In this document: positions 1 through 64,000 of the stretch, piece after piece
How the letters are laid out: every line of letters begins with the position of its first letter
How positions within the stretch are numbered: position 1 is the stretch's first letter
Origin: Patescibacteria group bacterium
Lineage (GTDB): Bacteria > Omnitrophota > Gorgyraeia > Gygaellales > Profunditerraquicolaceae
DNA length: 64,000 bases
Assembly (NCBI GenBank): GCA_035506195.1
Contig: DATJPV010000028.1
Location: 8,711 to 72,710 of the forward strand
Direction: 5' to 3'
Notes under the pieces: generated by a model
Database searches by the model: none
The model's input: only the letters and a program-made list of their open reading frames with translations
What the model was told of the DNA's origin: nothing
Translations under genes and position numbers: made by a program

Positions 1-13
1 TACAGTCTTCTTT

Positions 14-874
14 TTGTTGCCTGAACCGACACATAAAGAGGTCGGCCATACACAAAAAAACGGGCTCCCGGCAGGGGTATATATGTGCACGCTGTTAGGC
101 GGCCTACTGATGGTTGTTTCTTATGCGGCACCGATCAACCTGGCAATGTTCATTGAAAGCGAAAGCAGGATGTATACAAACCAAACCCCTCTCCTGGCGA
201 CGCAGGAAGAGTTACGGCGATTCTTAACTGAAGGTATCGTATCAGCATCAATCCAAGACTCTTTTTTGAAAAGTGGGATCCAGCTTTCGGGTAAAGCAGT
301 CTTGACGATCGAAGGCACAAGCAAGCAATGGACAATCCTCGACGGGGATAAGAAGTATAGCGCAAGAAAAGAAAACGGCAGGGAAGGCTTGGTTATTTAT
401 ACCGAAAGGCAGGACCGGCCGCGCATTGCCGGCTACTGCCTGTCTCTTATGCTGCTGGCCGGCGTCTTCTCTGGGTTTGCTTTGACTATATCAAGGCGTC
501 GGTTTGGGGCCCTTACCCCGGCAACGGGCATTGGTTCAATGGCTGCCGGCTATGCATTGCTAGGGGGCACCTCGTCTCTGTCCGGAGTCTTGATCGCCAT
601 GGTCTGCCTCGGATTCGGATCGGGCATTCTACTACCGCTTCTTTTGTTACGGGCCACCGAGATGGTCACGGGACACTCGCGCGCCCTTGCTATGGCCGTG
701 TTAAACGCAGGGGTATACTTCGGCCAATTCCTTTCTCCGGTTATTCTGAAATGGCTGGGGTTATGCCAAGCTGCGGGAGGCATATATCGTCAGCAATTTA
801 TCGGACTTGCGCTTGCATTGGGGATTGCCGCGCTCCTGGGAATTCCGAGGCGCCCTTGCTGCGCAACATCGTAA
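14..874 (+). CDS. MFS-transporter-like membrane protein fragment (possibly truncated or pseudogene). The C-terminal ~150 aa resemble the second half of a major-facilitator transporter; the N-terminal part is atypical.
   Basis: Hydrophobic, Gly-rich helices (MAAGYALLGG...GFGSGILLPLL...GVYFGQFLSPVIL) typical of an MFS C-terminal half. Only + strand ORF in a >40 kb minus-strand block. Too short for a 12-TM MFS protein. Confidence 0.3.
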   Translation: MLPEPTHKEVGHTQKNGLPAGVYMCTLLGGLLMVVSYAAPINLAMFIESESRMYTNQTPLLATQEELRRFLTEGIVSASIQDSFLKSGIQLSGKAVLTIEGTSKQWTILDGDKKYSARKENGREGLVIYTERQDRPRIAGYCLSLMLLAGVFSGFALTISRRRFGALTPATGIGSMAAGYALLGGTSSLSGVLIAMVCLGFGSGILLPLLLLRATEMVTGHSRALAMAVLNAGVYFGQFLSPVILKWLGLCQAAGGIYRQQFIGLALALGIAALLGIPRRPCCATS

Positions 875-886
875 TCGCCGCAAACG

Positions 887-2539
887 CTATTCTGCCTTCT
901 CCACTCTTACCAAATACTCGTTTCCCATTTCCTTGACAGGCGTGAGCCGAAAATCGCTGCCCGTAAGACGCTTCATGTCTTTAAGGGATCCCGCCTTGAG
1001 AATGCAGAACGTCCGGGATTGCCGAGACAGAAATTCCCTGACTTTGGCATCAGAGTTAAGAAAAGGAACGGGGTGCGGGCTAAAAAAGGGCGTGCCCGGA
1101 ATGTCGATCACGGCAACGTTTTTATCCGTATAATACCGCACCCCCCGAGTAAACATTTTGGAAACGATTATCGTATTATCCACTGCGCAATGACCCAGCA
1201 GATACTCTGCCATGCCCTTTGAAGAAACGTACGGGTCGATATCCTTGCTGAGGAAGGGGATCACGCACAGCGACAGAGGCAAAAGCGAGGTAAGTACGTA
1301 TGCGCCTTTTAAGAAATAGCGCCGCGCAGTAAAAAGAGCGAACGCAATGGATACAACCAGCCATAATCCCGCTAAGACATAAACCGGCAGCAGCGACGAA
1401 AGGTACCGCGAGGCCCTGGAGGAAGCCACCAGGAGCGCTATCGCTAACAACACACAGAAGGCAAACGTCATCCATGAAGCCAGAAAAAACAGACGGGCCC
1501 TGTTCTTAGGCGCCTTGATGTCGCCGATGAAATTCCCCGTGGTCAAGGCAAGGGCGGGAAAAAGGGGGAAAATATAGCTGGCTAATTTAGAATGCGCAAC
1601 CTGAAAAACGGAGAAGGTAACGACGATCCAGGAAGCCAAGAAAAGGTCCAACGGTTCCTTGTTCTTTACCGCCCTGTAGAACAGGATCGCTAACGCAGCC
1701 AAGGTAAACAAACTCCAGGGGAAAACCCCTAGGATCATGGTAAGGGGATAAAAATACCAGGAGTCGTTAAAGGAGTGTTCCGCTTCAAAGAGACGCCGGA
1801 TGTGACAGTTGACAAAAAACTCATGAACAAAACCATTACCGTAGTGCGTTACCATGAAAATGTACCAGGGGAAGGTAATCAAAACGAAAAGCATAGTCCC
1901 CCATAAGAACCTCTTGCAAAATATACGGTTCAATTCTTTCCTGACAGCCAGAAAGATACCCACCACACACAGTGGTATGATAAGTCCCAGGGGGCCCTTG
2001 GTAAGCACGGCGGCGCCGGCAAAGACAAAAAATAGGAAAACTCCCAGGTTCTGCCTACTGTTGCGCACGTACCCGGCCCAAAAGGAAAGGAGCGCTAAAA
2101 GTATCCAGACAGAGAAAATCATATCCGTAAAAACGGTACGGGCTAAACCGATATAAAAGCCACCCGATGCCAAGATAAGACTTGAGAGGAGGGCTTTTCT
2201 GCGGTCTCCAAAACCAAAAAGAGCAAAACAATATGTCCCCACCACCCCAATAGCCGCAAACACTGCCGGGAAAAACCGCGCGCCGAAACTAGAAACACCG
2301 AATAAAACAAAGGCGATGCGTAAAAGCCAATAAAGAAAAATGGGCTTTTCAAACTGCGGCGCGTCAAATAGATACGGAGTCATCCAGCTGCAATGCCGCA
2401 CCATCTCCTTCGCCGTCTGAACGTAAAACACTTCATCGGGGCTGGTAAGGCTGATAATACCGTTACCCCACACGAAAAAGAAATACGCCACAATGACAAG
2501 AAAAACCATATGCACGATGTGCTTATTGGTAAGTGACAT
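887..2539 (-). CDS. GT39/GT83 family glycosyltransferase (ArnT/PMT-like, lipid-linked sugar transferase), polytopic membrane protein
   Basis: N-terminal motif ...SPDEVFYVQTAKEM...W..P...APQFEKPIFLYWL... matches the ArnT/dolichyl-phosphate-mannose mannosyltransferase signature. Many TM helices. Start may be the internal Met at 2509. Confidence 0.7.
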   Translation of the reverse strand: MSLTNKHIVHMVFLVIVAYFFFVWGNGIISLTSPDEVFYVQTAKEMVRHCSWMTPYLFDAPQFEKPIFLYWLLRIAFVLFGVSSFGARFFPAVFAAIGVVGTYCFALFGFGDRRKALLSSLILASGGFYIGLARTVFTDMIFSVWILLALLSFWAGYVRNSRQNLGVFLFFVFAGAAVLTKGPLGLIIPLCVVGIFLAVRKELNRIFCKRFLWGTMLFVLITFPWYIFMVTHYGNGFVHEFFVNCHIRRLFEAEHSFNDSWYFYPLTMILGVFPWSLFTLAALAILFYRAVKNKEPLDLFLASWIVVTFSVFQVAHSKLASYIFPLFPALALTTGNFIGDIKAPKNRARLFFLASWMTFAFCVLLAIALLVASSRASRYLSSLLPVYVLAGLWLVVSIAFALFTARRYFLKGAYVLTSLLPLSLCVIPFLSKDIDPYVSSKGMAEYLLGHCAVDNTIIVSKMFTRGVRYYTDKNVAVIDIPGTPFFSPHPVPFLNSDAKVREFLSRQSRTFCILKAGSLKDMKRLTGSDFRLTPVKEMGNEYLVRVEKAE

Positions 2540-3275
2540 TGCCGCTCCTGGCTAATAGTTCACTAACGGTTACGCACCGATATCCGCGTTTTCTTAATTG
2601 TTCGACGAGCCTGAAAATAGTTTTGACGGTTTCTTGACGGTTGCCGCCCTCAACCGTGAAAACGCCCCCGCTGTCATGGAATAGGATAATATCACCCGGC
2701 CGGACATGATGCACGAGGAACCTGAGAATATACTTCTCGTCAAAGGTCACCCAATCTTTCGAATTCAACGACCACAATATTACTCTATATCCCATTGCGT
2801 TAATTTGTTTTTTTTCTGCGCTGGTAAGCCAGGCCTTGGGGGGCCTAAAATAACGCGTGGTCTTGCCGGTGATAGACTTGATGATGTTTTCGGCGACCTT
2901 TACCTCCCTTTCGAGTTCATACGGCTTATAATATAAAAGCACATGATGGTCATAGGAATGATTCTCGATTTCATGCCCTTCCGCGGCAACCCGCCTGGCT
3001 ATCTCGGGATATTGCTGCACATGTTCTCCGAGCATGAAAAAGGTGGCCTTCGCGTCCGAGCGCTTCAATTCATCCAGGATAGCGGGGGTCCATACCGGCG
3101 AGGGGCCGTCATCAAAGGTAAGCGCCACTAGTTTATCCGGCACGTTAACCCGATACACCGTACCTCTACGTACCAGCACTGCCTGATCAAAAAAGACGGT
3201 AAACGCTACAAAGGCAAGGCAGCATGTTACAAAGGAGCACATAAAAATGACGGCGAGTTTCTTTTTGTTCCCCAT
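2523..3275 (-). CDS. Polysaccharide deacetylase (NodB/CE4 family), N-terminal membrane anchor
   Basis: TFDDGPSP...ATFFMLGEHV...HEIENHSYDHH motifs of the NodB homology domain; N-terminal TM helix. Confidence 0.75.
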   Translation of the reverse strand: MGNKKKLAVIFMCSFVTCCLAFVAFTVFFDQAVLVRRGTVYRVNVPDKLVALTFDDGPSPVWTPAILDELKRSDAKATFFMLGEHVQQYPEIARRVAAEGHEIENHSYDHHVLLYYKPYELEREVKVAENIIKSITGKTTRYFRPPKAWLTSAEKKQINAMGYRVILWSLNSKDWVTFDEKYILRFLVHHVRPGDIILFHDSGGVFTVEGGNRQETVKTIFRLVEQLRKRGYRCVTVSELLARSGNVTYQ

Positions 3276-3288
3276 CTAGGGTGTCCTT

Positions 3289-4116
3289 TTAGCGCAAGGC
3301 TCCATAGGAAACCTTTTCGGCCAGGCGATATCCTGCGTACTTGTCCATCATATACCCTACTTCCCGTACGGCGTTATGATCGCGCCTCGCTCCAACCGGA
3401 CGCACATGCCTGACCGGCAAACAGTCGATAATGCCCATATTGGCATATCCGCACACAGAGCGGGCAAAGAGATCATAACCCCATCCCCAATAATTTTTTT
3501 CTGCCTCCATCTTATTCCAAAAACGCACCCAAGCCTCTGACGTAAAGACCGGCACCATAATTTCCACAAAATCAACATAACGCCCAACTTTATACGTTTT
3601 ATTCTGAAGCGTAATATCCCAGGTGAAATAAGAATCGGCTGTCAGCGCAGGCTGCGCAAGCTCTATGTTGTTTGTCTGCATTATGTTAACAAATTCGCTG
3701 GGCCTGAAATCAACAACATCGATATCGTCGCACCACAGGAAGAGATAGTCATAGTTGCTGCATACGGAAGGAGTAATGTATTTTTTCAGAAAGTAGAAAT
3801 GCAGTCCCTTTTCGCGTATAACAACGCACTTCCGGAAGATGTCTTCGTCAAATGAGGTATCGTCATACGCAAAAATTATATACTCAAACTGTTCGCACCC
3901 GAAGCGCCCAATAATTTTTTTAAGCCAAGGCTTGCCGTCCTCCCCTACCGGCGACGCATAGAGATAGCGGCCCCGCGGCTGTCGTTGGCGACCAGGAGCG
4001 GCCCTGTTATACAGACTGGTTTCTTTTTTCATCCTGCGGACATGCAGGAATTTTCTCCATCGTTTAAAAAGCTTAGGCCGCCGAAAAAAATCTATGGCGC
4101 TTCCGATTGCGGTCAT
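3289..4116 (-). CDS. Hypothetical protein, DUF707-like / putative nucleotide-sugar transferase-like
   Basis: ORF with an acidic DDIDVVD motif (DXD-like); sits between glycan enzymes. Start chosen at the internal Met to avoid overlap with the upstream gene. No confident family assignment. Confidence 0.4.
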   Translation of the reverse strand: MTAIGSAIDFFRRPKLFKRWRKFLHVRRMKKETSLYNRAAPGRQRQPRGRYLYASPVGEDGKPWLKKIIGRFGCEQFEYIIFAYDDTSFDEDIFRKCVVIREKGLHFYFLKKYITPSVCSNYDYLFLWCDDIDVVDFRPSEFVNIMQTNNIELAQPALTADSYFTWDITLQNKTYKVGRYVDFVEIMVPVFTSEAWVRFWNKMEAEKNYWGWGYDLFARSVCGYANMGIIDCLPVRHVRPVGARRDHNAVREVGYMMDKYAGYRLAEKVSYGALR

Positions 4117-4120
4117 GCTA

Positions 4121-4837
4121 CTATGTCTCCAAACATTTTTGCAGATACGCCGGTAAAAGCTCCACCTTTTTGGCGATCTGCGCATTAAGCAGAATTGCTA
4201 TACGGGTATTATCGCTTGCGGAAAAAATAGTATAGCGCTTCAAACAAAAGGTATCTTTCAAATGCTCTGCAATCATCTCTTCAACAGGACGATGGACGTC
4301 ATCAACTACGATCATCTTTACGTCCTTAAGAAGGGGGGGGATTAACGAAAAGAATGCCTTTGAATCGCGCCTATCCTTGCCTATAGCTGCCGGGCCATCG
4401 TAAAAAAGGAACTCGATATTCGTAATCCCTTGCAAGTTCTTTCTGATGAGCCTGTCATCATACCAATCCCCCCTCAAGGGGACGCGCCGCACAAACCCCC
4501 AGGGGAGAAAAAGAAAAGACAGGGCAATATTAAACTTGAAATAATAGTACAGGTGCTGTTCAAACGAAATGAATGTCCCGCCGAACTTGTGTACATACTC
4601 AGCGATATAGTGTGTGCTTCTCCCCGAACCAAATTCAACGATGGTCTTTGGTTTGACTATATACAATAACTGCTGAAGAATAAGCCAGAACTCATAGCAT
4701 TTTGTCGGCCACGTTTTTAAGCCGATGGCATGTCGTTTTTTTAATTTCCACCCGTCGAAGGCGTATTTGATCTGCCTTGCATACCATCGAGCCGTATAGG
4801 GCTTGTGTGGATTGCGAGGATCTGAAGAGCGAAACAT
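4121..4837 (-). CDS. Class I SAM-dependent methyltransferase, Methyltransf_24-like (glycan O-methyltransferase-like)
   Basis: Motif I-like IVEFGSGRSTHYIAE and a VVDDVH acidic motif. This family is common in LPS/capsule clusters. Confidence 0.55.
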   Translation of the reverse strand: MFRSSDPRNPHKPYTARWYARQIKYAFDGWKLKKRHAIGLKTWPTKCYEFWLILQQLLYIVKPKTIVEFGSGRSTHYIAEYVHKFGGTFISFEQHLYYYFKFNIALSFLFLPWGFVRRVPLRGDWYDDRLIRKNLQGITNIEFLFYDGPAAIGKDRRDSKAFFSLIPPLLKDVKMIVVDDVHRPVEEMIAEHLKDTFCLKRYTIFSASDNTRIAILLNAQIAKKVELLPAYLQKCLET

Positions 4838-5574
4838 TATTTTTTAACTCCTATGATGCCCGCGAAATTATACCAAGTAAAAAATGTATCGACTGTCTCA
4901 AACCCGCTGCGGCGCAATAACATAAGGTTCTCATCGAGTCGATAAGGAATTAAAACATTCTCCAGGGCTTCTCTTTTACGCGCAATCTCAAGCTTTGAGT
5001 AACCCCGTCGTTCTTTAAAAGCATGGTACAAATCAATAAATAACCTATTAGTCAAAGAATCTTTCCCGAGGATCTTGTCTACGATAATAAGCGCCCCGCC
5101 CTTTTGCAGGCTCTGGTAGATATTTTGAATCAGCGCGTCTCTTTGCAGAGGCCGTACAAACTGTAAGGTCAAGACAAGCAGGACAACGGATGCCTTTTCC
5201 ATGCGGAAAGGGCAATTAAGGTCTGCCTCGCGCAGGGAAACATTCTTCCACAACTTCTGTTCTCTCATTCTCTGCTTTGCCGCAGCCAGCATATGGGGAG
5301 AGCTGTCAACTCCAACCATCTTTACCTTGTTGTTGCGTAACGCCCTGACGATATTGCACATCGTAGTCCCTGTCGAACATCCCAAGTCATAAACCGACGT
5401 ATTCGCGGCTGCAAAGGACTTGGCTAGTTCTACTATCATGCGCTGGACCTCTTCGTAAAAAGGAACACTGCGTTCCAGCATTTCATCAAAAACTGAAGTT
5501 ACCTTTTCGTCAAAGACAAAGTCACCCACCTTTTTTTTCGTCGCAAAAAGCATGTCTTTATATTTCTTCGGCAT
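4837..5574 (-). CDS. cmoA-like: CmoA-family protein (carboxy-S-adenosyl-L-methionine synthase homolog)
   Basis: Strong collinear similarity to E. coli CmoA: VYDLGCS.G, DSSPHM, LTLQF, GGAL, GYSKLEI..KR..LENV, SGF, NF. Start is likely the MPKKYKDM or MLFATKKK Met. Confidence 0.75.
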   Translation of the reverse strand: MPKKYKDMLFATKKKVGDFVFDEKVTSVFDEMLERSVPFYEEVQRMIVELAKSFAAANTSVYDLGCSTGTTMCNIVRALRNNKVKMVGVDSSPHMLAAAKQRMREQKLWKNVSLREADLNCPFRMEKASVVLLVLTLQFVRPLQRDALIQNIYQSLQKGGALIIVDKILGKDSLTNRLFIDLYHAFKERRGYSKLEIARKREALENVLIPYRLDENLMLLRRSGFETVDTFFTWYNFAGIIGVKK

Positions 5575-6556
5575 GCACAGGCTCCTTCCTTGGATAATAA
5601 TGATCGGCGTAATCGTCGCATAGGCTGTAGTGTTGCCTAAAGGCATCTAAAAATATCATATGCGTGGGGCACTGGCATGTTTCTGCGGGGCAAGGGCGCG
5701 GCCCTGTCGCTAAACGGAGTCCTCCGGAAAGCAGGTCGTCAATCGAACCAAGCTTTTCCGTAAAGCAGCGCATTACTGTGCCGTCTTTATAGAGATTTAT
5801 CATATCCGACCCGGCATAACATAACGATCCCTTGGTGCGCTTTCCATACTGATATTCGAATTCAAGATCAGAGTAATAGTAGCGTCTTATTATGCCCAGG
5901 GTCCTCTTGGAATAAGCCTCAGGAAATACCGTCTTAATATCCATCAGTCTGCAGAGATTCTTATGGAGCCTCTTAAGCGGCCGCGGAACACGCGGTTGAT
6001 AACGGCCCAACAACAGGATGGGCTTTAAAAGGATGCCTTCGCTCCTAAAACGGCTGACGAACGACCCCAGTTGCCCTGCCCTTTCCGGCGTGACCACCAT
6101 TGTCGCAAACGCGCGCGAGCCGTACCGTTTAAGTTTAAGCATGTGCGTTATAAACTGTTCGATGCCGACAAAATCGGGATGAAAACTACAGTTAAAAACT
6201 GCCTTCGAGGGGTTGATGTGAGCCATATATACATCGGGGTCGAGGGAGTTATTCGTGATGAATTCAAAGCGGCTTACGTTCGGCAGGCCGCAGATGTAAA
6301 AACATATCTTCTGCGCCCAGTTATCGGCGAATATCTCTCCATCGAAATTCGCCTTTACCAACAGCCTGTCCTCAACCGCCCGCAACCTATCCCAAAGATT
6401 GCTGGCCTGGGTAAAATTATCGGCAGTAAAATCAACTTGCCGCACGCCGGCTTGATTACAGTAACGGCAGCGATAATTACAGCGGATGCGTCGTTTATCA
6501 TGTGGCAGAAAATCGCGAAAATTTATCCGCAAAGTCCCTGCCTGGGTTATTCTCAT
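5558..6556 (-). CDS. Radical SAM domain protein
   Basis: CNYRCRYC (CX3CX2C) 4Fe-4S/SAM cluster motif about 25 aa from the N-terminus; ~330 aa; embedded in the glycan cluster. Confidence 0.65.
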   Translation of the reverse strand: MRITQAGTLRINFRDFLPHDKRRIRCNYRCRYCNQAGVRQVDFTADNFTQASNLWDRLRAVEDRLLVKANFDGEIFADNWAQKICFYICGLPNVSRFEFITNNSLDPDVYMAHINPSKAVFNCSFHPDFVGIEQFITHMLKLKRYGSRAFATMVVTPERAGQLGSFVSRFRSEGILLKPILLLGRYQPRVPRPLKRLHKNLCRLMDIKTVFPEAYSKRTLGIIRRYYYSDLEFEYQYGKRTKGSLCYAGSDMINLYKDGTVMRCFTEKLGSIDDLLSGGLRLATGPRPCPAETCQCPTHMIFLDAFRQHYSLCDDYADHYYPRKEPVHAEEI

Positions 6557-7680
6557 AATAAGTGTCTTCTTATCCTATTAAGCTCAGACGCTCGCTGCCT
6601 CGGCGATACGTCGTGATACTTCTCGATGAAGGGCACCAATTTCATGGCGCAGGCAACGGCCTCGTCCATATCTAAATATTCAAAAAGGCCGAGCCGGCCG
6701 GCGGGGCATACGTTCGGTAAAGAGACGACGTAAGAAAGATATTTTTGGAACAATGCCTCGTTTCCTCCCGTGTGTACCGGGTACATCGGCACTTCTCCGT
6801 TACGGACAGCACAGGGCTGCTGGTACTGGATCAAATCGGGGGCCTGGACCTGGCGGTGCAGTATTCTGAAATTAGTTTTTCTTATAAACCTTGGGTGTTG
6901 AGGCAGATTAATGCCTCCGTATCTTTCCTCTTCCCATGTTTCGCCAGGGGCATACATAAACTTGGAGCTGCGATAATTGAGCCGTCCGTACCGGTATCCG
7001 GATATTTCATCGATAGGTGCGGTTGAAACGATGAGATCAAACTCCTTAGCATCCAATCTATTTACGTTTTTTTGAAGGGATATCCCCCGGCTCATCCGTT
7101 CTAGCCACACAGAATATCCCTCGATAGGCAAACCCTGCCATTCGCCTTTAAAAAGCTCTTCGTTATTGCACTCACGTAGCATCAATCTCTTGGGAGCCCA
7201 ATGAGCCGAAAGCTCATCCGGAGGGACACCCCACATTTTACGCGTATAGTTACTGATAAAGTATTTATATAATGTTTTACCGAACACACAGATACAGGCG
7301 GTTTCGAAATTCGATTGATTTATCTTACGGGGCCTTGCCTTCAATTCCTTCATTATTTTAGCGGCATCGGGTAAGAGGGTAATTGCGCGCAGGGTAATCG
7401 GGAAAGGGAGGAGCCGGCCCTTGATAATAACCCCTTTGTAATGCCGGTAGCCATTGAAAGCAGAAAATTTTTCGACAAATGCCTTCACTTCCTCGTCGCA
7501 GGTATGGAAAATTCTTGGGCCGCATGGTTCATATAATAAGCCCCACTCGTTGCGGTCGCTTATGCATAACCCGCCAATCCGCTTGTTCTTTTCGAAAAGA
7601 GAGACCTTGTGTCCCCGGTCAACTAATAGCCGTGCTAAGGAACAGCCGGTAAGTCCTGCGCCGAGAATGCCTATCTTCAT
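6553..7680 (-). CDS. glf: UDP-galactopyranose mutase
   Basis: N-terminal FAD Rossmann MKIGILGAGLTGC...EK..RIGG; conserved RIFHT, RYGRLNYRSSKF and GRLGLFEYLDMDEAV regions match Glf. Confidence 0.85.
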   Translation of the reverse strand: MKIGILGAGLTGCSLARLLVDRGHKVSLFEKNKRIGGLCISDRNEWGLLYEPCGPRIFHTCDEEVKAFVEKFSAFNGYRHYKGVIIKGRLLPFPITLRAITLLPDAAKIMKELKARPRKINQSNFETACICVFGKTLYKYFISNYTRKMWGVPPDELSAHWAPKRLMLRECNNEELFKGEWQGLPIEGYSVWLERMSRGISLQKNVNRLDAKEFDLIVSTAPIDEISGYRYGRLNYRSSKFMYAPGETWEEERYGGINLPQHPRFIRKTNFRILHRQVQAPDLIQYQQPCAVRNGEVPMYPVHTGGNEALFQKYLSYVVSLPNVCPAGRLGLFEYLDMDEAVACAMKLVPFIEKYHDVSPRQRASELNRIRRHLL

Positions 7681-8319
7681 TTACTCGTCGTCATCCTTCC
7701 ATGGAAGAAAAGGACTGTCCTGGGCTAGGCCGCCTAAGGTAACCGGGGAAGCCAGATATGGCCGCAGACCAAAGCTATCGACTTTGGCGCCAAGCAAATC
7801 GCTGCCCATTTGATTCCAACGCAACGAGCCGGGATCCATCTGTCTGGCTTCCCGATAACAGGCTTCCATAAGTTCACAGCCTGCCGGGGCCTTGATTATT
7901 GCTGCACAAATTTTGGTCCCGCCGTTTACGTTATGTTCAGTCGCAAATACATATTCGTTCCCAAAGTCTAACTGCTTTAAGCACACCACATCTAAATCGC
8001 TCCATATGCCGCCTTTATCCAAAAGAAGTTTATACCTAAAGAGATTCGAAAACCCCGCATAGCTACCTTTGCCGACTTTTCGTTTGTATTTAAAAATCGT
8101 CTCCTTGGGCACCATTTTATTTGCGTCTTTTACCACTACGCCCTCCGGGACATCCCGCATTGTCGCAAAGGCGTAAAGATGAACGGCATGGCCACGGGCG
8201 AGAAATGAGTTAAGAGACAGCCGCTCCATCAGGGATAAACTTTTACCTATCCATAATCCCTGGATTATCTCATTGTTTTTCTTCATGGGGTATGGGCAAT
8301 TTTTAATCGCGGCGAGCAA
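7681..8319 (-). CDS. Glycosyltransferase, DXD sugar-binding motif family (GT32-like)
   Basis: IIQGLWIG N-terminal motif and DLDVVCL (DXD) characteristic of the Gly_transf_sug / alpha-1,4-galactosyltransferase-like family. Confidence 0.55.
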   Translation of the reverse strand: MLAAIKNCPYPMKKNNEIIQGLWIGKSLSLMERLSLNSFLARGHAVHLYAFATMRDVPEGVVVKDANKMVPKETIFKYKRKVGKGSYAGFSNLFRYKLLLDKGGIWSDLDVVCLKQLDFGNEYVFATEHNVNGGTKICAAIIKAPAGCELMEACYREARQMDPGSLRWNQMGSDLLGAKVDSFGLRPYLASPVTLGGLAQDSPFLPWKDDDE

Positions 8320-8361
8320 GATGTAAATGCTCTTATCGAAGAATAAGAAAGGCGTCTAAAG

Positions 8362-8433
8362 CTGCCCCGCATGGACTCGAACCATGATAGTCAGATCCAG
8401 AATCTGAAGTCCTACCGGTTAGACGACAGGGCA
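8362..8433 (-). tRNA. tRNA-Gln (anticodon CTG)
   Basis: Reverse complement folds as a cloverleaf: acceptor TGCCCTG/CGGGGCA, anticodon stem TCAGA/TCTGA with loop TTCTGGA (CUG), T-arm CATGG-TTCGAGT-CCATG. 72 nt, CCA not encoded. Confidence 0.8.
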
Positions 8434-8548
8434 AAGCGTTTATCTAGAGAGATTACCCGCCCAGGCTATGCCTAAAACAGGACGGGACAGATGCGTGTAT
8501 TATTATAATATCCTCTGGTGCTTCTGACAAGCAGGTTTTTACCCGTTT

Positions 8549-9289
8549 CTATTGGCTGTCTTTGAGCTTACGAAAAAGATACTCCCGGTAGCCGCCACCC
8601 AGATAATCGGTGGGATAATCGGCCTTCCAGTAGGCATTCACCACTCTTTTCTTTGCCTCTTCCCCCATGCTGGAGATAATGCGGACTGTTTTGTCCTTGC
8701 CAATCTCAAGGCTAAACGTTACCTCGGGCTTGATGACCTGATACCAATCGGCGGGGAGCTGACGGACACCGGTCTTAGCATCAAAGAATGCCGCTTCGCC
8801 TTTCTGAGCAAGTTCAGGATGCGCTTTATAATACGCATTAACCTGTTCGGGGGTAATCGACAATTCCTGCATCCACTGCGGGGCTTGCCCGGCCAGAGAA
8901 TCCGGCTCAACGATATCAACCACGTTAAAATTCACCGGGTCAAGTTCCCACTTAGCCCAGGGGTTTGAGTTACGGGACACGATAACCTGACAAAGCCTTC
9001 CATCGGGAGCGCGCAACGTAACCAGGATATAATCTACGCCTGTAACTTCGCGGGTGTTAAGGTTAACCACGTCTACCACCTGATAGTCTTGTTCATAGAT
9101 CCCCAACTTTTTTGAGAGAAAGAAAATAAGCTCCTCTTCTATATCGGCATCGGACAAATAGATGCCGTCGGTCACCAGCGGCCGATGAGAAAAGCGTCTG
9201 ATCTGGACTTTCTGATATATAGTATACACCCCAAACCAGAGGGCGATAATACACAGCACCTCTGCAAATAATATCCATACGTTTCTCAT
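8549..9289 (-). CDS. Hypothetical membrane-anchored protein (N-terminal TM helix, large extracytoplasmic domain)
   Basis: Long ORF with an N-terminal hydrophobic helix (WILFAEVLCIIALWFGVYTIY). No recognisable family. Confidence 0.4.
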   Translation of the reverse strand: MRNVWILFAEVLCIIALWFGVYTIYQKVQIRRFSHRPLVTDGIYLSDADIEEELIFFLSKKLGIYEQDYQVVDVVNLNTREVTGVDYILVTLRAPDGRLCQVIVSRNSNPWAKWELDPVNFNVVDIVEPDSLAGQAPQWMQELSITPEQVNAYYKAHPELAQKGEAAFFDAKTGVRQLPADWYQVIKPEVTFSLEIGKDKTVRIISSMGEEAKKRVVNAYWKADYPTDYLGGGYREYLFRKLKDSQ

Positions 9290-9297
9290 CGTACAGG

Positions 9298-9687
9298 TTA
9301 AAACGGTCCTTCGTACTTTTGCTTTGGCTTTGCGTATTCCTGTTTGCGCCGCAGGAGCTGAGCCTTGTGCAGGTCCATACAGTTGATAACGAGCGGTTTA
9401 TTCACTTCAAGGAATTCGATGCCGATGACAAAAGAACTATCGTGCCTTTTGAGTTCATTGCTATACTTGACCTTGCCTTTGCCTGTAAGATGCTCTCCGC
9501 AGACCTCGGTGAGCACGTCAAATGCCACTACGCTACCCGGTTCCAGCCGATGGTTTGCACGGACGCAAAACCCGCCAAAACTAAGATTAGCTAATATACC
9601 CCGGATTGCCTGCTGGGCTCCAGATTCGGGCATCAGGTTTGCGAAGCCTTCGATTTCGTGCCGGGCATGGTTACGCGCTTGATGCAT
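9298..9687 (-). CDS. PilZ domain protein (putative c-di-GMP receptor)
   Basis: RxxxR (RNHAR) followed by (D/N)xSxGG (NLSFGG), the hallmark PilZ c-di-GMP-binding motifs. Confidence 0.55.
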   Translation of the reverse strand: MHQARNHARHEIEGFANLMPESGAQQAIRGILANLSFGGFCVRANHRLEPGSVVAFDVLTEVCGEHLTGKGKVKYSNELKRHDSSFVIGIEFLEVNKPLVINCMDLHKAQLLRRKQEYAKPKQKYEGPF

Positions 9688-9693
9688 CTGGTC

Positions 9694-10092
9694 TTACGGC
9701 CTCCTCTCCAGCAAACCGATGATGCGATTGATCTTATCCACCAAAGAATGTACAAGGTCTTTCTTGCGGATAGTAATGCGCACGGAATAGTTCCCTGCCA
9801 ACACCTCATCGAGCATGGACTCAATGCGTTGTAAAGGGCCGAGGCTGCGGTGTAAGAGCACGCACGTACTTGCCAGAAGAATAAAAATGACGCCCAGGAA
9901 ACTGACTTGCATGATCAGAAAATTGGTCTTCCAGGCAGAAGAATACTGAAAGTTGGTCTGTAACTCCGAAACCATCTTCCAGGCAGAATAAAAATTGACA
10001 ACTACCAGGACGGCAATGTAGACCAACGCAAAATGCACGAACTTAAAAGTGTGCCTGCGCAACCAGAACACCGCTCTGCGTCTCTCTCTCAT
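9694..10092 (-). CDS. Small membrane protein with HAMP-like linker
   Basis: Two TM helices followed by an amphipathic HAMP-like segment (LQRIESMLDEVLAGNYSVRI). Confidence 0.35.
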   Translation of the reverse strand: MRERRRAVFWLRRHTFKFVHFALVYIAVLVVVNFYSAWKMVSELQTNFQYSSAWKTNFLIMQVSFLGVIFILLASTCVLLHRSLGPLQRIESMLDEVLAGNYSVRITIRKKDLVHSLVDKINRIIGLLERRP

Positions 10093-10107
10093 ATGCGCTC
10101 CTCTTGA

Positions 10108-10521
10108 TTAATAGTAACCCTGCGTCCCCGACCAGTTACCGGCTGCATCCAGGTTAATCTGATATGCGTCGCGGCCCTGGGGAGGCTTGCCGCCAGACGT
10201 GCAGCGCGTGGCCTCGATGGTAAAATCGACGGCGTTGGCGGCAGTGAGGGCAAAAGAATACCAATGGCTGGGCATGCACGTTTCCGGATACACGATAGCC
10301 AGGTCCGCCGAGTTGCCGGTATACGTAAAATGCTCCATGAAATAGGCGAATTGGGCTCTGCGTATCTGCCCAAGGTTCATTTTGGCTTCGGCGGTACGGC
10401 TCTTTTCGACAATGGCCCCAAACTGCGCCATTCCTATAAGCGACAGGACGGAAATAATGATGAGCGTCACTGTTAATTCCATAAGCGTAAAGCCGGGGGC
10501 AAGGAGGCGATGTGCACGCAT
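10108..10521 (-). CDS. Prepilin-type N-terminal cleavage/methylation domain protein (type IV pilin / pseudopilin)
   Basis: GFTLMELTVTLIIISVL class III signal (G|FTLxE) shortly after the start Met; globular C-terminus with Cys pair. Confidence 0.65.
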   Translation of the reverse strand: MRAHRLLAPGFTLMELTVTLIIISVLSLIGMAQFGAIVEKSRTAEAKMNLGQIRRAQFAYFMEHFTYTGNSADLAIVYPETCMPSHWYSFALTAANAVDFTIEATRCTSGGKPPQGRDAYQINLDAAGNWSGTQGYY

Positions 10522-10523
10522 GT

Positions 10524-10721
10524 CTACCAGAGGTTTTCGCGTATCCACTCATCCGCTTTTTTGATCGAATACCAGAAGCTTGAAGTATCTTCGCTAAGGC
10601 CTTCAACGGTAGCAGAGGTAGTATTCGCCGCGCCTTCGGCTGTGCCCTTGGCGGTCTGACAGCCAGCCAGTAGTAGAGCTATCCCGGATAACGCGCATAG
10701 CAGCAGGACGATCTTTTTCAT
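10524..10721 (-). CDS. Small lipoprotein
   Basis: MKKIVLLLCALSGIALLLAGC lipobox signal peptide, then ~45 aa hydrophilic. Confidence 0.4.
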   Translation of the reverse strand: MKKIVLLLCALSGIALLLAGCQTAKGTAEGAANTTSATVEGLSEDTSSFWYSIKKADEWIRENLW

Positions 10722-10723
10722 GC

Positions 10724-12037
10724 TCAGCTCCTTTTTACCCATTTCATCAGTCGGGCTTTGGTACGCTCTTTGCCTAAATAATATATGACTTCAAATAACC
10801 CCGGGCCTACGGTCTTGCCGGTCAGGGCTACGCGGATAGGGTGGATCAGGGCCTTTGCAGGGATTCCTAATTCCGCGACCAATTCCCGAAAAGCGGTCTC
10901 GATGGTGGCGATGTCAAAATGCGGCAACGCCTCCATCCTTTTTATGAAGAGCGTAAATTCCCGGGATAAATCCGCCGAGAGAAATTTCTCCTGTGCCTTC
11001 GGATCAACCGCGGGTTCGGCGATGAAGAAAAAGTCAGCCCATTCGGGGAAGTCATTTATCGTCGTAAGCCGCTCTTTAAATAATTTTACTAAAGAAACCA
11101 GGTAATTGCCATCGAAATGTTCCCTGTCGATATAGCCTCGTTCTGCCAACAGCGGGACAAGTTGCTGCGCTAGTTCCTGCTCGTCTATTTTTTTCAAATA
11201 CTGGTTGTTCAACCAATTAAGCTTATCCATATCGAAGGCGGCCGCGGTTTTTTTCACGTCGGTTATATCAAACAGCTTGATCGCCTCTGCGGTTTCAATC
11301 ACCTCCCGATCATCCCCTGGCGACCAACTCAACAACAACAGATAATTCACCAAGGCCGCCGACAGATACCCCATCTTCCGGTAATCGGAAATAGCGGTTG
11401 CGCCGGTCCTTTTAGAGAGCCTGCCCCCTTCTTTATCCATGATCAAAGGCAGGTGCGCAAACGCCGGCACCGGCAATCCCATGGCTTCATACAATAAGAC
11501 CTGCTTCGGAGTGTTGGAGATGTGATCGTCGCCCCTGATAACGTGAGTAATCTGCATCGTGGCATCATCTACCACGCAGGCAAAATTATAGGTAGGGGTG
11601 CCGTCGGACTTCATAAGCACTTGATCTTTGATGACCTGCGTGTCGAACTCGATCTTACCGTGGATAAGGTCATGAACGACGACCTGGCGGGGCTGTACTT
11701 TAAAAATAATCGCCTTGCCTCGCGGCTGGCCATCCTCGGTGAACGACTCCTCCTCGTAGGCCCGGCCATCTGCCAAGAGCTTTTCGGCGTATGCGCGGTA
11801 GGCGTCGAAGCGTTGACTCTGGAAATAGAGCTCGTCCCAATCGAACCTAAGCCATTTCAGGCTATCCAGAATCTCATCAACGTATCTTTGTTCCGAGCGC
11901 ACCTTATCGGTGTCCTCTATCCTTAATACGAATTTTCCTTGCGTTGCCCTGGCGTACATCCAGTTGAATACCGCCGTCCTGGCTCCGCCGATGTGTAAAT
12001 ACCCGGTGGGGCTTGGCGCAAAACGAACCCTGACCAT
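10724..12037 (-). CDS. gltX: Glutamyl-tRNA synthetase
   Basis: MVRVRFAPSPTGYLHIGGARTAVFNW (HIGH class I motif) and KLSKR (KMSKS) present. Confidence 0.9.
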   Translation of the reverse strand: MVRVRFAPSPTGYLHIGGARTAVFNWMYARATQGKFVLRIEDTDKVRSEQRYVDEILDSLKWLRFDWDELYFQSQRFDAYRAYAEKLLADGRAYEEESFTEDGQPRGKAIIFKVQPRQVVVHDLIHGKIEFDTQVIKDQVLMKSDGTPTYNFACVVDDATMQITHVIRGDDHISNTPKQVLLYEAMGLPVPAFAHLPLIMDKEGGRLSKRTGATAISDYRKMGYLSAALVNYLLLLSWSPGDDREVIETAEAIKLFDITDVKKTAAAFDMDKLNWLNNQYLKKIDEQELAQQLVPLLAERGYIDREHFDGNYLVSLVKLFKERLTTINDFPEWADFFFIAEPAVDPKAQEKFLSADLSREFTLFIKRMEALPHFDIATIETAFRELVAELGIPAKALIHPIRVALTGKTVGPGLFEVIYYLGKERTKARLMKWVKRS

Positions 12038-12057
12038 CGAGCACCTCTAGCTTTTGT

Positions 12058-12600
12058 TTAGCGAGACCCCAAAGCCAACTGTTGGCCCTTCAAAAGCGCC
12101 TGCTGATTTATCTGGACTAGATGCTTTTTATCCGCGGGCGCAATTTCTTCGATAACCTCGAGCACACTGTCAAGTGCAACAATTTCTCTCTTGCCCACAA
12201 AGAACCCGAGAGCAACCATATTAGCCACCTTGATGTTGCCTAGCTCAATGGCAATGTCTGTAAAAGGCTGTCGCAAGGCTGTCGCGGCAACAGGCGGAGC
12301 GTCTTCGGCAAGAGAGCTATTAATAATACAGAGGCCGCCTTTTTCTACCCGGCGCCCGAACCGTTCCAGCGAAGGGTTGTTCATAATGATCAGCGTATCG
12401 GCTTTGTTAATGTACGGCGATCCTATCTCTGCGTCAGAAATAACCGTCATGCAATGCGCGGTCCCTCCGCGCACCTCCGGGCCATACGCCGGAAGCCAGG
12501 TGACGTGCTTGCCTTCACGGACTGCTGCCTCCGCCAAGATCTTACCTAACAACATGATCCCCTGGCCGCCGCTGCCGGCGGCTATTATTTTTTCTACCAT
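12058..12600 (-). CDS. korC: 2-oxoacid:ferredoxin oxidoreductase, gamma subunit
   Basis: Pyruvate/2-oxoglutarate ferredoxin oxidoreductase gamma signature (GSGGQG... at the N-terminus); operon context with alpha/beta/delta. Confidence 0.8.
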   Translation of the reverse strand: MVEKIIAAGSGGQGIMLLGKILAEAAVREGKHVTWLPAYGPEVRGGTAHCMTVISDAEIGSPYINKADTLIIMNNPSLERFGRRVEKGGLCIINSSLAEDAPPVAATALRQPFTDIAIELGNIKVANMVALGFFVGKREIVALDSVLEVIEEIAPADKKHLVQINQQALLKGQQLALGSR

Positions 12601-12605
12601 TGTGC

Positions 12606-13334
12606 TTATTTTATCCTACCCAAAGGAAATTCTTTTATCATGGTGTCCCTGATCCAGGCCAGGGCTTGTACCGGCGTAAGCCCCCAGTAGGTAGGGCAGG
12701 GAGAGAGCATCTCTACCAATGAGAACCCTGCTCCGTCGATCTGGTTCTTGAACGCCTGCATGACCGCTTTTTTTGCTTTCATAATCTCCTGAGGGGAATG
12801 CAGGGAAACCCTCTCTACGTACGTAACCGCCGGCAGGCCGGCAAGCATCTCGGAGATCTTTAAGGGGTAGCCTTCTAAACGCGAGTTTCTCCCCTGGAGT
12901 GTGGTCGCAGTCTTCTGGCCGATCAACGTCGTCGGAGCCATCTGTCCTCCGGTCATCCCATAGACCGCATTGTTGATAAAAATAACGGTGACGTTTTCTC
13001 CGCGATTTGCCGCATGGATAGTTTCATTGGTACCGATGGCGGCCAAATCGCCGTCGCCTTGATAGGTAAATATGATGTTATCCGGCCTCACGCGCTTGAG
13101 GGCGGTAGCGATGGCCAATGCCCGGCCGTGAGCCGCCTCTGAGCAATCAAAATCCCAATAGTCATAAGCAACCACCGCGCATCCCACCGGAGCCACGGCG
13201 ATAACACGCTGACGAATCTCCAGTTCGTCTACCGCCTCCGCGATCAAGCGGTGCGCAATGCCATGGCCGCAGCCAGGACAGTAATGAGTGGAGGTATCCC
13301 GCAATGAAGGAGGGGGAGCGAATATTTTTCCCAT
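12606..13334 (-). CDS. korB: 2-oxoacid:ferredoxin oxidoreductase, beta (TPP-binding) subunit
   Basis: CPGCGHG Cys motif and TPP-binding GDG...N region. Confidence 0.85.
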
Positions 13335-13336
13335 GG

Positions 13337-14410
13337 TTAGCTGTGTGCCGCATAGAGCTTAAGGGCCCTGCGCACAATCTCCTCTTCGGCCGGTATGCCG
13401 CCTCCGGAGCGACCATAAAATTCTACCGGCGTCTTACCATTAACGGCGAGCCTAACGTCTTGTACCATTTGTCCGTACGACATTTCCACTGCCATGAACA
13501 CGGGCGGTTTTTTGCGTCTAAGCATCTTCTGAATGGCTTCCTCCGGGAAGGGCCAGAGCGTGAGGGGGCGAATGAGGCCGACTTTTTTCCCCCGGAGCCG
13601 CAGCTGTTTTACTGCGCTTTTGACGATACGGGCCATCGTGCCATACGCCACCAGAACGAGCTTGGCGTCGTCTAAAAAAACCTCTTCGTACCGGGTCTGG
13701 GTACGCTGGATAGCCTGGTATTTCTTTTGCAACAACAGATTGAACTCTTCCAAGGCCCCTTCGGCTAAATAAAAAGATTTTACGATATTGGGTTTCCGGT
13801 CTTTGCACCCTGTCAGGGCCCACGGCTTGGGGTAGTTTTTAGGAACCAAGGCTCCTATCCGGGAAAATGTCACCGGCTCCATCATTTGACCGAGCATCCC
13901 GTCCCCCAGCACGATGACCGGTATGCGATACCTATCCGCCAGGTCGAAAGCCTGCCCCATGCACTCGTATGCCTCCTGGACCGTCGCGGGCGCCAAGACG
14001 ATACAGCGGTAGTCTCCGTGCCCCCCTCCCCGGGTGGCCTGAAAATAGTCCGCCTGCGAAGGCGCGATATTGCCGAGGCCGGGGCCGCCGCGCATGACGT
14101 TGACAATGACCGCCGGAAGCTGGGCGCCGGCGATGTAGGAAATGCCTTCTTGTTTCAGGCTGATGCCGGGGCTGGAAGAAGAAGTCATGGCCCGACAGCC
14201 TGCTGCAGAGGCACCATAGACCATATTAATCGCGGAGGTTTCTGACTCTGCCTGAATAAATACCCCACCCTTTTCCGGCATATGCTGCGCCATATAGGCG
14301 GTCAGTTCATTCTGCGGAGTTATCGGATAACCGGCATAGAAACGGCATCCTGCCTGTAAGGCGCCTTCGGCGATGGCTTCGTTACCACTAAGCAAAACTT
14401 TAGGCGGCAT
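13337..14410 (-). CDS. korA: 2-oxoacid:ferredoxin oxidoreductase, alpha subunit
   Basis: Conserved N-terminal [23 protein letters not shown] of the POR/KOR alpha subunit. Confidence 0.85.
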
Positions 14411-14412
14411 AT

Positions 14413-14616
14413 TTACGTATACACCTCAATACAGCAATCCGGACAGATAAGCGCGCACAGGGCACACCCCAGACATGCAGACCCGGCGTTAAACTTTACC
14501 GGTTTCAATCCCTTCTTATTAAGGCGCTGGTCCACCTGAAGCATGCCCTTAGGACAGACGCTGATACATAAAAGACACCCTTTACACTTATCGGCATTTA
14601 CGGTTATTTTAGGCAC
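14413..14616 (-). CDS. korD: 4Fe-4S ferredoxin subunit (delta) of 2-oxoacid:ferredoxin oxidoreductase
   Basis: Two CxxCxxCxxxCP motifs in 67 aa. Confidence 0.8.
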   Translation of the reverse strand: MPKITVNADKCKGCLLCISVCPKGMLQVDQRLNKKGLKPVKFNAGSACLGCALCALICPDCCIEVYT

Positions 14617-16504
14617 TGACGGTACCTTTGGTGATCTTCCGGTTTTTTCCAGAAAGCGTCTGACGGACCTTGTCTGCGATGCCCTCGGCGGTCAACCCGT
14701 ACTCTTTCAATAGCGGGCCTCTCCTGCCGCAGGGAAGGAAACCACACGGCAGCCCCATACTCACGACAGGACGGTTGAGCGCAGCGCTTACCGCGCTGCC
14801 GAGCCCGCCGTCGACAATACCTTCTTCAACGGTAAAAAGCGCGCCGGATTTACCGGCCATTCCATGAAGCAGTTCGGTATCCAGCGGCCTGACAAAGCGA
14901 GCATTAATCACTGCGACATCTATGCCATCACGTTTAAGCGCTGAGGCAGCCTCCAGGCTAGGCATGACCATTGCCCCTAACGCAAAGAGCACGGCATCTT
15001 TGCCTTCGCGCAGGACCTCTGCCTTACCCAGCTCAATGTCTGCGGTCGGCACTCCCTGATCTTCCGGAACCCTGTCCCTGGGGTAGCGAAGCGCCGCTGG
15101 AGCCTGAAGCATACAAGCGAAATACAACATCTTTTTCAATTCAAGGCCGTTTTTCGCAGCCATGATTACCATGCCCGGCACATCGCGCAGGAAGGATATA
15201 TCAAAAATCCCCTGGTGCGTAGCGCCGTCTTCTCCAACGATACCGGCGCGGTCAACGGCAAAGACAACGCCGAGCCCCTGCAAGGCAACACACTCGATGA
15301 GCTGGTCGTACGCCCTCTGCAAGAAGGTGGAATAAATAGCTACCACCGGTTTTAAGCCTCGCCTGGCAAGCCCGGCAGCAAAACAGACCGCGTGTTCTTC
15401 GGCAATACCCACATCAAAGAAGCGCTCCGGATACGCATCCCGGAATTTATCCAGACCCGTCCCTTCGGGCATTGCCGCAGTTATAGCTACGATCTTGCGG
15501 TCGGTCTTTGCCAGTTCCACGAGCGTATCGCCGAATACCCGGGTATAGGTGCAGGATACGCACCCTTTTCCGGAAACAGCGCTCCCGGTTTCTATCTCAA
15601 AGGGGCCGATCCCGTGGAATTTCACCGGTTCCTGTTCCGCAGGCACATACCCTTTGCCTTTCTGGGTAACCACGTGCAGCATCACCGGCCCTTTGATGCT
15701 TGAGATATTCTTGAGGCTTTTGATTAAAAGAGGCAGATTGTGGCCATCCAGCGGCCCGAAATAACGAAACCCCAGCTCTTCAAAAAGCATCCCGGGGATA
15801 AATAGCCCTTTGAGCCCTTCCTCGAATTTATTAGCGAGGTTTATCAGGCGGCTCCCGCGGGGAACGCGAGCCTTGAGGAACTCTTCCAGAGAGCTGCGGA
15901 AGCGATTGTAGACCGGTAGAGAAATGAGCTTATTCAAATACGTACTGAGCGCTCCGACATTGGGAGCAATAGAGAGCTCATTGGTATTCAGAACGACCAG
16001 CATATCTTTTTTAAGGTGGCCGGCATTATTGAGCCCCTCAAAACACAAGCCCCCGCTCAAGGAACCGTCTCCGATGACTGCTACCACGCGAAAATGCTCT
16101 TCCTGCGGCAACAGGTCCCTGGCGCACACTAACCCCAGGGCCAGGGAAACTGCGGTTGAGCTGTGGCCGGTGGTGAAACTGTCATAGGAGGATTCATCTT
16201 TACAGGGGAACCCGCTTAACCCGTGACGTTGACGCAGGCTGGTAAAGTCTTTATTGCGGCCGGTTAGAATCTTATGGGCATAGGCCTGGTGCCCCACATC
16301 CCAAATAATCTTATCGGTAGGGGTATCCAGACAATAATGCAGGGCGATGGCAAGCTCTACCGCGCCAAGGCTGGAAGCCAAGTGTCCCCCTGTGGAGGAA
16401 ACGACATCGATAATCCGCTGCCTTATTTCCTCGGCCAAAAGCGGCAGTTTCTCCGGCAGCATGTTCTTAAGGTCGCGCGGTGAGTGAACAGTTTCCAACA
16501 GCAT
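14609..16504 (-). CDS. dxs: 1-deoxy-D-xylulose-5-phosphate synthase
   Basis: N-terminal ...VHSP.DLK....E.LP.LA.EIR..I...VS.TGGHL.SSLG.VEL..ALHY and TPP/transketolase motifs. Start likely the Met at 16504, abutting xseB. Confidence 0.9.
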   Translation of the reverse strand: MLLETVHSPRDLKNMLPEKLPLLAEEIRQRIIDVVSSTGGHLASSLGAVELAIALHYCLDTPTDKIIWDVGHQAYAHKILTGRNKDFTSLRQRHGLSGFPCKDESSYDSFTTGHSSTAVSLALGLVCARDLLPQEEHFRVVAVIGDGSLSGGLCFEGLNNAGHLKKDMLVVLNTNELSIAPNVGALSTYLNKLISLPVYNRFRSSLEEFLKARVPRGSRLINLANKFEEGLKGLFIPGMLFEELGFRYFGPLDGHNLPLLIKSLKNISSIKGPVMLHVVTQKGKGYVPAEQEPVKFHGIGPFEIETGSAVSGKGCVSCTYTRVFGDTLVELAKTDRKIVAITAAMPEGTGLDKFRDAYPERFFDVGIAEEHAVCFAAGLARRGLKPVVAIYSTFLQRAYDQLIECVALQGLGVVFAVDRAGIVGEDGATHQGIFDISFLRDVPGMVIMAAKNGLELKKMLYFACMLQAPAALRYPRDRVPEDQGVPTADIELGKAEVLREGKDAVLFALGAMVMPSLEAASALKRDGIDVAVINARFVRPLDTELLHGMAGKSGALFTVEEGIVDGGLGSAVSAALNRPVVSMGLPCGFLPCGRRGPLLKEYGLTAEGIADKVRQTLSGKNRKITKGTVSA

Positions 16505-16505
16505 G

Positions 16506-16742
16506 TTATTCTTCCAGTTTTTCCTCGTCCAAAGGCTTAAGCTCAAATTCGCCTTTCTTGTTCTTGCCTAATAACTCGATCTTTTTCTTGGCGCTTTCCA
16601 GTTTCTGGGCGCAGCTGCGGGAAAGCTCAATGCCCTCCTGATATTTCTTTAATGCCTCGTCAAGCGACAGGTCGCCTTTTTCCAGGTCCTCGACGATCTT
16701 TTCCAGCTTCTTGAGCGCCTCTTCAAACTTAATCTCCGCCAT
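16506..16742 (-). CDS. xseB: Exodeoxyribonuclease VII small subunit
   Basis: 78-aa coiled-coil protein FEEALKKLEKIVEDLEKGDLSLDEALKKYQEGIEL, immediately downstream of xseA. Confidence 0.85.
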   Translation of the reverse strand: MAEIKFEEALKKLEKIVEDLEKGDLSLDEALKKYQEGIELSRSCAQKLESAKKKIELLGKNKKGEFELKPLDEEKLEE

Positions 16743-18084
16743 CTCTGTCTACCTCCGTGACCTGGCTGATCAGATAACCCTGATGCAACCGGGTTTTAAT
16801 TTTTTCACCGATACTAACCTGTGTTGCGTCTCTGACGATTTCCTCTGCGGACATCCTAAAGGTGATACTGTAGCCGCGCGAAAGGATATTCAAAGGGCTT
16901 AATCCCGCCAGCCTCTCCACTGCTTTGGTAAACTGCGAGTCTTTCATGGCCAGGAAATGATCGATGCGCACGGACGCCTGCCGGGCCATATCCATGATCT
17001 TGAGCTGATATTGCTGGATCTGCGCGATCGGATTAAGAAGCGCCAGTTTCTTAACCAGCGTATCTAACCTTCCCGCGCTCAAGGCACACAGGTGCTGCGT
17101 CCCGAGGCCAAGCCGGTGCAATGCATCATCGATTGCTTCTGCAAAGCGTCCGGTGTTATCCAAAAACGCGCGCCGTAGCCGGACGCCGACATCATACACC
17201 GCCTCCTGCAGGTCTTCCTTTTTCGGGATCACCAGCTCTGCTGCTACCGACGGCGTGGCGGCACGGACGTCGGCAACCAAATCCGCAATAGTCCAATCCC
17301 GCTCATGCCCTACCGCAGAAATTACGGGTATTTTAGAGGCATATATCGCCCTGGCAACCACCTCTTCGTTAAATGCCCAGAGGTCTTCGATGCTGCCGCC
17401 TCCGCGGCCCACGATAAGCACTTCGATCCTGTCTGCCAGTGCCAGGCCATGATTGAAACCATTAAAATCCTTGATGGCTTGGGCGATTTCTTCCTTTGCG
17501 CCCTCCCCTTGCACCTTCACCGGGATGATGATGATCTCGACATCCCTAAAGCGCCGATCCAAAACTTTTAATATATCCTTGACCGCCGCGCCCTGTAGGG
17601 AAGTAACCACCCCGATCCTGGCCGGAAGATAGGGTATGGGTTTCTTATGTTCTTGGGCAAAAAGGCCTTCTTTTTCAAGCCGTTGCTTTAGTTGCTCAAG
17701 CGCCAGCTGCAGACTGCCTATGCCCTTGGGTTCAAGTCTCTCGATTATGATCTGATACTGGCTACGTGGACCATACACGGCAATGCGTCCGCAGCAGACG
17801 ATCTTCAGGCCATTTTCAATTTTGAACTTTACGTCTTTGCTGGCGCGAGCAAACATCACTCCCGCCAGTATCGCCAGGTCATCCTTTAAAGAAAAATAAA
17901 GGTGCCCGGCGGCAGAAGCGCTGAAATTCGAAACTTCTCCTTCCACCCAGATCTCGCCAAACGTATTCTCCAGCACCAGTTTTATGTCCTGGGTGATTTG
18001 AGAAACGGTGTATATGCGCTTGGCATTTTTTGAAGACTCTGCCTGGGCAAAAAGATCAGAGGCGTGTTCTGACATAGATGACAT
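16729..18084 (-). CDS. xseA: Exodeoxyribonuclease VII large subunit
   Basis: N-terminal OB-fold IWVEGEVSNFS...SGHLYFSLKD signature of XseA. Confidence 0.9.
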   Translation of the reverse strand: MSSMSEHASDLFAQAESSKNAKRIYTVSQITQDIKLVLENTFGEIWVEGEVSNFSASAAGHLYFSLKDDLAILAGVMFARASKDVKFKIENGLKIVCCGRIAVYGPRSQYQIIIERLEPKGIGSLQLALEQLKQRLEKEGLFAQEHKKPIPYLPARIGVVTSLQGAAVKDILKVLDRRFRDVEIIIIPVKVQGEGAKEEIAQAIKDFNGFNHGLALADRIEVLIVGRGGGSIEDLWAFNEEVVARAIYASKIPVISAVGHERDWTIADLVADVRAATPSVAAELVIPKKEDLQEAVYDVGVRLRRAFLDNTGRFAEAIDDALHRLGLGTQHLCALSAGRLDTLVKKLALLNPIAQIQQYQLKIMDMARQASVRIDHFLAMKDSQFTKAVERLAGLSPLNILSRGYSITFRMSAEEIVRDATQVSIGEKIKTRLHQGYLISQVTEVDRDGGD

Positions 18085-19862
18085 TATTTTGCGCCTGCAG
18101 CATCCGCAGGTTTTCCCGCTGCGGGTTCTGTATTCGGAACCGGCGCCTCCGGGGCAGAAGCTTCCTTCGGTTTCTTGCTAAACACAATCATCTGCACCGA
18201 ATACGGCTTGACGCTCAGGGTCCCCTCGTAAAGATCGGTGGTCTCAATTTCTTTCTCTTCGACGGGAACAAAATTACAACTGCTACCACAAGAAGCATCT
18301 ACGCAATAGCGTTGATAGAGATACTGACCCTGGAGGTTCTTAATACTCACCTTCAGGGGCCGTTCGGTTTTTGCATAGAGCTCTGCCCGCCGCTGCAATT
18401 CCAGGGCTTTCTTTAAGATGGTTTTTAGTCTGGGGTGAAGACGCAAGGTCGCAATCTCCATTTCGCCTTTGAGTATCCTGTCCAACCTGCCGTCTTTGGC
18501 AAGAAGCAGTATGGATTTGCGAAAGCTCTCCGGCAACGCCGAAATATTCCGCGAGAGATAATTCCTGCCCATGTCCGGGTCGATATAGTTGCCCACCAGC
18601 AATGTGAGGCGGTCTTCCGACTTGGCGGCGATGATGCTGACGAAATCGTCGTTCATTTTTGCCGAAGGAAAAAACGCCTGGGTGGTCAAGCCTGCCAGCA
18701 TCCTGAATACGACATACATCGCTTTGGGGCCGCCGCTGTATTCGCCGCGTTCCGAATCAAACCACAGCGCCCCAACGTCCCTGACGACATTCTCTCGCAA
18801 GGTGCGGAAGTCTTCCAGGCAAAAATAGAGCTGTCGGTCTATGCCGACCTCATACATATTCCTGAGACGGGCCAGAATATAGCTGGCGGCGATGTAGGCC
18901 TTGTCGCTTCTTTCTGGCAAGACATTGGCACCGCGGTCGTAGTTCCATTCATCGACCACCAAGGGCGTCTCGCGATTAAAACGAAAGTAGGAGAGCCAGT
19001 CGCGGACCAGGCTGACGGCAGACTTGTTGTACACGGTCATTTCCCGGTCTGCCAAGGGGTCCGTTGTATAACCGTGCCAGCTGATAAAATCCAAGGGAAG
19101 GCGATAGTTATAGCAAAAACGGATCAGGTCATAGATGAGGCTACGTTCGGGAGTAATAACGCTGTTGCCATCGAGATTCTGGAACCACCAGCTCGTACTG
19201 GGGCCGCCGACAGGAATAAAAAGCTTGGTTTCCTGCCTAAGCTCCTGTACCGCCTCGGCTACCGCGCGATACAGGTTAAGGTACTCCTGTTTTCTGCCCA
19301 AGAAGAAATCGTCGACATCCGGAGCGCTCCACACCTCATACCATACGTTGAGTTTCTTTTCGCAACTCAAATACCATATGTGCCCTTTAATCAGCTGTTT
19401 GAAGGCCTTGATGTCGCCCGGCGCGCTTTTCTTATTCAGCACCTTACCCATGCCCGCGGGAATGCCGAAGATATCCAGGATCACCACGCCGCCGGCTTCG
19501 TTTATTTGCCTGATAATCTGCTCGTAATTCGCCAAGAGCTTTGTCTGGGCATCCTTGTCCTTGGCGAGCTCGCCGATTTCCCAAAGGCTATACTGTAAGC
19601 GGTATATGTTACCGAAGCCAATGTCTTTCTGCCAGGCGGCAAGCGCCTCGGGGGCGGCCACGGTCTGAGGCCAGGTGGGAATGCGATGATAGCCGCGGCC
19701 GCTTACGTCGATGCCGGGCCGCAAGACAGGAGGCAGGAGAATGGTATCGGCGCGAACATCCAGTTTGAATTCAAGATCTCCGTCCTGAGCAACGGCGCTC
19801 GGACCGAAAAAGACAGCGGCCGATAACAACACGAAGAACAACGCCCTAAAAAAGCTTTTCAT
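18084..19862 (-). CDS. Secreted TIM-barrel glycoside-hydrolase-like protein (family uncertain; GH39/GH5-like clan GH-A features)
   Basis: Signal peptide MKSFFRALFFVLLSAAVFFGPSAVAQ. Candidate nucleophile region VVDEWNYD, aromatic-rich barrel-like segments, Pro/Ala-rich C-terminal tail. Confidence 0.45.
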   Translation of the reverse strand: MKSFFRALFFVLLSAAVFFGPSAVAQDGDLEFKLDVRADTILLPPVLRPGIDVSGRGYHRIPTWPQTVAAPEALAAWQKDIGFGNIYRLQYSLWEIGELAKDKDAQTKLLANYEQIIRQINEAGGVVILDIFGIPAGMGKVLNKKSAPGDIKAFKQLIKGHIWYLSCEKKLNVWYEVWSAPDVDDFFLGRKQEYLNLYRAVAEAVQELRQETKLFIPVGGPSTSWWFQNLDGNSVITPERSLIYDLIRFCYNYRLPLDFISWHGYTTDPLADREMTVYNKSAVSLVRDWLSYFRFNRETPLVVDEWNYDRGANVLPERSDKAYIAASYILARLRNMYEVGIDRQLYFCLEDFRTLRENVVRDVGALWFDSERGEYSGGPKAMYVVFRMLAGLTTQAFFPSAKMNDDFVSIIAAKSEDRLTLLVGNYIDPDMGRNYLSRNISALPESFRKSILLLAKDGRLDRILKGEMEIATLRLHPRLKTILKKALELQRRAELYAKTERPLKVSIKNLQGQYLYQRYCVDASCGSSCNFVPVEEKEIETTDLYEGTLSVKPYSVQMIVFSKKPKEASAPEAPVPNTEPAAGKPADAAGAK

Positions 19863-20643
19863 CTGTCAGTTTTTTCTGCACCCTCACAATCGAACGGGAC
19901 TTACCGGAATGCTCGTCTACGTCAATGACCACGCCGTGCAGCTGGATATCGCCTTCGGCTACCTCAAATCTGGTAGGTAAAGACGTGATAAAACGCTCCA
20001 GGACATCCTCGGTCCTTCTTCCGATAACGGAGGCGTAAGGGCCGGTCATGCCTGCATCGGTGATATAGGCAGTTCCCTGCGGCAGTATCTTTTCGTCCGC
20101 AGTTTGAATGTGGGTATGGGTGCCCAGCACCGCGGAAACCCTGCCGTCCAGATACCATCCAAGGGCGACCTTTTCGGAGGTGGCCTCGGCATGCACATCA
20201 ACCACAATAACCGGCGTCTGCGGCAGGAGAATCTCTACTGCCTGACGGGCTGCCCGGAAAGGGCATTCCAGCGCTTCCATAAAAACCCTGCCCTGAATAT
20301 TAATGACGCCGACTTTCAGGTTGCCGCCGAGGGAAAATGCACAAAATCCCCTACCAGGCGTGCCGCCGGGAAAATTCGCCGGCCGCAAAATGCGTTCTTC
20401 CTGATCGATGATATCCAGGATATCCCGCTTCTTCCAGATATGATCGCCAGAGGTAAGAACCGAGACGCCCGAAGAGAACAACTCGGACGCCACTTTGGCA
20501 GTAATGCCCGAGCCGCCTGCGGCGTTCTCGGCATTGGCAATGACAAAATCGAGGCCGTATTCGTTTGTAAGCTCTGGCAGGAGCCTATGTATGGCTTGGC
20601 GGCCAGGGTTGCCTACCACATCGCCAATAAAAAGTATCTTCAT
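19846..20643 (-). CDS. ymdB: YmdB-family metallophosphoesterase (2',3'-cyclic-nucleotide phosphodiesterase, TIGR00282)
   Basis: MKILFIGDVVG.PGR...NAENAAGG.GIT signature; downstream of rny as in Bacillus. Confidence 0.8.
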   Translation of the reverse strand: MKILFIGDVVGNPGRQAIHRLLPELTNEYGLDFVIANAENAAGGSGITAKVASELFSSGVSVLTSGDHIWKKRDILDIIDQEERILRPANFPGGTPGRGFCAFSLGGNLKVGVINIQGRVFMEALECPFRAARQAVEILLPQTPVIVVDVHAEATSEKVALGWYLDGRVSAVLGTHTHIQTADEKILPQGTAYITDAGMTGPYASVIGRRTEDVLERFITSLPTRFEVAEGDIQLHGVVIDVDEHSGKSRSIVRVQKKLTDEKLF

Positions 20644-20645
20644 CT

Positions 20646-22202
20646 TTATTTTGCGTATTCGATTGCCCGCATTTCCCTGATGACCGTAACCTTGATCTGG
20701 CCGGGGTATTCCATGCCTTCCTCAATCTTTTTACGGATCTCGCGCGCAAGGCTAATCGCCTCCGCATCGGCAATCTTATCCGGCTGCACGATGATGCGTA
20801 TTTCTCTGCCGGCTTGTATGGCGTAGGACTTCTCAACCCCTTTAAAGAGATTAGCAATGGACTCCAGCTTCTCCAGCCTCTTGATATAGGTTTCCAGGGT
20901 TTCGCGTCGCGCACCCGGCCGGGCAGCGCTGATGGCATCTGCGGCCACTGCCAGGACATCGTAAGGGGTTTTTAATTCTGCCTCTTCATGATGGGCCTCG
21001 ATTGCCGCCACCACAACGGCAGACTCATTATATTTCCTGGCCAGGTCCATCCCGATTTTGGCGTGAGTGCCTTCGACCTGATAATCAACGGCCTTGCCGA
21101 TATCGTGCAAGAGGCCGACGCGACGGGCAATCTTGGTATCCAGCCCTAATTCTGAAGCCATGACCCCCAGCAGAAAGGCGACTTCTTTGGAGTGCTGCAG
21201 GGCGTTTTGGCCGAAACTGGTGCGGTATTTAAGCCTGCCCAAAAGCTTGATCAATTCCGGGTGCAGCCCATCGACGCCGGCTTCAAATGCCGCTTTTTCG
21301 CCTTCCTCGCGGATCTTCTCGTCCATTTCTTTCTTAGTCTTTTCGACGATCTCCTCAATGCGGCCGGGATGGATCCTGCCGTCGGTAATCAACTTTTCCA
21401 GGCTCAAGCGGGCAACCTCTCGCCGCACGGTATCAAAACCGGACAAGGTAACGGCCTCAGGAGTGTCGTCAATGATAACATCGACGCCGGTCGCCATTTC
21501 CAGGGCGCGGATATTCCTACCCTCTCGCCCGATAACCCTACCCTTCATCTCGTCGTTGGGCAAATTCACAACGCTGACCGTCGATTCGACAGTATGCTCC
21601 ACCGCGCACCTCTGAATGGCCAAGCTGATAACTTCCCTGGCCTTCTTATCCGAAGTGCCGCGCAGTTCCTCTTCATACCGCTTAATGTGGATCGCCTTTT
21701 CGGCGTTTAATTCTTCGTTGAGACGGCTGAGTAAAATCTGCCTTGCCTCTTCAATTGACAAGGAAGAAATCTTTTGCAGCCTCTCCTTCTCTTCGGCGAT
21801 AAGGGCATGCAGCTGACCGTCTTTGACCTTTAAGGCGTCCTCCTGCTTCTTGATGTTTTCCTTACCGGCCTCGATTTCTTTTTCCTTCTTTTCCAAAAGA
21901 TCCAGGCGGCGGTCAATGTTTTCCTCTTTCTGGCTTAGCCGCTTTTCCAAATTGGTCAGCTCCTGGCGCCTCTCCTGCGTCTGGCGTTCGAAGTCCTGGC
22001 GCATGTGGTACATCATATCCTTGGCCTCGAGCTCGATCTCCCGACGCCTGTCCTGGGCCTCTTTCTTGGCCTGTTCTATGATATACTTTGCCTTATCCTC
22101 GGCATCCTGGATTTTTTTCTCTGCAACGTACTTGCGCAAAGAATACCCCAGGATTACCGACAACGCAGCGATGAAAATGCAAATTATCACGGTCGGTATC
22201 AC
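20646..22202 (-). CDS. rny: Ribonuclease Y
   Basis: N-terminal TM helix, Lys/Glu-rich coiled coil, KH domain ([11 protein letters not shown]) and HD domain (HDIGK). Confidence 0.9.
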
Positions 22203-22322
22203 GTTCTGTACCCTCCTTTAGCTTTTGATATGCGTGAGTAAGTGCTTACCTTAACGCTTTTGAAAGGGCGTGGATGATGGAGATGGGCCTGTTGTTACAG
22301 GGGGGCGGCCGATAAGGCGTTG

Positions 22323-22865
22323 TTACGCACAGATAACTTTATCGACACGCGCGTCGGTTGCCACTGTGGGAATATCAGGTAAGATTTGGAAGTCAAAGGC
22401 CAAGCCGATAGAGACCGTTTTCTTGGGGATCTTCTGCAAGAAGCGGTCATAGTAGCCCTTGCCGCGTCCTAAACGGTTGCCGCGCGTATCAAAGGCAATG
22501 CCCGGCACAATAACCAGATCTAAATCCTCTAATCGCATAAACTCTTTAACCGCAGGCTCATACACCCCGTACAAGCCCTTTACCAGCTGCGTGACATCCT
22601 TCATGCGGCAGGGCCGCATGGTTCTGTCTTTCCTGCATACCGGTGCTGCGATTATCTTACCTAATTTTTTTGCATGCGTGATCATTTGACGCGTATCAAC
22701 TTCTCCATCAAAGGTGACGTAAAACATCACCCGTTTTGCCCTCTTAAACAACTGAGTCCTAAACAGTTTAGACTTGATCTGTCCACTTTTTCTGTTTCGG
22801 CTTTCCTCCTCCTGAGTTTTAAGCTTCCCTAAAATTCTATTACGAAGTTGCGTCTTTGTCAACAT
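22323..22865 (-). CDS. 5-formyltetrahydrofolate cyclo-ligase
   Basis: Conserved GEVDT and C-terminal VPGIAFD..GNRLGRGKGYYDR motif. Confidence 0.8.
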   Translation of the reverse strand: MLTKTQLRNRILGKLKTQEEESRNRKSGQIKSKLFRTQLFKRAKRVMFYVTFDGEVDTRQMITHAKKLGKIIAAPVCRKDRTMRPCRMKDVTQLVKGLYGVYEPAVKEFMRLEDLDLVIVPGIAFDTRGNRLGRGKGYYDRFLQKIPKKTVSIGLAFDFQILPDIPTVATDARVDKVICA

Positions 22866-23241
22866 GGCTGCCTTGTCGCTTATAGTAATCTTCTATCGCG
22901 GACTTCAGCGCCTCCTCTGCCAGAACCGAGCAGTGCATCTTAACCGGGGGCAGGCCGCCTAAAGCCTCAGCTACCATCTTATTGGTAATCTTCAGGGCCT
23001 CTTCGATGGTCTTACCTTTAACCATCTCCGTAACCATGGAACTGGTGCTGATGGCTGCGCCGCAACCAAAGGTTTTAAAGGTGACGTCCGCGATAACGCC
23101 GCCCTCAATCTTCACATACATCCGCATCACGTCTCCGCAGACCGGATTGCCGACATTGCCGACGCCGTTGGCATCCTTAAGCTCGCCGACGTTTCTCGGA
23201 TGCAGGAAATGATCCATTACTTTATCGCTATACTGTTCCAT
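22840..23241 (-). CDS. iscU: Fe-S cluster assembly scaffold IscU/NifU-like
   Basis: PRNVG...NPVCGD...FKTFGCGAAIASSS...HCS motifs with the three conserved Cys. Confidence 0.85.
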   Translation of the reverse strand: MEQYSDKVMDHFLHPRNVGELKDANGVGNVGNPVCGDVMRMYVKIEGGVIADVTFKTFGCGAAISTSSMVTEMVKGKTIEEALKITNKMVAEALGGLPPVKMHCSVLAEEALKSAIEDYYKRQGSHVDKDATS

Positions 23242-23895
23242 CTAACTTACCATTAAGACCTTGTGCGGTTTTAAGGTCTTTTTAAAGTTTTTCGGGCCCT
23301 GAACTTTCTTCAGCTGGCCGGCTTTTTGTTTCTTGTCCAGCTCGTTGTAGATCAAAACCCAGGCGCAATCCTTGTCTTTGTCTACTTCGCATTTCCCCTT
23401 GTTCATGCCGCCGCAGGGGCCGTTTAAGAGCCCTTTTGCACACAGGGTCACCGGACAAATGCCTGCCGTGATACCCAAAACACAATCCCCGCACGCGGAG
23501 CATTTCTCATAGAAGTTGCCTTGAGCATCCATCACCGCGCCGCAGATACTGTTGCAGCCGGGAAGCACCGCCAGGCCAAAACGCTGGTTGTCTTTCACCG
23601 ACTGGACCCCTAATCCGCAGGCCATAACCACAATCGCTTCAGCTTCACGCGCAGCCTTGCTGTTCTTGGCCAATTCCGTCTTGATCTGTGCGGCAATACA
23701 AGGGGCACCGGGGACGCAAGTTCCGGAAACAACCTTGCCTGCCCCTTCAAGCCGTGCCTTTAAAGCAAGGAGCTCCGGCTGGCCGCCGGTTTTACAGGTA
23801 GCGGCACATTCCCCGCAACCGACCAGCAAGACCCTGGCGTAGCCTTGTAAGCTATCTAGTATCTCTTCAAGGGGTTTCTGCTCTGTAATAATCAT
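23242..23895 (-). CDS. Cys-rich protein resembling the methylene-tetrahydrofolate reductase C-terminal domain (MTHFR_C / MetV-like), probable Fe-S or Zn binding
   Basis: Multiple CxxC/CGxC clusters (GCGECAATC, MACGLG, PGCNSICG, CSACGDC, CPVTLCAKGLLNGPCGG). Adjacent to a folate enzyme (5-FCL) and IscU. Confidence 0.4.
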   Translation of the reverse strand: MIITEQKPLEEILDSLQGYARVLLVGCGECAATCKTGGQPELLALKARLEGAGKVVSGTCVPGAPCIAAQIKTELAKNSKAAREAEAIVVMACGLGVQSVKDNQRFGLAVLPGCNSICGAVMDAQGNFYEKCSACGDCVLGITAGICPVTLCAKGLLNGPCGGMNKGKCEVDKDKDCAWVLIYNELDKKQKAGQLKKVQGPKNFKKTLKPHKVLMVS

Positions 23896-23938
23896 TCTTA
23901 AAATTTTATCACGCTTTCAGCGTGCGTTCAACCAAAAT

Positions 23939-25990
23939 TTAAGACCAATCCTCATTACGGAAGTATTCTTTCATCATCTCCCAAAGCTTTTCGTCCCTTC
24001 CGGCAAGAGGCGGAAGAACCCCATCGGAATCGACATCAAACCCCGCATCCTGCCCGGGGCTGCTTTCAATCTCGACAAACCTCTTGAGGATATCCCCCTC
24101 TTCCAAGAAGCGGGAGGCCTGGGTAAACACCGAACCGGCCTCTCCGAAATAGCTGCGGCTGGACCGGTCAATGTGGGGCTTGAGCAAGAACAGGTTTTCT
24201 TTGGCCCGGGTCGCTGCCACGTAAAAGAGCCGGCGTTCTTCTTCGATAGACTCCTCTTGCTCCAAAGATAAATACGACGGTAGGTGGCCTTCGGCCAGAT
24301 AGATCACAAAAACCGTATGCCATTCCAACCCTTTCGCCGAATGGATGGTGGAAAGCGTAAGGGAGGAGTCATCTTTGTCTTGCGTGCCGGATTCCACGAC
24401 GCTGCGTTCTGGCGGCTCAAGGGCGATGTCCGATAAAAACTCCTGCAAGGAGTCGTAACGGCCGGCGATGCGTATAAGCGAATCGAGGTCGTTCAAGCGC
24501 TTATCAAAGTCATCGTATTTTTCTTTCAAGAGCGGCTCATACGACCGCAAGAACAAGCGGATCAGCTCCGCAGGGCCCTGCCCCTGAGCGTCTGCCTCTT
24601 TAAGGAGCTCAAGCAGCTGAGCCAATTCCGGGTGCTTCTGAATAAGCCTGTTGTCGATTGGGGCATTCTTTTGCTGCGCCAGGATCGAGCCGATGATCCG
24701 CTCGGCAGTCTTGGGTCCGATCCCGCGCATCAACAGCAGCACCCGATACCAGCTGACCTCGTCAACGGCGTTATAGGCGATGCGCAGGTATGAAATAACG
24801 TCTTTGATGTGTGCAGCTTCAATGAACTTTTGACCGCCGTATTTGACAAACGGGATATTGCGGCTAGCCAGCTCTATTTCCAGGTCGTTGGAGTGCCACC
24901 CGGAACGAAACAGCACTGCAATATTGTTTAATTCAATACCCTCCTCCCGCAATTGAAGTATCTTATCCGCCACATATCTTGACTGGGCATGCTCATCCGC
25001 CGCATCCACATACACCGGCAGACGCAGCCCTCCTTTTTTGGTATACAGGTTTTTCTCAAACTTCTCGCCGGCAAAGCGTATTACCTCGTTGGCCAGGTTT
25101 AAAATCGGCTGCGTGGAACGGTAATTCTCTTCCAGGGTAATGATCTTGGCATCGCTAAAAATCTTTGGGAAATCGATGATGTTCTTAAAATTTGCCCCGC
25201 GAAAGGAATAAATACTCTGCGCATCGTCGCCAACCACCATGATATTCTTGTGCTCAGAGGCCAATAAACAGGCGATAAGCCCCTGAAGTTTATTGGTATC
25301 CTGGTATTCATCCACCATAATGTACCTGTATTTTTGGCACAACTTCAAGCGTACATCGGGGTGCCGGCTCAACAGGGTTTTCAAATACACCAGCAAGTCG
25401 TCGTAATCGACCAAGGCCTTTACCTGCTTATACGCCGCATACTCCTGGCGTATTTTCTCTATCTCCTGCACCCACTGGATGAACTGGGGATACTCTTCAT
25501 ACAACACGGTTTCCAAATCATCGGACTTATTAACGCACTTGGAAATCACTTCAAGCAGGGCCTGTTTTCTGGGGAATCGCTTCTCCGCTTTATGAAACCC
25601 CAGTTGCGTGCGAATCAAATTAACCGTATCCTCGGCATCGGATTGGTCGAGGATCGTGAAGTGGGGAGCCAGCCCCACCAGATACGCGTATTTGCGCAGC
25701 GTCATATGCGCGAATGAATGGAACGTGCCGCCCGCCACATGCTGGCATCTATTGTCCAATAACAGCGAAGCACGGCGCAGCATCTCCTGGGCTGCCTTAC
25801 GGGTAAAGGTAAGCAGCAGGATCTGCCCGGGATTTACCCCCCGTTCGACCAAATAGGCCACCCGGTACACAAGTACCCTGGTTTTGCCGCTGCCTGCGCC
25901 CGCAATCACCAAATACGGCCCTTCCGTTGCCTGCACCGCCGACAACTGCCCTGGATTAAGCTCTTTTTCATAATCGATGGCTTCTTTCAT
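23939..25990 (-). CDS. uvrD: ATP-dependent DNA helicase, UvrD/PcrA/Rep family
   Basis: Walker A AGAGSGKT, motifs Ia to VI of SF1 helicases (VDEYQDTN, FRGA...). Confidence 0.85.
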   Translation of the reverse strand: MKEAIDYEKELNPGQLSAVQATEGPYLVIAGAGSGKTRVLVYRVAYLVERGVNPGQILLLTFTRKAAQEMLRRASLLLDNRCQHVAGGTFHSFAHMTLRKYAYLVGLAPHFTILDQSDAEDTVNLIRTQLGFHKAEKRFPRKQALLEVISKCVNKSDDLETVLYEEYPQFIQWVQEIEKIRQEYAAYKQVKALVDYDDLLVYLKTLLSRHPDVRLKLCQKYRYIMVDEYQDTNKLQGLIACLLASEHKNIMVVGDDAQSIYSFRGANFKNIIDFPKIFSDAKIITLEENYRSTQPILNLANEVIRFAGEKFEKNLYTKKGGLRLPVYVDAADEHAQSRYVADKILQLREEGIELNNIAVLFRSGWHSNDLEIELASRNIPFVKYGGQKFIEAAHIKDVISYLRIAYNAVDEVSWYRVLLLMRGIGPKTAERIIGSILAQQKNAPIDNRLIQKHPELAQLLELLKEADAQGQGPAELIRLFLRSYEPLLKEKYDDFDKRLNDLDSLIRIAGRYDSLQEFLSDIALEPPERSVVESGTQDKDDSSLTLSTIHSAKGLEWHTVFVIYLAEGHLPSYLSLEQEESIEEERRLFYVAATRAKENLFLLKPHIDRSSRSYFGEAGSVFTQASRFLEEGDILKRFVEIESSPGQDAGFDVDSDGVLPPLAGRDEKLWEMMKEYFRNEDWS

Positions 25991-26306
25991 AAGGGCCTTA
26001 TTATAGCACAGCCGCTCTCTAGGCGATACCTTTTCTTGGCCGGAGCAATTAACGGCTTCGGCAGAAACGAAGCACGGCCCGATTGCTGAATGCCGCGCGA
26101 GACCCCCCCGTCAACTCTCCGGGGCATCTGACAGCGGCACCCCAACGCCAACGGCTCATAACAGACAGGGCATTCCTGCGTCCTTCTCATCTCTACCACC
26201 CCCTTACTTAAGAGAGCCTGGCTATCTGCGCCTTCATGTGCTTGTGTCCATACTCATAATATTTGATGCTTGAGGAAAAGAAAGGTTTCGTTCTCTTAAG
26301 CGGGTT

Positions 26307-27650
26307 TTATTCGCGGGGAGCGTCGGGCTGGTTACGCAGCTTTTCCAGGCGTTGTTTTATCTTAGCCTCATGGCCGATCTCGGTAGGCTCATAATAGGAA
26401 ACGGCCAGACGGGTATATTGCTGCTTTACATGGTGGTCCGCATAGTCGTGCGCATATTTATACCCCTTGCCGCGGCCAAGCGTTGCGGCGCCGGGATAAG
26501 AGGCGTCTTTGAGATGATCGGGAACCTCCTGAACTTTCTTTTGTTCGATGTCTCCCCAGGCCTTATCAATGGCCAGGTATGAGGCGTTTGATTTCGGCGC
26601 ACAGGCAACATAAATGGCGGCCTGTGCCAAGGGAATGCGCGCCTCCGGCATGCCCACAAACTCCGCAACCTGCAGGGCGGCGTTCGCCAGCACCAAGGCC
26701 AGCGGATCGGCATTGCCTACATCCTCGGCGGCAGCGATACAGATTCTACGTGCGACAAAACGCGGGTCCTCCCCGGCATAAAGCATCTTGGCCATCCAAT
26801 AGATCGCGGCATCCGGATCGGAACCGCGCATGGATTTAATGAACGCCGAGGCCGTATCATAGTGCGCGTCTTCATCTTTGTCATAGAGAACGGCTTTCTT
26901 CTGAATCGACTCCGCAGCTGCCGCCAGGTCGAACACGATAGAGCCGTCCCTGGATTTCGGACTGGTCAGTACGCCGACTTCCAGGGCGTTCAATGCCCGC
27001 CGGGCATCGCCTTCGCAGGCCTTGGCCAAGAAAACAAGCGCTTTCTTCTCGGCCTTAACCTTAAGTTCGCCCAGGCCGCGGGTCTTGTCTTTAAGGGCCG
27101 CGGAGAGTATGCGTAGTATTTCCGCCGGTTCCAGGGTCTTTAATTCGAACACCAGAGAGCGCGACAAAAGCGGAGAGACAAGAGAAAAAAACGGATTATG
27201 GACCGTGGCTCCGATGAGAATGGGGTTGCCGTCTTCGACGTCCGGCATCAACACGTCCTGTTGAGCCTTGTTAAACCGATGTATCTCATCGATAAAGAAA
27301 ATGGTTTTCTTACCGGTAGCGGTTTTTCTTTGCTTGGCTTGCGCAATAACCCTGCGCAGCTCTTCTACGTTCGAGGTGGTGGCGTTGATGGCAGCATAGA
27401 ATGCCTTGGTCATGTTCGCGATGCACCAGGCCAGCGATGTTTTGCCGATACCCGGCGGGCCGTATAACACAAGGGAGCTAATGCGGTCAGCCTCTATTGC
27501 CCGACGCAGGAGTTTACCTTTACCCAAGATATGCTCTTGGCCTATAAACTCGTTAAGGCTCGCCGGCCGCATGCGCACCGAAAGAGGTAAGTCTTTTTGT
27601 AACAAGGTGTTACCTTCCTGAGCGAAGAGGTCTATTTTTTCTTTTCTCAT
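26307..27650 (-). CDS. rarA: Replication-associated recombination protein A (AAA+ ATPase RarA/MgsA)
   Basis: LYGPPGIGKTSLA Walker A, FIDEIHRFNK Walker B/sensor. Start taken at MRKEKIDLF (27650) rather than the far-upstream Met. Confidence 0.85.
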   Translation of the reverse strand: MRKEKIDLFAQEGNTLLQKDLPLSVRMRPASLNEFIGQEHILGKGKLLRRAIEADRISSLVLYGPPGIGKTSLAWCIANMTKAFYAAINATTSNVEELRRVIAQAKQRKTATGKKTIFFIDEIHRFNKAQQDVLMPDVEDGNPILIGATVHNPFFSLVSPLLSRSLVFELKTLEPAEILRILSAALKDKTRGLGELKVKAEKKALVFLAKACEGDARRALNALEVGVLTSPKSRDGSIVFDLAAAAESIQKKAVLYDKDEDAHYDTASAFIKSMRGSDPDAAIYWMAKMLYAGEDPRFVARRICIAAAEDVGNADPLALVLANAALQVAEFVGMPEARIPLAQAAIYVACAPKSNASYLAIDKAWGDIEQKKVQEVPDHLKDASYPGAATLGRGKGYKYAHDYADHHVKQQYTRLAVSYYEPTEIGHEAKIKQRLEKLRNQPDAPRE

Positions 27651-27662
27651 GTGCGTCTCAAT

Positions 27663-27840
27663 AAAAAAATCCCCGCCTGTGCCGTTGGGGATGATGGTGC
27701 TGAACCGTTTTGGTTTCAGGTGGGTGCTGTCCCTTTGGCGCCTAAGCGCCAACGGAGTCAAAGCTCCCGTGAAATTAGTGTTGGTTCACTAATCATCAAA
27801 TTCCCCAACAAACACTGCAGGGATATGTAAGACTTGCAGC
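27663..27840 (-). ncRNA. Candidate structured small RNA (~180 nt) with its own promoter; 6S-RNA-like architecture suggested but unproven
   Basis: On the minus strand, TTGACT-17nt-TATGCT sits immediately after the pheT stop. The region ends in AUCCCC...GGGGAU + U7 just before the rarA RBS. The 5' segments (CCCUGC, UUGGGGA, UGAUG) can pair with the 3' segments (GCGGGG, UCCCCAA, CAUCA) to form a long interrupted closing helix. Internal hairpins include TTGGCGC-CTAA-GCGCCAA and TTAGTG-ttggtt-CACTAA. Confidence 0.25.
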
Positions 27841-27878
27841 ATAAAAAGCATACCACATCCTTGCCCGAAAGTCAACTG

Positions 27879-29927
27879 TTAACGTATCCGGGCCCCCAGC
27901 GCATCGGTGAGCCCCCGAAGGACCTCGGCATGCAGTGCGTTTATTTCTGCATCGGTAAGGGTGCGCTCCGAGGAACGATAGCGACAGGAAACGGTCAGGC
28001 CCTTAAAGCCCGTCTCGATTTGCTTGCCCTTGTAGTAATCGGTGATTTCTGTTGCTTCCAAAAAATTCCCGGCCAGCTTGCGTATCGTTTCTTTGACCTG
28101 GGCGACGGGAATTTCTTCTTTCAAAACCAGGCTTATATCACGCAGGATCTCGGGGTATACCGGCCAAGGAACAAATTTTTTCCCCAGACGCGCCAAAGAA
28201 AAAAGCTTTGCCAGGTCGATTTCCAGAGCAAAGACGTCTTTGTTTTTGATGTCGAATCGCTCCAGGATTTCCCTGCGTATGCGTGTCATCACGCCAACCC
28301 GCAGTCTGCCTATATGCGCTTCTATTATGTCCGGGGCGGCCGTACACACAAAGGCGCATTCCTGCAGCTTGATTCCCAGGCGCTCACAGACGATCTGCAG
28401 TATTCCTTTTACATGCAAAAAACCGGGCGTGTCCTGGACTGCCCCCTCCCCAAGCCACAGAGATCTTCTGCCGCATAATGCTACGCCCAAAAACAGCTCC
28501 TCTTTAAGCGATGGGCCCGCATTGCAAAAGATGTTGGCGATCTCAAAGACGGCTACATATTCCTGTTTTTGATTCAGGTTGCGACCGACGCACCTGATGA
28601 GGCTAGGAAGCAGGGTTGGCCTTAGCACCTCTTGTTCCTTGCTCAAGGGATTCATGATCTCCGGCGCCTGCGCGCTCCCCGGATCAAAACCCTCCAGGAT
28701 GTCCCGGGGGATCAGGCTGTGCGTGATCACCTCGTCGAGCCCTAAGCTGAGGAGAGTGTTCTTTAGCTGTACGACCAGCTCGTGCGGACCGATAACGTCC
28801 GGTTGCGGGATAATCGGCGGCAACGTAGTCGGGATGTTCTCGTAGCCGAATATGCGCGCCACTTCTTCGATGAGGTCCGCTTCCAGGTTTACGTCCGGCC
28901 GGAAAGAAGGCACTTCGACTAAAAAGCTGCCTTTTGTATGTGCCTTAACGCCGAAACCCAGGCTGCTCAGGATCCTCTTTACATGGCCGGCGGAAATATC
29001 TTTTGCGCCGGTGAGCGCATGCACGGCCGCCAGGCTTACTCTGATACGCTTGGCTTTCGCCTCAAGTAAGGGCGACCGTACGCTAACCGTGTTTTTGCCT
29101 CCGGCAACTTCGCGAATCAGCTCTACCGCTAGGAATGACGCGTATTCCGTGCCGGCAATATCTACGCCGCGCTCAAAGCGGTACGCAGAATCGCTCTGCA
29201 AACCAAGGACTCTCTTTCCAAGCCGCACCACTACCGGATTAAAAACGGCGGCCTCCAGCAGGACGTGTTGCGTGCGCTCGTCAACCTCGGTGCCTTTGCC
29301 GCCCATAATCCCGGCAACGGCTACCGGGGCGCTGGTATCGGCAATAACCAATACTTCGCCGGTCAGAGACTTCTGCTGTCCGTCAATAAGCACCAGCTTT
29401 TCGCCTGGCCTTGCCCGGCGCACCACGATGGTATCGGAATTCAATTTATCGAGGTCAAAGGCGTGCAAGGGCTGTCCCCAGGCGAACATGATATAGTTTG
29501 TGGCGTCAACGATATTGTTGATACTGCGACAACCAATGGCCTCCAGCCTCTCCTTGAGCCACGCGGGGGAAGGACCGACATGCACGTCGCGGATGATCCG
29601 GGCGGTATAGACGGGGCAATCTTTTTTGCTTTCGATGCGGATGCGGAATTGTTTCGCGGATGCGCCGGGTGCGATGCGATATGCGGCCCTAGCCGTTACG
29701 GGAACCTTGATCTTCTTATCCGTAAGCGCCGCCACCTCCCGGGCAATGCCGACTACGCTTAACCAGTCAGGCCGGTTTGAGGTAATCTCCACCTCGAACA
29801 CAAAATCATTGCCGACCGGCGTAATCGAACCGACCTCCAGGCCTGCCATGGTCAATATATCCGCCAGCCTTCCGGGCGCGATATGCACTCCTACGAAATC
29901 TTTTAACCAGCTATAGGTGAATTTCAT
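27879..29927 (-). CDS. pheT: Phenylalanine--tRNA ligase beta subunit
   Basis: MKFTYSWLKDFV N-terminus, B3/4 and B5 domains, C-terminal anticodon-binding-like domain. Confidence 0.9.
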   Translation of the reverse strand: MKFTYSWLKDFVGVHIAPGRLADILTMAGLEVGSITPVGNDFVFEVEITSNRPDWLSVVGIAREVAALTDKKIKVPVTARAAYRIAPGASAKQFRIRIESKKDCPVYTARIIRDVHVGPSPAWLKERLEAIGCRSINNIVDATNYIMFAWGQPLHAFDLDKLNSDTIVVRRARPGEKLVLIDGQQKSLTGEVLVIADTSAPVAVAGIMGGKGTEVDERTQHVLLEAAVFNPVVVRLGKRVLGLQSDSAYRFERGVDIAGTEYASFLAVELIREVAGGKNTVSVRSPLLEAKAKRIRVSLAAVHALTGAKDISAGHVKRILSSLGFGVKAHTKGSFLVEVPSFRPDVNLEADLIEEVARIFGYENIPTTLPPIIPQPDVIGPHELVVQLKNTLLSLGLDEVITHSLIPRDILEGFDPGSAQAPEIMNPLSKEQEVLRPTLLPSLIRCVGRNLNQKQEYVAVFEIANIFCNAGPSLKEELFLGVALCGRRSLWLGEGAVQDTPGFLHVKGILQIVCERLGIKLQECAFVCTAAPDIIEAHIGRLRVGVMTRIRREILERFDIKNKDVFALEIDLAKLFSLARLGKKFVPWPVYPEILRDISLVLKEEIPVAQVKETIRKLAGNFLEATEITDYYKGKQIETGFKGLTVSCRYRSSERTLTDAEINALHAEVLRGLTDALGARIR

Positions 29928-29930
29928 CGT

Positions 29931-30980
29931 CTAGAATTGCGCAAGAAACCGCATGTCGTTCTCATAGAACAATCTGATGTCATCAATGCCGTACTTAAGC
30001 ATGGCAATACGCTCTACGCCCATACCGAAGGCAAAACCGGTATAGATATCGGGGTCATAGCCGACATTCCGCAAGACATTCGGATGGATCATGCCCGAGC
30101 CAAGGATCTCCAACCACCCTTTTCTTCCGCACACGGAACAACCCTTTCCTTTGCAGATCTTGCAGGAAATATCAACTTCTGCGGAAGGCTCGGTGAAAGG
30201 GAAAAAGTGCGGTCGGAAACGCATATTGATCTCCTGACCAAAAATGCCCTTGGCAAAAAATTCAAGCACCCCTTTTAAATCGGAAAGCCGTATACCCCGG
30301 TCAACCATAAAGCCTTCTACTTGGTGAAACATAAACGAGTGCGACGCGTCCACGGCATCGGGCCGATAGACCCGGCCCGGCACCACCACGGCCAACGGAG
30401 GCTTGGCTTGTTTCATGGCGCGCACCTGCACCGGAGAGGTATGACTACGCAACAGAAGCTTGGGGGCATTCTTGATATAGAACGTATCGAAAGCATCCCT
30501 AGAGGGATGTTCTAAGGGAATGTTCAAGCCGGTGAAATTGTTGTATTCTGTCTCAACCTCCGGCCCCTCAACGATGCGAAAACCCATGCGGCCAAAGAGG
30601 CAACAAATCTCATCCATCACCTGCGTAATCGGGTGCAGGTGGCCTACCCCCTGCGCCACGGCGGGAAGGCCAATGTCAACGCCGCTGCGAATAACGGCGG
30701 TGGGGCCGGCGGAAGCTGTGCCTGCCTTACCGACAAGAGAAGCCTCTATGGTAGCAAGCGCGCTTTCTATCTTATTTTTTAAGGCATTGACTTGCTGACC
30801 AAAAACAGGGCGCTGCTCGGCCGGCAGGGTCGGGATAGAGCTGGTCAACTGGGCCAAGAGCCCTTTTCTGCCCAGATACTTGACCCGGCACTCCTCCAGC
30901 CCCTGAAAAGAAGATATCTCCCCGAGCTGCGCGTCTAAGCTGTTTTTAATCGTCTCGATATCAATACCAGACATATGCAC
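29931..30980 (-). CDS. pheS: Phenylalanine--tRNA ligase alpha subunit
   Basis: Class II motifs (FRPHFFPFTEPSAEVD, GMGVERIAML). Confidence 0.9.
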   Translation of the reverse strand: MHMSGIDIETIKNSLDAQLGEISSFQGLEECRVKYLGRKGLLAQLTSSIPTLPAEQRPVFGQQVNALKNKIESALATIEASLVGKAGTASAGPTAVIRSGVDIGLPAVAQGVGHLHPITQVMDEICCLFGRMGFRIVEGPEVETEYNNFTGLNIPLEHPSRDAFDTFYIKNAPKLLLRSHTSPVQVRAMKQAKPPLAVVVPGRVYRPDAVDASHSFMFHQVEGFMVDRGIRLSDLKGVLEFFAKGIFGQEINMRFRPHFFPFTEPSAEVDISCKICKGKGCSVCGRKGWLEILGSGMIHPNVLRNVGYDPDIYTGFAFGMGVERIAMLKYGIDDIRLFYENDMRFLAQF

Positions 30981-31423
30981 ACCACCAGCGTTATCGCCAT
31001 ATTGCGTTTGTTGACGTCCAACCGTTCACCCAGCGGCTTTCCAGGGGCAATGATGCGGACTGCCTCGGCATGAATATCCAGGTCGCCGCCGTGCTGGGGA
31101 CAGGCGCGCCGGAACACGCCGGACACCTCGATCCAGTCCCCCTTTGACTTATAGGTGCCGCCGCGGATTATCCGGACGGCTGCGGCCCGGGGCAACCAGA
31201 CGCCGATTGCGTTATCCGCGTCATTGATATTCACCCAGGCATAGTCGCCGCGTAGCATTATATCACCGATAACCTCCCCTGCATAGGTGACGGTTTGGCC
31301 GTCATATGCGCTGGCTTTATCGATGAGCTCCCCGGAGCGTATCGGCTGCGCATAGGCAAGGCAGGCGCTGAAAAAAAAGGCGCACGCCAAAATCCCTAAG
31401 CCGAATGCCTTTAGGTTCTTCAT
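30935..31423 (-). CDS. Hypothetical exported protein with C-terminal TM anchor
   Basis: Signal peptide MKNLKAFGLGILACAFFFSACLAYAQP, beta-rich middle, C-terminal hydrophobic helix ITLVVCICLVLI. Start taken at the internal Met. Confidence 0.4.
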   Translation of the reverse strand: MKNLKAFGLGILACAFFFSACLAYAQPIRSGELIDKASAYDGQTVTYAGEVIGDIMLRGDYAWVNINDADNAIGVWLPRAAAVRIIRGGTYKSKGDWIEVSGVFRRACPQHGGDLDIHAEAVRIIAPGKPLGERLDVNKRNMAITLVVCICLVLISRRLKTA

Positions 31424-32943
31424 CGTCCTCTCGCCAGTGCGACAAAAAAACCGATCAGGGTAAATACCGACATGAATTCCAGACGGCCGGCCCACATTTG
31501 GATAATGTACGTCACCTTCAGCGTCGCGGGCATAGAAGCCTGGGTAATCCCGCAGGATAAACCTACATTAGCCGCCGCAGAGGTGGATTCAAACAGAGAT
31601 AACAGGAACGGATACCCGAAATACATCCCCACCAGGGCGCCGGCTCCGTATAATAAAAGATACGCCAGGGTAATCAAAAGCGCGGAGCGCGCCATCTTAT
31701 CCTCGATAAAAAGATCTTTGATGTGGTGGAATCTCTTTACTACAATTGCCCGCTCCGGGAGGATGATCCTTTTGATGTCTTCCAGGAGCGCTTTAAAAAT
31801 AACGCCTATGCGCAACATCTTGATCGCGCCGGTGGTCGAGCACACCGCCCCGCCCAGGGCCATGGCACAGATGACCCCTACCAACGCCAGGTCATTCCAC
31901 TCGGTGACGAACTGCCGGGCATAGATGGTCTGATACCCCGTGCCGGTGTGCCCGGAAATAAGCTGAAAGAAGCCCTTGCGGAAGAGCATGAGCGCATCGG
32001 GGTAAATGTTGATCGCGCGCAGGCCGACGGCGGTAATAAAGAAGGTAACGAGCACCGCCAGGAAGAGAGACCGCGTCTCGATGTTCCGGAAGATCTCTTT
32101 GCGATTTCCGGTCCAGACGTGGTAATGCAGTCTGAAATTAAGCGCACCTAATATCATAATCACCACGGTAATAATTTCCATGGGTGCGCTGTGGTAATAG
32201 AGAGCGCTCTGGGAATTCGGGGTAAACCCGCCGGTATCAAATGCGGCCATGAACAAACAGGCGCCGTGGAAAAAGGCATTCAACGGCCTCATGCCGCTGG
32301 CAATGCCTACGATCCCTAGGGTGACGGTGCTTATGAGCAAATACACAATGCTCACCAGCCAGATGAAACGGCTGGTGTGCATGACATTAGGCAGTATTTT
32401 TTCATCCCTGGCCTCTCCTACGTACATCCTGAAGGCAGAGGAACCCTTCACCAGAAAGGAAAGTCCGACGATAACGATGCCCTGGCCTCCGATAAACATA
32501 ATCAAGTGCCGCCAGAGATTATGCGTTAAAGACAGGTGGTCCAGATCCTGCGCCAACGACAGCCCTGTGGTAGCGAACCCCGACATGGCTTCAAAACAGG
32601 CGTCCAGATACGACTTCCAATGACCGCTTAAATACAAAGGGATGGCGCCCAGAAGCGTGGCGACCAGCCAGGAAAGAGAAACCACAATCATCCCCTGCTT
32701 CCAATCCAGTTCCGTTTCCGTAAAACAGAACCTGGTCAGGATCAGGCCGCATATAAGAGTGATCTCCAGGGTAATCAAAAAATCCAGGGTGGGGTTTATC
32801 TCGTTAAAGACCAGGCCTGCGGCTATCGGCACAACCATGGTCAGGCCTAAGCCTAGGATAATCTTGCCTAAATAATAACCGATGTTTTTGAGGTCATCGA
32901 GGCCGGGGCGCAGGATCATCGTTTGAAAGAAAAAACCAGGCAC
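31420..32943 (-). CDS. trkH: TrkH/KtrB-family potassium uptake membrane protein
   Basis: Repeated M1-P-M2 pore motifs with GFATTGLS / TGYQT / NVGLSCG selectivity-filter-like Gly; ~10 TM. Confidence 0.85.
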   Translation of the reverse strand: MPGFFFQTMILRPGLDDLKNIGYYLGKIILGLGLTMVVPIAAGLVFNEINPTLDFLITLEITLICGLILTRFCFTETELDWKQGMIVVSLSWLVATLLGAIPLYLSGHWKSYLDACFEAMSGFATTGLSLAQDLDHLSLTHNLWRHLIMFIGGQGIVIVGLSFLVKGSSAFRMYVGEARDEKILPNVMHTSRFIWLVSIVYLLISTVTLGIVGIASGMRPLNAFFHGACLFMAAFDTGGFTPNSQSALYYHSAPMEIITVVIMILGALNFRLHYHVWTGNRKEIFRNIETRSLFLAVLVTFFITAVGLRAINIYPDALMLFRKGFFQLISGHTGTGYQTIYARQFVTEWNDLALVGVICAMALGGAVCSTTGAIKMLRIGVIFKALLEDIKRIILPERAIVVKRFHHIKDLFIEDKMARSALLITLAYLLLYGAGALVGMYFGYPFLLSLFESTSAAANVGLSCGITQASMPATLKVTYIIQMWAGRLEFMSVFTLIGFFVALARGR

Positions 32944-33036
32944 ACCAGAAATGCTGCCAACAGTATGGCTGCGGTGTAGGCGATTTCCGTCACGATTCCC
33001 AAGAGTGCCTTTTCGTAACTGTGAGGTCTCATTTTA

Positions 33037-33699
33037 TTAGAGCTTGCCTACGAGCATATGCAAAAGTTGAGGCTCATTGCCGATCAAGGTAATGGCGATA
33101 ATATCGTCCCCAGGCTCAAGGACCGTGGTGCCCTTCGGGACGATAACCTCGTCCTTGCGTACGATGGAAACGAACACCGAATCGGCAGGCAGCTTGATGT
33201 CCTGGACCATCTTGTTGATGACGGGAGAGTCTTCGGGCAGGTCCACGCGTACAATGGCCAGCTTCCCGCGCTTGAAACTCATCAAATTTACAAAGTCGGA
33301 GAAGGAAACCTCCTCTTCGATGATCTTGGCGGTGATTTTAGTGGTATCTATGGGCACATCAATACCCAACTCAGAAAAGGTGTGTTCGTTATCGGGATTG
33401 TTGACCCGGCCCACGGTGCGTTGGACGCTGAACTTTTCTTTCGCTACCTGACAGATAATCAAATTGTCTTCGTCGTCTCCGGTAACCGCCGCTACCACAT
33501 CGGCGCGCGGTGCGCCGGCCTCCTCAAGGATGTTCGGGTCGCAACCGTCTCCCTGGACCACCAGCACCTCAAGTTGCTTGGCGATGTCCTCACAACGGGA
33601 ACGATCCCTGTCCACGATGCTGACGACGTGTTTGCTCGCCACCAGCCGCTTGCTTAAAAAATAACCCACCTTGCCTGCACCGACAATCACGATATACAT
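33037..33699 (-). CDS. trkA: TrkA/KtrA-family K+ uptake regulatory protein (RCK N + C domains)
   Basis: MYIVIVGAGKVG Rossmann motif, RCK_C domain. Confidence 0.8.
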   Translation of the reverse strand: MYIVIVGAGKVGYFLSKRLVASKHVVSIVDRDRSRCEDIAKQLEVLVVQGDGCDPNILEEAGAPRADVVAAVTGDDEDNLIICQVAKEKFSVQRTVGRVNNPDNEHTFSELGIDVPIDTTKITAKIIEEEVSFSDFVNLMSFKRGKLAIVRVDLPEDSPVINKMVQDIKLPADSVFVSIVRKDEVIVPKGTTVLEPGDDIIAITLIGNEPQLLHMLVGKL

Positions 33700-33714
33700 T
33701 GTTTCACCCCAACA

Positions 33715-34359
33715 TTACAATCCCATTTTCTCTTTTATCTTCTTGAGGCTGGCCACTTTGACTACGGCCATCAACATGTCCCTGCTCTGAAGCACGGTCT
33801 CCGGCTCGGGGATAATGACTCCGTCGAGACGCCGTATCGTCACAACCAGGAGCTCCTGGGGGAGATTGATGCTTTTCACGGGGAGGCCGGCCATCTCCTT
33901 TTTGACTTCGATCTCAATGACTCCCAGGTCTTTGGTCTCAATCAGATAGCTGGAAAAGCGGCTTTCGATTATCTTGTCCCTGATCATGGAGGCAAACAGA
34001 ATGGTCCCGCTGAGGACATCCATGCCCAGGGCAGCGTAGATGTGCGCCCGCTGCGGGTCGTAGACGCGGGCAATGACTTTGGGGACGTTGAATATTTTTT
34101 TAGCTACCTGTGCGGAAATAAGGTTGGTGTTGTCGCCGTTAGTGACCGCGCAGAAGGCATCGGCTTTCTCGATGTCGGCCTGTTTCAGCAGTTCGAGGTC
34201 GAAGCCGTTACCGGCGAGCGTCAAGCCGTTAAAGGTCGTTCCCAGCCGCTCAAACGAAGACCGCTCCTTGTCGACGACTACCACGTTATGGCCTTCTGCC
34301 GACAAGAGCCTAGCTAGTTCCGAACCGACCCTGCCACAGCCTACTATGATGACGTGCAT
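33715..34359 (-). CDS. trkA: TrkA/KtrA-family K+ uptake regulatory protein (second copy)
   Basis: MHVIIVGCGRVG Rossmann motif, RCK_C domain. Confidence 0.8.
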   Translation of the reverse strand: MHVIIVGCGRVGSELARLLSAEGHNVVVVDKERSSFERLGTTFNGLTLAGNGFDLELLKQADIEKADAFCAVTNGDNTNLISAQVAKKIFNVPKVIARVYDPQRAHIYAALGMDVLSGTILFASMIRDKIIESRFSSYLIETKDLGVIEIEVKKEMAGLPVKSINLPQELLVVTIRRLDGVIIPEPETVLQSRDMLMAVVKVASLKKIKEKMGL

Positions 34360-34383
34360 AGCGACCTCCGTTTGTAAAACGGA

Positions 34384-34731
34384 TTATTTTTTGACCAGCG
34401 CCACCAACTCTGCGAAGATCTTGGGCTCTCTGACCGCCAAATCAGCCAGCATTTTCCTATCCAGGCCGACCTTGGCATTCTTGAGGCCTTTCATAAATGC
34501 GCTATAGGTGATACCGCAGTTGCGGCAGGCGGCATTGATACGCGTAATCCACAAACCCCGTATTTGCCGCTTTTTGTTACGGCGATCACGGTAGGCATAC
34601 ACCAGCGCATGCATAAGCGCGCGGCGGGCCTGGCGATATTGCTTGCTCCTGTCCCCCCAGAATCCCTTGGCGCTTTTTAGCAGCCGGCGTTTTCTTTTGC
34701 GTGTAGCGACACTGTGTTTTATTTTAGCCAT
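34384..34731 (-). CDS. rplT: 50S ribosomal protein L20
   Basis: MAKIKHSVATRKRKRRLLK...GFWG.RS near-identical to the bL20 consensus. Confidence 0.95.
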   Translation of the reverse strand: MAKIKHSVATRKRKRRLLKSAKGFWGDRSKQYRQARRALMHALVYAYRDRRNKKRQIRGLWITRINAACRNCGITYSAFMKGLKNAKVGLDRKMLADLAVREPKIFAELVALVKK

Positions 34732-34771
34732 GAAACCTCCTTACACATACACATCTTTGGGTTAGCGATAC

Positions 34772-34972
34772 CTACCCGTATGGGAGCATGCGCTTGATGT
34801 ACTTTACGTCCTGAGAGCCAGTGACGGTTTGCGCCTTCCTCATCGATCTGAGTTTTTCTGGTTCCTTGACGGACATAAGGTGGCTCTTGCCCCCGGGATG
34901 AAACTTTACTTTTCCCTTTTTGGTAAGTCTAAATCTTTTTGCAACGCCCTTTTTAGTTTTTAACTTTGGCAT
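34772..34972 (-). CDS. rpmI: 50S ribosomal protein L35
   Basis: MPKLKTKKGVAKRFRLTKKGKVK... bL35 consensus. Confidence 0.9.
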   Translation of the reverse strand: MPKLKTKKGVAKRFRLTKKGKVKFHPGGKSHLMSVKEPEKLRSMRKAQTVTGSQDVKYIKRMLPYG

Positions 34973-35001
34973 CTGTTCTCCTTGCGCTACTTGTAGTCCT
35001 A

Positions 35002-35508
35002 TTACTTCGGGGCAATGACCAGCGATATAACCCTGCCCTCTAAAAGCGGCTCTTTTTCCACTTGACCGTCGTTTTGCGTATCGGTAATAAATTTATCTAA
35101 AATCTTTCGGCCCAAATCCATGTGCTCCATCTGCCTGCCCCTGAAGAAGAGATTGACCTTGACCTTGTCTTTCTTCTGGAGGAAGGCTACCGCCTGTTTA
35201 ACTTTAGTCTGGAAATCATGCTCGTCGATATTGGGCTTCAGACGGATCTCTTTAAGCCGGCCCTGCTTCTGATGTTTTTTGGCCTCGCGTTCCTTTTTTT
35301 CCTGGTCGTATTTAAACTTGCTGAAATCTATGATCCGGCAGACCGGCGGGGCTGCCTGTGAGGCGACCTCAACCAGGTCTAATTCGTGCTGATTAGCCAT
35401 TTCCAACGCCCGCTGGATGGGGACAACCCCCAACTGGTTGCCGTCAGGACCGATAAGTCGAACTTCCGGTACGCGTATTCTGTCATTGATACGAATGAAC
35501 TTTTTTAT
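35002..35508 (-). CDS. infC: Translation initiation factor IF-3 (probable non-AUG start, AUA or GUG)
   Basis: EVRLIGPDGNQLGVV...ELDLVEV and C-terminal domain consensus. No in-frame AUG at the N-terminus; GGAGGTG-6nt-ATA arrangement. Confidence 0.85.
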   Translation of the reverse strand: MKKFIRINDRIRVPEVRLIGPDGNQLGVVPIQRALEMANQHELDLVEVASQAAPPVCRIIDFSKFKYDQEKKEREAKKHQKQGRLKEIRLKPNIDEHDFQTKVKQAVAFLQKKDKVKVNLFFRGRQMEHMDLGRKILDKFITDTQNDGQVEKEPLLEGRVISLVIAPK

Positions 35509-35526
35509 GGTAACCACCTCCTTTTA

Positions 35527-37257
35527 CTAAATGCGCTGCAACTCCTGCGTTAACCTTTGTACAAAATCTGCGACCGACATGGTGCCCATATCGCCGAGCC
35601 CTTTTTTCCTGACCGCGACCACTCCTTGTTTGGCCTCGCGTCCGCCGACCACCAGACAGTACGGGATTTTTTCTACCTCTGCCTGCCGGATGCGTTTATC
35701 CAGGGTTTCGTTACGGCTATCCAACTCGATCCGAATACCCGTTTCTGCCAGGGCCTTCTTCACCGTCTGGCTGTATTCCATGACGTCGGGCTTGATCGGA
35801 ATAATCATCACCTGCACCGGCGCAAGCCATAGGGGCAGCGCGCCGGCATAATGCTCAAGGAGCGCACCAATAAATCTCTCGAGGCTACCCAAGAGCACGC
35901 GGTGGAGCATGATCGGCTGCCGCTGGCTGCCGTCGGCGTCAACGTAGGCAAGGTCGAACCTCTTGGGGAGCGCAAAATCACACTGGATGGTAGCGCACTG
36001 CCATTTGCGCTTGAGGGCATCCTTGAGCTTGATGTCGATCTTCGGTCCGTAGAACGCGCCGTCGCCGGCATTGACCTCATAGGCCAGGCCTTTTTCTTTC
36101 AGGGAATCTTCCAGTGCTGAAGTTGCCCGCTGCCAGTCCTCTTCAGAGCCGATGTATTTTTCCGGGCGGGTGCTTAACTCGATCCCTAGATCCTGAAAAC
36201 CGAATACCTTCATCGTATCAAATACAAAGTCGATAATCGCCTTGATCTCTTCTTTAAGTTGCTCGGGAAGACAGAAGATGTGCGCATCGTCCTGGGTAAA
36301 ACCCCGCACGCGCAACAGGCCGTGCAATACCCCGGCCTTTTCATGCCGATACACCGTGCCCAGTTCAAAGAGCCGCAAAGGCAAATCCCGGTAGCTGCGG
36401 CCCTTTGATTGGTAAATCAAGATGTGCCCCGGACAATTCATGGGCTTGAGCACGAATTCTTTCTCGTCTATCTTAAACGTGTACATATTCTCTTTGTAAT
36501 AATCATAGTGGCCGGAGGTTTTCCATAGTTCTGCCTGCATGATGTGCGGGGTGATGACCAGCTGATAGCCGCGCTTGAGATGCTCTTGCTTCTCGTAATC
36601 CTCGATGATCTTGCGCAGGAGCGCGCCCTTGGGATGATAGAACACCAGCCCCGGCCCGGCAGATTCATGATAGATGTCGAAGTACTCCAGTTGCGGCCCC
36701 AGTTTGCGGTGGTCGCGATTTTTTGCTTCTTCCAGGTTCTTGAGGTATTCCTCGAGTTCTTGCGCTGTGTAAAAACAAGTGCCGTAAATGCGCTGGAGCA
36801 TGGGGTTGGTTTCAATGCCGTGCCAATACGCACCGGCTACCGACAAAAGCTTAAAGGCTTTGATCGCGCCCGTTGCCGCAATGTGCGGACCGCGGCACAG
36901 GTCTACAAAATCCGCGCCTGTTTTGTATACGGAAACCGTCTGATCCGGCAGCGCCCGAATAAGCTCGACCTTGTAATCTTCATGCAGCCCCATAAACAAC
37001 TCTATCGCCTTCTCGCGAGGAATCTCTTCCCGTATGAATGGCTCGTTGCGGGAGATGATTTCGCGCATCCTCTCTCCTATCCGGAGCAGATCCTCATCGC
37101 TGAACGGCTCCTTTTTATCGAAATCGTAGTAGAACCCGTCTTCAATCGCAGGGCCGATGGCTAATTTGGCGTCCGGCCAAAGCTGTTTTACCGCCTCGGC
37201 CATTACGTGAGAACAAGAATGCCTTAGGGTGTCGAGATCTATTTTTACGTTTTGCAT
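35527..37257 (-). CDS. thrS: Threonyl-tRNA synthetase (short form lacking the N-terminal TGS domain)
   Basis: HSCSHV...WP.AKLAIGP..EDGFYYDFD editing-domain motif, class II core motifs. The first Met of the long ORF would overlap tRNA-Val, so the start is taken at MQNVKID (37257). Confidence 0.9.
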   Translation of the reverse strand: MQNVKIDLDTLRHSCSHVMAEAVKQLWPDAKLAIGPAIEDGFYYDFDKKEPFSDEDLLRIGERMREIISRNEPFIREEIPREKAIELFMGLHEDYKVELIRALPDQTVSVYKTGADFVDLCRGPHIAATGAIKAFKLLSVAGAYWHGIETNPMLQRIYGTCFYTAQELEEYLKNLEEAKNRDHRKLGPQLEYFDIYHESAGPGLVFYHPKGALLRKIIEDYEKQEHLKRGYQLVITPHIMQAELWKTSGHYDYYKENMYTFKIDEKEFVLKPMNCPGHILIYQSKGRSYRDLPLRLFELGTVYRHEKAGVLHGLLRVRGFTQDDAHIFCLPEQLKEEIKAIIDFVFDTMKVFGFQDLGIELSTRPEKYIGSEEDWQRATSALEDSLKEKGLAYEVNAGDGAFYGPKIDIKLKDALKRKWQCATIQCDFALPKRFDLAYVDADGSQRQPIMLHRVLLGSLERFIGALLEHYAGALPLWLAPVQVMIIPIKPDVMEYSQTVKKALAETGIRIELDSRNETLDKRIRQAEVEKIPYCLVVGGREAKQGVVAVRKKGLGDMGTMSVADFVQRLTQELQRI

Positions 37258-37266
37258 TTTTTCAAG

Positions 37267-37340
37267 TGGGCCCAAGAGGAGTCGGACCTCTGACCTTTGC
37301 GATGTCAACGCAACGCTCTAACCAACTGAGCTATGAGCCC
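37267..37340 (-). tRNA. tRNA-Val (anticodon GAC)
   Basis: Reverse complement GGGCTCATAGCTCAGTTGGTTAGAGCG-TTGCG-TTGACAT-CGCAA...TTCGACTCC...TGGGCCCA is a canonical cloverleaf. Confidence 0.85.
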
Positions 37341-37347
37341 ATAGCTA

Positions 37348-37470
37348 TTACTTATCGGAGCCATCCCCGAAGGGGATGAGCCTCCCGCGTTACTTATCTG
37401 AGCCACCCCCGTAGGGGATGAGCCCCCCCATCTTACTTATCTGAGCCACCCCCGTAGGGGGTGAGCCCCT
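37348..37470 (-). repeat. Three tandem ~42-bp repeats, each carrying a GC-rich 7-bp hairpin, in the tRNA-Leu / tRNA-Val spacer
   Basis: Units start at 37348, 37390 and 37433. Transcribed strand reads GGCTCA(T)CCCC-(TTCG|TAC)-GGGG(A/G)TGGCTC(C/A)GATAAGTAA. Confidence 0.6.
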
Positions 37471-37480
37471 TAAAGCGCAG

Positions 37481-37564
37481 TGCCGGGGGAGGGAATTGAA
37501 CCCACAAGACCTTACGGTCGCGGGATTTTAAGTCCCGTGCGTTTGCCAGTTTCGCCACCCCGGC
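37481..37564 (-). tRNA. tRNA-Leu (anticodon TAA), long variable arm
   Basis: Reverse complement GCCGGGGTGGCGAAACTGGCAAACGC-ACGGGA-CTTAAAA-TCCCG-(variable arm)-...TTCAATTCC...CCCCGGCA. 84 nt type-II tRNA. Confidence 0.8.
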
Positions 37565-37609
37565 GATTATCCTCTGTCCGCAGGCCCCTCTAGGCCACGA
37601 CAGGCACAC

Positions 37610-37684
37610 TGGAGGCGACGAGCGGAATCGAACCGCTGAATAGCTGTTTTGCAGACAGCTGCCTTGCCGCTTGGCTACGTCGCC
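37610..37684 (-). tRNA. tRNA-Cys (anticodon GCA), CCA encoded
   Basis: Reverse complement GGCGACGTAGCCAAGCGGCAAGGCA-GCTGT-CTGCAAA-ACAGC-...GGTTCGATTCCGCT-CGTCGCC-T-CCA. Confidence 0.85.
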
Positions 37685-37688
37685 AAAT

Positions 37689-38228
37689 CTAGACAAGCTT
37701 CTTTACTTCTTGAACTATCGTATCGATTTGTGCTAAACAGCCTATTCCGGTTTTTCCGCAGGCAAGCCGGCCTTTTCGCGGCGCAATAAATGCGTACCCT
37801 AACTTTTGCAGTTTACGGATGTTTTCCTGGGTAATCTTATTCACGTACATGCCTTCGTTCATCGCCGGACAGATGATGACCGGCGCGGCCGTGGCTGAAA
37901 TCAGACATGTTAACAGGTCATCGCAGATGCCGGAGGAGATTTTCGCAATAATGTTGGCGGTTGCTGGAGCGACGACGACTGCACTGGCTTTCTCTGCCAG
38001 GGACACATGGCCAATCTCCCAGCTGGCCGGCTCCTCGAACAGGCCGCCATAGACCATATTGCCGGAAAGGCTGCGGAATACTATCGGCTTAACCAGCTCC
38101 TCTGCCTCCCTGGTCATAACCACGGTAACCGCATAACCGGTTTCCCTGAACCGCCGCACCAAGTCGCAGGCTTTGTATATAGCAATGCTGGCGGTAACGC
38201 CTAACACAATATGTTTTTCTTTAGCCAT
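37689..38228 (-). CDS. coaC: Phosphopantothenoylcysteine decarboxylase (flavoprotein, CoaC half only)
   Basis: HIVLGVTASIAIYKA...PAMN flavoprotein family motifs; 179 aa, no CoaB ligase domain. Confidence 0.8.
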   Translation of the reverse strand: MAKEKHIVLGVTASIAIYKACDLVRRFRETGYAVTVVMTREAEELVKPIVFRSLSGNMVYGGLFEEPASWEIGHVSLAEKASAVVVAPATANIIAKISSGICDDLLTCLISATAAPVIICPAMNEGMYVNKITQENIRKLQKLGYAFIAPRKGRLACGKTGIGCLAQIDTIVQEVKKLV

Positions 38229-38233
38229 ATTCT

Positions 38234-38452
38234 TTATGACGCCTTTGCCTTCTTGCAGTGCAATCTGCCCTGGGCAACCTCATACAAGGCTACGGTAGAA
38301 GGTTTGACAGACGCATCCATCTCAACAAGCCGGGGTTGGCCTTCGGCAATTTCTAAGGCCCTTCGGGAGGTCATGATGACCAGTTTATAGATGGAGTTGT
38401 CGCTTTTATCCAGAAGCTTTTCCAAAGGTACATAAGGCGCATATGAAACCAT
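38234..38452 (-). CDS. rpoZ: DNA-directed RNA polymerase subunit omega
   Basis: 72 aa; NKYKLV..MTSRRAL.IAEG core motif; classic gmk-rpoZ adjacency. Confidence 0.8.
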   Translation of the reverse strand: MVSYAPYVPLEKLLDKSDNSIYKLVIMTSRRALEIAEGQPRLVEMDASVKPSTVALYEVAQGRLHCKKAKAS

Positions 38453-38455
38453 AGA

Positions 38456-39064
38456 TTAACCCTCTTTCTTCTTAAGGTTGCGTATTTTTTCTAGAATAAG
38501 GCCTTTCAACTCCGCAGCCACCTTATCCAGGTTGCGGTTTACCAGGCAATAGTCGTACCTGTTTGCGGACAAAAGCTCCTGCGCAGCCAGCCTCACGCGT
38601 TTACGGATCTCCGCCGTCTTGGTTGCGCTGCAACGATTGCGCATCCGCTGGCTCAAGACCTCCAAAGAAGGCGGAACAACAAACACCGTAACGGTATTTT
38701 TAGGGTATTGCCGCTTAATCCTGAGCGCTCCCTTGACATCAAGGCATAAAATAAGGTGCTTGCCCTTCTTCAACCGGCTCTCAAAGAAATCTTTGGGGGT
38801 GGCGTAATAATACCCTAAATAGCGCGTCCATTCAAGAATTTTTTTTGCCTTGAGGGCCTCTTTAAACTGTCCGTTGGTAATGAAAAAATAGTGCTTACCT
38901 TCCAGCTCTCCTGACCGCTGGGGCCGGGTAGCATAGGAAATCGACCTTGCCAGCTTGCGCCCGAGAGTCCGGTCTTGCAGGACCCTTTCCGCAAGAGTGG
39001 TCTTACCCGAACCCGAAGGCCCAGACAACACAAACACTAAACCCCGCAGGCGATTACGCTCCAT
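38456..39064 (-). CDS. gmk: Guanylate kinase
   Basis: VLSGPSGSGKTTL P-loop, SISYATRPQR...GEVEGKHYFF, LEVLSQRMRNR. Confidence 0.9.
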   Translation of the reverse strand: MERNRLRGLVFVLSGPSGSGKTTLAERVLQDRTLGRKLARSISYATRPQRSGELEGKHYFFITNGQFKEALKAKKILEWTRYLGYYYATPKDFFESRLKKGKHLILCLDVKGALRIKRQYPKNTVTVFVVPPSLEVLSQRMRNRCSATKTAEIRKRVRLAAQELLSANRYDYCLVNRNLDKVAAELKGLILEKIRNLKKKEG

Positions 39065-39892
39065 TTACTCTACGTTTTGCAGCTGTTCCCTTAACTTCTC
39101 GATTTCGCTTTTAACTTTGACAACCTTGGCAGAGATGTCTCCGGCGCAAGACTTGGCTCCCATGGTATTGGCCTCCCGCTGCATCTCCTGGGCAATAAAA
39201 TCAAGCTCTTTGCCGACGGCGCCACCCGTCGCGAGACGTTGCAAAAAATTGTTGAGGTGATAGCTGATTCGCTCCAGTTCTTCGGTGATGTCGGAGTTCT
39301 TCAGAAAACTCGCCCGCTCTTCCTCAACAGCAATCCCGGCCAGGCGTTCTTTAATGACCCTCTGAAACTTCTTCTTTATCGCGCCAACCGAGACTTTGAG
39401 CGCAGCCGCCCGGCTCTTGAGATAAACGTACAGCGCCCTGCCTTCCTTAAGCCGCATGGCCGCCAAACCGGCCACGGCCTGGCTGACCAGAGGGCTTAGC
39501 CGCGACCAAACCCTCTCCTTAGGGACGCCGCTATCCCCCAGGGCCAACACGCCTGGCAGGTTAATGAGGGCATCTAATCCCATCTCGCTTTTGATGCGGC
39601 ATTGGTTTTTTATTTTTTTCAACGCCGACATGTATTTCTTCAACAGCTCCTCATTGATAAAAACTTCGCGGGTAGGCGTACCGATTACGTTGACCACACA
39701 GGTAATGCGGCCGCGCTTTATTTTGCTTTCGACCTCTTTTTTTATTTTTTCTTCCAAAAACAAAAGTCCTTCCGGCAGATGGATTACCGTTTCTAAAAAC
39801 TTGTGATTGGTACTCCTTAGTTCTACGGATACTTTCCCCAGCGCATCGATCTTGGCTTCCTTGTTGCCGAAGCCGGTCATGCTATGTATCAT
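39065..39892 (-). CDS. yicC: YicC-family protein (DUF1732)
   Basis: MIHSMTGFG N-terminus conserved in YicC; C-terminal DUF1732-like region. Confidence 0.8.
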   Translation of the reverse strand: MIHSMTGFGNKEAKIDALGKVSVELRSTNHKFLETVIHLPEGLLFLEEKIKKEVESKIKRGRITCVVNVIGTPTREVFINEELLKKYMSALKKIKNQCRIKSEMGLDALINLPGVLALGDSGVPKERVWSRLSPLVSQAVAGLAAMRLKEGRALYVYLKSRAAALKVSVGAIKKKFQRVIKERLAGIAVEEERASFLKNSDITEELERISYHLNNFLQRLATGGAVGKELDFIAQEMQREANTMGAKSCAGDISAKVVKVKSEIEKLREQLQNVE

Positions 39893-39905
39893 CGTCTGCC
39901 TCCCT

Positions 39906-40409
39906 CTAGGCCCAGTCGCGCATTGCTAGCTTTTCTACGATAACTTCTTTCGACGGATATAAATTTACGATGATCTCATCCGGCTTGAACCAGAGCTTGA
40001 TTTCTCTCTCTGCCTCGGATTCGTTTGAAGAAACGTGGATCACGTTCTCATAAAGCCCTTTCGTGGTAATCCTGCCGTAAGCCCCGCGTATAGAAGTAGG
40101 ATCCGCTTCCTCCGGGTTGGTCGCGCCGGCAAGCTCCCGGCATTTTTTGATCGCGTCTCGACCCCAGTACACCAGAGCCATAACCTTACGCCGGTCATGA
40201 AGCTCTCCCTGCAAGTAGCGAATGAGCTCCTCAAAAAAAGGCTGGTCTTTCAGATGTTTATAGTGCTCGGTCGCCAGTTCGCAGGATACCCGCACCATTT
40301 TCGCAGCCATAATCTCTAGCTTTGTCTCCGATAGCCTGGTAAGGATGTTGCCGGTGAGCGATTTTTTTAACCCATCGGGTTTAATAAGGATTAAGACTGC
40401 CTGGCTCAT
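39906..40409 (-). CDS. ndk: Nucleoside diphosphate kinase-like protein
   Basis: LILIKPDGL...NVIHVSSNESEAEREI (NDK active-site His region), with a C-terminal extension. Confidence 0.7.
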   Translation of the reverse strand: MSQAVLILIKPDGLKKSLTGNILTRLSETKLEIMAAKMVRVSCELATEHYKHLKDQPFFEELIRYLQGELHDRRKVMALVYWGRDAIKKCRELAGATNPEEADPTSIRGAYGRITTKGLYENVIHVSSNESEAEREIKLWFKPDEIIVNLYPSKEVIVEKLAMRDWA

Positions 40410-41275
40410 GTAGTGTTTCCTCCTTTGATCCGATTGACGATCCTTTCTAGGTCTTCCTGCGAGTAAAACTCGATTACGATGCGCCCGCGTTTTTTTTGTT
40501 TGCTCACCCGGACCTTTGTCGCCAAAATGTGCTGCAGCTGTTCTTCGATAGCCGATACATAAAGATCGCCCGAACCTTGACGCACCTTTGGTTTAACCAG
40601 CCGCGGGCGTTTAGTTTTAAGCAGGTTTTCCAACTCTCGAACGGAAAGGTTTTTGCTGATAATTTCCTGGAGAAGCCGACGCTGTTGATTGGCGTCGTCT
40701 AACTCAAGGAGCGCGCGGCCGTGCGCAAAAGAAATACGCCCCCTACGCATCTCCTGTTGAATCTCGTGCGGTAAATTCAATAACCGTAATGTGTTAGCAA
40801 TTGTAGCCCTGGCCTTACCGAGTAATTCGCTAAGCCTGTCCTGGCTTAAATGAAATTTGTCGATCAGGTGTTTATATGCATGGGCCTCTTCGATGGGATT
40901 CAGATCTTGTCTTTGGATATTTTCGATCAAAGACAATTCTAACGAATCTTCATCTTCAGCATCCTTGATAATAGCTGGTATCTCTTTTAATTGCAATATG
41001 TTAGCTGCACGAAAACGGCGTTCACCGGCAATCAGCTCGTAATAATCTCCCGAGCGCCGCACGATGACCGGCTGAATAATGCCTTTTTCTTTGATCGATT
41101 GGGTTAGCTCTTGGAGGCCCTGGTCATCAAAATGTTCGCGGGGCTGTAAAGGATTCGGCTTGATTTGAGCTATGCTCAATCGCAAAACGTCGGCACCGCC
41201 AGTCTCGCTCTTCTGTTCTTTTTCCCTTTCGGGGATCAATGCGCCTATGCCTCTTCCTAATACCTTTTTATCCAT
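40406..41275 (-). CDS. parB: Chromosome partitioning protein ParB/Spo0J
   Basis: ParB box QPREHFD..L.ELT.SIKEKGIIQPVIVR, GERRFRA, HTH region. Confidence 0.9.
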   Translation of the reverse strand: MDKKVLGRGIGALIPEREKEQKSETGGADVLRLSIAQIKPNPLQPREHFDDQGLQELTQSIKEKGIIQPVIVRRSGDYYELIAGERRFRAANILQLKEIPAIIKDAEDEDSLELSLIENIQRQDLNPIEEAHAYKHLIDKFHLSQDRLSELLGKARATIANTLRLLNLPHEIQQEMRRGRISFAHGRALLELDDANQQRRLLQEIISKNLSVRELENLLKTKRPRLVKPKVRQGSGDLYVSAIEEQLQHILATKVRVSKQKKRGRIVIEFYSQEDLERIVNRIKGGNTT

Positions 41276-41290
41276 GCTCTCTCCTAAAAT

Positions 41291-42094
41291 TTATTGTCCC
41301 GCGGTTGTTGCTTCTGTACCATTAGGCTGGACCGCAGGTAATCCTAACATTTCTCTTACGAGGGCTTCGTATTTTTGCGCACCGATAGAATCCTTATCAT
41401 ATAACGCTACGGGCTTGCCAAAACTTGGAGCTTCGGTTAAGCGCACGCTGCGCGGAATAACTGTTTGGTAGACCTTGTCCTTAAAATAATTCCTTACTTC
41501 GTGAATCACCTCTTTCGTTAAATTTGTTCGAAAATCCGCCATGGTCAATAAAACTCCTTCGATGCCAAGCGAAGGATTGAGATTATCTTTCACAAGTTTA
41601 ATCGTATTAATAAGTTGTGTGACTCCTTCAAGGGCGTAATATTCGCATTGAACCGGCACAAGCACTGAATCTGAAGCACATAACGCGTTAATGGTCAATA
41701 GCCCCAGTGATGGCGGAGAGTCATTAAGAATGAAGTCGAAATTTTCCTTTTCCTTCTGCAACGCCTTTTTAAGCCGATATTCTCTCCCTAGTGCGCTGAC
41801 TAATTCTACTTCCGCACCAGTAAGATCGAGATTCGATGGTGCAACAAAAAAATTGTTAATTGCGGTGGTTTGGATAATTTCCTTGATGTCCAGCTCTTCG
41901 AGGATTACGTGGTAGGTACTCTGTTTTACATTGTGCCGGTTGATGCCGGCGCCGCTGGTGGCATTAGCTTGAGGATCTAAATCAACCAGCAAAACTTTTT
42001 TTCCGGCCAAGGCAAGATATGCAGCGAGATTAACTGCCGTCGTAGTTTTACCGGTGCCGCCTTTCTGATTGCAGATGGCAACAATTTTGCCCAT
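41291..42094 (-). CDS. parA: Chromosome partitioning ATPase ParA/Soj
   Basis: KGGTGKTTTAVNLAA deviant Walker A, DLDPQANAT. Confidence 0.9.
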   Translation of the reverse strand: MGKIVAICNQKGGTGKTTTAVNLAAYLALAGKKVLLVDLDPQANATSGAGINRHNVKQSTYHVILEELDIKEIIQTTAINNFFVAPSNLDLTGAEVELVSALGREYRLKKALQKEKENFDFILNDSPPSLGLLTINALCASDSVLVPVQCEYYALEGVTQLINTIKLVKDNLNPSLGIEGVLLTMADFRTNLTKEVIHEVRNYFKDKVYQTVIPRSVRLTEAPSFGKPVALYDKDSIGAQKYEALVREMLGLPAVQPNGTEATTAGQ

Positions 42095-42142
42095 TTACAG
42101 AATGTAAATTTGTAATTGCATTATTTATATAAAGTTACGCTA

Positions 42143-42158
42143 TGTTCCACGCGGAACA
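42143..42158. promoter_or_regulatory. parS-like centromere site TGTTCCACGCGGAACA (14/16 match to TGTTNCACGTGAAACA) upstream of parA
   Basis: Near-palindromic 16-mer in the AT-rich parA leader. Confidence 0.5.
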
Positions 42159-42213
42159 TTTTACCCGGCGACTGTCTTTACAAAGAACATTATCTTGCTT
42201 AAAAACAAACTTG

Positions 42214-42414
42214 TCAAGATTTTTCTTGTTGCGCAATTACGGTAACGCGTATCTTGGCAGGTTTAGCGCCGGGCATCCCAAACAGGCCTTTTTTCTCCTC
42301 GGAAAGCACTTCAATTTTTACTTTTTCCCGGGGAAGCTTCAATTCCTTCAGGGCTTTTTTTATCGCTTCTTCTATGGTTCTGCCCTCTACTTCTACACCT
42401 AATTTATCACTCAT
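42214..42414 (-). CDS. Jag_N-domain small protein (N-terminal domain of KhpB/Jag only)
   Basis: 66 aa, MSDKLGVEVEGRTIEEAIKKALKELKLPREKVKIEVL matches the Jag N-terminal domain; immediately downstream of yidC as in the conserved yidC-jag pair. Confidence 0.55.
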   Translation of the reverse strand: MSDKLGVEVEGRTIEEAIKKALKELKLPREKVKIEVLSEEKKGLFGMPGAKPAKIRVTVIAQQEKS

Positions 42415-43943
42415 TTGAGCCTGTTTATTTTAAATTGATTAAAAAGCATAATGGAACTATTGACCAGCCAGTACAATACCAAACCTGCGGGCATATTATA
42501 AAATATAAACAAAAACATCACCGGCATTATTATTGTCATTATTTTTTGTTGCTCATTTGCAGTTGCGCTTACGGCAGTCATTGATAGTTTTTGTTGTATA
42601 AACATAATCGCGGTCATTAATATTGGTAAAAGATTGATCTCTTTAATTGGACCAATTGCGGAGAAAGAAAATAAACGATCTGGCTGCGAAAGATCATTAA
42701 TCCACAGAAAATGTGCGCCTTTAAGTGATATCGACCGTATCATGGCTTGATATAGTGCAAAAAACACAGGTATTTGCAAAATTAAAGGTAAACAACCGCC
42801 CAATGGATTGACTTTATGGATCCGATATAAATCCATCATCTCTTTATTTAATTTTTGCGGATTATCCTTGTAAATTTTTCGCAGTTCTTCAATTTTTGGT
42901 TGCAATACCTGCATTTGTTTCATTGAGCGCATTTGTTGTAAAGAAAGAGGATAGAGCAAAAGAGAGATGCAGATGCTAAAAAGTATGATTGCCCAACCCC
43001 AATTATGCGCTATTCCATAAAGCCAATCTAAAATTTGAATTAATATGTGAGAAATAAAATCAAAGGTTCCGAAATATAAAACTGCAGTATACTCTGGATT
43101 GATTTGATTGATTAATTTTAATTCCTGTGGCCCTAAATAGATACGAAATTCTTGCACACTAGTTTTTCCAGTCTGTATCGTAATCGCTTTTGCGCTTAGG
43201 CCTATTTCCGATTCTTGTGCATTGATTTTACGTACAAAAGCAGAATAACCCGGAGATTTTGGTTGAATAATATTACAAAAATAATGATCTCGCAAACCTA
43301 AAAAGCGGATATTCTCAAAAATAGCATCTTTTTTAGCGCCGTTATGTATTGTTTTATCCGAAGTAACTACAGTAATATCTTTAAACCGGGTCTCAACTTG
43401 GTCTCCAGAAAAGTCTAAAATCCCAAGAATAATACCGGGATTAAACTCAATCTCCTTAGTGGATAAGTTTTGTACTTCTATATATAAATCTATGGTATAA
43501 TTTGAGTTATGAAAAATAAAACGTTTAATAACCTGTTTATCCTTATCTCGATGGACAAACAGCGCAGTATCGGAAGAGCTATTTTGTCGCTTAAAAAGCA
43601 AGTTTTTGTCAGTCAAGAGAAATCCTGATTTTAACGAAAAGTCGTAATTCTGGTATTTTTTAAAAACTGTATGTTTAATGATTGCAAGCTGTTCTATAAA
43701 TACAGGCTCACCTTTATCTTGCGGAAAAATAAAGGTAGTGGCGGGAGTTTCCGGTGCTTCCTCCGGAACAGCGGCAGGCAGAGATGTCGCCGGCGAAGGC
43801 GCGATCGACGGCTGGGAGGGTTTTGGTAGGGATACGGACCTTAAGGCTGTATTCTCCGGAGGCCGAAGCCGCGAAACAAGCGCCGACCACCCGAATATTA
43901 CTAAAAAGGACATTGCTATTGCGATAATTGTACGTTTTTCCAT
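42411..43943 (-). CDS. yidC: Membrane protein insertase YidC
   Basis: N-terminal TM, large periplasmic domain, C-terminal 5-TM core with ...QQ.KM..LQP... and PLGGCLP motifs. Confidence 0.9.
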   Translation of the reverse strand: MEKRTIIAIAMSFLVIFGWSALVSRLRPPENTALRSVSLPKPSQPSIAPSPATSLPAAVPEEAPETPATTFIFPQDKGEPVFIEQLAIIKHTVFKKYQNYDFSLKSGFLLTDKNLLFKRQNSSSDTALFVHRDKDKQVIKRFIFHNSNYTIDLYIEVQNLSTKEIEFNPGIILGILDFSGDQVETRFKDITVVTSDKTIHNGAKKDAIFENIRFLGLRDHYFCNIIQPKSPGYSAFVRKINAQESEIGLSAKAITIQTGKTSVQEFRIYLGPQELKLINQINPEYTAVLYFGTFDFISHILIQILDWLYGIAHNWGWAIILFSICISLLLYPLSLQQMRSMKQMQVLQPKIEELRKIYKDNPQKLNKEMMDLYRIHKVNPLGGCLPLILQIPVFFALYQAMIRSISLKGAHFLWINDLSQPDRLFSFSAIGPIKEINLLPILMTAIMFIQQKLSMTAVSATANEQQKIMTIIMPVMFLFIFYNMPAGLVLYWLVNSSIMLFNQFKINRLK

Positions 43944-43946
43944 GGT

Positions 43947-44162
43947 TTACTCTAGAGGGTCATATCCGGAGTGCGAAGAGAAGGGATGGCATTTACACAG
44001 GCGCCTCACCGCTTTTGCCGCGCCGACAACGACCCCGTATTTTTCAATTGCCTGCTTGGCATACTCCGAGCAGCTCGGAAAGAAGCGGCAGCAGGGTGGC
44101 AACGCAACCCGAAGGCATTGCTGATAGAAAGCGATAGCACTAAGACAAGTGCGCGAAAGCAT
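43947..44162 (-). CDS. yidD: Membrane protein insertion efficiency factor YidD
   Basis: YQ..LS...PP.CRF.PSCSEYA..A....G highly conserved YidD signature; start overlaps the rpmH stop (TAATG). Confidence 0.85.
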   Translation of the reverse strand: MLSRTCLSAIAFYQQCLRVALPPCCRFFPSCSEYAKQAIEKYGVVVGAAKAVRRLCKCHPFSSHSGYDPLE

Positions 44163-44299
44163 TATATGGAGATTCTTTTTCGGCCCTGTTTCCGTCGACG
44201 GGAAAGAACCGCCCTTCCCGACTTGGTGCGCATCTTAGCGCGAAAACCGTGGCGCCGTTTTCCGACCAGATTCGAGGGGGTTTTTAAGTTTTTCTTCAT
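44162..44299 (-). CDS. rpmH: 50S ribosomal protein L34 (below the ORF-track size cutoff)
   Basis: Manual translation of the minus strand gives [45 protein letters not shown], matching the bL34 HGFR..M.T..GR.VL.RRR..GRKRL consensus. Confidence 0.85.
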
Positions 44300-44597
44300 T
44301 GTGTTGTCTCCGTTTTAAAAATTTTCATCATTATAACACAAGCCCGCCCTAAGTCAACAGCCTCGGGCTTAATTTGAAGGACGATTGTAACACACAAATT
44401 ACTGCCGGTCAAGATAAACTATATTTTTATTTTCTAGAGGCAAGATATTATATTTTTATTGACGCCTCGCAGAAAAGCAGTATAATAATGCGCGCTTAAC
44501 TTTGTTGCTTGCAGATATCTTTTTCTCTGTTATAATATTTTCCACAGGTTTATTCAAGTTGTGCATAAACTGTGGATTGTGTGCAAAGGAACTAGTT
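44300..44597. promoter_or_regulatory. Candidate oriC / dnaA control region: AT-rich, DnaA-box-like 9-mers, dnaA promoters
   Basis: TTTTCCACA (44538-44546) and CAATCCACA (rc of 44571-44579) resemble TTATCCACA. TTGACG-16-TATAAT (44459-44486) and a second TATAAT at 44531. Gene strand switches exactly here. Confidence 0.5.
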
Positions 44598-45938
44598 GTG
44601 GCCCGCACCGACCTTCACCACGCATGGGATAAGGCTAAAACACACCTCAAGGAACACCTCGGAGAGACCGTGTTTGAAACCTGGATCCTGCCTTTAAAGC
44701 CAGTGCTGCAGAGCGAGGGGGCATTAAGCCTGGCTGCTCCAGATGCCTTCTTTCGAGACTGGGTAGAAAAACACTACAAGGCAGATATAGGCGAGGCCCT
44801 GCGTGCCTATACTAAAGAAGAGGTAGTCGTATCCTTAAGCATTGCTCCGGCCGGTGGCCAGCCGGCAAGCAAGCCGCACGCCGCTACTCCGGGGCGCGCC
44901 GCCGAACTGCCGGATAGCTTTAGTTTAAACCCCCGCTATACCTTTGAAAATTTTGTGGTTGGCCCCTCGAACCGGCACGCCCATGCGTATTCCCTGGCCG
45001 TGGCCGAATCCCCCGCCAAGACGTATAATCCTTTGTTTATCTATGGCGGCGTGGGCCTGGGGAAAACCCACCTTATGCAGGCTATCTGCCATTACATCAG
45101 AAACAAGAGCCCCACTCATGTCAAGATCTGCTATATGACCTCGGAGAAGTTCACTAACGAATTAATCGACGGCATTCAACATCACTCCACATCGGCTTTC
45201 CGCCAGAAATACCGCAGCGTCGACGTGCTTGTTATAGACGACATCCATTTTATCGCCGGCAAAGAATCCACCCAGGAAGAGTTTTTCCATACCTTCAACG
45301 CGCTGTTCGACGCGCACAAACAAATCATCATTTCTTCCGACCGGCCGCCGAAAGAAATCGCTAACCTCCAAGACCGCCTGGTGTCGCGTTTCAGTTGGGG
45401 CTTAACCACCGATATTCAGCCGCCTGACCTAGAAACCCGGGTCGCCATTTTGAAAAAAAAGATCGAGCGGGAACCGGTGGCCGTACCGGATGAAGTTATA
45501 TTTTTTATCGCTCAGCTGATAAAAACGAACATCCGGGAGCTGGAGGGGGCGTTGATACGTATTATCGCTTATTCTCTACTGGAGGAAAAACCCATTACTT
45601 TGGAACTGGCCAAGGGGGTTTTAAAGGACCTTCTGAAAGAGCCGCAAAAATTGATTACGGTTGATTTTATACAGCGGTGTGTGGCGGAAGAATTTGGCCT
45701 TACGCTGCATGACTTAAAAACAAAACGCCGCAACAAGACCGTAGTCTTTCCTCGGCAAATTGCTATGTATTTGAGCCGAGAAATGACGGATTTGTCCTTA
45801 CCGGAAATCGGGGAACATTTTGGGGGTAAGGACCATACAACGGTTTTGCATTCATACAACAAGATTAAAGAGGAATTAGCCAAAAACGGGGGATTAAAAA
45901 CCAGGGTCGAACGAGTTGTAAATATTATTAAACAGTGA
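44598..45938 (+). CDS. dnaA: Chromosomal replication initiator protein DnaA
   Basis: AAA+ Walker A GGVGLGKTHL, sensor motifs, C-terminal DNA-binding helix-turn-helix. Start proposed at in-frame GTG 44598 (AAGGA 8 nt upstream); the long ORF begins at 44502. Confidence 0.9.
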   Translation: MARTDLHHAWDKAKTHLKEHLGETVFETWILPLKPVLQSEGALSLAAPDAFFRDWVEKHYKADIGEALRAYTKEEVVVSLSIAPAGGQPASKPHAATPGRAAELPDSFSLNPRYTFENFVVGPSNRHAHAYSLAVAESPAKTYNPLFIYGGVGLGKTHLMQAICHYIRNKSPTHVKICYMTSEKFTNELIDGIQHHSTSAFRQKYRSVDVLVIDDIHFIAGKESTQEEFFHTFNALFDAHKQIIISSDRPPKEIANLQDRLVSRFSWGLTTDIQPPDLETRVAILKKKIEREPVAVPDEVIFFIAQLIKTNIRELEGALIRIIAYSLLEEKPITLELAKGVLKDLLKEPQKLITVDFIQRCVAEEFGLTLHDLKTKRRNKTVVFPRQIAMYLSREMTDLSLPEIGEHFGGKDHTTVLHSYNKIKEELAKNGGLKTRVERVVNIIKQ

Positions 45939-46076
45939 TTCAGGGGATATCCAGAGTTTGGTTTTTGCAAAACTACTGCAAAATTAACCAGTTAGTTTGT
46001 TTTCAACAGAAATGATAGATATTACTACGAATACTATTTAAGTATTTAATACATATTAATAATAAAGGAGCTGGGT
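45939..46076. promoter_or_regulatory. AT-rich dnaA-dnaN intergenic region (possible DNA-unwinding element / second part of oriC)
   Basis: 138 bp, strongly AT-rich 3' half (tatttaagtatttaatacatattaataataaagg) just before the dnaN RBS. Confidence 0.35.
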
Positions 46077-47168
46077 ATGAAGTTCAAAATTGAAAAAGAT
46101 GTTTTGCTCAATGGGATACAAACCGTACAAAACATTATTACCCCTCGTGCGGTCTTACCTATATTGTCAAATATCCTTATTGAGGTTAAAACAGACAGTT
46201 TGCGCCTAGTTGCTACGGATTTGGATATTGGTATAACCTGTGTAATACCTGTGAACACTCAAGAGGTGGGGGGTATCACAATCCCCGCAAAAAGATTTTA
46301 CGATATTATCCGAGAGCTACCCAGCGACACAGTGTTAATAAACACTAAAAAAAACAACTTGGTGGTAATTGAAACCGATATGTGCCAATTTAAAATTATG
46401 GGGTTGGCAAGCGAAGAGTTTCCTAAGCTACCTGAATTTAAAGATAAGGAAGCGATCCGCTTGGATCAGGTTACCCTGAAAGAGATGTTGGGGCTTACCT
46501 CATTTGCGGTATCTTTTGACGAGAGCCGGTATATTTTAAACGGCATCCTTTTTAAAATCAACAAAAACACCCTTACACTTGTTGCAACGGATGGTAAGCG
46601 GCTGGCAATCATAGAGAAAAAACTCAAACACGAAGTAGAAAAAGACGTGCATATTATTGTGCCCATCAAGACCATCCATGAATTAAACCGCAACCTGAAA
46701 GACGAGGGGGAGGTATCTTTGGTGTTGGGGCAAAACCAAGCATTATTTGATATGGGGAACACGCAGGTTGTTTCGCGGCTGATCGAGGGGGAATTCCCCG
46801 ACTACAAACAGGTCATACCGCAATCATCCCCCAATAAGCTGGGTATCGCCAGGGAAGAATTTTTGTTGGCAGTTAAAAGGGCAGCACTTTTGTCTACGCC
46901 CGATTATCAGGCGGTTAAATTGGAGTTATTCAAGGACAAGCTTGTGATTTCCAAGTCTACGCCCGATATCGGCGAATCCCGAGAGGAGGTCGCGGTTGAA
47001 TACCGCGGCAAGGAAATGGTAATCGGTTTTAACCCGGCCTACCTTGCAGATGTATTGAAAAACATCCAGACAGAGAAAGTGGAGTTTGAGTTAACGGATA
47101 GTGAAAAGCCGGGCGTTATCCGTATTAATGGATATACCTATATCGTACTGCCGATGCGCCTCGGTTGA
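46077..47168 (+). CDS. dnaN: DNA polymerase III beta subunit (sliding clamp)
   Basis: MKFKIEKDVLLNGIQTVQNII..R..LPILSNILIE consensus N-terminus, three-domain length. Confidence 0.9.
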   Translation: MKFKIEKDVLLNGIQTVQNIITPRAVLPILSNILIEVKTDSLRLVATDLDIGITCVIPVNTQEVGGITIPAKRFYDIIRELPSDTVLINTKKNNLVVIETDMCQFKIMGLASEEFPKLPEFKDKEAIRLDQVTLKEMLGLTSFAVSFDESRYILNGILFKINKNTLTLVATDGKRLAIIEKKLKHEVEKDVHIIVPIKTIHELNRNLKDEGEVSLVLGQNQALFDMGNTQVVSRLIEGEFPDYKQVIPQSSPNKLGIAREEFLLAVKRAALLSTPDYQAVKLELFKDKLVISKSTPDIGESREEVAVEYRGKEMVIGFNPAYLADVLKNIQTEKVEFELTDSEKPGVIRINGYTYIVLPMRLG

Positions 47169-47245
47169 TGAAAAATCATTTGAGTTTTGGGAAAATTAGT
47201 GTTATATTCAACGACCAATAAGCCGGTCTTTATCGGGATGCCGCG

Positions 47246-49998
<2,753 letters not shown>

Positions 49999-50000
49999 CG

Positions 50001-52433
50001 ATGTATACCCTTAATGAAAAAATAGTCCCGGTTGATATTGAGCAGGAAGTCAAGGACGCCTACTTAAATTACGCAATGAGCGTTATCGTAGGGAGGGCGC
50101 TGCCGGACGTACGAGACGGTCTTAAACCGGTGCACCGCAGGATCCTCTATGCGATGCAGGATTTGAACCTCGACCACTCCAAGCCTTACAAGAAAGCCGC
50201 GCGCATCGTGGGCGAGTGTCTGGGTAAATATCACCCTCACGGAGACCTGGCGGTTTATGATGCCCTGATCAGAATGGCGCAGGATTTCTCTTTGCGGTAT
50301 ACCCTGGTTGAAGGGCAGGGCAACGTCGGCAGCATAGACGGAGATGCGCCGGCTGCCATGCGGTATGTGGAGGCGCGCCTGGCGGCTATTTCCGATGAAA
50401 TGCTCAAGGATATAGAGAAAAATACCGTCAATTTCATGCCAAACTTCGATTCCTCGCTGACCGAGCCTACGGTCTTGCCGGCGCTGTTGCCTAATCTTCT
50501 GGTAAACGGCTCTTCCGGTATCGCAGTGGGCATGGCAACGAACATGCCGCCGCATAATCTGGTCGAAGTCGTCGACGGGATTACCTATCTGCTTGATAAT
50601 CCGCAGGCCGAAGTAAAAGACCTGATGCGCTATGTCAAGGGACCCGATTTTCCCACCGGCGGCTTGATTTGCGGCCGGGAGGGCATCAAGGAGGCCTACA
50701 CGACCGGCAAGGGGAAATTGACCCTGAGGGCGCGCGCCTCGATTGAAAGGCAGAAGCAAGGCAAGGACTCCATCATTATCACCGAGATACCCTACCAGGC
50801 TAATAAGGCCTCCATCATCGAGTCTATTGCCGCCCTGGTTGAAGATAAAAAGATCGAGGGGATTGCGGATATCCGGGACGAATCCGACAAGGAAGGCCTG
50901 CGCGTGGTCATAGATTTACGCCGGGACTGCGAGCCGCAGATCGTGCTTAATCAGCTCTTCAAGCATACGCAACTGGAAGTCACCTTCGGCGTTATTAACC
51001 TGGCCCTGGTCGACGGCAGGCCGCGGATACTGGATTTAAAACAGCTGATGCACCAATACGTCCTGCATCGTAAAGAAATCATCCGCCGACGTACTATTTT
51101 CGATTTGGAGAAAGCCAAGCAGCGGGCGCATATCCTGGAAGGATTGAAGATCGCCATCAAGTTTCTGGACCGGGTCATTAAGATCATCCGGACCAGCAAG
51201 AACGTCGCCACGGCCAAAGAAGCGCTCATGGATACCTTCGATCTGACCGATATCCAGGCACAGGCGATCCTAGAGATGCAGCTACAGCGGCTGACCGCGC
51301 TGGAAAGAGACAAGCTTGAGGCAGAATATTTAGAGTTAATCAAGAAGATCCAGCTGTATGAATCGATTCTGGCTTCGGAAAAAAAGATTGAGGGGATCAT
51401 TAAGGAAGAACTCGAAGAGCTTAAGAAGAAATACGGCGACCAGCGCCTTACCGATATCGTGGCCGAAGCAGAAGAGATCGAAATAGAAGACCTTATTGCC
51501 GAAGAGGACGTCGTCATCACGATCAGCCACTCCGGCTACATCAAGCGGCTTCCCGTCAGCGGATACCGCAAGCAGAAACGCGGAGGCAAGGGCGTTACGG
51601 GGGCCGAGGTCAAGGAAGAGGATTTTGTAGAGCACTTGTTTGTCGCCTCGACCAAAGATTATCTACTGATTTTTACCGATAAGGGCCGGGTGCACTGGTT
51701 AAAGGTCTATGAGATCCCGCAGGGAAGTCGTATTGCCAAAGGCAGAGCAGTCATCAATCTTTTGCAACTCGGCTCCGATGAAAAACTCAGCGCCACAATC
51801 CCGGTCAAGGAATTTTCCGAAGATAAATCCCTGGTTATCGTAACCAAGCTCGGGTTGATCAAGAAGACCCGGCTCAATGAATACGCCAATCCCCGCAAGG
51901 GGGGCATTATCGGCATTACCCTGGAAGAAGGCGATGAGTTGATCGGGGTTAAGCTTACCGACGGCAAACAGGAATTATTGCTTGCCACTCGTCAAGGCAA
52001 GGCCATACGCTTTCCTGAATCTCAGGTGCGGGATATGGGCAGGGCCGCTAAAGGCGTCAAGGGCATATCTTTGGCTAAAAAGGACGAAGTTATCGCCATG
52101 GAGGTCCCCCACAAAGAAGCGACAGTGTTGACCGTCAGCGAGCTTGGCTTTGCCAAGCGCACCCCGGTTGAGCAGTATCGTAAACAGAGCCGTGGCGGCA
52201 AGGGGATCATTAACGTCAAGGTGGCCTCCAAAAACGGCCAGGCGGTAGCCTTAAAAATGGTTTCGGATCAAGACGAATTGATGGTTATTACCCAGAACGG
52301 GATGTTCTTGCGGTGCCCGGTTAAGGATATCCGCAGCAGCGGTCGTTCTTCGCAGGGCGTGCGGTTAATAAAATTGGCAGATAAAGACAGGGTTTCTTCG
52401 GTTGCGCACGTCATCGCTGACGAAGAGGAATGA
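50001..52433 (+). CDS. gyrA: DNA gyrase subunit A
   Basis: N-terminal [28 protein letters not shown] with the catalytic Tyr region, GyrA-box beta-pinwheel C-terminal domain. Confidence 0.95.
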
Positions 52434-52438
52434 TAAGG

Positions 52439-52513
52439 GTCCCCATCGTCTAGCCTGGTCTAGGACAAGAGCTTTTCAAGCTCTCGACCGGGGTTCAAAT
52501 CCCCGTGGGGACA
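52439..52513 (+). tRNA. tRNA-Glu (anticodon TTC)
   Basis: GTCCCCATCGTCTAGCCTGGTCTAGGACA-AGAGC-TTTTCAA-GCTCT-...GGGGTTCAAATCCCCGTGGGGACA closely parallels E. coli tRNA-Glu. Confidence 0.85.
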
Positions 52514-52522
52514 TTTAATCTT

Positions 52523-54358
52523 ATGTGCGGAATAGTCGGATACATCGGTTCACGGCCTGCCCAAGATATATTATTAAACGGCCTTAAACGCCTGGAGTAT
52601 CGCGGCTACGACTCAAGCGGGATGTGCCTGTTCCTGGATAAGAAGCAGGCGCTTTCCCTGCGCAAGCTCCCCGGTAAAATCAAGGACCTCGAAACATTAT
52701 TGCGCAAGAAGCCCCTTTCGGGAACTCAGGGGATTGCGCATACGCGCTGGGCTACGCACGGCGCGCCCAATCAAGCCAATGCCCATCCCCATCTTGATTG
52801 TAATGGCGAAATAGCCATTGTCCACAACGGGATTATCGAGAACTACCTGCAGCTAAAAACCCAACTGATTAGGCAGGGGCACGTCTTTAAAAGCCTCACC
52901 GACACCGAAGTCATCGTGCACCTCATCGAGGGCTTCCTGGCGCACCACAGTCTCGAAGAGGCGGTACGCAGGGCGGTCCTGAAACTGGAAGGCTCTTTTG
53001 CCCTTGCCGTCATCTCCCGGAAAGACCCCGACAAGCTTATCGGCGTGCGTTCCGGCAGTCCCCTCATCGTAGGCGTAGGCAATCAGGAAAATTTTCTGGC
53101 CTCTGATGTACCGGCGATTCTGGAATCGACCAAAGAAGTGGTTTTCTTGGAAGAAGGAGAGATGGCAGTCCTCAGGCGCGACGGCTACGCTATCAGCGAT
53201 GTTGAGGGCAGGGCAATTTCGCGCAAGCCCGTCAGGATCGGCTGGGATATTGCCCAGGCCCAGAAGCAGGGATACCGGCATTTCATGCTCAAGGAAATCA
53301 ACGAGCAGCCTGGGATCCTGGAGAATCTCCTGAAGATGCGCCTGGGAGCAGGTGGATGCATTTCGTTTGAAGAGCAAAAAATACCCGAGAGCGTTTTTAA
53401 AGATATAGAAAACATTACCATTGTTGCCTGCGGTACTGCGTATCATGCAGGCCTGGTCGGAAAATACGCCATAGAGTCGTTGTGCGCCATTCCGGTCAAT
53501 GTCGACGTCTCCAGCGAATTCCGCTATCGCAGCCTTCTGTTGGATGATAAAACGCTCGTCTTGGCCATCAGCCAGTCGGGCGAAACCGCAGATACCTTGG
53601 CTGGGATAAGGGAGGCGAAACAACATGGCGCAAAAGTGCTTTCCATCTGCAATGTCCTCGGCTCAACCTTAACCCGCGAATCAGACGGGATCATTTATAC
53701 CCATGCCGGCCCCGAAATCGGGGTAGCCTCTACCAAGGCCTATACCGCGCAGGTGCTCACTCTTTATCTGCTGGCGCTTTATCTGGCGAGAGCACGAAAT
53801 GCCTTGCCCGCGGAAAAGATTCACGCCTACCTAAAAGAGCTCAAAAGAATTCCGCATCAGCAGACAAAGATCTTGGCAAGGCAGAATAGCATCGCCAGCC
53901 TTGCCAGGCGCCATTCGCATTTTGGCTCATTTCTATACCTGGGGCGCAACGTCAATTTCCCTTCGGCCTTGGAGGGCGCCCTGAAACTGAAGGAAATATC
54001 CTATATCCCCGCCGAAGGGTATGCTGCGGGAGAGATGAAGCACGGCCCGATCGCCCTGATCGATGAATACCGTGCGGTGGTCTGCCTTGCGCCCGCCTCG
54101 CAGGTATACGAAAAAATGATCTCGAACCTCCAAGAGATCCGCGCCCGCCAGGGCAGGCTTATTGTCATCGCCACTGCCGGAGACGCAAAGATCAAGGCAC
54201 AGGCCCGAGAGGTGGTGTATGTGCCCGCATGCCACGAGCTTTTTTCGCCCCTATTGGTAGCATTGCCCCTGCAGCTTTTGGCGTATCATATCGCGGTCAA
54301 GCGCGGCTGCGATGTCGATCAACCACGCAACTTAGCCAAGTCCGTGACGGTAGAGTAA
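52523..54358 (+). CDS. glmS: Glutamine--fructose-6-phosphate aminotransferase (isomerizing)
   Basis: MCGIVGYIG N-terminal nucleophile Cys, two SIS domains, C-terminal ...DVDQPRNLAKSVTVE. Confidence 0.9.
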   Translation: MCGIVGYIGSRPAQDILLNGLKRLEYRGYDSSGMCLFLDKKQALSLRKLPGKIKDLETLLRKKPLSGTQGIAHTRWATHGAPNQANAHPHLDCNGEIAIVHNGIIENYLQLKTQLIRQGHVFKSLTDTEVIVHLIEGFLAHHSLEEAVRRAVLKLEGSFALAVISRKDPDKLIGVRSGSPLIVGVGNQENFLASDVPAILESTKEVVFLEEGEMAVLRRDGYAISDVEGRAISRKPVRIGWDIAQAQKQGYRHFMLKEINEQPGILENLLKMRLGAGGCISFEEQKIPESVFKDIENITIVACGTAYHAGLVGKYAIESLCAIPVNVDVSSEFRYRSLLLDDKTLVLAISQSGETADTLAGIREAKQHGAKVLSICNVLGSTLTRESDGIIYTHAGPEIGVASTKAYTAQVLTLYLLALYLARARNALPAEKIHAYLKELKRIPHQQTKILARQNSIASLARRHSHFGSFLYLGRNVNFPSALEGALKLKEISYIPAEGYAAGEMKHGPIALIDEYRAVVCLAPASQVYEKMISNLQEIRARQGRLIVIATAGDAKIKAQAREVVYVPACHELFSPLLVALPLQLLAYHIAVKRGCDVDQPRNLAKSVTVE

Positions 54359-55011
54359 TGCTCTATATCGTTGCCACGCCCATCGGCAATCTTAAAGATA
54401 TCACCTTTCGCGCCGTCGAGATCTTAAAGTCCGTAGACCTTATTGCCTGCGAAGACACCCGGCATACCAAGATCCTGCTTGATCACTATGGCATCAAGAC
54501 GCCGACCACCAGTTTTTTTCAGCACAACCGCATTACCAAGGGCGCCTACCTGCTTGAACTGCTCGCCCGCGGCAAATCCGTAGCTTTAGTTTCAGACGCC
54601 GGGACTCCCGGGATACTCGATCCCGGCTATAGCATTATTAACGCCGCTATAAAACGCCACATTCCGGTCACGGTCATTCCCGGCCCCACCGCTCTTATCG
54701 CTGCCCTGGTACTTTCCGGAAAGCCTGCCCACCAGTTTGTTTTCGAAGGCTTTTTACCGAATCGGCGCATTGCCCGCAGGAATCGGCTGGTCAGTCTTAA
54801 CCAATTGCGCTGCACAGTGGTCTGTTATGAATCTTGCCACCGCATCCTGGATGCCCTTCGGGATATCCAAGAGGTCTTCGGCGACCGAGAAATCGTCGTG
54901 GCCAGAGAGTTGACCAAGAAGTTCGAAGAGGTCAGGCGGGGCGCGGCCGCAGACATCCTGGCGCAACTTACGTCCCAGAAAGCCCGCGGCGAATTCGTCA
55001 TTATCTTCTAG
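54358..55011 (+). CDS. rsmI: 16S rRNA (cytidine1402-2'-O)-methyltransferase RsmI
   Basis: MLYIVATPIGNL.DIT.RA...L..VD.IACEDTRHT tetrapyrrole-methylase-fold signature; start overlaps the glmS stop (TAATG). Confidence 0.85.
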   Translation: MLYIVATPIGNLKDITFRAVEILKSVDLIACEDTRHTKILLDHYGIKTPTTSFFQHNRITKGAYLLELLARGKSVALVSDAGTPGILDPGYSIINAAIKRHIPVTVIPGPTALIAALVLSGKPAHQFVFEGFLPNRRIARRNRLVSLNQLRCTVVCYESCHRILDALRDIQEVFGDREIVVARELTKKFEEVRRGAAADILAQLTSQKARGEFVIIF

Positions 55012-55114
55012 CAAGAAACCGCTTTCTTAAATAGTCCCCCGGCTCTTGAAACATCCTTACCTATATTGCATACTTTAAGATAGATTAATACACTAACAAC
55101 CCATTATCGCAAAA

Positions 55115-58100
55115 ATGTCACGGAAGATTTATAGATTTTTATCTTTTCTATTATGCCTTTCCTTGATCTTTCAGCAATCCGGCTTTGCGCAAATAGCCGG
55201 CCAGCTCAACGCCTCTGCCTGCCTGCTTAACCTAAGCAACATTATTGTTGCCGACAAATTCCGCCCCCTGCATTTAAGGGCCCTTTCCTACGACAGCGCG
55301 CATAATAACTTCCGGCTTCTTCTGGATAAAGGGGACGTCAAGGAGCTTAAGGATGACCTCGTGAAGGATTCCACGCAGAAGCTCATGGAATACTTTTTTG
55401 TCGGCATTACCTTGCCTAACGAAGCATTTTGGGTCAACTTGCGGCCGGATTCCGAAAACGACATTATCGATGACGAGCTGGCAAAGACCGACCTGGGTAA
55501 AGTTTTGCTTGAAGCAGACCTGCAGCTTAAAAAGGATACGGCGCGGCTGACCTCTCCCGAGAATCCTCAGGGCAAGTTGTATTGGGATAAGCTTTATCAG
55601 AAGGCCGAAGAACTGCTGGGCCAGTCGGATACGAATATACCCGCTTTAGTCAGGCCGTGGATCGTACCCGGAGAAGTTATTATCCGCGAAAGCCAGAGCA
55701 GCGCCTATGTGTACAAAGCCACGCTTAAGGTTATGCTCGAAGAAGATTATCTCCAAGGTACAGCCGCGTATGCTTTCGATGACCCCCGGCTGAAAGCCCT
55801 AAACGAGTATTCCTCTCAGCTGCTTCGAGAACTGATACTCCCGCAACTAACCCGGGAGATCAACGCCTCCAAAAAATATGCCGCACTAAGACAGGCCTAT
55901 TACTCTCTGATTCTGGCTCAGTGGTTTAAATCCCGCTTCCAGCTGGTTAACCAAAAGAATCTCAACCAGGGTCTTGTCTCCAAAGTCCCCTGGTCGAAGG
56001 CCGCTTACTTTAGAGCCTACCAGAAATCTTTTCAAGACGGAGAATACAAAATCCAGGATACCATTTACACCGCCAGCGGTCCGGGCATCCGAAGCTATAT
56101 CAGCGGAGGGATGAATTTAGCGCTACCCGCAAGCAGCGCAGTCTTTACTTTGCAAAACAATAGGCCGATTACGGCAAGTGCGACAACGCTGGCCGTTGGC
56201 TATGACGGATCAATAATGGTCTCTTTGGCCGGTAAACCAGCTCAATCGGTCAGTTCGTCCATCGACGATGCTCAAGCTTCGTTTCCGTTCATGCATGAGC
56301 CTGACACGGCGGTATATCGGGCTTTGCAGCAAGCCCAGGGCAGATTTACCCATACATACGCTAATGGAAAGACGCAGGATTTTGAATTGACTCTCAGGGA
56401 AGCCCCTGGCCGCTATAATACTCAAGTTGTATTGCGCCTGCCGGGTTCGCAAGAAGAGGCGGGTTATCTTGAGCTGACTACCTCCGAAGACAATGATACG
56501 ATAGAAGCGGGTTGGCTCTGGAGAAACAAAAATTACCAAGGCCCGTCGATTTCCGTGCCTCTTTTAAGCAGGCTCCGCGAGGCACTCCCGGTCGGCAAAG
56601 CTCTGCATACCACTATTGGGGAAACGATAAGCCTAAGAGAATTAATGACTGGGCAAGATCTACATCATAAGGATCAAGCAGGCTTACAAAAATCAAAAAT
56701 AGAATACCTTAAGGATACAAACATCGGAGAGAAAATTCAGGCTGCTGGCTGGCAGATAGACAGGGTTTTTTATACGGATGCCGAAATAGGCGAGGCACAC
56801 GCTGAACCGGTAAGAGAGGCCTTGACGCAAGATGTGCCTAGAGACCTTAGGCCAGGAGAGCAGGGCTTGCCGCAAGGCTGGCTGCATGTATGGCTTAAGC
56901 CGGTACAGGACAGGACAACGCAACCCATGGATTACGGCATTGATGATGACGGTTCGCAAGGGGCCTCTTCGTCATTAACCATGATAGAGCAGCATATTGA
57001 TGTCGATGCGATCGCCCGGCAATTAGGGATTTACAGGGACAATAGAGAAGCAATACTCAACGCGTTTAACGATGTTGCTCGCAGTGAACACGCGGTGCGC
57101 GGCTATGCCACCATTATTCATAACGAACAATTACTGGCTAGGGTTGTGGGAGGATTGAATCAATTCTCTTCACCGAAAATGAGCTCATATCTTTGGCATG
57201 TCTCATTGGTGCTCTCGGAACTTCGGGACGAAGGGCTGGCAGAATCCATAGTCGATGGCTTATTCCAGCACCCGGCATACCTGGTCGACCAAATGTTCGC
57301 TTCCGGGGCCAGCACGGGCTATGCCTTTTCTTTTTTCTCGGCATTTTTACAAAAGTTCCTCCCGGCCTTATACGACAGACATATCCCGGTAACTCCTGCT
57401 TTAGTGCAAAGCGTCTTTCGTTTAAGCGATATCGATGCGGTTGTGTATGCCAAAGCGTTTGAATACGAGCATCAATATCCCGGCGAGATCGACCAGATTA
57501 TTAAGGGCATCGTAGCAGCTTCAGATGTGGGCACCCTCCAGGTGCGCCAGGCCATCGCCGACCTTCTTTTTGTTATCGATGACAGCTTCTTCAAAACGAC
57601 CGTTGTCCACCCCGAGTATAATTATCAAGAAGATGAGCCGATAGGGATCTTCCGGGATAGAAAACTATTCGAGAGCCAATTTTTGGACACGCTACCGTTG
57701 CCCGTAGAAAGCCCGTCGACGCCGCGTCAACCCTTGGCCCAGATAACATCGATGCAAGAATTTCAGGATTTGTTTACGCCGGAACGCGGCCCCGGTTTTC
57801 GGGTCGAGGGGGAAAGGGTGATATTTTTAGGCGATCGTGCCGTAAGAAATTTTATAGCACGACATCAAGTTGATATCGTCCCCCCGGGAGAATACGCCGG
57901 CCTCGCCAGCCGGTGGACTACCGATAGCTTATTAGCGGCTGCGCAGGATTTCTATACGGGCGCAACAGCAGTATTGCTTTCAGAAAGCGGGAAGCTATGG
58001 TTTTTCAAAGAATGCAGCGACAATGCTACCGCACAAGAGGAGCAGAGAAAAAGTCCCTTTAATGGCACGGAAGGCTTCAAGGCTTTTGTGGTCGGCAGGT

Positions 58101-59665
58101 ATTACATAGCAACATTTGCGCTTGATTATCGGCCTCCTACCATCAAGCCAGAGCGGATGCGGCCGGCCCCCTACAATCGCATCGCGAAAACAGCACAAGA
58201 GGCAATAGATGCCGCTAGGCAACGCTCTCTGGGATCGGTAACAAATGATTTTGCCTCCGTCCATAACCTTGCCGACACGCAACTTTCTAATATGCTCGTG
58301 AAGTACACATGGAACGGCACTCTCATTGACGTAAAGGTGACGGATCAAATTGTGAGTGCCGAGATCAAGAAGAAATACGACCTAAGGCATTCGGGGCTTA
58401 GCTTTCCCGGCCAGGCGTCCTCGACAATAGAAGACTTTTTTCATCAAGGCGCGCTCGGCGTTGGCGCAGCTACGCAGGCCCCCAAGGTAGTATTTAGCCA
58501 ACAATTATCGGAAGACCAGGTAGGGCTCCTGAAAAACGGCGGCGAGGTTCGGCGTACGCCCGAAGGCGGCCTCGCGATCATCGAGACGACCCAAGAAGAG
58601 AGGGCGCGCCCCACCTATAAACCGTGGCCTATTTTTGGTACCCATTTCGACGAAATCGACACCATTTTTAAGGGGCTTTTCCAGGAGTCTTTGGTACAAA
58701 AGATAATCAACTTGGCTCAGTCGCATCCGGAAAATCCGGTATATATTCTAGACTGGGGCGCAGGCAACGGATTGGCCGCAATAGAACTAGCCGAAAAACT
58801 AAAGAATTATAATGTGCGGATAATCGCCTTCGGTAATACCTATGTGCCGGAGTTTATGCCCAACACAATACCTCCTAACGTATTATTCCTTATCGGCGAA
58901 GCAGGCGATTTAGTCCGGGATTTAAAGGGCATGCTTCCCGCAGGGACTAAGCTAGACGCAATCATTAGCTATGCCGGCATACACGGCTTGTTAACGGAAG
59001 CAGACCGGGGGCGGGGGTTCCTGACCCGCGTTGCGGAGTTGGACACCCTACTGTCGAGCAATGGATTTATGGCGCTTCAGGTTGCGTTTCCGCACCGCAT
59101 ACAACTGCTCAAGGAGCTTACCCCAGCGCTGGAGGCACAGACATCTTTACAATTGAAGCTTCGAGAAGACCAGGGGCCAGAAAAAACAAACAACTTCGTG
59201 TTGCTAGAGAAGAAAAACCAAGATCTCCGCGCGGGCAGCCCTTCGGCATCTTCGCCGACAGGTATTGTTCCGCAAACACAGGGAGAGGTTGGCGGTATTG
59301 ATTTTCGCAGCCTCCCCATACCCGCGCAATCGCCAACCTTCACTTTTACTCTTCGACAGCCGGTTCAGCTTATCCCCTCCGCTAAGCTCGGTGAATATTG
59401 GCAGGATATTCAAAAGTCCCTGCAGGACAATGCGATCCCTTCCAGTGACCGCATCCTAAACTACCTTCGGTCCTGTTGTGATAAAGAAGACGCAGCGCAG
59501 GAAATCGAAAAAATAGTAGCTTGCATTGCAGAGATCTTGCGCCTGGAAGAGGATCAGGTGGTCTACACCGACCCTGAAATGAAACAGATATTGGCCGTCC
59601 TTGAATCACAGATCTCGCTTCCTGAACTTCGTGCCGCCCTTTTCCGCCTGGACGCCACCCCCTAA
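55115..59665 (+). CDS. Giant (1516 aa) signal-peptide-bearing protein of unknown function with a C-terminal class I SAM-methyltransferase-like domain
   Basis: N-terminal MSRKIYRFLSFLLCLSLIFQQSGFAQ signal peptide. Around aa ~1205-1390 (nt ~58740-59290): motif I VYILDWGAGNGLAAIELA, then RIIAFG, LFLIGEAGD, LDAIISYAGIH, LLSSNGFMALQV (Rossmann MTase order). The remaining ~1200 aa have no recognisable domains, low repetitiveness, and look globular. Confidence 0.6.
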   Translation: MSRKIYRFLSFLLCLSLIFQQSGFAQIAGQLNASACLLNLSNIIVADKFRPLHLRALSYDSAHNNFRLLLDKGDVKELKDDLVKDSTQKLMEYFFVGITLPNEAFWVNLRPDSENDIIDDELAKTDLGKVLLEADLQLKKDTARLTSPENPQGKLYWDKLYQKAEELLGQSDTNIPALVRPWIVPGEVIIRESQSSAYVYKATLKVMLEEDYLQGTAAYAFDDPRLKALNEYSSQLLRELILPQLTREINASKKYAALRQAYYSLILAQWFKSRFQLVNQKNLNQGLVSKVPWSKAAYFRAYQKSFQDGEYKIQDTIYTASGPGIRSYISGGMNLALPASSAVFTLQNNRPITASATTLAVGYDGSIMVSLAGKPAQSVSSSIDDAQASFPFMHEPDTAVYRALQQAQGRFTHTYANGKTQDFELTLREAPGRYNTQVVLRLPGSQEEAGYLELTTSEDNDTIEAGWLWRNKNYQGPSISVPLLSRLREALPVGKALHTTIGETISLRELMTGQDLHHKDQAGLQKSKIEYLKDTNIGEKIQAAGWQIDRVFYTDAEIGEAHAEPVREALTQDVPRDLRPGEQGLPQGWLHVWLKPVQDRTTQPMDYGIDDDGSQGASSSLTMIEQHIDVDAIARQLGIYRDNREAILNAFNDVARSEHAVRGYATIIHNEQLLARVVGGLNQFSSPKMSSYLWHVSLVLSELRDEGLAESIVDGLFQHPAYLVDQMFASGASTGYAFSFFSAFLQKFLPALYDRHIPVTPALVQSVFRLSDIDAVVYAKAFEYEHQYPGEIDQIIKGIVAASDVGTLQVRQAIADLLFVIDDSFFKTTVVHPEYNYQEDEPIGIFRDRKLFESQFLDTLPLPVESPSTPRQPLAQITSMQEFQDLFTPERGPGFRVEGERVIFLGDRAVRNFIARHQVDIVPPGEYAGLASRWTTDSLLAAAQDFYTGATAVLLSESGKLWFFKECSDNATAQEEQRKSPFNGTEGFKAFVVGRYYIATFALDYRPPTIKPERMRPAPYNRIAKTAQEAIDAARQRSLGSVTNDFASVHNLADTQLSNMLVKYTWNGTLIDVKVTDQIVSAEIKKKYDLRHSGLSFPGQASSTIEDFFHQGALGVGAATQAPKVVFSQQLSEDQVGLLKNGGEVRRTPEGGLAIIETTQEERARPTYKPWPIFGTHFDEIDTIFKGLFQESLVQKIINLAQSHPENPVYILDWGAGNGLAAIELAEKLKNYNVRIIAFGNTYVPEFMPNTIPPNVLFLIGEAGDLVRDLKGMLPAGTKLDAIISYAGIHGLLTEADRGRGFLTRVAELDTLLSSNGFMALQVAFPHRIQLLKELTPALEAQTSLQLKLREDQGPEKTNNFVLLEKKNQDLRAGSPSASSPTGIVPQTQGEVGGIDFRSLPIPAQSPTFTFTLRQPVQLIPSAKLGEYWQDIQKSLQDNAIPSSDRILNYLRSCCDKEDAAQEIEKIVACIAEILRLEEDQVVYTDPEMKQILAVLESQISLPELRAALFRLDATP

Positions 59666-59715
59666 ACGCTGCAGTTGGTATTGACTTTGTGCCGTCCGTC
59701 CGTTATAATACCGTC

Positions 59716-61164
59716 ATGCCTAAAATACTAAAGCTGGAATCCATCGAGAACGCCTCGGTTATACGCAAGTTCTCCGTTATATTCGCCCTGGTTTCATTCT
59801 TTCCCTTCGTTATCCTTGCTTCGCTCTTCTTTCTTTTAAGCCCCAAGGGCGGTTTGAGAATCGATTCCGGTTTATTCTTTTGGGCGGTATTTATCGCTGG
59901 GCTGCTGGCCTTTATCGGATTTTTGATCATGCGCAAGACGCTGGTCGGCTTGATACAGATAAGCCGGGACGCCCAGGATATCGCCAAAGGCAACTTATCT
60001 AAACGGATCGAGTTGGACGCGCACGGGGATAACGAAGTGAGCCAATTGGCGCGTACTTTTAATGAAGTCGTGCGGCAGCTGGAAAATAACATCAAGCAGC
60101 TTGAACAGTCGCGCGCCATGGTGCAAGAAGTGTTGATGCGGGTTGCCAGCGGCGTATCCTCTACCGAGAATGTAGACGCCTTTTTGGATTTGATACTCGA
60201 AACGACGGTGCATGCGCTCGATGGTAACACCGGCCTGCTCATGACTGTTGACGGAGAGCGCAACGAGCTGGTGGTAAAAAGTTCTTACGGCTTAAGCGAT
60301 CTCTACGCGTCGAACAAGCGCATCCCCATCGACGAAGAGGTAGCGGGATGGGTAATCAAGCAGAAAAAACCCCTGCTTGTCCCCCGCCTGCACAAAACAG
60401 ACGGCTCTGCCCCCAGCGTCCCTTCGGCGTTTGAGCCTCCACTTATATGCGCGCCGTTGGTATTCCAAAATAAAGTAGTAGGCGCGGTGTCCATAAGCGG
60501 AAAAAAGCAGGATATGCACTTTAAGGAAGACGAACTGATTATCCTTTCCAATTTGGCCTCGCAGGTCGCTTTAGCCATAGAGAACGCGCGGTTAAACGCC
60601 AACAACATCAGGGCATACCTAGAAACCATTACCGCCTTAGCCCTGGCCGTGGAGGCGCGTGATGTATACAGCCGGGGCCATTCTGACCGGGTTGGCGACT
60701 ATGCCGTGAAAATAGCCCACACCTTGGGGCTTGACGAACGTAAAGTGCAGACCATCAAAGAAGCGGCGCAGTTACATGACGTCGGCAAGATCGGCATAAG
60801 CGATGACATTCTCAGGAAGCCGGATGATTTAAATGAGCTGGAACGCAACATCATGGAGCAGCATCCCATCATAGGAGAGGGGATCATCGTTCCTTTGCAG
60901 GGACTGGCACATTTAAAAGAGCCGGTTCGCCACCACCACGAATGGCTTAATGGCCAGGGGTATCCAGACCACCTAAAAGGAGAGGCCCTTTCGTTAGAGG
61001 CAAGGATCCTGGCGGTGGCCGACAGCTTTGACGCCATGATTACCAACAGGCCTTACCGTAAGGCCATGACTCCTCTTGAAGCCAAGGAAGACCTGCTGAA
61101 ACATAAGGGCATCCGGTATGATGCGGCAGTGGTGGATGCGTTAATACGCGCCCTCAATCTTTAA
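59716..61164 (+). CDS. Membrane-bound HAMP-GAF-HD-GYP domain protein (putative c-di-GMP phosphodiesterase)
   Basis: Two TM helices, HAMP (ISRDAQDIAKGNLSKRIELD), GAF-like middle, HD...HDVGKIGI...GYP motifs (HHHEWLNGQGYPDHL). Confidence 0.75.
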   Translation: MPKILKLESIENASVIRKFSVIFALVSFFPFVILASLFFLLSPKGGLRIDSGLFFWAVFIAGLLAFIGFLIMRKTLVGLIQISRDAQDIAKGNLSKRIELDAHGDNEVSQLARTFNEVVRQLENNIKQLEQSRAMVQEVLMRVASGVSSTENVDAFLDLILETTVHALDGNTGLLMTVDGERNELVVKSSYGLSDLYASNKRIPIDEEVAGWVIKQKKPLLVPRLHKTDGSAPSVPSAFEPPLICAPLVFQNKVVGAVSISGKKQDMHFKEDELIILSNLASQVALAIENARLNANNIRAYLETITALALAVEARDVYSRGHSDRVGDYAVKIAHTLGLDERKVQTIKEAAQLHDVGKIGISDDILRKPDDLNELERNIMEQHPIIGEGIIVPLQGLAHLKEPVRHHHEWLNGQGYPDHLKGEALSLEARILAVADSFDAMITNRPYRKAMTPLEAKEDLLKHKGIRYDAAVVDALIRALNL

Positions 61165-61170
61165 TTTACC

Positions 61171-61199
61171 TTGACAAAGACAGCCCCGGATGTTATAGT
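61171..61199 (+). promoter_or_regulatory. Sigma-70-type promoter TTGACA-17 nt-TATAGT for the pyrR operon
   Basis: TTGACA at 61171-61176, TATAGT at 61194-61199, exact 17-nt spacer. Confidence 0.5.
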
Positions 61200-61220
61200 T
61201 ATTAAGACACGCAACCTTTA

Positions 61221-61872
<652 letters not shown>

Positions 61873-61878
61873 GGCCGG

Positions 61879-62829
61879 ATGGCGAGCTGGGGAAGAAAAG
61901 ATTTGTTGGGTCTTGAGGAGCTCAGCCGGGAAGAGATCGAGCTCCTTTTAGCTACTGCCGAGTCCTTCAAGGAAGTATCCAGCCGCGATATCAAAAAAGT
62001 CCCCGCCTTACGCGGCAAGACGGTAGTGAATTTATTCTACGAGCCGTCGACAAGGACGCGCGTCTCTTTCGAAGTGGCCGCCAAGAGGCTCTCCGCGGAT
62101 GTCATCAACATCGCCGTTGAGACCTCCAGCGTGCGCAAGGGGGAGACCCTCATTGATACCGGCAAGAACATCCAGGCGCTCAAGGCCGATATTGTCGTGA
62201 TGCGGCACAATCATTCCGGCGCAGCGGTAATACTGGCGCGGCACCTGGATATCAGCGTAGTCAACGCCGGAGACGGATGGCATGAGCATCCGACGCAGGC
62301 CCTGTTGGACATGTTCACCCTTAAGGAAAAGCTGGGAAGGATAGAGGGGTTACGGGTTAGTATTGTAGGCGACATCGCGCATTCGCGCGTGGCGCGTTCC
62401 AACATTTGGGGCCTGCTTAAATTAGGCGCCCAGGTGACCGTATGCGCCCCTAAAATGCTTATCCCGGTCGGCTTTGAACAGACAGGCGTGCGGGTAACCT
62501 GCGACATCGGCGAAGCCCTTAAGGACGCCGATGCGGTCAATGTGTTGCGGATGCAGTTTGAACGCGACGGAGAAAGCGCCTTCCCTACGCAGATGGAATA
62601 CTTCAGGAATTTTGGTATCACCAAAGAGCGGCTTGCCAAAGCGAAGAAAGACATTATCGTTATGCACCCGGGCCCCTTGAACCGCGGAATCGAAATCGCC
62701 AGCGACGTAGCCGACGGCCGTAATTCCGTCATACTAGAACAAGTTACTAACGGCATCGCCGTCAGGATGGCGGTGCTGTTTTTGGTAGCCCAGGCAAGAG
62801 ACGGGAATAATAATGAGCATACTGATTAA
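61879..62829 (+). CDS. pyrB: Aspartate carbamoyltransferase catalytic subunit
   Basis: STRTR carbamoyl-phosphate motif (EPSTRTRVSFE), HPTQ, HPGP..RG.EI. Confidence 0.9.
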   Translation: MASWGRKDLLGLEELSREEIELLLATAESFKEVSSRDIKKVPALRGKTVVNLFYEPSTRTRVSFEVAAKRLSADVINIAVETSSVRKGETLIDTGKNIQALKADIVVMRHNHSGAAVILARHLDISVVNAGDGWHEHPTQALLDMFTLKEKLGRIEGLRVSIVGDIAHSRVARSNIWGLLKLGAQVTVCAPKMLIPVGFEQTGVRVTCDIGEALKDADAVNVLRMQFERDGESAFPTQMEYFRNFGITKERLAKAKKDIIVMHPGPLNRGIEIASDVADGRNSVILEQVTNGIAVRMAVLFLVAQARDGNNNEHTD

Positions 62830-64000
62830 GAACGGTCGGGTTATCGACCCGTCGCGCGCAGTTGACGCAGTAATGGACGTGTTGGTGGAAAAGGCCAAGA
62901 TATCCAAGGTTGCCGCCAACATTACGCAAAAGGCCGATACCGTTATCGATGCAGGCGGCAAAATTGTCATGCCGGGCATCGTAGATATGCACGTACACCT
63001 GCGGGAACCGGGCAGGGAAGACAAAGAAACTATCGCCAGCGGCACCAGGGCCGCTGCGAAGGGCGGAGTAACCAGCGTCCTTGCCATGCCTAACACCGAT
63101 CCCGCCATGGATTCTTCGGGTAACATCAGGCTATTGCAGGGAATTATTAAAAAGACCGCCGGTATTGACGTGTTTATCTGCGGGGCCATTACTGCAGGCA
63201 GGGCCGGGAAAAAGCTGGTTGAGGTCTCAGTCTTAAAAAGACAAGGGGTTATCGCCATTTCCGATGACGGCGCTTCTGTTGATGCGGAAACGTTAATGCG
63301 GCAGGCCTTGCAGAAAGCCAAAACGCATAAGATTCTGGTTATCGCCCATTGCGAGGACAAGCTTTTGTCGGGGGAAGGAGTGGTGAACGCAGGGTTTACT
63401 TCAACGCGGCTGGGGCTGCGCGGTCTTCCCAGGGAATCGGAATACCGGCGGGTAGAAAGGGACGTTGGTCTTGCCAAAAAAACGCGCGCAGCCATCCATA
63501 TTGCCCATGTCAGTTGCAGGGAATCGGTAGAGATCATCGCGGATGCGAAAAAGAAAGGCGTGTCGGTTACCGCAGAAACCGCGCCGCATTATTTTTCTTT
63601 AACCGAAGAGGCGCTTCTGGGCTACGATACGAATATGAAGATGAATCCGCCCCTGCGCAGCCCCGACGATATCCGGGCGATCAAGGAGGGGCTGCAGAAG
63701 GGCGTGATCGATGTTATCGCCTCGGACCACGCACCGCACACCGAGAACGAGAAGGATATTGAATTCGACCGCGCCGCGTTCGGGGTAATCGGGCTGGAAA
63801 CGGAACTGGCCGTGAGCATCACCGAACTGGTTCGCCCAGGGCTGCTCAGCTGGACTCAATTGGTAGCCAAGTGCGCTACCAACCCTGGCCGGATCCTGGG
63901 TATCGGCAAGGGCAGCCTAGCCGTCGGCTGCGACGCGGATATCGCTGTAGTTGCTGCAGATACTCCCTGGACCGTCCGCAAGGAAGACATCGTATCCAAG
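62813..64000 (+). CDS. pyrC: Dihydroorotase (partial, runs off the window end)
   Basis: Manual translation from ATG 62813: MSILIKNGRVIDP...GKIVMPGIVDMHVHLREPG...DHAPH... (amidohydrolase HxH and metal ligands). No stop before 64000, so it is absent from the ORF track. Confidence 0.85.
   Translation, partial: MSILIKNGRVIDPSRAVDAVMDVLVEKAKISKVAANITQKADTVIDAGGKIVMPGIVDMHVHLREPGREDKETIASGTRAAAKGGVTSVLAMPNTDPAMDSSGNIRLLQGIIKKTAGIDVFICGAITAGRAGKKLVEVSVLKRQGVIAISDDGASVDAETLMRQALQKAKTHKILVIAHCEDKLLSGEGVVNAGFTSTRLGLRGLPRESEYRRVERDVGLAKKTRAAIHIAHVSCRESVEIIADAKKKGVSVTAETAPHYFSLTEEALLGYDTNMKMNPPLRSPDDIRAIKEGLQKGVIDVIASDHAPHTENEKDIEFDRAAFGVIGLETELAVSITELVRPGLLSWTQLVAKCATNPGRILGIGKGSLAVGCDADIAVVAADTPWTVRKEDIVSK

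What the first reader, a model, noticed from the sequence alone, without database searches (positions are those of the whole stretch)
887..8319. Glycan-modification cluster combining Glf, GT39/GT32 transferases, NodB deacetylase, a CmoA-like Cx-SAM synthase homolog, a Methyltransf_24 enzyme and a radical SAM enzyme
Eight co-directional genes, tightly packed or overlapping, encode a lipid-linked sugar transferase (ArnT-like), a CE4 deacetylase, a DXD-motif protein, two different SAM-utilising enzymes, a radical SAM enzyme, UDP-galactopyranose mutase and a GT32-like transferase. UDP-Galp mutase implies a galactofuranose-containing polymer. Glf together with radical SAM and CmoA-family chemistry is not a described capsule or LPS pathway. 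The cluster ends at a tRNA-Gln, a common boundary for accessory islands.
Basis: partly seen in the sequence, partly recalled or inferred. Interest (0 to 1): 0.65.

Follow-up and report, generated by a model that had tools for sequence, protein, structure and literature searches.

The report
Glycan operon with carboxy-SAM and radical-SAM cassettes
An uncultured bacterium carries a sugar-polymer operon built from two conserved, uncharacterised enzyme sets: a mutase-like flavoenzyme with a rare radical-SAM enzyme, and a carboxy-SAM synthase with a catechol-O-methyltransferase-like transferase, which suggests that sugars are a new target of carboxymethylation.

Summary
The eight co-directional genes are real and the family calls are largely right. 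Comparative context splits the cluster into nested parts.

- **Cassette A (GLF-like flavoenzyme, then a rare radical-SAM enzyme):** these two genes are adjacent in 9 of 9 testable loci from several phyla. A DUF707 putative glycosyltransferase follows in 7 of 9. The contexts are always LPS or polysaccharide clusters.
- **The GLF-like protein is not a canonical UDP-galactopyranose mutase:** it scores below the equivalog cut-off. H60 and Y185 are replaced throughout the subfamily, and R280 is not conserved. Galactofuranose is therefore not established.
- **Cassette B (CmoA plus a 238-aa COMT-fold protein, "p238"):** the CmoA is authentic, scoring above the TIGR00740 cut-off with Arg199 kept. The pair recurs in 18 of 26 non-redundant metagenome loci, against 0 of 15 for outgroup methyltransferases. 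These loci hold GT2, GT4 and Wzx genes, and some hold AsnB.
- **Clade-specific residues in p238:** it has the basic residues K46 and R73.
- **Lineage-specific genes:** GT32, CE4 and the ArnT-like GT-C occur only in this genome.

Best reading: a radical-remodelled, probably furanose, sugar is carboxymethylated with Cx-SAM and installed on a surface glycan. No paper I could search describes this. All evidence is genomic and structural.

The parts
8502..8530 (-). Sigma-70-like promoter (TTGTCA-17-TATAAT, 11 of 12 matches) upstream of tRNA-Gln. It may drive the tRNA and the operon together.
   Evidence: This is a consensus match only; the number of such sites in the region is not above shuffles.
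8361..8433 (-). tRNA-Gln (anticodon CTG), 41 bp upstream of the first cluster gene
7681..8319 (-). GT32-like glycosyltransferase (Gly_transf_sug, DXD 'DLD'). Lineage-specific accessory gene.
   Evidence: 31.2 bits against a cut-off of 23. Absent next to the cassette in L004, L006, L008, L042 and L045.
6553..7680 (-). GLF-like FAD enzyme (UDP-galactopyranose-mutase fold) of a divergent, rSAM-linked subfamily. First gene of cassette A.
   Evidence: Always directly upstream of the rSAM.
5558..6556 (-). Radical-SAM enzyme. CX3CX2C at residues 26-33, and five invariant C-terminal Cys (C246, C264, C289, C294, C296), which probably hold one auxiliary Fe-S cluster (twitch-like). Core of cassette A.
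4837..5574 (-). CmoA, carboxy-SAM (Cx-SAM) synthase (245 aa). Overlaps the rSAM stop by 17 nt. First gene of cassette B.
4121..4837 (-). p238: COMT-fold, probably cation-dependent class I transferase. SAM motif E68-G70-G72, acidic triad D147/D179/D180, clade-specific K46 and R73. Proposed Cx-SAM-dependent sugar carboxymethyltransferase.
3289..4116 (-). DUF707 protein (275-aa form; DXD-like 'DDID'). Putative GT-A glycosyltransferase; last gene of the conserved core.
2523..3275 (-). CE4 (NodB-type) deacetylase with an N-terminal membrane anchor. Motifs TFDDG, HSYDH, RPP and LFHD can be read in the sequence. Lineage-specific accessory gene.
887..2539 (-). GT-C glycosyltransferase of the PMT/ArnT type (550 aa, 'PDE' after TM1). 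It would use a lipid-phosphate-linked sugar donor on the outer face of the membrane. Lineage-specific accessory gene.

Best explanation
This is a chromosomal surface-glycan decoration operon of an uncultured bacterium. NCBI labels the MAG 'Patescibacteria group', but the nearest relatives are Omnitrophota. The operon is assembled from two independently conserved cassettes plus lineage-specific accessory genes.

**Cassette A.** A UGM-fold flavoenzyme and a translationally coupled twitch-type radical-SAM enzyme together make an unusual activated sugar. Most likely a pyranose-to-furanose ring contraction is followed or preceded by a radical oxidation, dehydration or epimerisation. DUF707, a predicted GT-A glycosyltransferase, then transfers the product.

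**Cassette B.** CmoA converts SAM and prephenate into carboxy-SAM. The adjacent COMT-fold protein p238 uses carboxy-SAM, not SAM, to put a carboxymethyl (glycolate ether) group on a sugar hydroxyl. It would hold a vicinal diol on a divalent cation through D147/D179/D180 and bind the donor's extra carboxylate with K46 and/or R73.

**Accessory genes.** In this genome GT32, a periplasm-facing CE4 deacetylase and an ArnT/PMT-like GT-C were added, probably to extend, de-N-acetylate and attach the glycan outside the cytoplasmic membrane.

**Shown:** gene content, family membership, the conserved adjacencies, the folds and the residue patterns. **Inferred:** every substrate and reaction, the order of steps, and the metal and carboxylate roles.
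For: **Cassette A**
- The rSAM family has only 25 members among 5.8 billion proteins.
- In all 9 loci with upstream sequence, a GLF-like gene lies directly before it, overlapping or within a few nucleotides. The loci come from Omnitrophota, Geobacter/Pelobacter and Planctomycetia MAGs.
- DUF707 follows in 7 of 9.
- The contexts are glycan loci: LpxK/GT9/GT4/GT2 (L006); GT4/Wzx/GT2 (L011); carbamoyltransferase/ABC exporter/GT4 (L010); GalE-like epimerase (L004, L013).
- The rSAM model has pLDDT 91. The best PDB folds are anSME, MoaA, viperin, EpeE, BtrN, DesII and SpeY, at TM scores of only 0.45-0.5.

**Cassette B**
- CmoA scores 248 bits against the 193 cut-off and keeps Arg199, the Cx-SAM carboxylate ligand.
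- 18 of 26 non-redundant p238-homologue loci have a CmoA or CmoA-like gene within 520 bp. One of these is a 29-aa remnant. The figure for outgroup Methyltransf_24 loci is 0 of 15 (Fisher p = 9e-6, not corrected for phylogeny).
- The pairing persists down to 30-35% identity in both partners.
- Of 76 neighbouring ORFs, 10 are GT2, 6 Wzx, 6 GT4, 3 GDP-mannose dehydratase, 2 AsnB and 2 GT10.
- p238 has a COMT/CCoAOMT fold. K46 and R73 are invariant in the linked clade, while the outgroup has S and A.
- Every known Cx-SAM user recognises the carboxylate with Lys or Arg (PMC4482062, PMC12783734).
- AsnB-like ligases next to the pair (L044, L090) parallel the phage CmoA-CmoX-CmoY logic (PMC12783734).

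**Modularity.** These arrangements all occur: GLF-rSAM-DUF707; GLF-rSAM-p238-DUF707; GLF-rSAM-CmoA-p238(-DUF707); and CmoA-p238 alone.
Against: - There is no biochemical datum; all function is inferred from context, fold and residues.
- Two lineages (L008/L009 and L094) keep p238 without an adjacent CmoA. In L008 the CmoA gene is visibly deleted. So p238 may work with SAM, or rely on a CmoA encoded elsewhere.
- The divergent CmoA-like partners (30-32% identity) score below the TIGR00740 cut-off, and their Arg199 position is shifted or replaced.
- The positions of K46 and R73 relative to the donor methyl were not measured in 3D.
- The GLF-like protein lacks the conserved R280, Y185 and H60 of true UGMs. 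It may not be a mutase of a UDP-sugar at all.
- The operon has no initiating transferase, flippase or polymerase. The GT-C, CE4 and GT32 genes are not conserved with the core, so a single eight-step pathway is not demonstrated.
- I did not establish whether naturally carboxymethylated bacterial sugars have been reported: my literature searches targeted Cx-SAM and CmoA in glycan contexts, not natural carboxymethyl sugars as such.
Confidence: 0.5

Rival explanations
1. CmoA and p238 form a housekeeping tRNA pathway. CmoA supplies Cx-SAM, and p238 is a TrmR/YrrM-like enzyme that replaces CmoB to make cmo5U34 (or mo5U34) in tRNA. The pair merely sits inside glycan operons.
For: - CmoA passes the equivalog model built for the tRNA enzyme.
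- No CmoB-like gene was seen in the locus or among the window ORFs I checked.
- Fold hits of p238 include the tRNA ho5U methyltransferase TrmR, and one homologue is labelled 'YrrM' by JGI.
- A tRNA gene lies directly upstream.
Against: - The pair is embedded between glycan genes in many unrelated clusters (GT2, GT4, Wzx, NDP-sugar enzymes).
- Here it sits between the rSAM and DUF707 with overlapping reading frames.
- COMT and CCoAOMT rank above TrmR in the fold search.
- CmoA was lost in L008 while p238 and the glycan genes stayed.
- The p238 family is very rare, with 40 representative clusters at E<=1e-30 among 1.84 billion. That is unlike a housekeeping tRNA modifier.
Confidence: 0.12
2. p238 is an ordinary SAM-dependent sugar O-methyltransferase. 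The CmoA homologue is a second ordinary methyltransferase, or is functionally unrelated to p238. The glycan is methylated, not carboxymethylated.
For: - Both proteins have class I methyltransferase folds.
- p238 hits Methyltransf_24 and a rhamnosyl O-methyltransferase model weakly.
- L008, L094 and L060 have p238 without an adjacent CmoA.
- O-methyl sugars are common in bacterial glycans (general knowledge).
Against: - CmoA is above the curated equivalog cut-off and keeps Arg199. E. coli CmoA does not methylate (PMC10491745).
- Adjacency is 18 of 26 against 0 of 15 for the nearest non-clade methyltransferases.
- The clade has specific basic residues K46 and R73.
- One CmoA homologue is fused to chorismate mutase, which fits a prephenate-dependent enzyme in this subfamily.
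Confidence: 0.2
3. The eight genes are not one pathway. The five-gene core decorates one glycan. The CE4 plus ArnT-like pair is a separate ArnD/ArnT-style module that de-acylates and transfers an amino sugar from a polyprenyl phosphate to lipid A or another envelope acceptor. GT32 is unrelated.
For: - Only the five core genes recur in relatives.
- CE4 followed by GT-C mirrors the arnD-arnT gene order (general knowledge of the arn operon).
- The best NCBIfam hit of the GT-C is the ArnT model.
Against: - All eight genes are co-directional with overlaps or gaps of at most 13 nt and no convincing internal terminator.
- The ArnT model score is far below its cut-off, 175 against 567.
- The CE4 resembles PgdA, PdaB and NodB, and carries a membrane anchor that would place it outside the cytoplasm, unlike ArnD.
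- No ArnC-like polyprenyl-phosphate glycosyltransferase is present.
Confidence: 0.3
4. The GLF-like protein is a normal UDP-galactopyranose mutase and the polymer simply contains galactofuranose. The radical-SAM enzyme acts on something else, for example a peptide or protein, as anSME does.
For: - GLF Pfam domain; 150-bit match to K. pneumoniae UGM; R174, Y155, W160, Y314 and Y349 kept.
- A GalE-like epimerase lies upstream in L004 and L013.
- The best fold hit of the rSAM is anSME.
Against: - The score is below the TIGR00031 cut-off. H60R and Y185L are invariant, and R280 is replaced by K, C or Q in half of the subfamily.
- The two genes are translationally coupled and never found apart in the loci examined.
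- No sulfatase or precursor-peptide gene was seen nearby.
- The TM score to anSME is only 0.45.
Confidence: 0.15

Closest known systems
CmoA/CmoB (tRNA cmo5U34 pathway of Gram-negative bacteria)
   Same: A bona fide CmoA-family Cx-SAM synthase sits next to a class I methyltransferase-fold protein that would transfer the carboxymethyl group to an oxygen nucleophile.
   Different: The partner is not CmoB. It lacks the CmoB N-terminal domain, gives no Methyltransf_9 or TIGR00452 hit, and has a COMT-like fold with an acidic metal triad. The context is polysaccharide genes, so the predicted acceptor is a sugar rather than tRNA.
Phage CmoA/CmoX/CmoY (5-carboxymethylcytosine and its glycine amide; PMC12783734)
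   Same: CmoA is recruited outside tRNA metabolism and paired with a repurposed methyltransferase. An Arg recognises the donor carboxylate. In some related loci (L044, L090) an asparagine-synthetase-like ligase sits next to the pair, as CmoY does.
   Different: The acceptor would be a glycan instead of DNA. The transferase has a different fold (COMT-like against C5-MTase). The window itself has no AsnB-like gene.
TglE/TglF (3-thiaglutamate) and MccS/MccB-CTD (microcin C-like) Cx-SAM cascades (PMC10491745)
   Same: A two-gene Cx-SAM synthase and transferase cassette embedded in a specialised biosynthetic cluster.
   Different: Those cascades modify a peptide thiol or a peptidyl-nucleotide. TglF is CmoB-like. 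None of them involves carbohydrates.
UDP-galactopyranose mutase Glf with a galactofuranosyltransferase (e.g. Klebsiella O1, mycobacterial galactan)
   Same: A UGM-fold FAD enzyme followed by glycosyltransferase(s) in an LPS or polysaccharide locus. Most substrate-binding Tyr and Arg residues are kept.
   Different: It is obligatorily coupled to a radical-SAM enzyme. The subfamily lacks H60 and Y185 and has no conserved R280. It scores below the equivalog cut-off. The transferase is DUF707, not a known Galf transferase family.
Twitch/SPASM radical-SAM enzymes acting on sugars or cyclitols (BtrN, SpeY, DesII) and anSME
   Same: Partial TIM-barrel radical-SAM core with CX3CX2C, plus a C-terminal Cys-rich extension that probably holds an auxiliary cluster. 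These are the best structural neighbours.
   Different: TM scores are only 0.3-0.5 and identity 11-16%. There is no Pfam Radical_SAM or SPASM hit. This is a separate, very small family whose substrate is unknown.
ArnD/ArnT lipid A aminoarabinose module
   Same: A CE4-fold hydrolase gene directly followed by a GT-C (ArnT/PMT-type) transferase gene.
   Different: Both score far from the Arn equivalogs. The CE4 is membrane-anchored and resembles PgdA/NodB. No ArnA, ArnB, ArnC, ArnE or ArnF is present. The pair is not conserved with the core.

Membership tests
CmoA (carboxy-SAM synthase, TIGR00740) | Score above the curated equivalog cut-off | tested here: met
   248 bits against 193.3. The narrower PRK15451 model gives 184 bits against 285, which is not met.
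CmoA (carboxy-SAM synthase, TIGR00740) | Full-length similarity to the solved E. coli and H. influenzae CmoA structures | tested here: met
   4GEK E 3.7e-50 and 1IM8 E 2.6e-48, covering residues 5-244 of 245
CmoA (carboxy-SAM synthase, TIGR00740) | Arg199, the residue that binds the S-carboxymethyl carboxylate (PMC4482062) | tested here: met
   It aligns to R201 of the 245-aa protein. The numbering offset was validated by Phe133.
CmoA (carboxy-SAM synthase, TIGR00740) | Prephenate-dependent conversion of SAM to Cx-SAM | not testable with these tools
   This needs an enzyme assay.
CmoA/CmoB tRNA cmo5U system | A CmoB (Methyltransf_9 / TIGR00452) partner | tested here: not met
   No such hit among the eight genes, the 21-kb source locus, or 30 further window ORFs. 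The rest of the genome was not available.
UDP-galactopyranose mutase (Glf, TIGR00031) | GLF domain plus N-terminal FAD/NAD-binding fold | tested here: met
   PF03275 E 1.5e-33; NAD_binding_8 E 1e-14
UDP-galactopyranose mutase (Glf, TIGR00031) | Score above the equivalog cut-off | tested here: not met
   199.5 bits against 303.75
   R174, Y155, W160, Y314 and Y349 are kept. H60R and Y185L occur in all 8 subfamily members. The R280 position reads R/R/K/C/Q/R/R/K, with an invariant R at +3.
Radical SAM superfamily | CX3CX2C motif and partial TIM-barrel fold | tested here: met
   C26-x3-C30-x2-C33 is invariant. Foldseek probability is 1.00 to anSME, MoaA and viperin. No Pfam PF04055 hit for the window protein.
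Twitch/SPASM auxiliary-cluster radical SAM enzymes | C-terminal Cys set that binds one (twitch) or two (SPASM) extra [4Fe-4S] clusters | tested here: inconclusive
   Five invariant Cys (246, 264, 289, 294, 296) fit one cluster. No SPASM Pfam hit. Cluster binding cannot be shown in silico.
STM4011 family radical SAM (NF038073) | Score above the subfamily cut-off | tested here: not met
   72.7 bits against 200, and only residues 25-163 matched
Cation-dependent class I O-methyltransferases (COMT/CCoAOMT/TylF type; Methyltransf_24/3) | Rossmann-like methyltransferase fold with SAM motif I and an acidic metal triad | tested here: inconclusive
   Fold: COMT is the top hit, E 7.5e-7, TM 0.54-0.58. 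Motif E68-G70-G72, E93, D147 and D179/D180 are invariant. Pfam Methyltransf_24 gives 17.2 bits against 26.3, which is not met. Assigning the triad as metal ligands is by analogy only.
DUF707 (PF05212; predicted GT-A glycosyltransferase) | Pfam score above the gathering cut-off | tested here: met
   105 bits against 24.1. Glycosyltransferase activity is only a literature prediction (PMC3522684). No PDB relative by sequence.
CE4 / NodB polysaccharide deacetylase | Pfam domain and catalytic motifs (TFDDG, H-S/T-xxH, RPP, LxH) | tested here: met
   122.9 bits against 23.1. The motifs are readable in the translation.
ArnT (lipid A Ara4N transferase, NF009784) | Score above the equivalog cut-off | tested here: not met
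   174.7 bits against 567. The broader PMT/PMT_2 GT-C domains are met.

The most novel reading that the evidence does not exclude
Carboxy-SAM may be a general, so far unrecognised donor for envelope glycoconjugates. In this operon a COMT-fold enzyme would O-carboxymethylate a furanose that a UGM-like flavoenzyme and a new radical-SAM enzyme have remodelled. Related CmoA genes appear in three other settings: with p238-like genes in Wzx-type polysaccharide loci, with AsnB-like amidating ligases and nonulosonic-acid genes, and with an LmtA-like lipid A phosphate methyltransferase homologue. Together these hint at a whole family of carboxymethylated, and further amidated, glycans and lipids in uncultured bacteria.
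Probability: 0.35. Interest if true: 0.85.

Novelty: new variant of a known kind. Interest (0 to 1): 0.7.

Why it matters
In the papers I could search, Cx-SAM has only four kinds of natural acceptor: tRNA, a peptide thiol, a peptidyl-nucleotide and phage DNA. A carbohydrate acceptor would add a new class of glycan modification, an ether-linked carboxylate that can be amidated further. It would also supply a compact two-gene cassette for enzymatic carboxymethylation of sugars.

The strictly coupled UGM-like and radical-SAM pair points to an undescribed route to an unusual, probably furanose, sugar. It also gives the plant and bacterial DUF707 family a concrete, testable donor context.

All the proteins are small and soluble-looking, and they can be made from synthetic genes. 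The hypotheses are therefore directly testable even though the organisms are uncultured.

Tried and rejected
- **Literature:** searches for rSAM with UGM or galactofuranose, and for Cx-SAM or CmoA with polysaccharide, glycosyltransferase or gene cluster, found nothing relevant.
- **DUF707:** the papers give only a GT-A prediction and one occurrence in an A. baumannii OC locus. I could not show that glf and DUF707 share that locus.
- **PDB by sequence:** nothing useful for DUF707 or p238.
- **Plasmids:** tblastn of p238 and the rSAM found no match.
- **Fusions:** large p238-containing representatives (P0216, P0218 and others) were checked as possible CmoA or DUF707 fusions. They are not; their N-termini have no Pfam hit and no similarity to DUF707.
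- **Kim et al. 2013 CmoA paper:** not held. Arg199 was taken from PMC4482062 instead.
- **Rejected, tRNA-Gln as an integration boundary:** relatives carry the core at different chromosomal sites without it.
- **Rejected, plasmid or phage origin:** the window contains dnaA, dnaN, parAB, yidC and a GC-skew minimum, so it is chromosomal and near the origin.
- **Not achieved:** a whole-genome check for cmoB, trhO or trhP; 3D distances from K46 and R73 to the donor methyl.

Full report
**Observation.** The window holds eight minus-strand ORFs at exactly the coordinates given, followed upstream by tRNA-Gln(CTG) at 8361-8433. With the starts chosen by gene callers on the source contig, the junctions are overlaps of 1-17 nt or gaps of 0-13 nt.
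- a PMT/ArnT-type GT-C;
- a CE4 deacetylase;
- DUF707;
- a weak Methyltransf_24-like protein, called p238 here;
- CmoA (TIGR00740, 248 bits against a cut-off of 193);
- a radical-SAM protein with CX3CX2C that Pfam does not recognise, and that hits the STM4011 family only weakly;
- a GLF-domain flavoprotein, below the TIGR00031 cut-off at 199.5 against 303.75;
- a GT32-like protein.

The DNA is chromosomal. The same window carries parAB, yidC, an AT-rich gap, dnaA, dnaN and the GC-skew minimum. The identical locus lies on a 124-kb MAG contig that NCBI labels 'Patescibacteria group bacterium', but the nearest relatives are labelled Omnitrophota.

**Cassette A.** The radical-SAM protein belongs to a very small family of 25 hits among 5.8 billion clustered proteins. 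Its invariant residues are C26/C30/C33 and five C-terminal cysteines. I looked at contexts from exact-protein look-ups and from a scan of GTDB species genomes. Every locus with upstream sequence has a GLF-like gene directly before the rSAM. This is 9 of 9 loci, from Omnitrophota, Geobacter/Pelobacter-type and Planctomycetia MAGs. In 7 of 9 a DUF707 gene follows.

The surroundings are glycan loci:
- L006: LpxK, GT9, GT4 and GT2;
- L011: GT4, Wzx and GT2;
- L010: carbamoyltransferase, ABC exporter and GT4;
- L004 and L013: a GalE-like epimerase.

A high-confidence model of the rSAM (pLDDT 91) matches anSME, MoaA, viperin, EpeE, BtrN, DesII and SpeY, but only at TM 0.3-0.5. It is therefore a radical-SAM enzyme with a probable single auxiliary cluster and no close solved relative.

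**The GLF-like partner.** It aligns over its full length with K. pneumoniae UGM and keeps R174, Y155, W160, Y314 and Y349. Across the eight rSAM-linked homologues, however, H60 is always Arg and Y185 is always Leu. The R280 position reads R/K/C/Q, and an invariant Arg-Lys appears three residues later. The list of important UGM residues is from my own recollection, not from a source consulted here. With the sub-threshold equivalog score, this means the protein should not be filed as Glf. 'Galactofuranose' is a hypothesis, not an implication. DUF707 is known in the literature only as a predicted GT-A glycosyltransferase of plants and a few bacteria.

**Cassette B.** CmoA is about 45% identical to E. 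coli CmoA over its whole length. It keeps Arg199, the only side chain that contacts the carboxylate of Cx-SAM in the crystal structure. Its closest homologues (70-84% identity) lie on the same contigs as the rSAM homologues.

The next tier (56-59% identity) lies in quite different polysaccharide clusters, and each member is again followed by a p238 homologue. A pattern scan of JGI metagenome contigs with a p238 alignment gave 26 non-redundant loci with homologues of at least 32% identity:
- 18 have a CmoA or CmoA-like gene within 520 bp, mostly directly upstream on the same strand;
- only one locus with at least 800 bp on both sides lacks it;
- none of 15 loci with more distant Methyltransf_24-like proteins has it (Fisher p = 9e-6, not corrected for shared ancestry).

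The pairing persists where both partners have diverged to 30-35% identity. Those CmoA-like proteins fall below the TIGR00740 cut-off, and their Arg199 position is shifted. Among 76 neighbouring ORFs the commonest families are GT2, Wzx flippases, GT4, radical SAM, GDP-mannose dehydratase, epimerases, AsnB, UDP-glucose dehydrogenase and GT10.

**What p238 looks like.** Its model (pLDDT 83) has the fold of catechol and caffeoyl-CoA O-methyltransferases; TrmR and MnmM rank lower. E68-G70-G72 (SAM motif I), E93, D147 and D179/D180 are invariant, and the outgroup shares them. K46 and R73 are invariant only in the CmoA-linked clade, where the outgroup has Ser and Ala; R73 sits inside motif I, which reads GSG-R-ST. 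Known Cx-SAM users select the donor with Lys or Arg: K91 and R315 in CmoB, and a key Arg in CmoX (PMC4482062, PMC12783734). So these two residues are the obvious candidates. I could not measure their 3D distance to the donor. The family is rare, with 40 representative clusters at E<=1e-30 among 1.84 billion.

**How the cassettes combine.** Four arrangements exist:
- GLF-rSAM-DUF707 (L004, L006, L013);
- GLF-rSAM-p238-DUF707 (L094, and L008/L009, where a 29-aa, 83%-identical N-terminal remnant shows that CmoA was deleted);
- GLF-rSAM-CmoA-p238(-DUF707) (the window, L042, L045, L093);
- CmoA-p238 alone in other polysaccharide loci.

This shuffling is what one expects of a sugar-making cassette and a sugar-decorating cassette. 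GT32, CE4 and the ArnT-like GT-C accompany the core only in the window's own genome.

**Mechanism proposed (inferred).** The flavoenzyme and the radical-SAM enzyme produce an unusual activated sugar, most likely by pyranose-to-furanose contraction plus a radical oxidation, dehydration or epimerisation. CmoA makes Cx-SAM from SAM and prephenate. p238 holds a sugar diol on a divalent cation and transfers the carboxymethyl group. DUF707 installs the sugar. In this genome GT32, a periplasm-facing CE4 and a GT-C extend, de-N-acetylate and attach the glycan outside the membrane.

Points against this reading:
- there is no biochemistry;
- p238 occurs without an adjacent CmoA in two lineages;
- the mutase-like enzyme has an atypical active site;
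- the operon has no initiating transferase, flippase or polymerase.

**Comparison with known systems.** The Cx-SAM cascades described so far are CmoA/CmoB (tRNA), TglE/TglF (a peptide thiol), MccS/MccB (a peptidyl-nucleotide) and phage CmoA/CmoX/CmoY (DNA) (PMC10491745, PMC12783734). Full-text searches found no paper linking Cx-SAM or CmoA to glycans, or radical SAM to UGM or galactofuranose. The present pair works like these cascades. It is not a member of the CmoB, TglF, MccB or CmoX transferase families. AsnB-like ligases beside the pair in L044 and L090 recall CmoY.

**Verdict.** The operon is a new variant of a known kind, a Cx-SAM two-enzyme cascade inside a glycan cluster, joined to an uncharacterised flavoenzyme and radical-SAM pair. 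Interest is 0.7, and the evidence is purely computational.

Noticed in passing
window 40406-47168: Chromosomal replication origin region: parB, parA and yidC on the minus strand, an AT-rich gap at about 43.9-44.5 kb (GC 0.38 in the 42-44 kb bin), then dnaA and dnaN on the plus strand. The cumulative GC skew has its minimum here.
   Followed up: partly
window 27666-27826 (-): 6S RNA (SsrS), 64 bits against a gathering score of 46.
   Followed up: no
window 8502-8530 (-): Near-consensus sigma-70 promoter (TTGTCA-17-TATAAT) upstream of tRNA-Gln. The tRNA is only 41 bp from the first operon gene, so the tRNA and the glycan operon may be co-transcribed.
   Followed up: no
L014-L022 (Elusimicrobia MAG contigs): Three to five tandem paralogues per locus of a distant (22-30% identity) relative of this radical-SAM family. 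Function unknown.
   Followed up: no
L090 and L091, about 1200-12700: Another Omnitrophica CmoA (56% identity) sits in a nonulosonic-acid/aminosugar cluster. The gene order is CMP-NulO synthetase-like, NeuB, epimerase, AsnB-like ligase, CmoA, two class I methyltransferase-like proteins, DegT aminotransferase, SPASM rSAM. This is a second possible glycan use of Cx-SAM with different transferases.
   Followed up: partly
L092 6001-7451: A CmoA homologue whose stop overlaps the start of a membrane PEMT-fold protein. That protein's best NCBIfam hit is the Leptospira lipid A 1-phosphate O-methyltransferase LmtA, at 93 bits, below its cut-off. Possibly a lipid carboxymethylation pair.
   Followed up: no
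P0143 (367 aa): A CmoA homologue fused to a chorismate mutase (CM_2) domain. This fits a built-in prephenate supply for Cx-SAM synthesis.
   Followed up: no
L008 11009-11095 and L009 6972-7058: A 29-codon remnant of the CmoA N-terminus (83% identical) between the rSAM and p238. It shows a recent deletion of cmoA from an otherwise intact cassette.
   Followed up: yes
window 1-12000 compared with 12000-40000: The cluster region has lower GC (0.45-0.49) than the housekeeping genes further in (0.52-0.55). This is compatible with, but not proof of, lateral acquisition.
   Followed up: no

What the first reader, a model, noticed from the sequence alone, without database searches (positions are those of the whole stretch)
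4121..5574. CmoA (carboxy-SAM synthase) homolog paired with a second methyltransferase-fold protein in a non-tRNA context
The 4837-5574 ORF aligns collinearly with E. coli CmoA, which makes carboxy-S-adenosylmethionine from SAM and prephenate. In canonical systems CmoB transfers the carboxymethyl group to tRNA U34. No cmoB is visible here. The neighbour is instead a Methyltransf_24-like protein typical of sugar O-methyltransferases. This suggests Cx-SAM (or a related SAM analogue) may serve as a donor for carboxymethylation of a sugar or lipid. That would be a new use of Cx-SAM.
Basis: inference. Interest (0 to 1): 0.6.

Follow-up and report, generated by a model that had tools for sequence, protein, structure and literature searches.

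The report
Carboxy-SAM synthase paired with glycan methyltransferase-like enzyme
An uncultured bacterium carries a gene for the enzyme that makes the rare cofactor carboxy-SAM fused into an operon for building a cell-surface sugar polymer, directly coupled to a catechol-O-methyltransferase-like enzyme, which suggests (but does not prove) that bacteria use carboxy-SAM to put carboxymethyl groups on envelope sugars, a use not yet described.

Summary
The minus-strand ORF 4837-5574 is a genuine CmoA-family protein: it scores 248.5 bits on TIGR00740 (cut-off 193.3) and keeps Arg199 and most cofactor contacts. Its TAA stop overlaps the ATG of the 238-aa ORF 4121-4837. That partner models as a cation-dependent COMT/CCoAOMT-like class I methyltransferase. 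No cmoB lies in the 64 kb.

Both genes sit in an eight-gene operon (887-8319) for a glycan or glycolipid. It encodes a DXD glycosyltransferase, a UDP-galactopyranose-mutase homologue, a radical SAM protein, CmoA, the partner, DUF707, a NodB deacetylase and an ArnT-like GT-C.

The partner family is rare. A CmoA-family gene lies directly upstream of it in 13 of 19 distinct contexts, down to about 30% identity of both proteins. Wherever the flanks can be read, they hold polysaccharide genes.

The wider CmoA clade is never next to cmoB. In 70 of 80 genomes it is followed by a PEMT/LmtA-like membrane methyltransferase, and one member is fused to chorismate mutase.

Best reading: a Cx-SAM synthase plus a dedicated carboxymethyltransferase acting on an envelope sugar. 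The chemistry is untested. Two relatives have lost cmoA but keep the partner. Non-tRNA uses of Cx-SAM (peptide, microcin, phage DNA) are already known, so this is a new variant of a known kind.

The parts
7681..8319 (-). First operon gene: a 212-aa glycosyltransferase with a DXD sugar-binding region.
   Evidence: Pfam Gly_transf_sug, E 3.6e-7, 31.2 bits (cut-off 23). Its stop abuts the start of the next gene. It is present only in the window's version of the cluster.
6553..7680 (-). UDP-galactopyranose mutase homologue (375 aa), a flavoenzyme that makes a furanose sugar nucleotide.
   Evidence: Pfam GLF E 1.5e-33. TIGR00031 gives 199.5 bits, below the 303.75 cut-off. Full-length match to solved UGMs, E 2.5e-43. 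Conserved next to the radical SAM gene in L005, L010, L011, L092 and L093.
5558..6556 (-). Radical SAM protein (332 aa) with a CNYRCRYC (CX3CX2C) motif; a distant relative of the STM4011 family. Function unknown.
   Evidence: NCBIfam NF038073 at 72.7 bits, below the 200 cut-off. No Pfam hit and no PDB relative. It overlaps cmoA by 17 nt. Conserved in the core module.
4837..5574 (-). CmoA-family carboxy-SAM synthase homologue (245 aa).
   Evidence: TIGR00740 at 248.5 bits, above the 193.3 cut-off. PDB 4GEK E 3.7e-50. Y39, D62, G64, S66, D89, D117, F137, D164 (Glu in E. coli; Byrne et al. report Asp as the only alternative in the family) and R199 are kept; N132 is Val and F133 is Leu.
4121..4837 (-). 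238-aa COMT/CCoAOMT-fold class I methyltransferase-like protein; candidate carboxymethyltransferase.
   Evidence: AF2 model pLDDT 81.7. Foldseek top hits are COMT, TrmR and cation-dependent OMTs. Motif I is VEFGSGRST. D147 and D179-D180 align with the DAD...DN metal ligands of 8c9s and 3dul. Its ATG overlaps the cmoA stop. A CmoA-family gene lies directly upstream in 13 of 19 contexts.
3289..4116 (-). DUF707 protein (275 aa as called in the source contig). Function unknown.
   Evidence: Pfam DUF707, E 5.1e-30. It follows the partner in L010, L011, L092 and L093. No PDB relative by sequence.
2523..3275 (-). NodB-type polysaccharide deacetylase (250 aa).
   Evidence: Pfam Polysacc_deac_1, E 9.5e-36. 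It overlaps the next gene by 17 nt.
887..2539 (-). ArnT/PMT-like GT-C membrane glycosyltransferase (550 aa); last operon gene.
   Evidence: Pfam PMT E 9e-17 and PMT_2 E 5.5e-15. The best NCBIfam match is the ArnT model NF009784 at 174.7 bits, far below its 567 cut-off. The next gene is a convergent MFS transporter.

Best explanation
Proposed mechanism, with shown and inferred steps marked. The 887-8319 minus-strand operon builds or decorates a cell-envelope glycan or glycolipid. Within it, the CmoA homologue converts SAM plus prephenate into carboxy-SAM. The translationally coupled COMT-fold protein, probably metal-dependent through D147/D179/D180, uses that cofactor instead of SAM. It would transfer a carboxymethyl group onto a sugar hydroxyl, or possibly onto the amine freed by the NodB deacetylase. 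This would give an anionic glycolate-ether (or N-carboxymethyl) sugar. The ArnT-like GT-C would then deliver that sugar to its final acceptor outside the cytoplasmic membrane. Shown: family membership of CmoA, the fold of the partner, operon structure, recurrence of the gene pair, and the glycan context. Inferred: Cx-SAM synthesis by this protein, Cx-SAM use by the partner, and the identity of the acceptor.
For: (1) CmoA membership: TIGR00740 above the curated cut-off. Arg199, the only residue contacting the Cx-SAM carboxylate in E. coli CmoA (PMC4482062, PMC3663124), and most SAM contacts are conserved. The one notable substitution, N132V, is also non-Asn (Leu) in the biochemically validated phage SpCmoA (PMC12783734). 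(2) A clade member 57% identical to the window protein is fused to chorismate mutase, the enzyme that makes CmoA's co-substrate prephenate. (3) Operon: eight genes with overlaps or gaps of at most 13 nt; the cmoA TAA overlaps the partner's ATG. (4) Recurrence: a CmoA-family gene lies directly upstream of a partner-family gene, always in the same order and with a gap of at most 19 nt where measured, in 13 of 19 distinct contexts. These include pairs in which both proteins are only about 30% identical to the window's (L107, L108). Pairwise identities of the two proteins co-vary (Spearman 0.78). (5) Context: the readable flanks hold GT4, GT2, Wzx, sugar epimerases, hexose dehydratase, DegT, WbqC and ABC-transporter genes. 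In L004 an AsnB-type amidoligase follows the pair, parallel to CmoY, which amidates the carboxymethyl group in the phage system. (6) The CmoA clade as a whole is not linked to cmoB: 0 of 80 genome loci have it within 10 kb. Instead it is linked to other methyltransferase folds: PEMT/LmtA-like in 70 of 80, plus FkbM/RfbT-like and Methyltransf_11. (7) COMT-fold enzymes can use Cx-SAM, as shown by engineering (PMC7496830).
Against: There is no biochemical evidence of any kind. Close relatives keep an intact partner without cmoA: L010 has none, and L093 has a cmoA with residues 39-204 deleted. Family members without an adjacent cmoA (29% identical to the window's partner in L105, 44-50% in L094 and L099) sit in similar glycan clusters, which suggests the ancestral activity is ordinary SAM-dependent methylation. 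No residue separates cmoA-linked from unlinked partners, so no Cx-SAM-binding determinant is identified. The partner's resemblance to known OMTs is remote (Pfam below cut-off, TM about 0.55). I found no report of natural O-carboxymethyl sugars in bacterial glycans. A cmoB elsewhere in the genome cannot be excluded.
Confidence: 0.55

Rival explanations
1. The partner is an ordinary SAM-dependent sugar O-methyltransferase. The CmoA homologue supplies Cx-SAM for something else, such as an unlinked cmoB acting on tRNA or another transferase, and sits in the operon without a functional link to its neighbour.
For: Partner-family members occur in glycan clusters without cmoA (L105, L099, L094). cmoA was lost or pseudogenised next to an intact partner in L010 and L093. 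No specificity-determining residue was found.
Against: A chance neighbour would not recur directly upstream in 13 of 19 contexts across about 30-100% identity of both proteins, with start/stop overlap. This CmoA clade is not next to cmoB in any of 80 genomes and is habitually paired with other methyltransferase folds.
Confidence: 0.22
2. The pair does perform Cx-SAM-dependent carboxymethylation, but the acceptor is not a sugar. It could be a lipid head group, a lipid-carrier intermediate, a protein or a small metabolite made by the radical SAM and UGM-like enzymes.
For: COMT-fold enzymes act on very diverse acceptors. The conserved core (UGM-like, radical SAM, CmoA, partner, DUF707) contains two proteins of unknown function. 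The sister CmoA clade pairs with lipid-type PEMT/LmtA-like enzymes.
Against: In the L004, L007 and L103 contexts the pair occurs without the UGM/radical SAM/DUF707 core, but with classical O-antigen-type genes.
Confidence: 0.13
3. The partner is a TrmR/YrrM-like tRNA ho5U34 alkyltransferase that replaces CmoB, so the pair makes cmo5U in tRNA after all.
For: TrmR structures (5zw3, 8k1f) are among the top Foldseek matches. JGI labels one homologue 'predicted O-methyltransferase YrrM'.
Against: COMT and CCoAOMT-like enzymes score equally well. The family is very rare: 14 clusters at 90% identity in 5.8 billion proteins, and 40 representatives below 1e-30, unlike a housekeeping tRNA enzyme. It is embedded in glycan clusters, and its distribution does not follow any lineage.
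Confidence: 0.04
4. The CmoA homologue of this clade is not a Cx-SAM synthase. It would be a plain methyltransferase or make a different SAM derivative.
For: Asn132 and Phe133 of E. coli CmoA are replaced. It is only 36% identical to E. coli CmoA. No member of this clade has been assayed.
Against: It scores above the curated equivalog cut-off. Arg199 is invariant in all 80 genome relatives and all partner-linked copies. A clade member is fused to chorismate mutase. The validated SpCmoA is far more divergent (115.6 bits) and also lacks Asn132.
Confidence: 0.06

Closest known systems
CmoA/CmoB tRNA cmo5U34 pathway (E. coli, Salmonella)
   Same: The same first enzyme family: CmoA, a prephenate-dependent Cx-SAM synthase with Arg199. 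The same two-gene logic, with the synthase immediately upstream of a transferase of methyltransferase fold.
   Different: The transferase is not CmoB. There is no tblastn match, and no CmoB-type N-terminal extension or CmoB family signature is detectable (238 aa against 323 aa). The context is glycan biosynthesis rather than tRNA modification. The CmoA belongs to a distant clade that is never adjacent to cmoB.
MccS/MccB-CTD of the Bacillus amyloliquefaciens microcin C-like cluster (PMC10491745)
   Same: A CmoA homologue supplies Cx-SAM to a methyltransferase-fold enzyme unrelated to CmoB, inside a biosynthetic cluster. This is the closest precedent for the logic proposed here.
   Different: The acceptor there is a peptidyl-cytidylate antibiotic and the transferase is a domain of MccB. 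Here the transferase is a free-standing COMT-fold protein in a polysaccharide operon.
Phage S-B43 CmoA/CmoX/CmoY DNA 5-carboxymethylcytosine system (PMC12783734)
   Same: A CmoA is recruited away from tRNA and paired with a repurposed methyltransferase. An AsnB-type amidoligase follows the pair, as in locus L004.
   Different: The acceptor is DNA cytosine C5 and the transferase is a C5-MTase homologue. SpCmoA is only about 25% identical to the window's CmoA.
TglE/TglF of 3-thiaglutamate biosynthesis (Pseudomonas syringae; PMC10491745)
   Same: A non-tRNA natural use of Cx-SAM by a CmoA homologue plus a transferase.
   Different: TglF is a true CmoB homologue with Lys91 conserved, and the acceptor is a peptide thiol.
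Cation-dependent class I O-methyltransferases (COMT, CCoAOMT-like, TrmR; Pfam Methyltransf_3/24), including COMT engineered to use cxSAM (PMC7496830)
   Same: The fold, motif I and the aligned acidic metal-ligand positions. Engineered COMT and CNMT do transfer carboxymethyl from cxSAM.
   Different: Sequence similarity is below family thresholds. DGP replaces DAD and DD replaces DN. The natural cofactor is unknown.
Arn (L-Ara4N) lipid A modification pathway: ArnD deformylase plus ArnT
   Same: A NodB-fold deacetylase gene overlaps an ArnT-like GT-C gene at the operon end. This suggests modification of a lipid-linked sugar followed by periplasmic transfer.
   Different: The ArnT model score is far below its cut-off (174.7 against 567). 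No ArnA, ArnB or ArnC homologues are present. The sugar and acceptor are unknown.

Membership tests
CmoA (carboxy-SAM synthase, TIGR00740) | Full-length match to the curated equivalog model above its trusted cut-off. | tested here: met
   248.5 bits against a cut-off of 193.3, profile positions 1-239 of 239. PDB 4GEK E 3.7e-50.
CmoA (carboxy-SAM synthase, TIGR00740) | Arg199 (E. coli numbering), which forms the salt bridge to the carboxylate of Cx-SAM. | tested here: met
   Arg is present in the window protein, in all partner-linked copies of the main clade and in 80 of 80 genome relatives. Its role is taken from PMC3663124 and PMC4482062.
CmoA (carboxy-SAM synthase, TIGR00740) | SAM-moiety contacts Tyr39, Asp62, Gly64, Ser66, Asp89, Asp117, Asn132, Phe137 and Glu164. 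| tested here: inconclusive
   Eight of nine are kept, counting Glu164 as conservatively Asp. Asn132 is Val. The validated SpCmoA has Leu at that position, so the change is probably tolerated.
CmoA (carboxy-SAM synthase, TIGR00740) | Catalysis of SAM + prephenate -> Cx-SAM + phenylpyruvate. | not testable with these tools
   Only indirect support: a clade member (P0132) is fused to chorismate mutase.
CmoA/CmoB tRNA cmo5U system | A cmoB gene adjacent to, or co-occurring with, cmoA. | tested here: not met
   No cmoB in the 64-kb window (best tblastn E 1.0), nor within 10 kb of 80 clade members. The rest of the genome could not be searched.
CmoB-type carboxymethyltransferase | Homology to CmoB, including its unique N-terminal ~100 residues and the Lys91/Tyr200/Arg315 carboxylate site. 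| tested here: not met
   The partner has no detectable similarity to E. coli CmoB, and the top 50 Foldseek matches contain no entry described as CmoB. It is 238 aa against 323 aa.
Cation-dependent class I O-methyltransferases (COMT/CCoAOMT-like; Pfam Methyltransf_24/Methyltransf_3) | A Pfam family match above the gathering threshold. | tested here: not met
   Methyltransf_24 at 17.2 bits against 26.3, E 0.0095. Two homologues, P0009 and P0014, carry a precomputed PF13578 hit.
Cation-dependent class I O-methyltransferases (COMT/CCoAOMT-like; Pfam Methyltransf_24/Methyltransf_3) | Rossmann-type class I fold with the Gly-rich motif I and an acidic residue at the end of strand 2. | tested here: met
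   AF2 model pLDDT 81.7. Foldseek probability 1.00 to COMT, TrmR and CCoAOMT-like structures. E68-x-G70-x-G72 is invariant and E93 nearly invariant (at least 90%) across the 47 family members.
Cation-dependent class I O-methyltransferases (COMT/CCoAOMT-like; Pfam Methyltransf_24/Methyltransf_3) | The Asp/Asp/Asn metal-binding triad (DAD...DN). | tested here: inconclusive
   Invariant D147 and D179-D180 align with the triad of 8c9s and 3dul, but only in a weak profile match (E 0.014). Metal binding was not tested.
Cx-SAM-dependent transferase (functional class) | A basic residue positioned to bind the carboxymethyl carboxylate, and a preference for Cx-SAM over SAM. | not testable with these tools
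   Nearly invariant (at least 90%) basic residues exist (K46, K84, R157; R73 and R183 are also usually basic). None discriminates cmoA-linked from unlinked members. Model coordinates could not be inspected.

The most novel reading that the evidence does not exclude
Bacteria use carboxy-SAM to carboxymethylate cell-envelope molecules. Here a COMT-fold enzyme would put a glycolate ether (or N-carboxymethyl group) on a surface glycan. The same logic would extend to a much larger clade of CmoA homologues paired with LmtA/PEMT-like membrane enzymes in Verrucomicrobiota, Bacteroidota, Rhizobiaceae, Acidobacteriota and others. In that case, most CmoA homologues outside the classical cmoAB operon would serve envelope chemistry rather than tRNA modification.
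Probability: 0.45. Interest if true: 0.78.

Novelty: new variant of a known kind. Interest (0 to 1): 0.62.

Why it matters
Cx-SAM is one of very few natural SAM analogues. Only four acceptor classes are known: tRNA, a RiPP peptide, a peptidyl-nucleotide and phage DNA. A sugar or lipid acceptor would add a new class of envelope modification, an ether-linked carboxylate that changes surface charge. It would also provide a natural COMT-fold carboxymethyltransferase, which enzyme engineers have so far had to create by mutagenesis. The related CmoA plus PEMT/LmtA-like pair occurs in genomes of named strains (Rhizobium herbae DSM 26427, Ensifer adhaerens L18, Mycoplana ramosa DSM 7292). The general idea is therefore directly testable by knockout and mass spectrometry.

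Tried and rejected
- The genome scan with the single CmoA protein found nothing, because its patterns were too specific. It was repeated with alignment A2.
It was repeated with A1.
- The PDB sequence search with the partner profile A1 gave only a spurious glutaconate CoA-transferase hit. Profile A3 gave weak but collinear OMT hits.
- The Kim et al. 2013 Nature paper is not held. Residue roles were taken from PMC3663124 and PMC4482062.
- I looked for a residue that distinguishes cmoA-linked from unlinked partners. None was found; K46 and R183 each fail in a single unlinked sequence only.
- I asked whether an AsnB-type amidoligase generally accompanies the pair. It does so only in L004.
- I asked whether the operon is a tRNA-bounded island with att repeats. 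No such repeat exists.
- The tRNA-analogue (TrmR-like) reading was rejected on context and rarity.
- A literature search for natural O-carboxymethyl sugars and for glycan or lipid carboxymethyltransferases found nothing relevant.
- I did not model DUF707 or the radical SAM protein, because their folds would not change the verdict on the pair.
Full report
**Observation**

The window carries a tight run of eight minus-strand genes from 8319 down to 887.

- ORF 4837-5574 (245 aa) is a bona fide CmoA-family protein. It scores 248.5 bits on the NCBIfam equivalog TIGR00740, above the 193.3 cut-off.
- It aligns over its whole length with the two solved CmoA structures, E. coli 4GEK (E 3.7e-50) and H. 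influenzae 1IM8. It is 36% identical to E. coli CmoA over 242 residues.
- Homologues begin at the same MPKKYKD N-terminus, so 5574 rather than 5646 is the start.
- ORF 4121-4837 (238 aa) begins with an ATG whose A is the last base of the cmoA TAA stop.
- Its only Pfam match, Methyltransf_24, is below threshold (17.2 against 26.3 bits). However, an AlphaFold2 model built on 12 homologues (pLDDT 81.7) matches catechol O-methyltransferase, TrmR and bacterial or plant cation-dependent O-methyltransferases (Foldseek E about 1e-6, TM 0.5-0.57).
- No E. coli-type cmoB is present in the 64 kb (best tblastn E 1.0).
- The rest of the window is housekeeping: gltX, 2-oxoacid:ferredoxin oxidoreductase, dxs, pheST, thrS, infC, and parAB-yidC / dnaA-dnaN-gyrBA.

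**Is the CmoA homologue likely to be active?**

Byrne et al. (PMC3663124) and Kim et al. (PMC4482062) identify Arg199 as the sole contact to the carboxylate of Cx-SAM. They also list the SAM contacts Tyr39, Asp62, Gly64, Ser66, Asp89, Asn90, Asp117, Asn132 and Phe137, plus the conserved Glu164.

- The window protein keeps Tyr39, Asp62, Gly64, Ser66, Asp89, Asp117, Phe137 and Arg199, and has Asp for Glu164. Asn132 is Val and Phe133 is Leu.
- I fetched the experimentally validated phage Cx-SAM synthase SpCmoA (PMC12783734; locus L104). It has Leu at the Asn132 position and scores only 115.6 bits on TIGR00740. The substitution therefore does not disqualify the window protein.
- A clade member 57% identical to the window protein (P0132) is fused to a type II chorismate mutase, the enzyme that produces CmoA's co-substrate prephenate.

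**The operon**

In order of transcription:

1. a 212-aa DXD glycosyltransferase;
2. a full-length UDP-galactopyranose mutase homologue;
3. a 332-aa radical SAM protein (CX3CX2C; a distant STM4011 relative);
4. CmoA;
5. the COMT-fold partner;
6. a DUF707 protein;
7. a NodB-type polysaccharide deacetylase;
8. an ArnT/PMT-like GT-C membrane glycosyltransferase.

Neighbouring genes overlap or are at most 13 nt apart. This is an envelope glycan or glycolipid operon, not a tRNA-modification locus. The deacetylase/GT-C pair at its end recalls ArnD/ArnT.

**Does the pairing recur?**

The window comes from an ENA metagenome contig. Its nearest named relatives are Candidatus Omnitrophota MAGs.

The partner family is rare. 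It has 14 clusters at 90% identity in 5.8 billion proteins. An exhaustive profile search found 40 representatives below 1e-30.

I recovered 19 distinct genomic contexts.

- In 13 of them a CmoA-family gene lies immediately upstream, co-directional, with start and stop overlapping or at most 19 nt apart.
- These 13 include two pairs (L107, L108) in which both proteins are only about 30% identical to the window's. Their CmoA-like proteins score 132-134 bits on TIGR00740, which is more than the validated SpCmoA.
- Pairwise identities of the two proteins co-vary (Spearman 0.78 over 36 comparisons). In a neighbour-joining tree the partner-linked CmoAs form their own small clades.
- Where flanks are long enough, they hold GT4 and GT2 glycosyltransferases, Wzx flippases, sugar-nucleotide epimerases, a hexose dehydratase, a DegT aminotransferase, WbqC and an ABC-transporter ATPase.
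- In L004 an AsnB-type amidoligase follows the pair. This echoes CmoY, which amidates the carboxymethyl group in the phage system.

A five-gene core (UGM-like, radical SAM, CmoA, partner, DUF707) is shared by the window, L011 and L092. L005 has the first four genes before its contig ends. L010 and L093 have the same core without a functional cmoA.

**The exceptions**

- L010 has the core without cmoA.
- L093 has a cmoA pseudogene in which residues 39-204 are deleted, while the partner is intact.
- L094/L095, L099 and L105 have the partner without cmoA; the longer contigs L099 and L105 show it inside glycan clusters. L106 is too short to judge.

The family therefore probably descends from ordinary SAM-dependent glycan O-methyltransferases, and the link to cmoA is strong but not obligatory. 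I found no residue that separates linked from unlinked members. The family invariants are motif I (E68, G70, G72, S74) and D147, P149, D179, D180; E93 and the W43-x-T45-K46 loop are nearly invariant (at least 90%). D147 and D179-D180 align with the DAD...DN metal ligands of cation-dependent OMTs. By offset from motif I, the WxTK loop corresponds to the Met40-Val42 loop of COMT that lines the SAM methyl and methionine end (my inference). That is the region Herbert et al. mutated to make COMT accept cxSAM (PMC7496830).

**The wider CmoA clade**

A motif scan of 185,579 species genomes returned at least 588 relatives. Among the best 80 (48-55% identity; Verrucomicrobiota, Bacteroidota, Rhizobiaceae, Acidobacteriota, Brocadia, Omnitrophota and others), none has cmoB within 10 kb.

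- In 70 of the 80, a ~241-aa multi-pass membrane protein follows cmoA at a median distance of 4 bp. It belongs to Pfam PEMT. Its best NCBIfam match is LmtA, the Leptospira lipid A 1-phosphate O-methyltransferase, though below the cut-off.
- In some of the remaining loci cmoA abuts other methyltransferase folds: Methyltransf_11 in an Omnitrophota genome, an FkbM/RfbT-like protein, and a class I methyltransferase.

The window's pair is thus one instance of a general pattern: a CmoA from this clade plus a non-CmoB transferase tied to the envelope.

**Mechanism and rivals**

- Most likely (about 0.55): CmoA makes Cx-SAM, and the coupled COMT-fold enzyme carboxymethylates a sugar of the operon's product.
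- Main rival (about 0.22): the partner is a plain SAM-dependent O-methyltransferase and the adjacency is not functional. This is supported by the exceptions and contradicted by the recurrence.
- A non-sugar acceptor (about 0.13), a TrmR-like tRNA role (about 0.04) and a non-Cx-SAM product (about 0.06) are less likely.

**Comparison with what is known**

Non-tRNA uses of Cx-SAM are already published: TglE/TglF, MccS/MccB-CTD and phage CmoA/CmoX/CmoY (PMC10491745, PMC12783734). The concept is therefore not new. Full-text searches found no report of a glycan or lipid acceptor, of a COMT-fold natural carboxymethyltransferase, or of natural O-carboxymethyl sugars in O-antigens. I therefore rate it a new variant of a known kind. 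It is of moderate-to-high interest and rests entirely on computation.

Noticed in passing
Loci L012-L091 (e.g. L012 10001-11436; L036 10001-11475): In 70 of the 80 closest genome relatives of this CmoA, a ~241-aa membrane protein follows cmoA by about 4 bp. It belongs to the PEMT/ICMT family, and its best NCBIfam match is LmtA, a lipid A 1-phosphate O-methyltransferase (sub-threshold). None of the 80 loci has cmoB within 10 kb. The taxa include Rhizobium, Ensifer, Akkermansia, Bacteroidota, Acidobacteriota and Brocadia. This suggests a widespread, undescribed Cx-SAM-dependent lipid or lipid A modification.
   Followed up: partly
L109 129-2049 (protein P0132): A chorismate mutase (CM_2)-CmoA fusion protein of 367 aa, followed by a PEMT-family gene. 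This is a Rosetta-stone link between prephenate supply and this CmoA clade.
   Followed up: partly
L093 6972-7120: A cmoA pseudogene. Residues 10-38 are joined to frameshifted remnants of residues ~205-245 (an internal deletion of about 166 codons), lying between an intact radical SAM gene and an intact partner gene.
   Followed up: yes
L107 2560-3264 and L108 618-1343: Divergent CmoA-like proteins sit upstream of distant partner homologues. They score 132-134 bits on TIGR00740, below the cut-off but above the validated phage SpCmoA. As in SpCmoA, the Arg199 column is not Arg, and an Arg appears four residues later (L-R-G/D), possibly a shifted carboxylate contact.
   Followed up: partly
window 8361-8433 (-) and 8502-8530 (-); L011 7015-7089; L093 4361-4437: A tRNA-Gln(CUG) gene lies 42 bp upstream of the operon's first gene. 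It is preceded by the best sigma-70-like site in the region (TTGTCA-17-TATAAT). The related module in L011 also follows tRNA-Gln(CUG), and the one in L093 follows tRNA-Met. No att-like direct repeat was found. G+C across the operon (4001-6000: 0.454; 2001-8000: 0.45-0.49) is below that of the flanking sequence from about 10 kb onwards (0.52-0.55). The module may be co-transcribed with the tRNA or may have been acquired next to it.
   Followed up: partly
window 40406-52433: Chromosomal replication-origin neighbourhood: parB, parA and yidC on the minus strand, then dnaA, dnaN, gyrB and gyrA on the plus strand. The gene-strand switch and the cumulative GC-skew minimum fall near 42-46 kb, and G+C dips to 0.38 at 42-44 kb. 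Near-consensus DnaA boxes occur at 44538 and 44560.
   Followed up: partly
L004 1310-12799: A polysaccharide cluster with three B12-binding radical SAM proteins, GT4, Wzx, the CmoA-partner pair and a 665-aa AsnB-type glutamine amidotransferase directly after the partner. The arrangement is reminiscent of the phage CmoA/CmoX/CmoY logic of carboxymethylation followed by amidation.
   Followed up: partly
window 9298-10548 (-): Upstream of the tRNA there is a PilZ-domain protein, a small membrane protein and a pilin-like protein with an N-terminal methylation motif (ComP_DUS, weak). They lie next to gltX and are not obviously related to the operon.
   Followed up: no
window 55115-59665 (+): A 1516-aa ORF that I did not characterise.
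   Followed up: no

Follow-up and report, generated by a model that had tools for sequence, protein, structure and literature searches.

In Aquifex aeolicus and other Aquificaceae, the protein HARP (Aq_880) is the sole RNase P, and these bacteria have neither rnpA nor rnpB. In Thermus, rpmH lies wholly inside rnpA, in another reading frame. Halorhodospira, Thioalkalivibrio, Methylacidiphilum, and Thermodesulfatator carry a HARP-family gene and have kept both rnpA and rnpB (PMC12153264, PMC9945441); in these dual-enzyme bacteria the RNA ligase Rnl3 is usually found beside HARP. The latest genome-mining survey counts 178 bacterial HARP instances among more than 1 million genomes, mostly in extremophiles and usually beside Rnl3, and its table lists no Omnitrophota. 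A further point of reference is PbHARP of “Planctomycetes bacterium GWF2_40_8” (PDB 7E8K/7E8O), which is the best solved-structure match of the Omnitrophota HARPs described below.

Gene order at the rpmH operon

The window, by which we mean the whole analyzed stretch of 64,000 nucleotides, lies within ENA contig ERZ27256505:k141_3979636 (length, 123,638 bp; subtracting 9179 from the record position gives the window position). Its cumulative GC-skew minimum lies at dnaA/rpmH, and the window therefore covers the replication-origin (oriC) region. On the minus strand, we observe the order rpmH, yidD, yidC, a Jag_N-only gene, parA, and parB, with dnaA, dnaN, dciA, gyrB, and gyrA running divergently on the plus strand. 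The features around the junction are as follows.

44598..45938, plus strand: dnaA, divergent from rpmH (Pfam; cumulative GC-skew minimum here)
44330..44357, minus strand: sigma-70-like promoter, TTGACT, 16-nt spacer, TG-TATAAT (consensus match only, 11/12)
44162..44299, minus strand: rpmH, ribosomal protein L34, 45 aa (PF00468 Ribosomal_L34, E=3.9e-15)
44160..44164, minus strand: TAATG stop/start overlap of rpmH onto yidD, at the normal place of rnpA (direct sequence reading)
43947..44162, minus strand: yidD, membrane protein insertion efficiency factor, 71 aa (PF01809, E=4.3e-23)
42411..43943, minus strand: yidC, membrane insertase, 510 aa (PF14849 and PF02096)
42214..42414, minus strand: truncated jag/khpB, 66 aa, with the Jag_N domain only and neither KH nor R3H (Pfam)

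The end of rpmH reads ...ATA TAA TG, with the TAA stop at 44164-44162 and the A at 44162 serving as the first base of the yidD ATG. A sequence-only reading of this DNA had reported that a 45-aa rpmH ends in TAATG as the start of yidD and that neither space nor an ORF is left for rnpA between them. The first statement is borne out by the sequence and the Pfam matches, and the second is confirmed by the ORF list and the six-frame HMM search. No RnpA ORF (about 115 aa) is located between rpmH and yidD or overlaps them, the other minus-strand ORFs there measuring only 44 and 38 aa, and the six-frame search with the RnpA profile returned no match. A Thermus-like overlapping rnpA was ruled out, as the rpmH strand has no long alternative-frame ORF. 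The candidate promoter, a consensus match only, sits about 30 nt upstream of rpmH, and we detected no terminator-like sites between rpmH and yidD or yidC. In this family-level clade, rnpA has been cleanly deleted from the ancestral rpmH-rnpA-yidD-yidC operon, and the TAATG overlap translationally couples rpmH to yidD.

The base composition of the operon is uneven. The GC content of yidC is 0.36 (GC3, 0.33) versus 0.51 for the window, and about 300 nt into the gene it falls from roughly 0.51 to roughly 0.33; that of jagN and parA (41291-42094) is also low, at 0.43 to 0.44, and that of yidD and rpmH is 0.51 to 0.54. In relatives, yidC is likewise the lowest-GC gene or among the lowest, with a smaller contrast (0.36 to 0.41 versus 0.42). 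A lower-GC relative may have supplied yidC by recombination, which would account for its low GC, or the gene may be under a compositional constraint of its own.

Conservation of the junction

The canonical site is without rnpA in 7 assemblies representing 6 lineages. An independent Logan assembly of another run (L002) shows the identical rpmH-yidD arrangement, and five further lineages share the rnpA-less junction (L003, L088, L089, L090, and L295), originating from the 1.19-Mb ENA contig ERZ25039512 contig_50884, the 647-kb IMG contig Ga0265297_10000029, GCA_028716245.1, GCA_028719045.1, and a 169-kb ENA contig. The 1-nt overlap of rpmH and yidD recurs in L003, L090, and L295, and spacers of 4 to 14 nt are seen in L088 and L089. 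All five have a synteny of roughly 20 genes in common, and their identity to the window amounts to 70 to 76% for DnaA, 75 to 86% for GyrB, and 51 to 56% for YidC. Since the same junction occurs in related lineages, we regard it as a clade trait and not an assembly artifact; in this clade of roughly family rank, the deletion of rnpA is fixed.

The abrupt GC shift about 300 nt into yidC (0.36 for the gene versus 0.51 for the window) might speak for an artifact of assembly or binning, for example a chimeric contig. We consider this highly improbable, and the agreement of independent assemblies effectively refutes it: the arrangement is identical in the Logan assembly of another run and recurs in five other lineages, among whose assemblies are long-read and NCBI ones, and yidC belongs to the lowest-GC genes of the region in relatives too.

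A Jag_N-only gene of 62 to 67 aa is present in L003, L088, L089, L090, and L295. At this locus the whole clade is thus without both of the RNA-binding products that a classical rpmH operon encodes, namely RnpA and the KH-R3H portion of Jag. Inteins (Intein_splicing, LAGLIDADG) in gyrA and gyrB, and LAGLIDADG/GIY-YIG homing-endonuclease-like ORFs among the tRNA genes, were seen in relatives (L295/L296 1-6337; L003 16549-17223); gyrA and gyrB of the window are intein-free. YidC homologues and synteny place the window in Omnitrophota. NCBI labels the TPA MAG (YidC HTY45216.1) “Patescibacteria group bacterium,” which is probably a misclassification.

Search for RNase P components, and tRNA genes, in the source contig

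Besides the operon, the following features of the window and its flank were of interest.

27666-27826, minus strand: 6S RNA (Rfam RF00013, 64 bits)
37266..37684, minus strand: tandem cluster of tRNA-Cys, tRNA-Leu, and tRNA-Val, with spacers of 45 nt and 139 nt (Rfam)
55115-59665, plus strand: ORF of 1516 aa without a match in Pfam; also conserved in the Logan assembly
L006 12205-12657 (window-equivalent about 64083-64535, just beyond the window end): gene for a Mut7-C (PF01927) PIN-like nuclease, 150 aa

The search that the sequence-only reading had proposed, for rnpA, RNase P RNA, and HARP, was run on 82 kb of the source contig and found none of the three. These 82 kb amount to about 5% of a genome of 1.5 to 2 Mb, so absence there proves little. 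For the two proteins, we combined Pfam scans of 30 ORFs (20 small, 10 larger) and Pfam tables for the loci on either side with six-frame HMM searches using profiles of RnpA, Aquifex-type HARP, and Omnitrophota-type HARP. Across about 210 kb of clade sequence overall, neither RnpA nor HARP was found by Pfam and six-frame HMM, and an RNR-motif search for RnpA gave no match. A search for RNase P RNA with Rfam at gathering thresholds (window, L003, L004, and L006) recovered only tRNAs and 6S RNA, the window holding five tRNAs and one 6S RNA and the flanks tRNAs only. Within the clade of the window, no HARP lies within 29 to 53 kb of the rnpA-less operon. A 70-aa ORF upstream of uvrD was considered as a HARP remnant and ruled out, as it has no similarity to HARP.

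We note in addition an overlap between the 6S RNA and the adjoining mgsA/rarA gene, at the 5′ end of the latter when its longest ORF call is taken. As for the 1516-aa ORF, very large proteins of unknown function are a familiar feature of Omnitrophota.

The tandem arrangement of tRNA-Cys, tRNA-Leu, and tRNA-Val with short spacers, which in the relative L089 measure 8 and 22 nt, implies that RNase P activity is still needed. At position -1 of the 8 tRNA genes on the contig, we find U in 5, C in 2, G in 1, and A in none. Substrates of the RNA enzyme typically have U at this position, which speaks for a relocated rnpA, with the classical RNase P (rnpB RNA and RnpA) kept outside the 82 kb examined and the junction being a local rearrangement. 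In the HARP-only Aquifex, A occupies position -1 in 38 of 44 tRNAs (PMC12439589). Beside HARP, A at -1 was seen in 0 of 3 cases in Omnitrophota and 0 of 3 on PbHARP-like contigs, versus 5 of 6 in the Aquificota control. Because tRNAs adjacent to HARP also go without it, the A(-1) test has no discriminating power, and we dropped this leader signature as a marker of HARP.

Relocation draws further support from rnpA annotations in three other Omnitrophota groups, discussed below, and from the many bacteria in which the two enzymes coexist, since most HARP-bearing bacteria described so far keep rnpA and rnpB too (PMC10941002). On the other hand, rnpA is almost never split from rpmH with yidD and yidC left in place; the deletion is clean, clade-wide, and sealed by translational coupling; and about 210 kb of clade sequence contain no RnpA-like ORF or RNR motif. 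We give a relocated rnpA rather limited credence and regard it as a serious rival to HARP.

HARP genes in Omnitrophota

An exhaustive profile search resolved the whole HARP family into 225 representatives at 50% identity. One of these, P0256, is OQX80046.1 of “Candidatus Omnitrophica bacterium 4484_70.1.” Used as a query, P0256 retrieves 907 proteins at E<=1e-5. Its top 120 matches, 59 to 73% identical, all have PF08745; 15 of these 120 come from named Omnitrophica/Omnitrophota MAGs, two complete genomes (CP070807.1, 1.82 Mb; CP070797.1, 1.52 Mb) among them. A metagenome scan adds at least 369 further HARP-encoding stretches. With an Aquifex HARP query, the best 120 matches are all Aquificota. 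A GTDB scan based on an Aquifex/Halorhodospira alignment used the patterns FVLDTSVFT and [ED][FV]LYEFIE, where Omnitrophota HARPs read IVLDTSIFV and [FL][LIV]YEFIEE; its lack of Omnitrophota is misleading because the patterns were too strict.

Over their whole length, Omnitrophota HARPs can be aligned with HARPs of solved structure and enzymatic activity; their identity to Aq_880 is about 40%, and P0422 matches PbHARP 7E8K with E=1.4e-48. The three catalytic Asp residues, as defined for PbHARP, are kept, and the LDT, DSKED-D, and SD-G motifs are invariant. Cleavage of pre-tRNA 5′ leaders is the predicted activity of these proteins. The phylum, with about 900 HARP protein clusters, is a large reservoir of intact, ligase-independent HARP genes, and it goes unmentioned in the literature searched, where no paper was found that joins RNase P with Omnitrophica or Omnitrophota.

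The genomic surroundings of these genes differ from those of the HARPs known before. An Rnl3 ligase occurs within 10 kb at 0 of 45 Omnitrophota-type HARP loci versus 59 of 80 in bacteria already known to have HARP, which fits a housekeeping rather than an accessory role of Omnitrophota HARP. NCBI names these proteins “RNA ligase partner protein,” though no Rnl3 is nearby. Among loci with a flank of at least 1.5 kb, 24 of 63 have a Rotamase-RcpC-secretin(TonB_C) operon, running on into T2SSE, with HARP upstream of it in divergent orientation, and in 27 of 69 the genes convergent with HARP are CNNM/CorC. Both neighborhoods were observed at Omnitrophota-type loci only (L092, L093, and L214-L256).

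The source contig itself holds a Rotamase-secretin(TonB_C fusion) pair upstream of the window (L004 18355-20903). Upstream of this Rotamase, at the slot that HARP takes in most Omnitrophota-type loci, there is no HARP; a radical-SAM gene and tRNA-Glu are found there instead, and this empty slot counts in favor of relocation of rnpA and against HARP. Among the Rotamases of HARP loci, the one most similar to that of the source contig (L238; 49% identity) is HARP-adjacent, which we count in favor of HARP, and it follows that the gene has moved or been lost in this lineage. The pair on the source contig is without RcpC and without the downstream T2SSE ATPases found in HARP-positive relatives, which suggests a rearranged or decayed Tad-like locus.

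Distribution of HARP and rnpA

Two independent lines of evidence connect HARP to the loss of rnpA, and both lie outside the clade of the window. The first comes from the portion used here of the Seymour et al. 2023 source data, in which rnpA annotation was taken as K03536, PF00825, or TIGR00188. In these tables, rnpA is annotated for genomes 58 (o__B26-G9), 104 (SKK-01, Gorgyraia), and 194 (GWA2-52-8, Omnitrophia), none of which has a PF08745 or TIGR03875 annotation there. A ribonucleoprotein enzyme therefore exists in the phylum, which speaks for relocation of rnpA and against HARP. The same tables give genome 231 (Velamenicoccia, family 4484-171, 92.7% complete) K03217 (yidC) and K08998 (yidD), without K03536 or PF00825; this genome, which in the tables has no rnpA by KO or Pfam, argues against relocation. 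Genome 227 is the HARP-bearing 4484_70.1 and is assigned to the same family, 4484-171. Among the few Omnitrophota genomes with annotation tables in this portion of the data (58, 104, 194, 227, and 231), rnpA and HARP thus appear to be in complementary distribution.

The second line consists of seven metagenome contigs (L257, L259, L262, L264, L265, L269, and L274) on which rpmH is followed, after a gap of 90 to 135 nt, by yidD-yidC-mnmE with no rnpA. On all seven, a HARP gene follows in convergent orientation about 230 nt beyond mnmE; its product shares 62% identity with the PbHARP of “Planctomycetes bacterium GWF2_40_8.”

Cross-matching of loci and accessions found no pairing of HARP with the rnpA-less junction within one Omnitrophota genome. 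Several apparent links were rejected along the way. A HARP contig and a clade contig of nearly equal length (169,187 versus 169,178 bp) proved a coincidence, the loci being non-overlapping and of different GC (0.42 versus 0.37); a link through NCBI accession blocks reflected the same submission batches and different assemblies; the HARP match P0509 was ruled out as coming from the sample of the window; and a tetranucleotide link between the clade contig L088 and the HARP contig L228 of the same metagenome (r=0.94) was too weak, as several other contigs score alike.

Which enzyme processes tRNA in this clade

The sequence-only reading had offered two explanations for the missing rnpA, relocation or a HARP-type enzyme. 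The HARP alternative has become more plausible than published distributions suggest, because HARP is abundant in Omnitrophota, complementary to rnpA in the tables at hand, and adjacent to an rnpA-less operon in another lineage; the 82 kb examined contain neither gene and no RNase P RNA, and for this organism itself the choice put forward at the outset stands. Since the phylum is a large reservoir of intact, ligase-independent HARP genes, we now hold HARP to be more probable than relocation, and we lean slightly towards the reading that a HARP-type protein-only RNase P replaces the ribonucleoprotein enzyme in this clade. The loss of rnpA would then be tolerated because the clade no longer uses a ribonucleoprotein RNase P, and the HARP replacement would be encoded elsewhere in the genome. 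For this organism in particular, we infer the possession of HARP and the lack of both rnpA and rnpB.

A third explanation would have the clade use neither RnpA nor HARP and instead an RNase P RNA with a divergent, nonhomologous, or no protein cofactor, or else an undescribed nuclease. It is compatible with the absence of RnpA and HARP from the examined sequence and with the empty canonical HARP slot, and the PIN-like Mut7-C gene just past the window end might be brought in as a candidate, though without a link to tRNA processing. We consider this explanation decidedly unlikely, as it has no positive support and two well-established solutions already occur in the phylum. The Mut7-C gene sits within a pyrimidine-biosynthesis gene cluster.

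Should rnpA-less Omnitrophota rely on HARP, the RNase P ribozyme would have given way to a protein in a large, globally distributed clade of ultra-small and mostly mesophilic bacteria, and no other bacterial group with a protein-only replacement would come near it in size. This would challenge the view of bacterial HARP as limited to a few extremophile genera and functionally tied to Rnl3 (PMC12153264). The clean rpmH-yidD junction could then be a simple marker of genomes that have lost the ribonucleoprotein enzyme; in the PbHARP-like lineage, this junction is found beside HARP. If rnpA has merely moved, the junction would be a minor synteny variant.

Comparison with described systems

The locus of the window resembles the Aquificaceae in the absence of rnpA, and the HARPs of the phylum (PF08745) have the conserved catalytic Asp. 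Unlike the Aquificaceae, Omnitrophota live in non-extreme groundwater, sediment, and wastewater and not in hyperthermal habitats, their HARP is without a nearby Rnl3 and their tRNA leaders show no A(-1) bias, and the 82-kb genome fragment of the window contains no HARP. The Thermus arrangement is similar in that no separate rnpA interval is visible and differs in that the window has no long overlapping ORF on the rpmH strand. The PbHARP-like contigs, on which rpmH-yidD-yidC-mnmE lies right beside HARP, share with the window the rnpA-less operon scar. They differ from it in belonging to another phylum, with a YidC only 31% identical to that of the window, in an rpmH-yidD spacer of 90 to 135 nt in place of an overlap, and in a HARP that adjoins the operon. 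If the main reading holds, the clade would represent a new and large group with an already known system, the bacterial protein-only RNase P that replaces the ribonucleoprotein enzyme.
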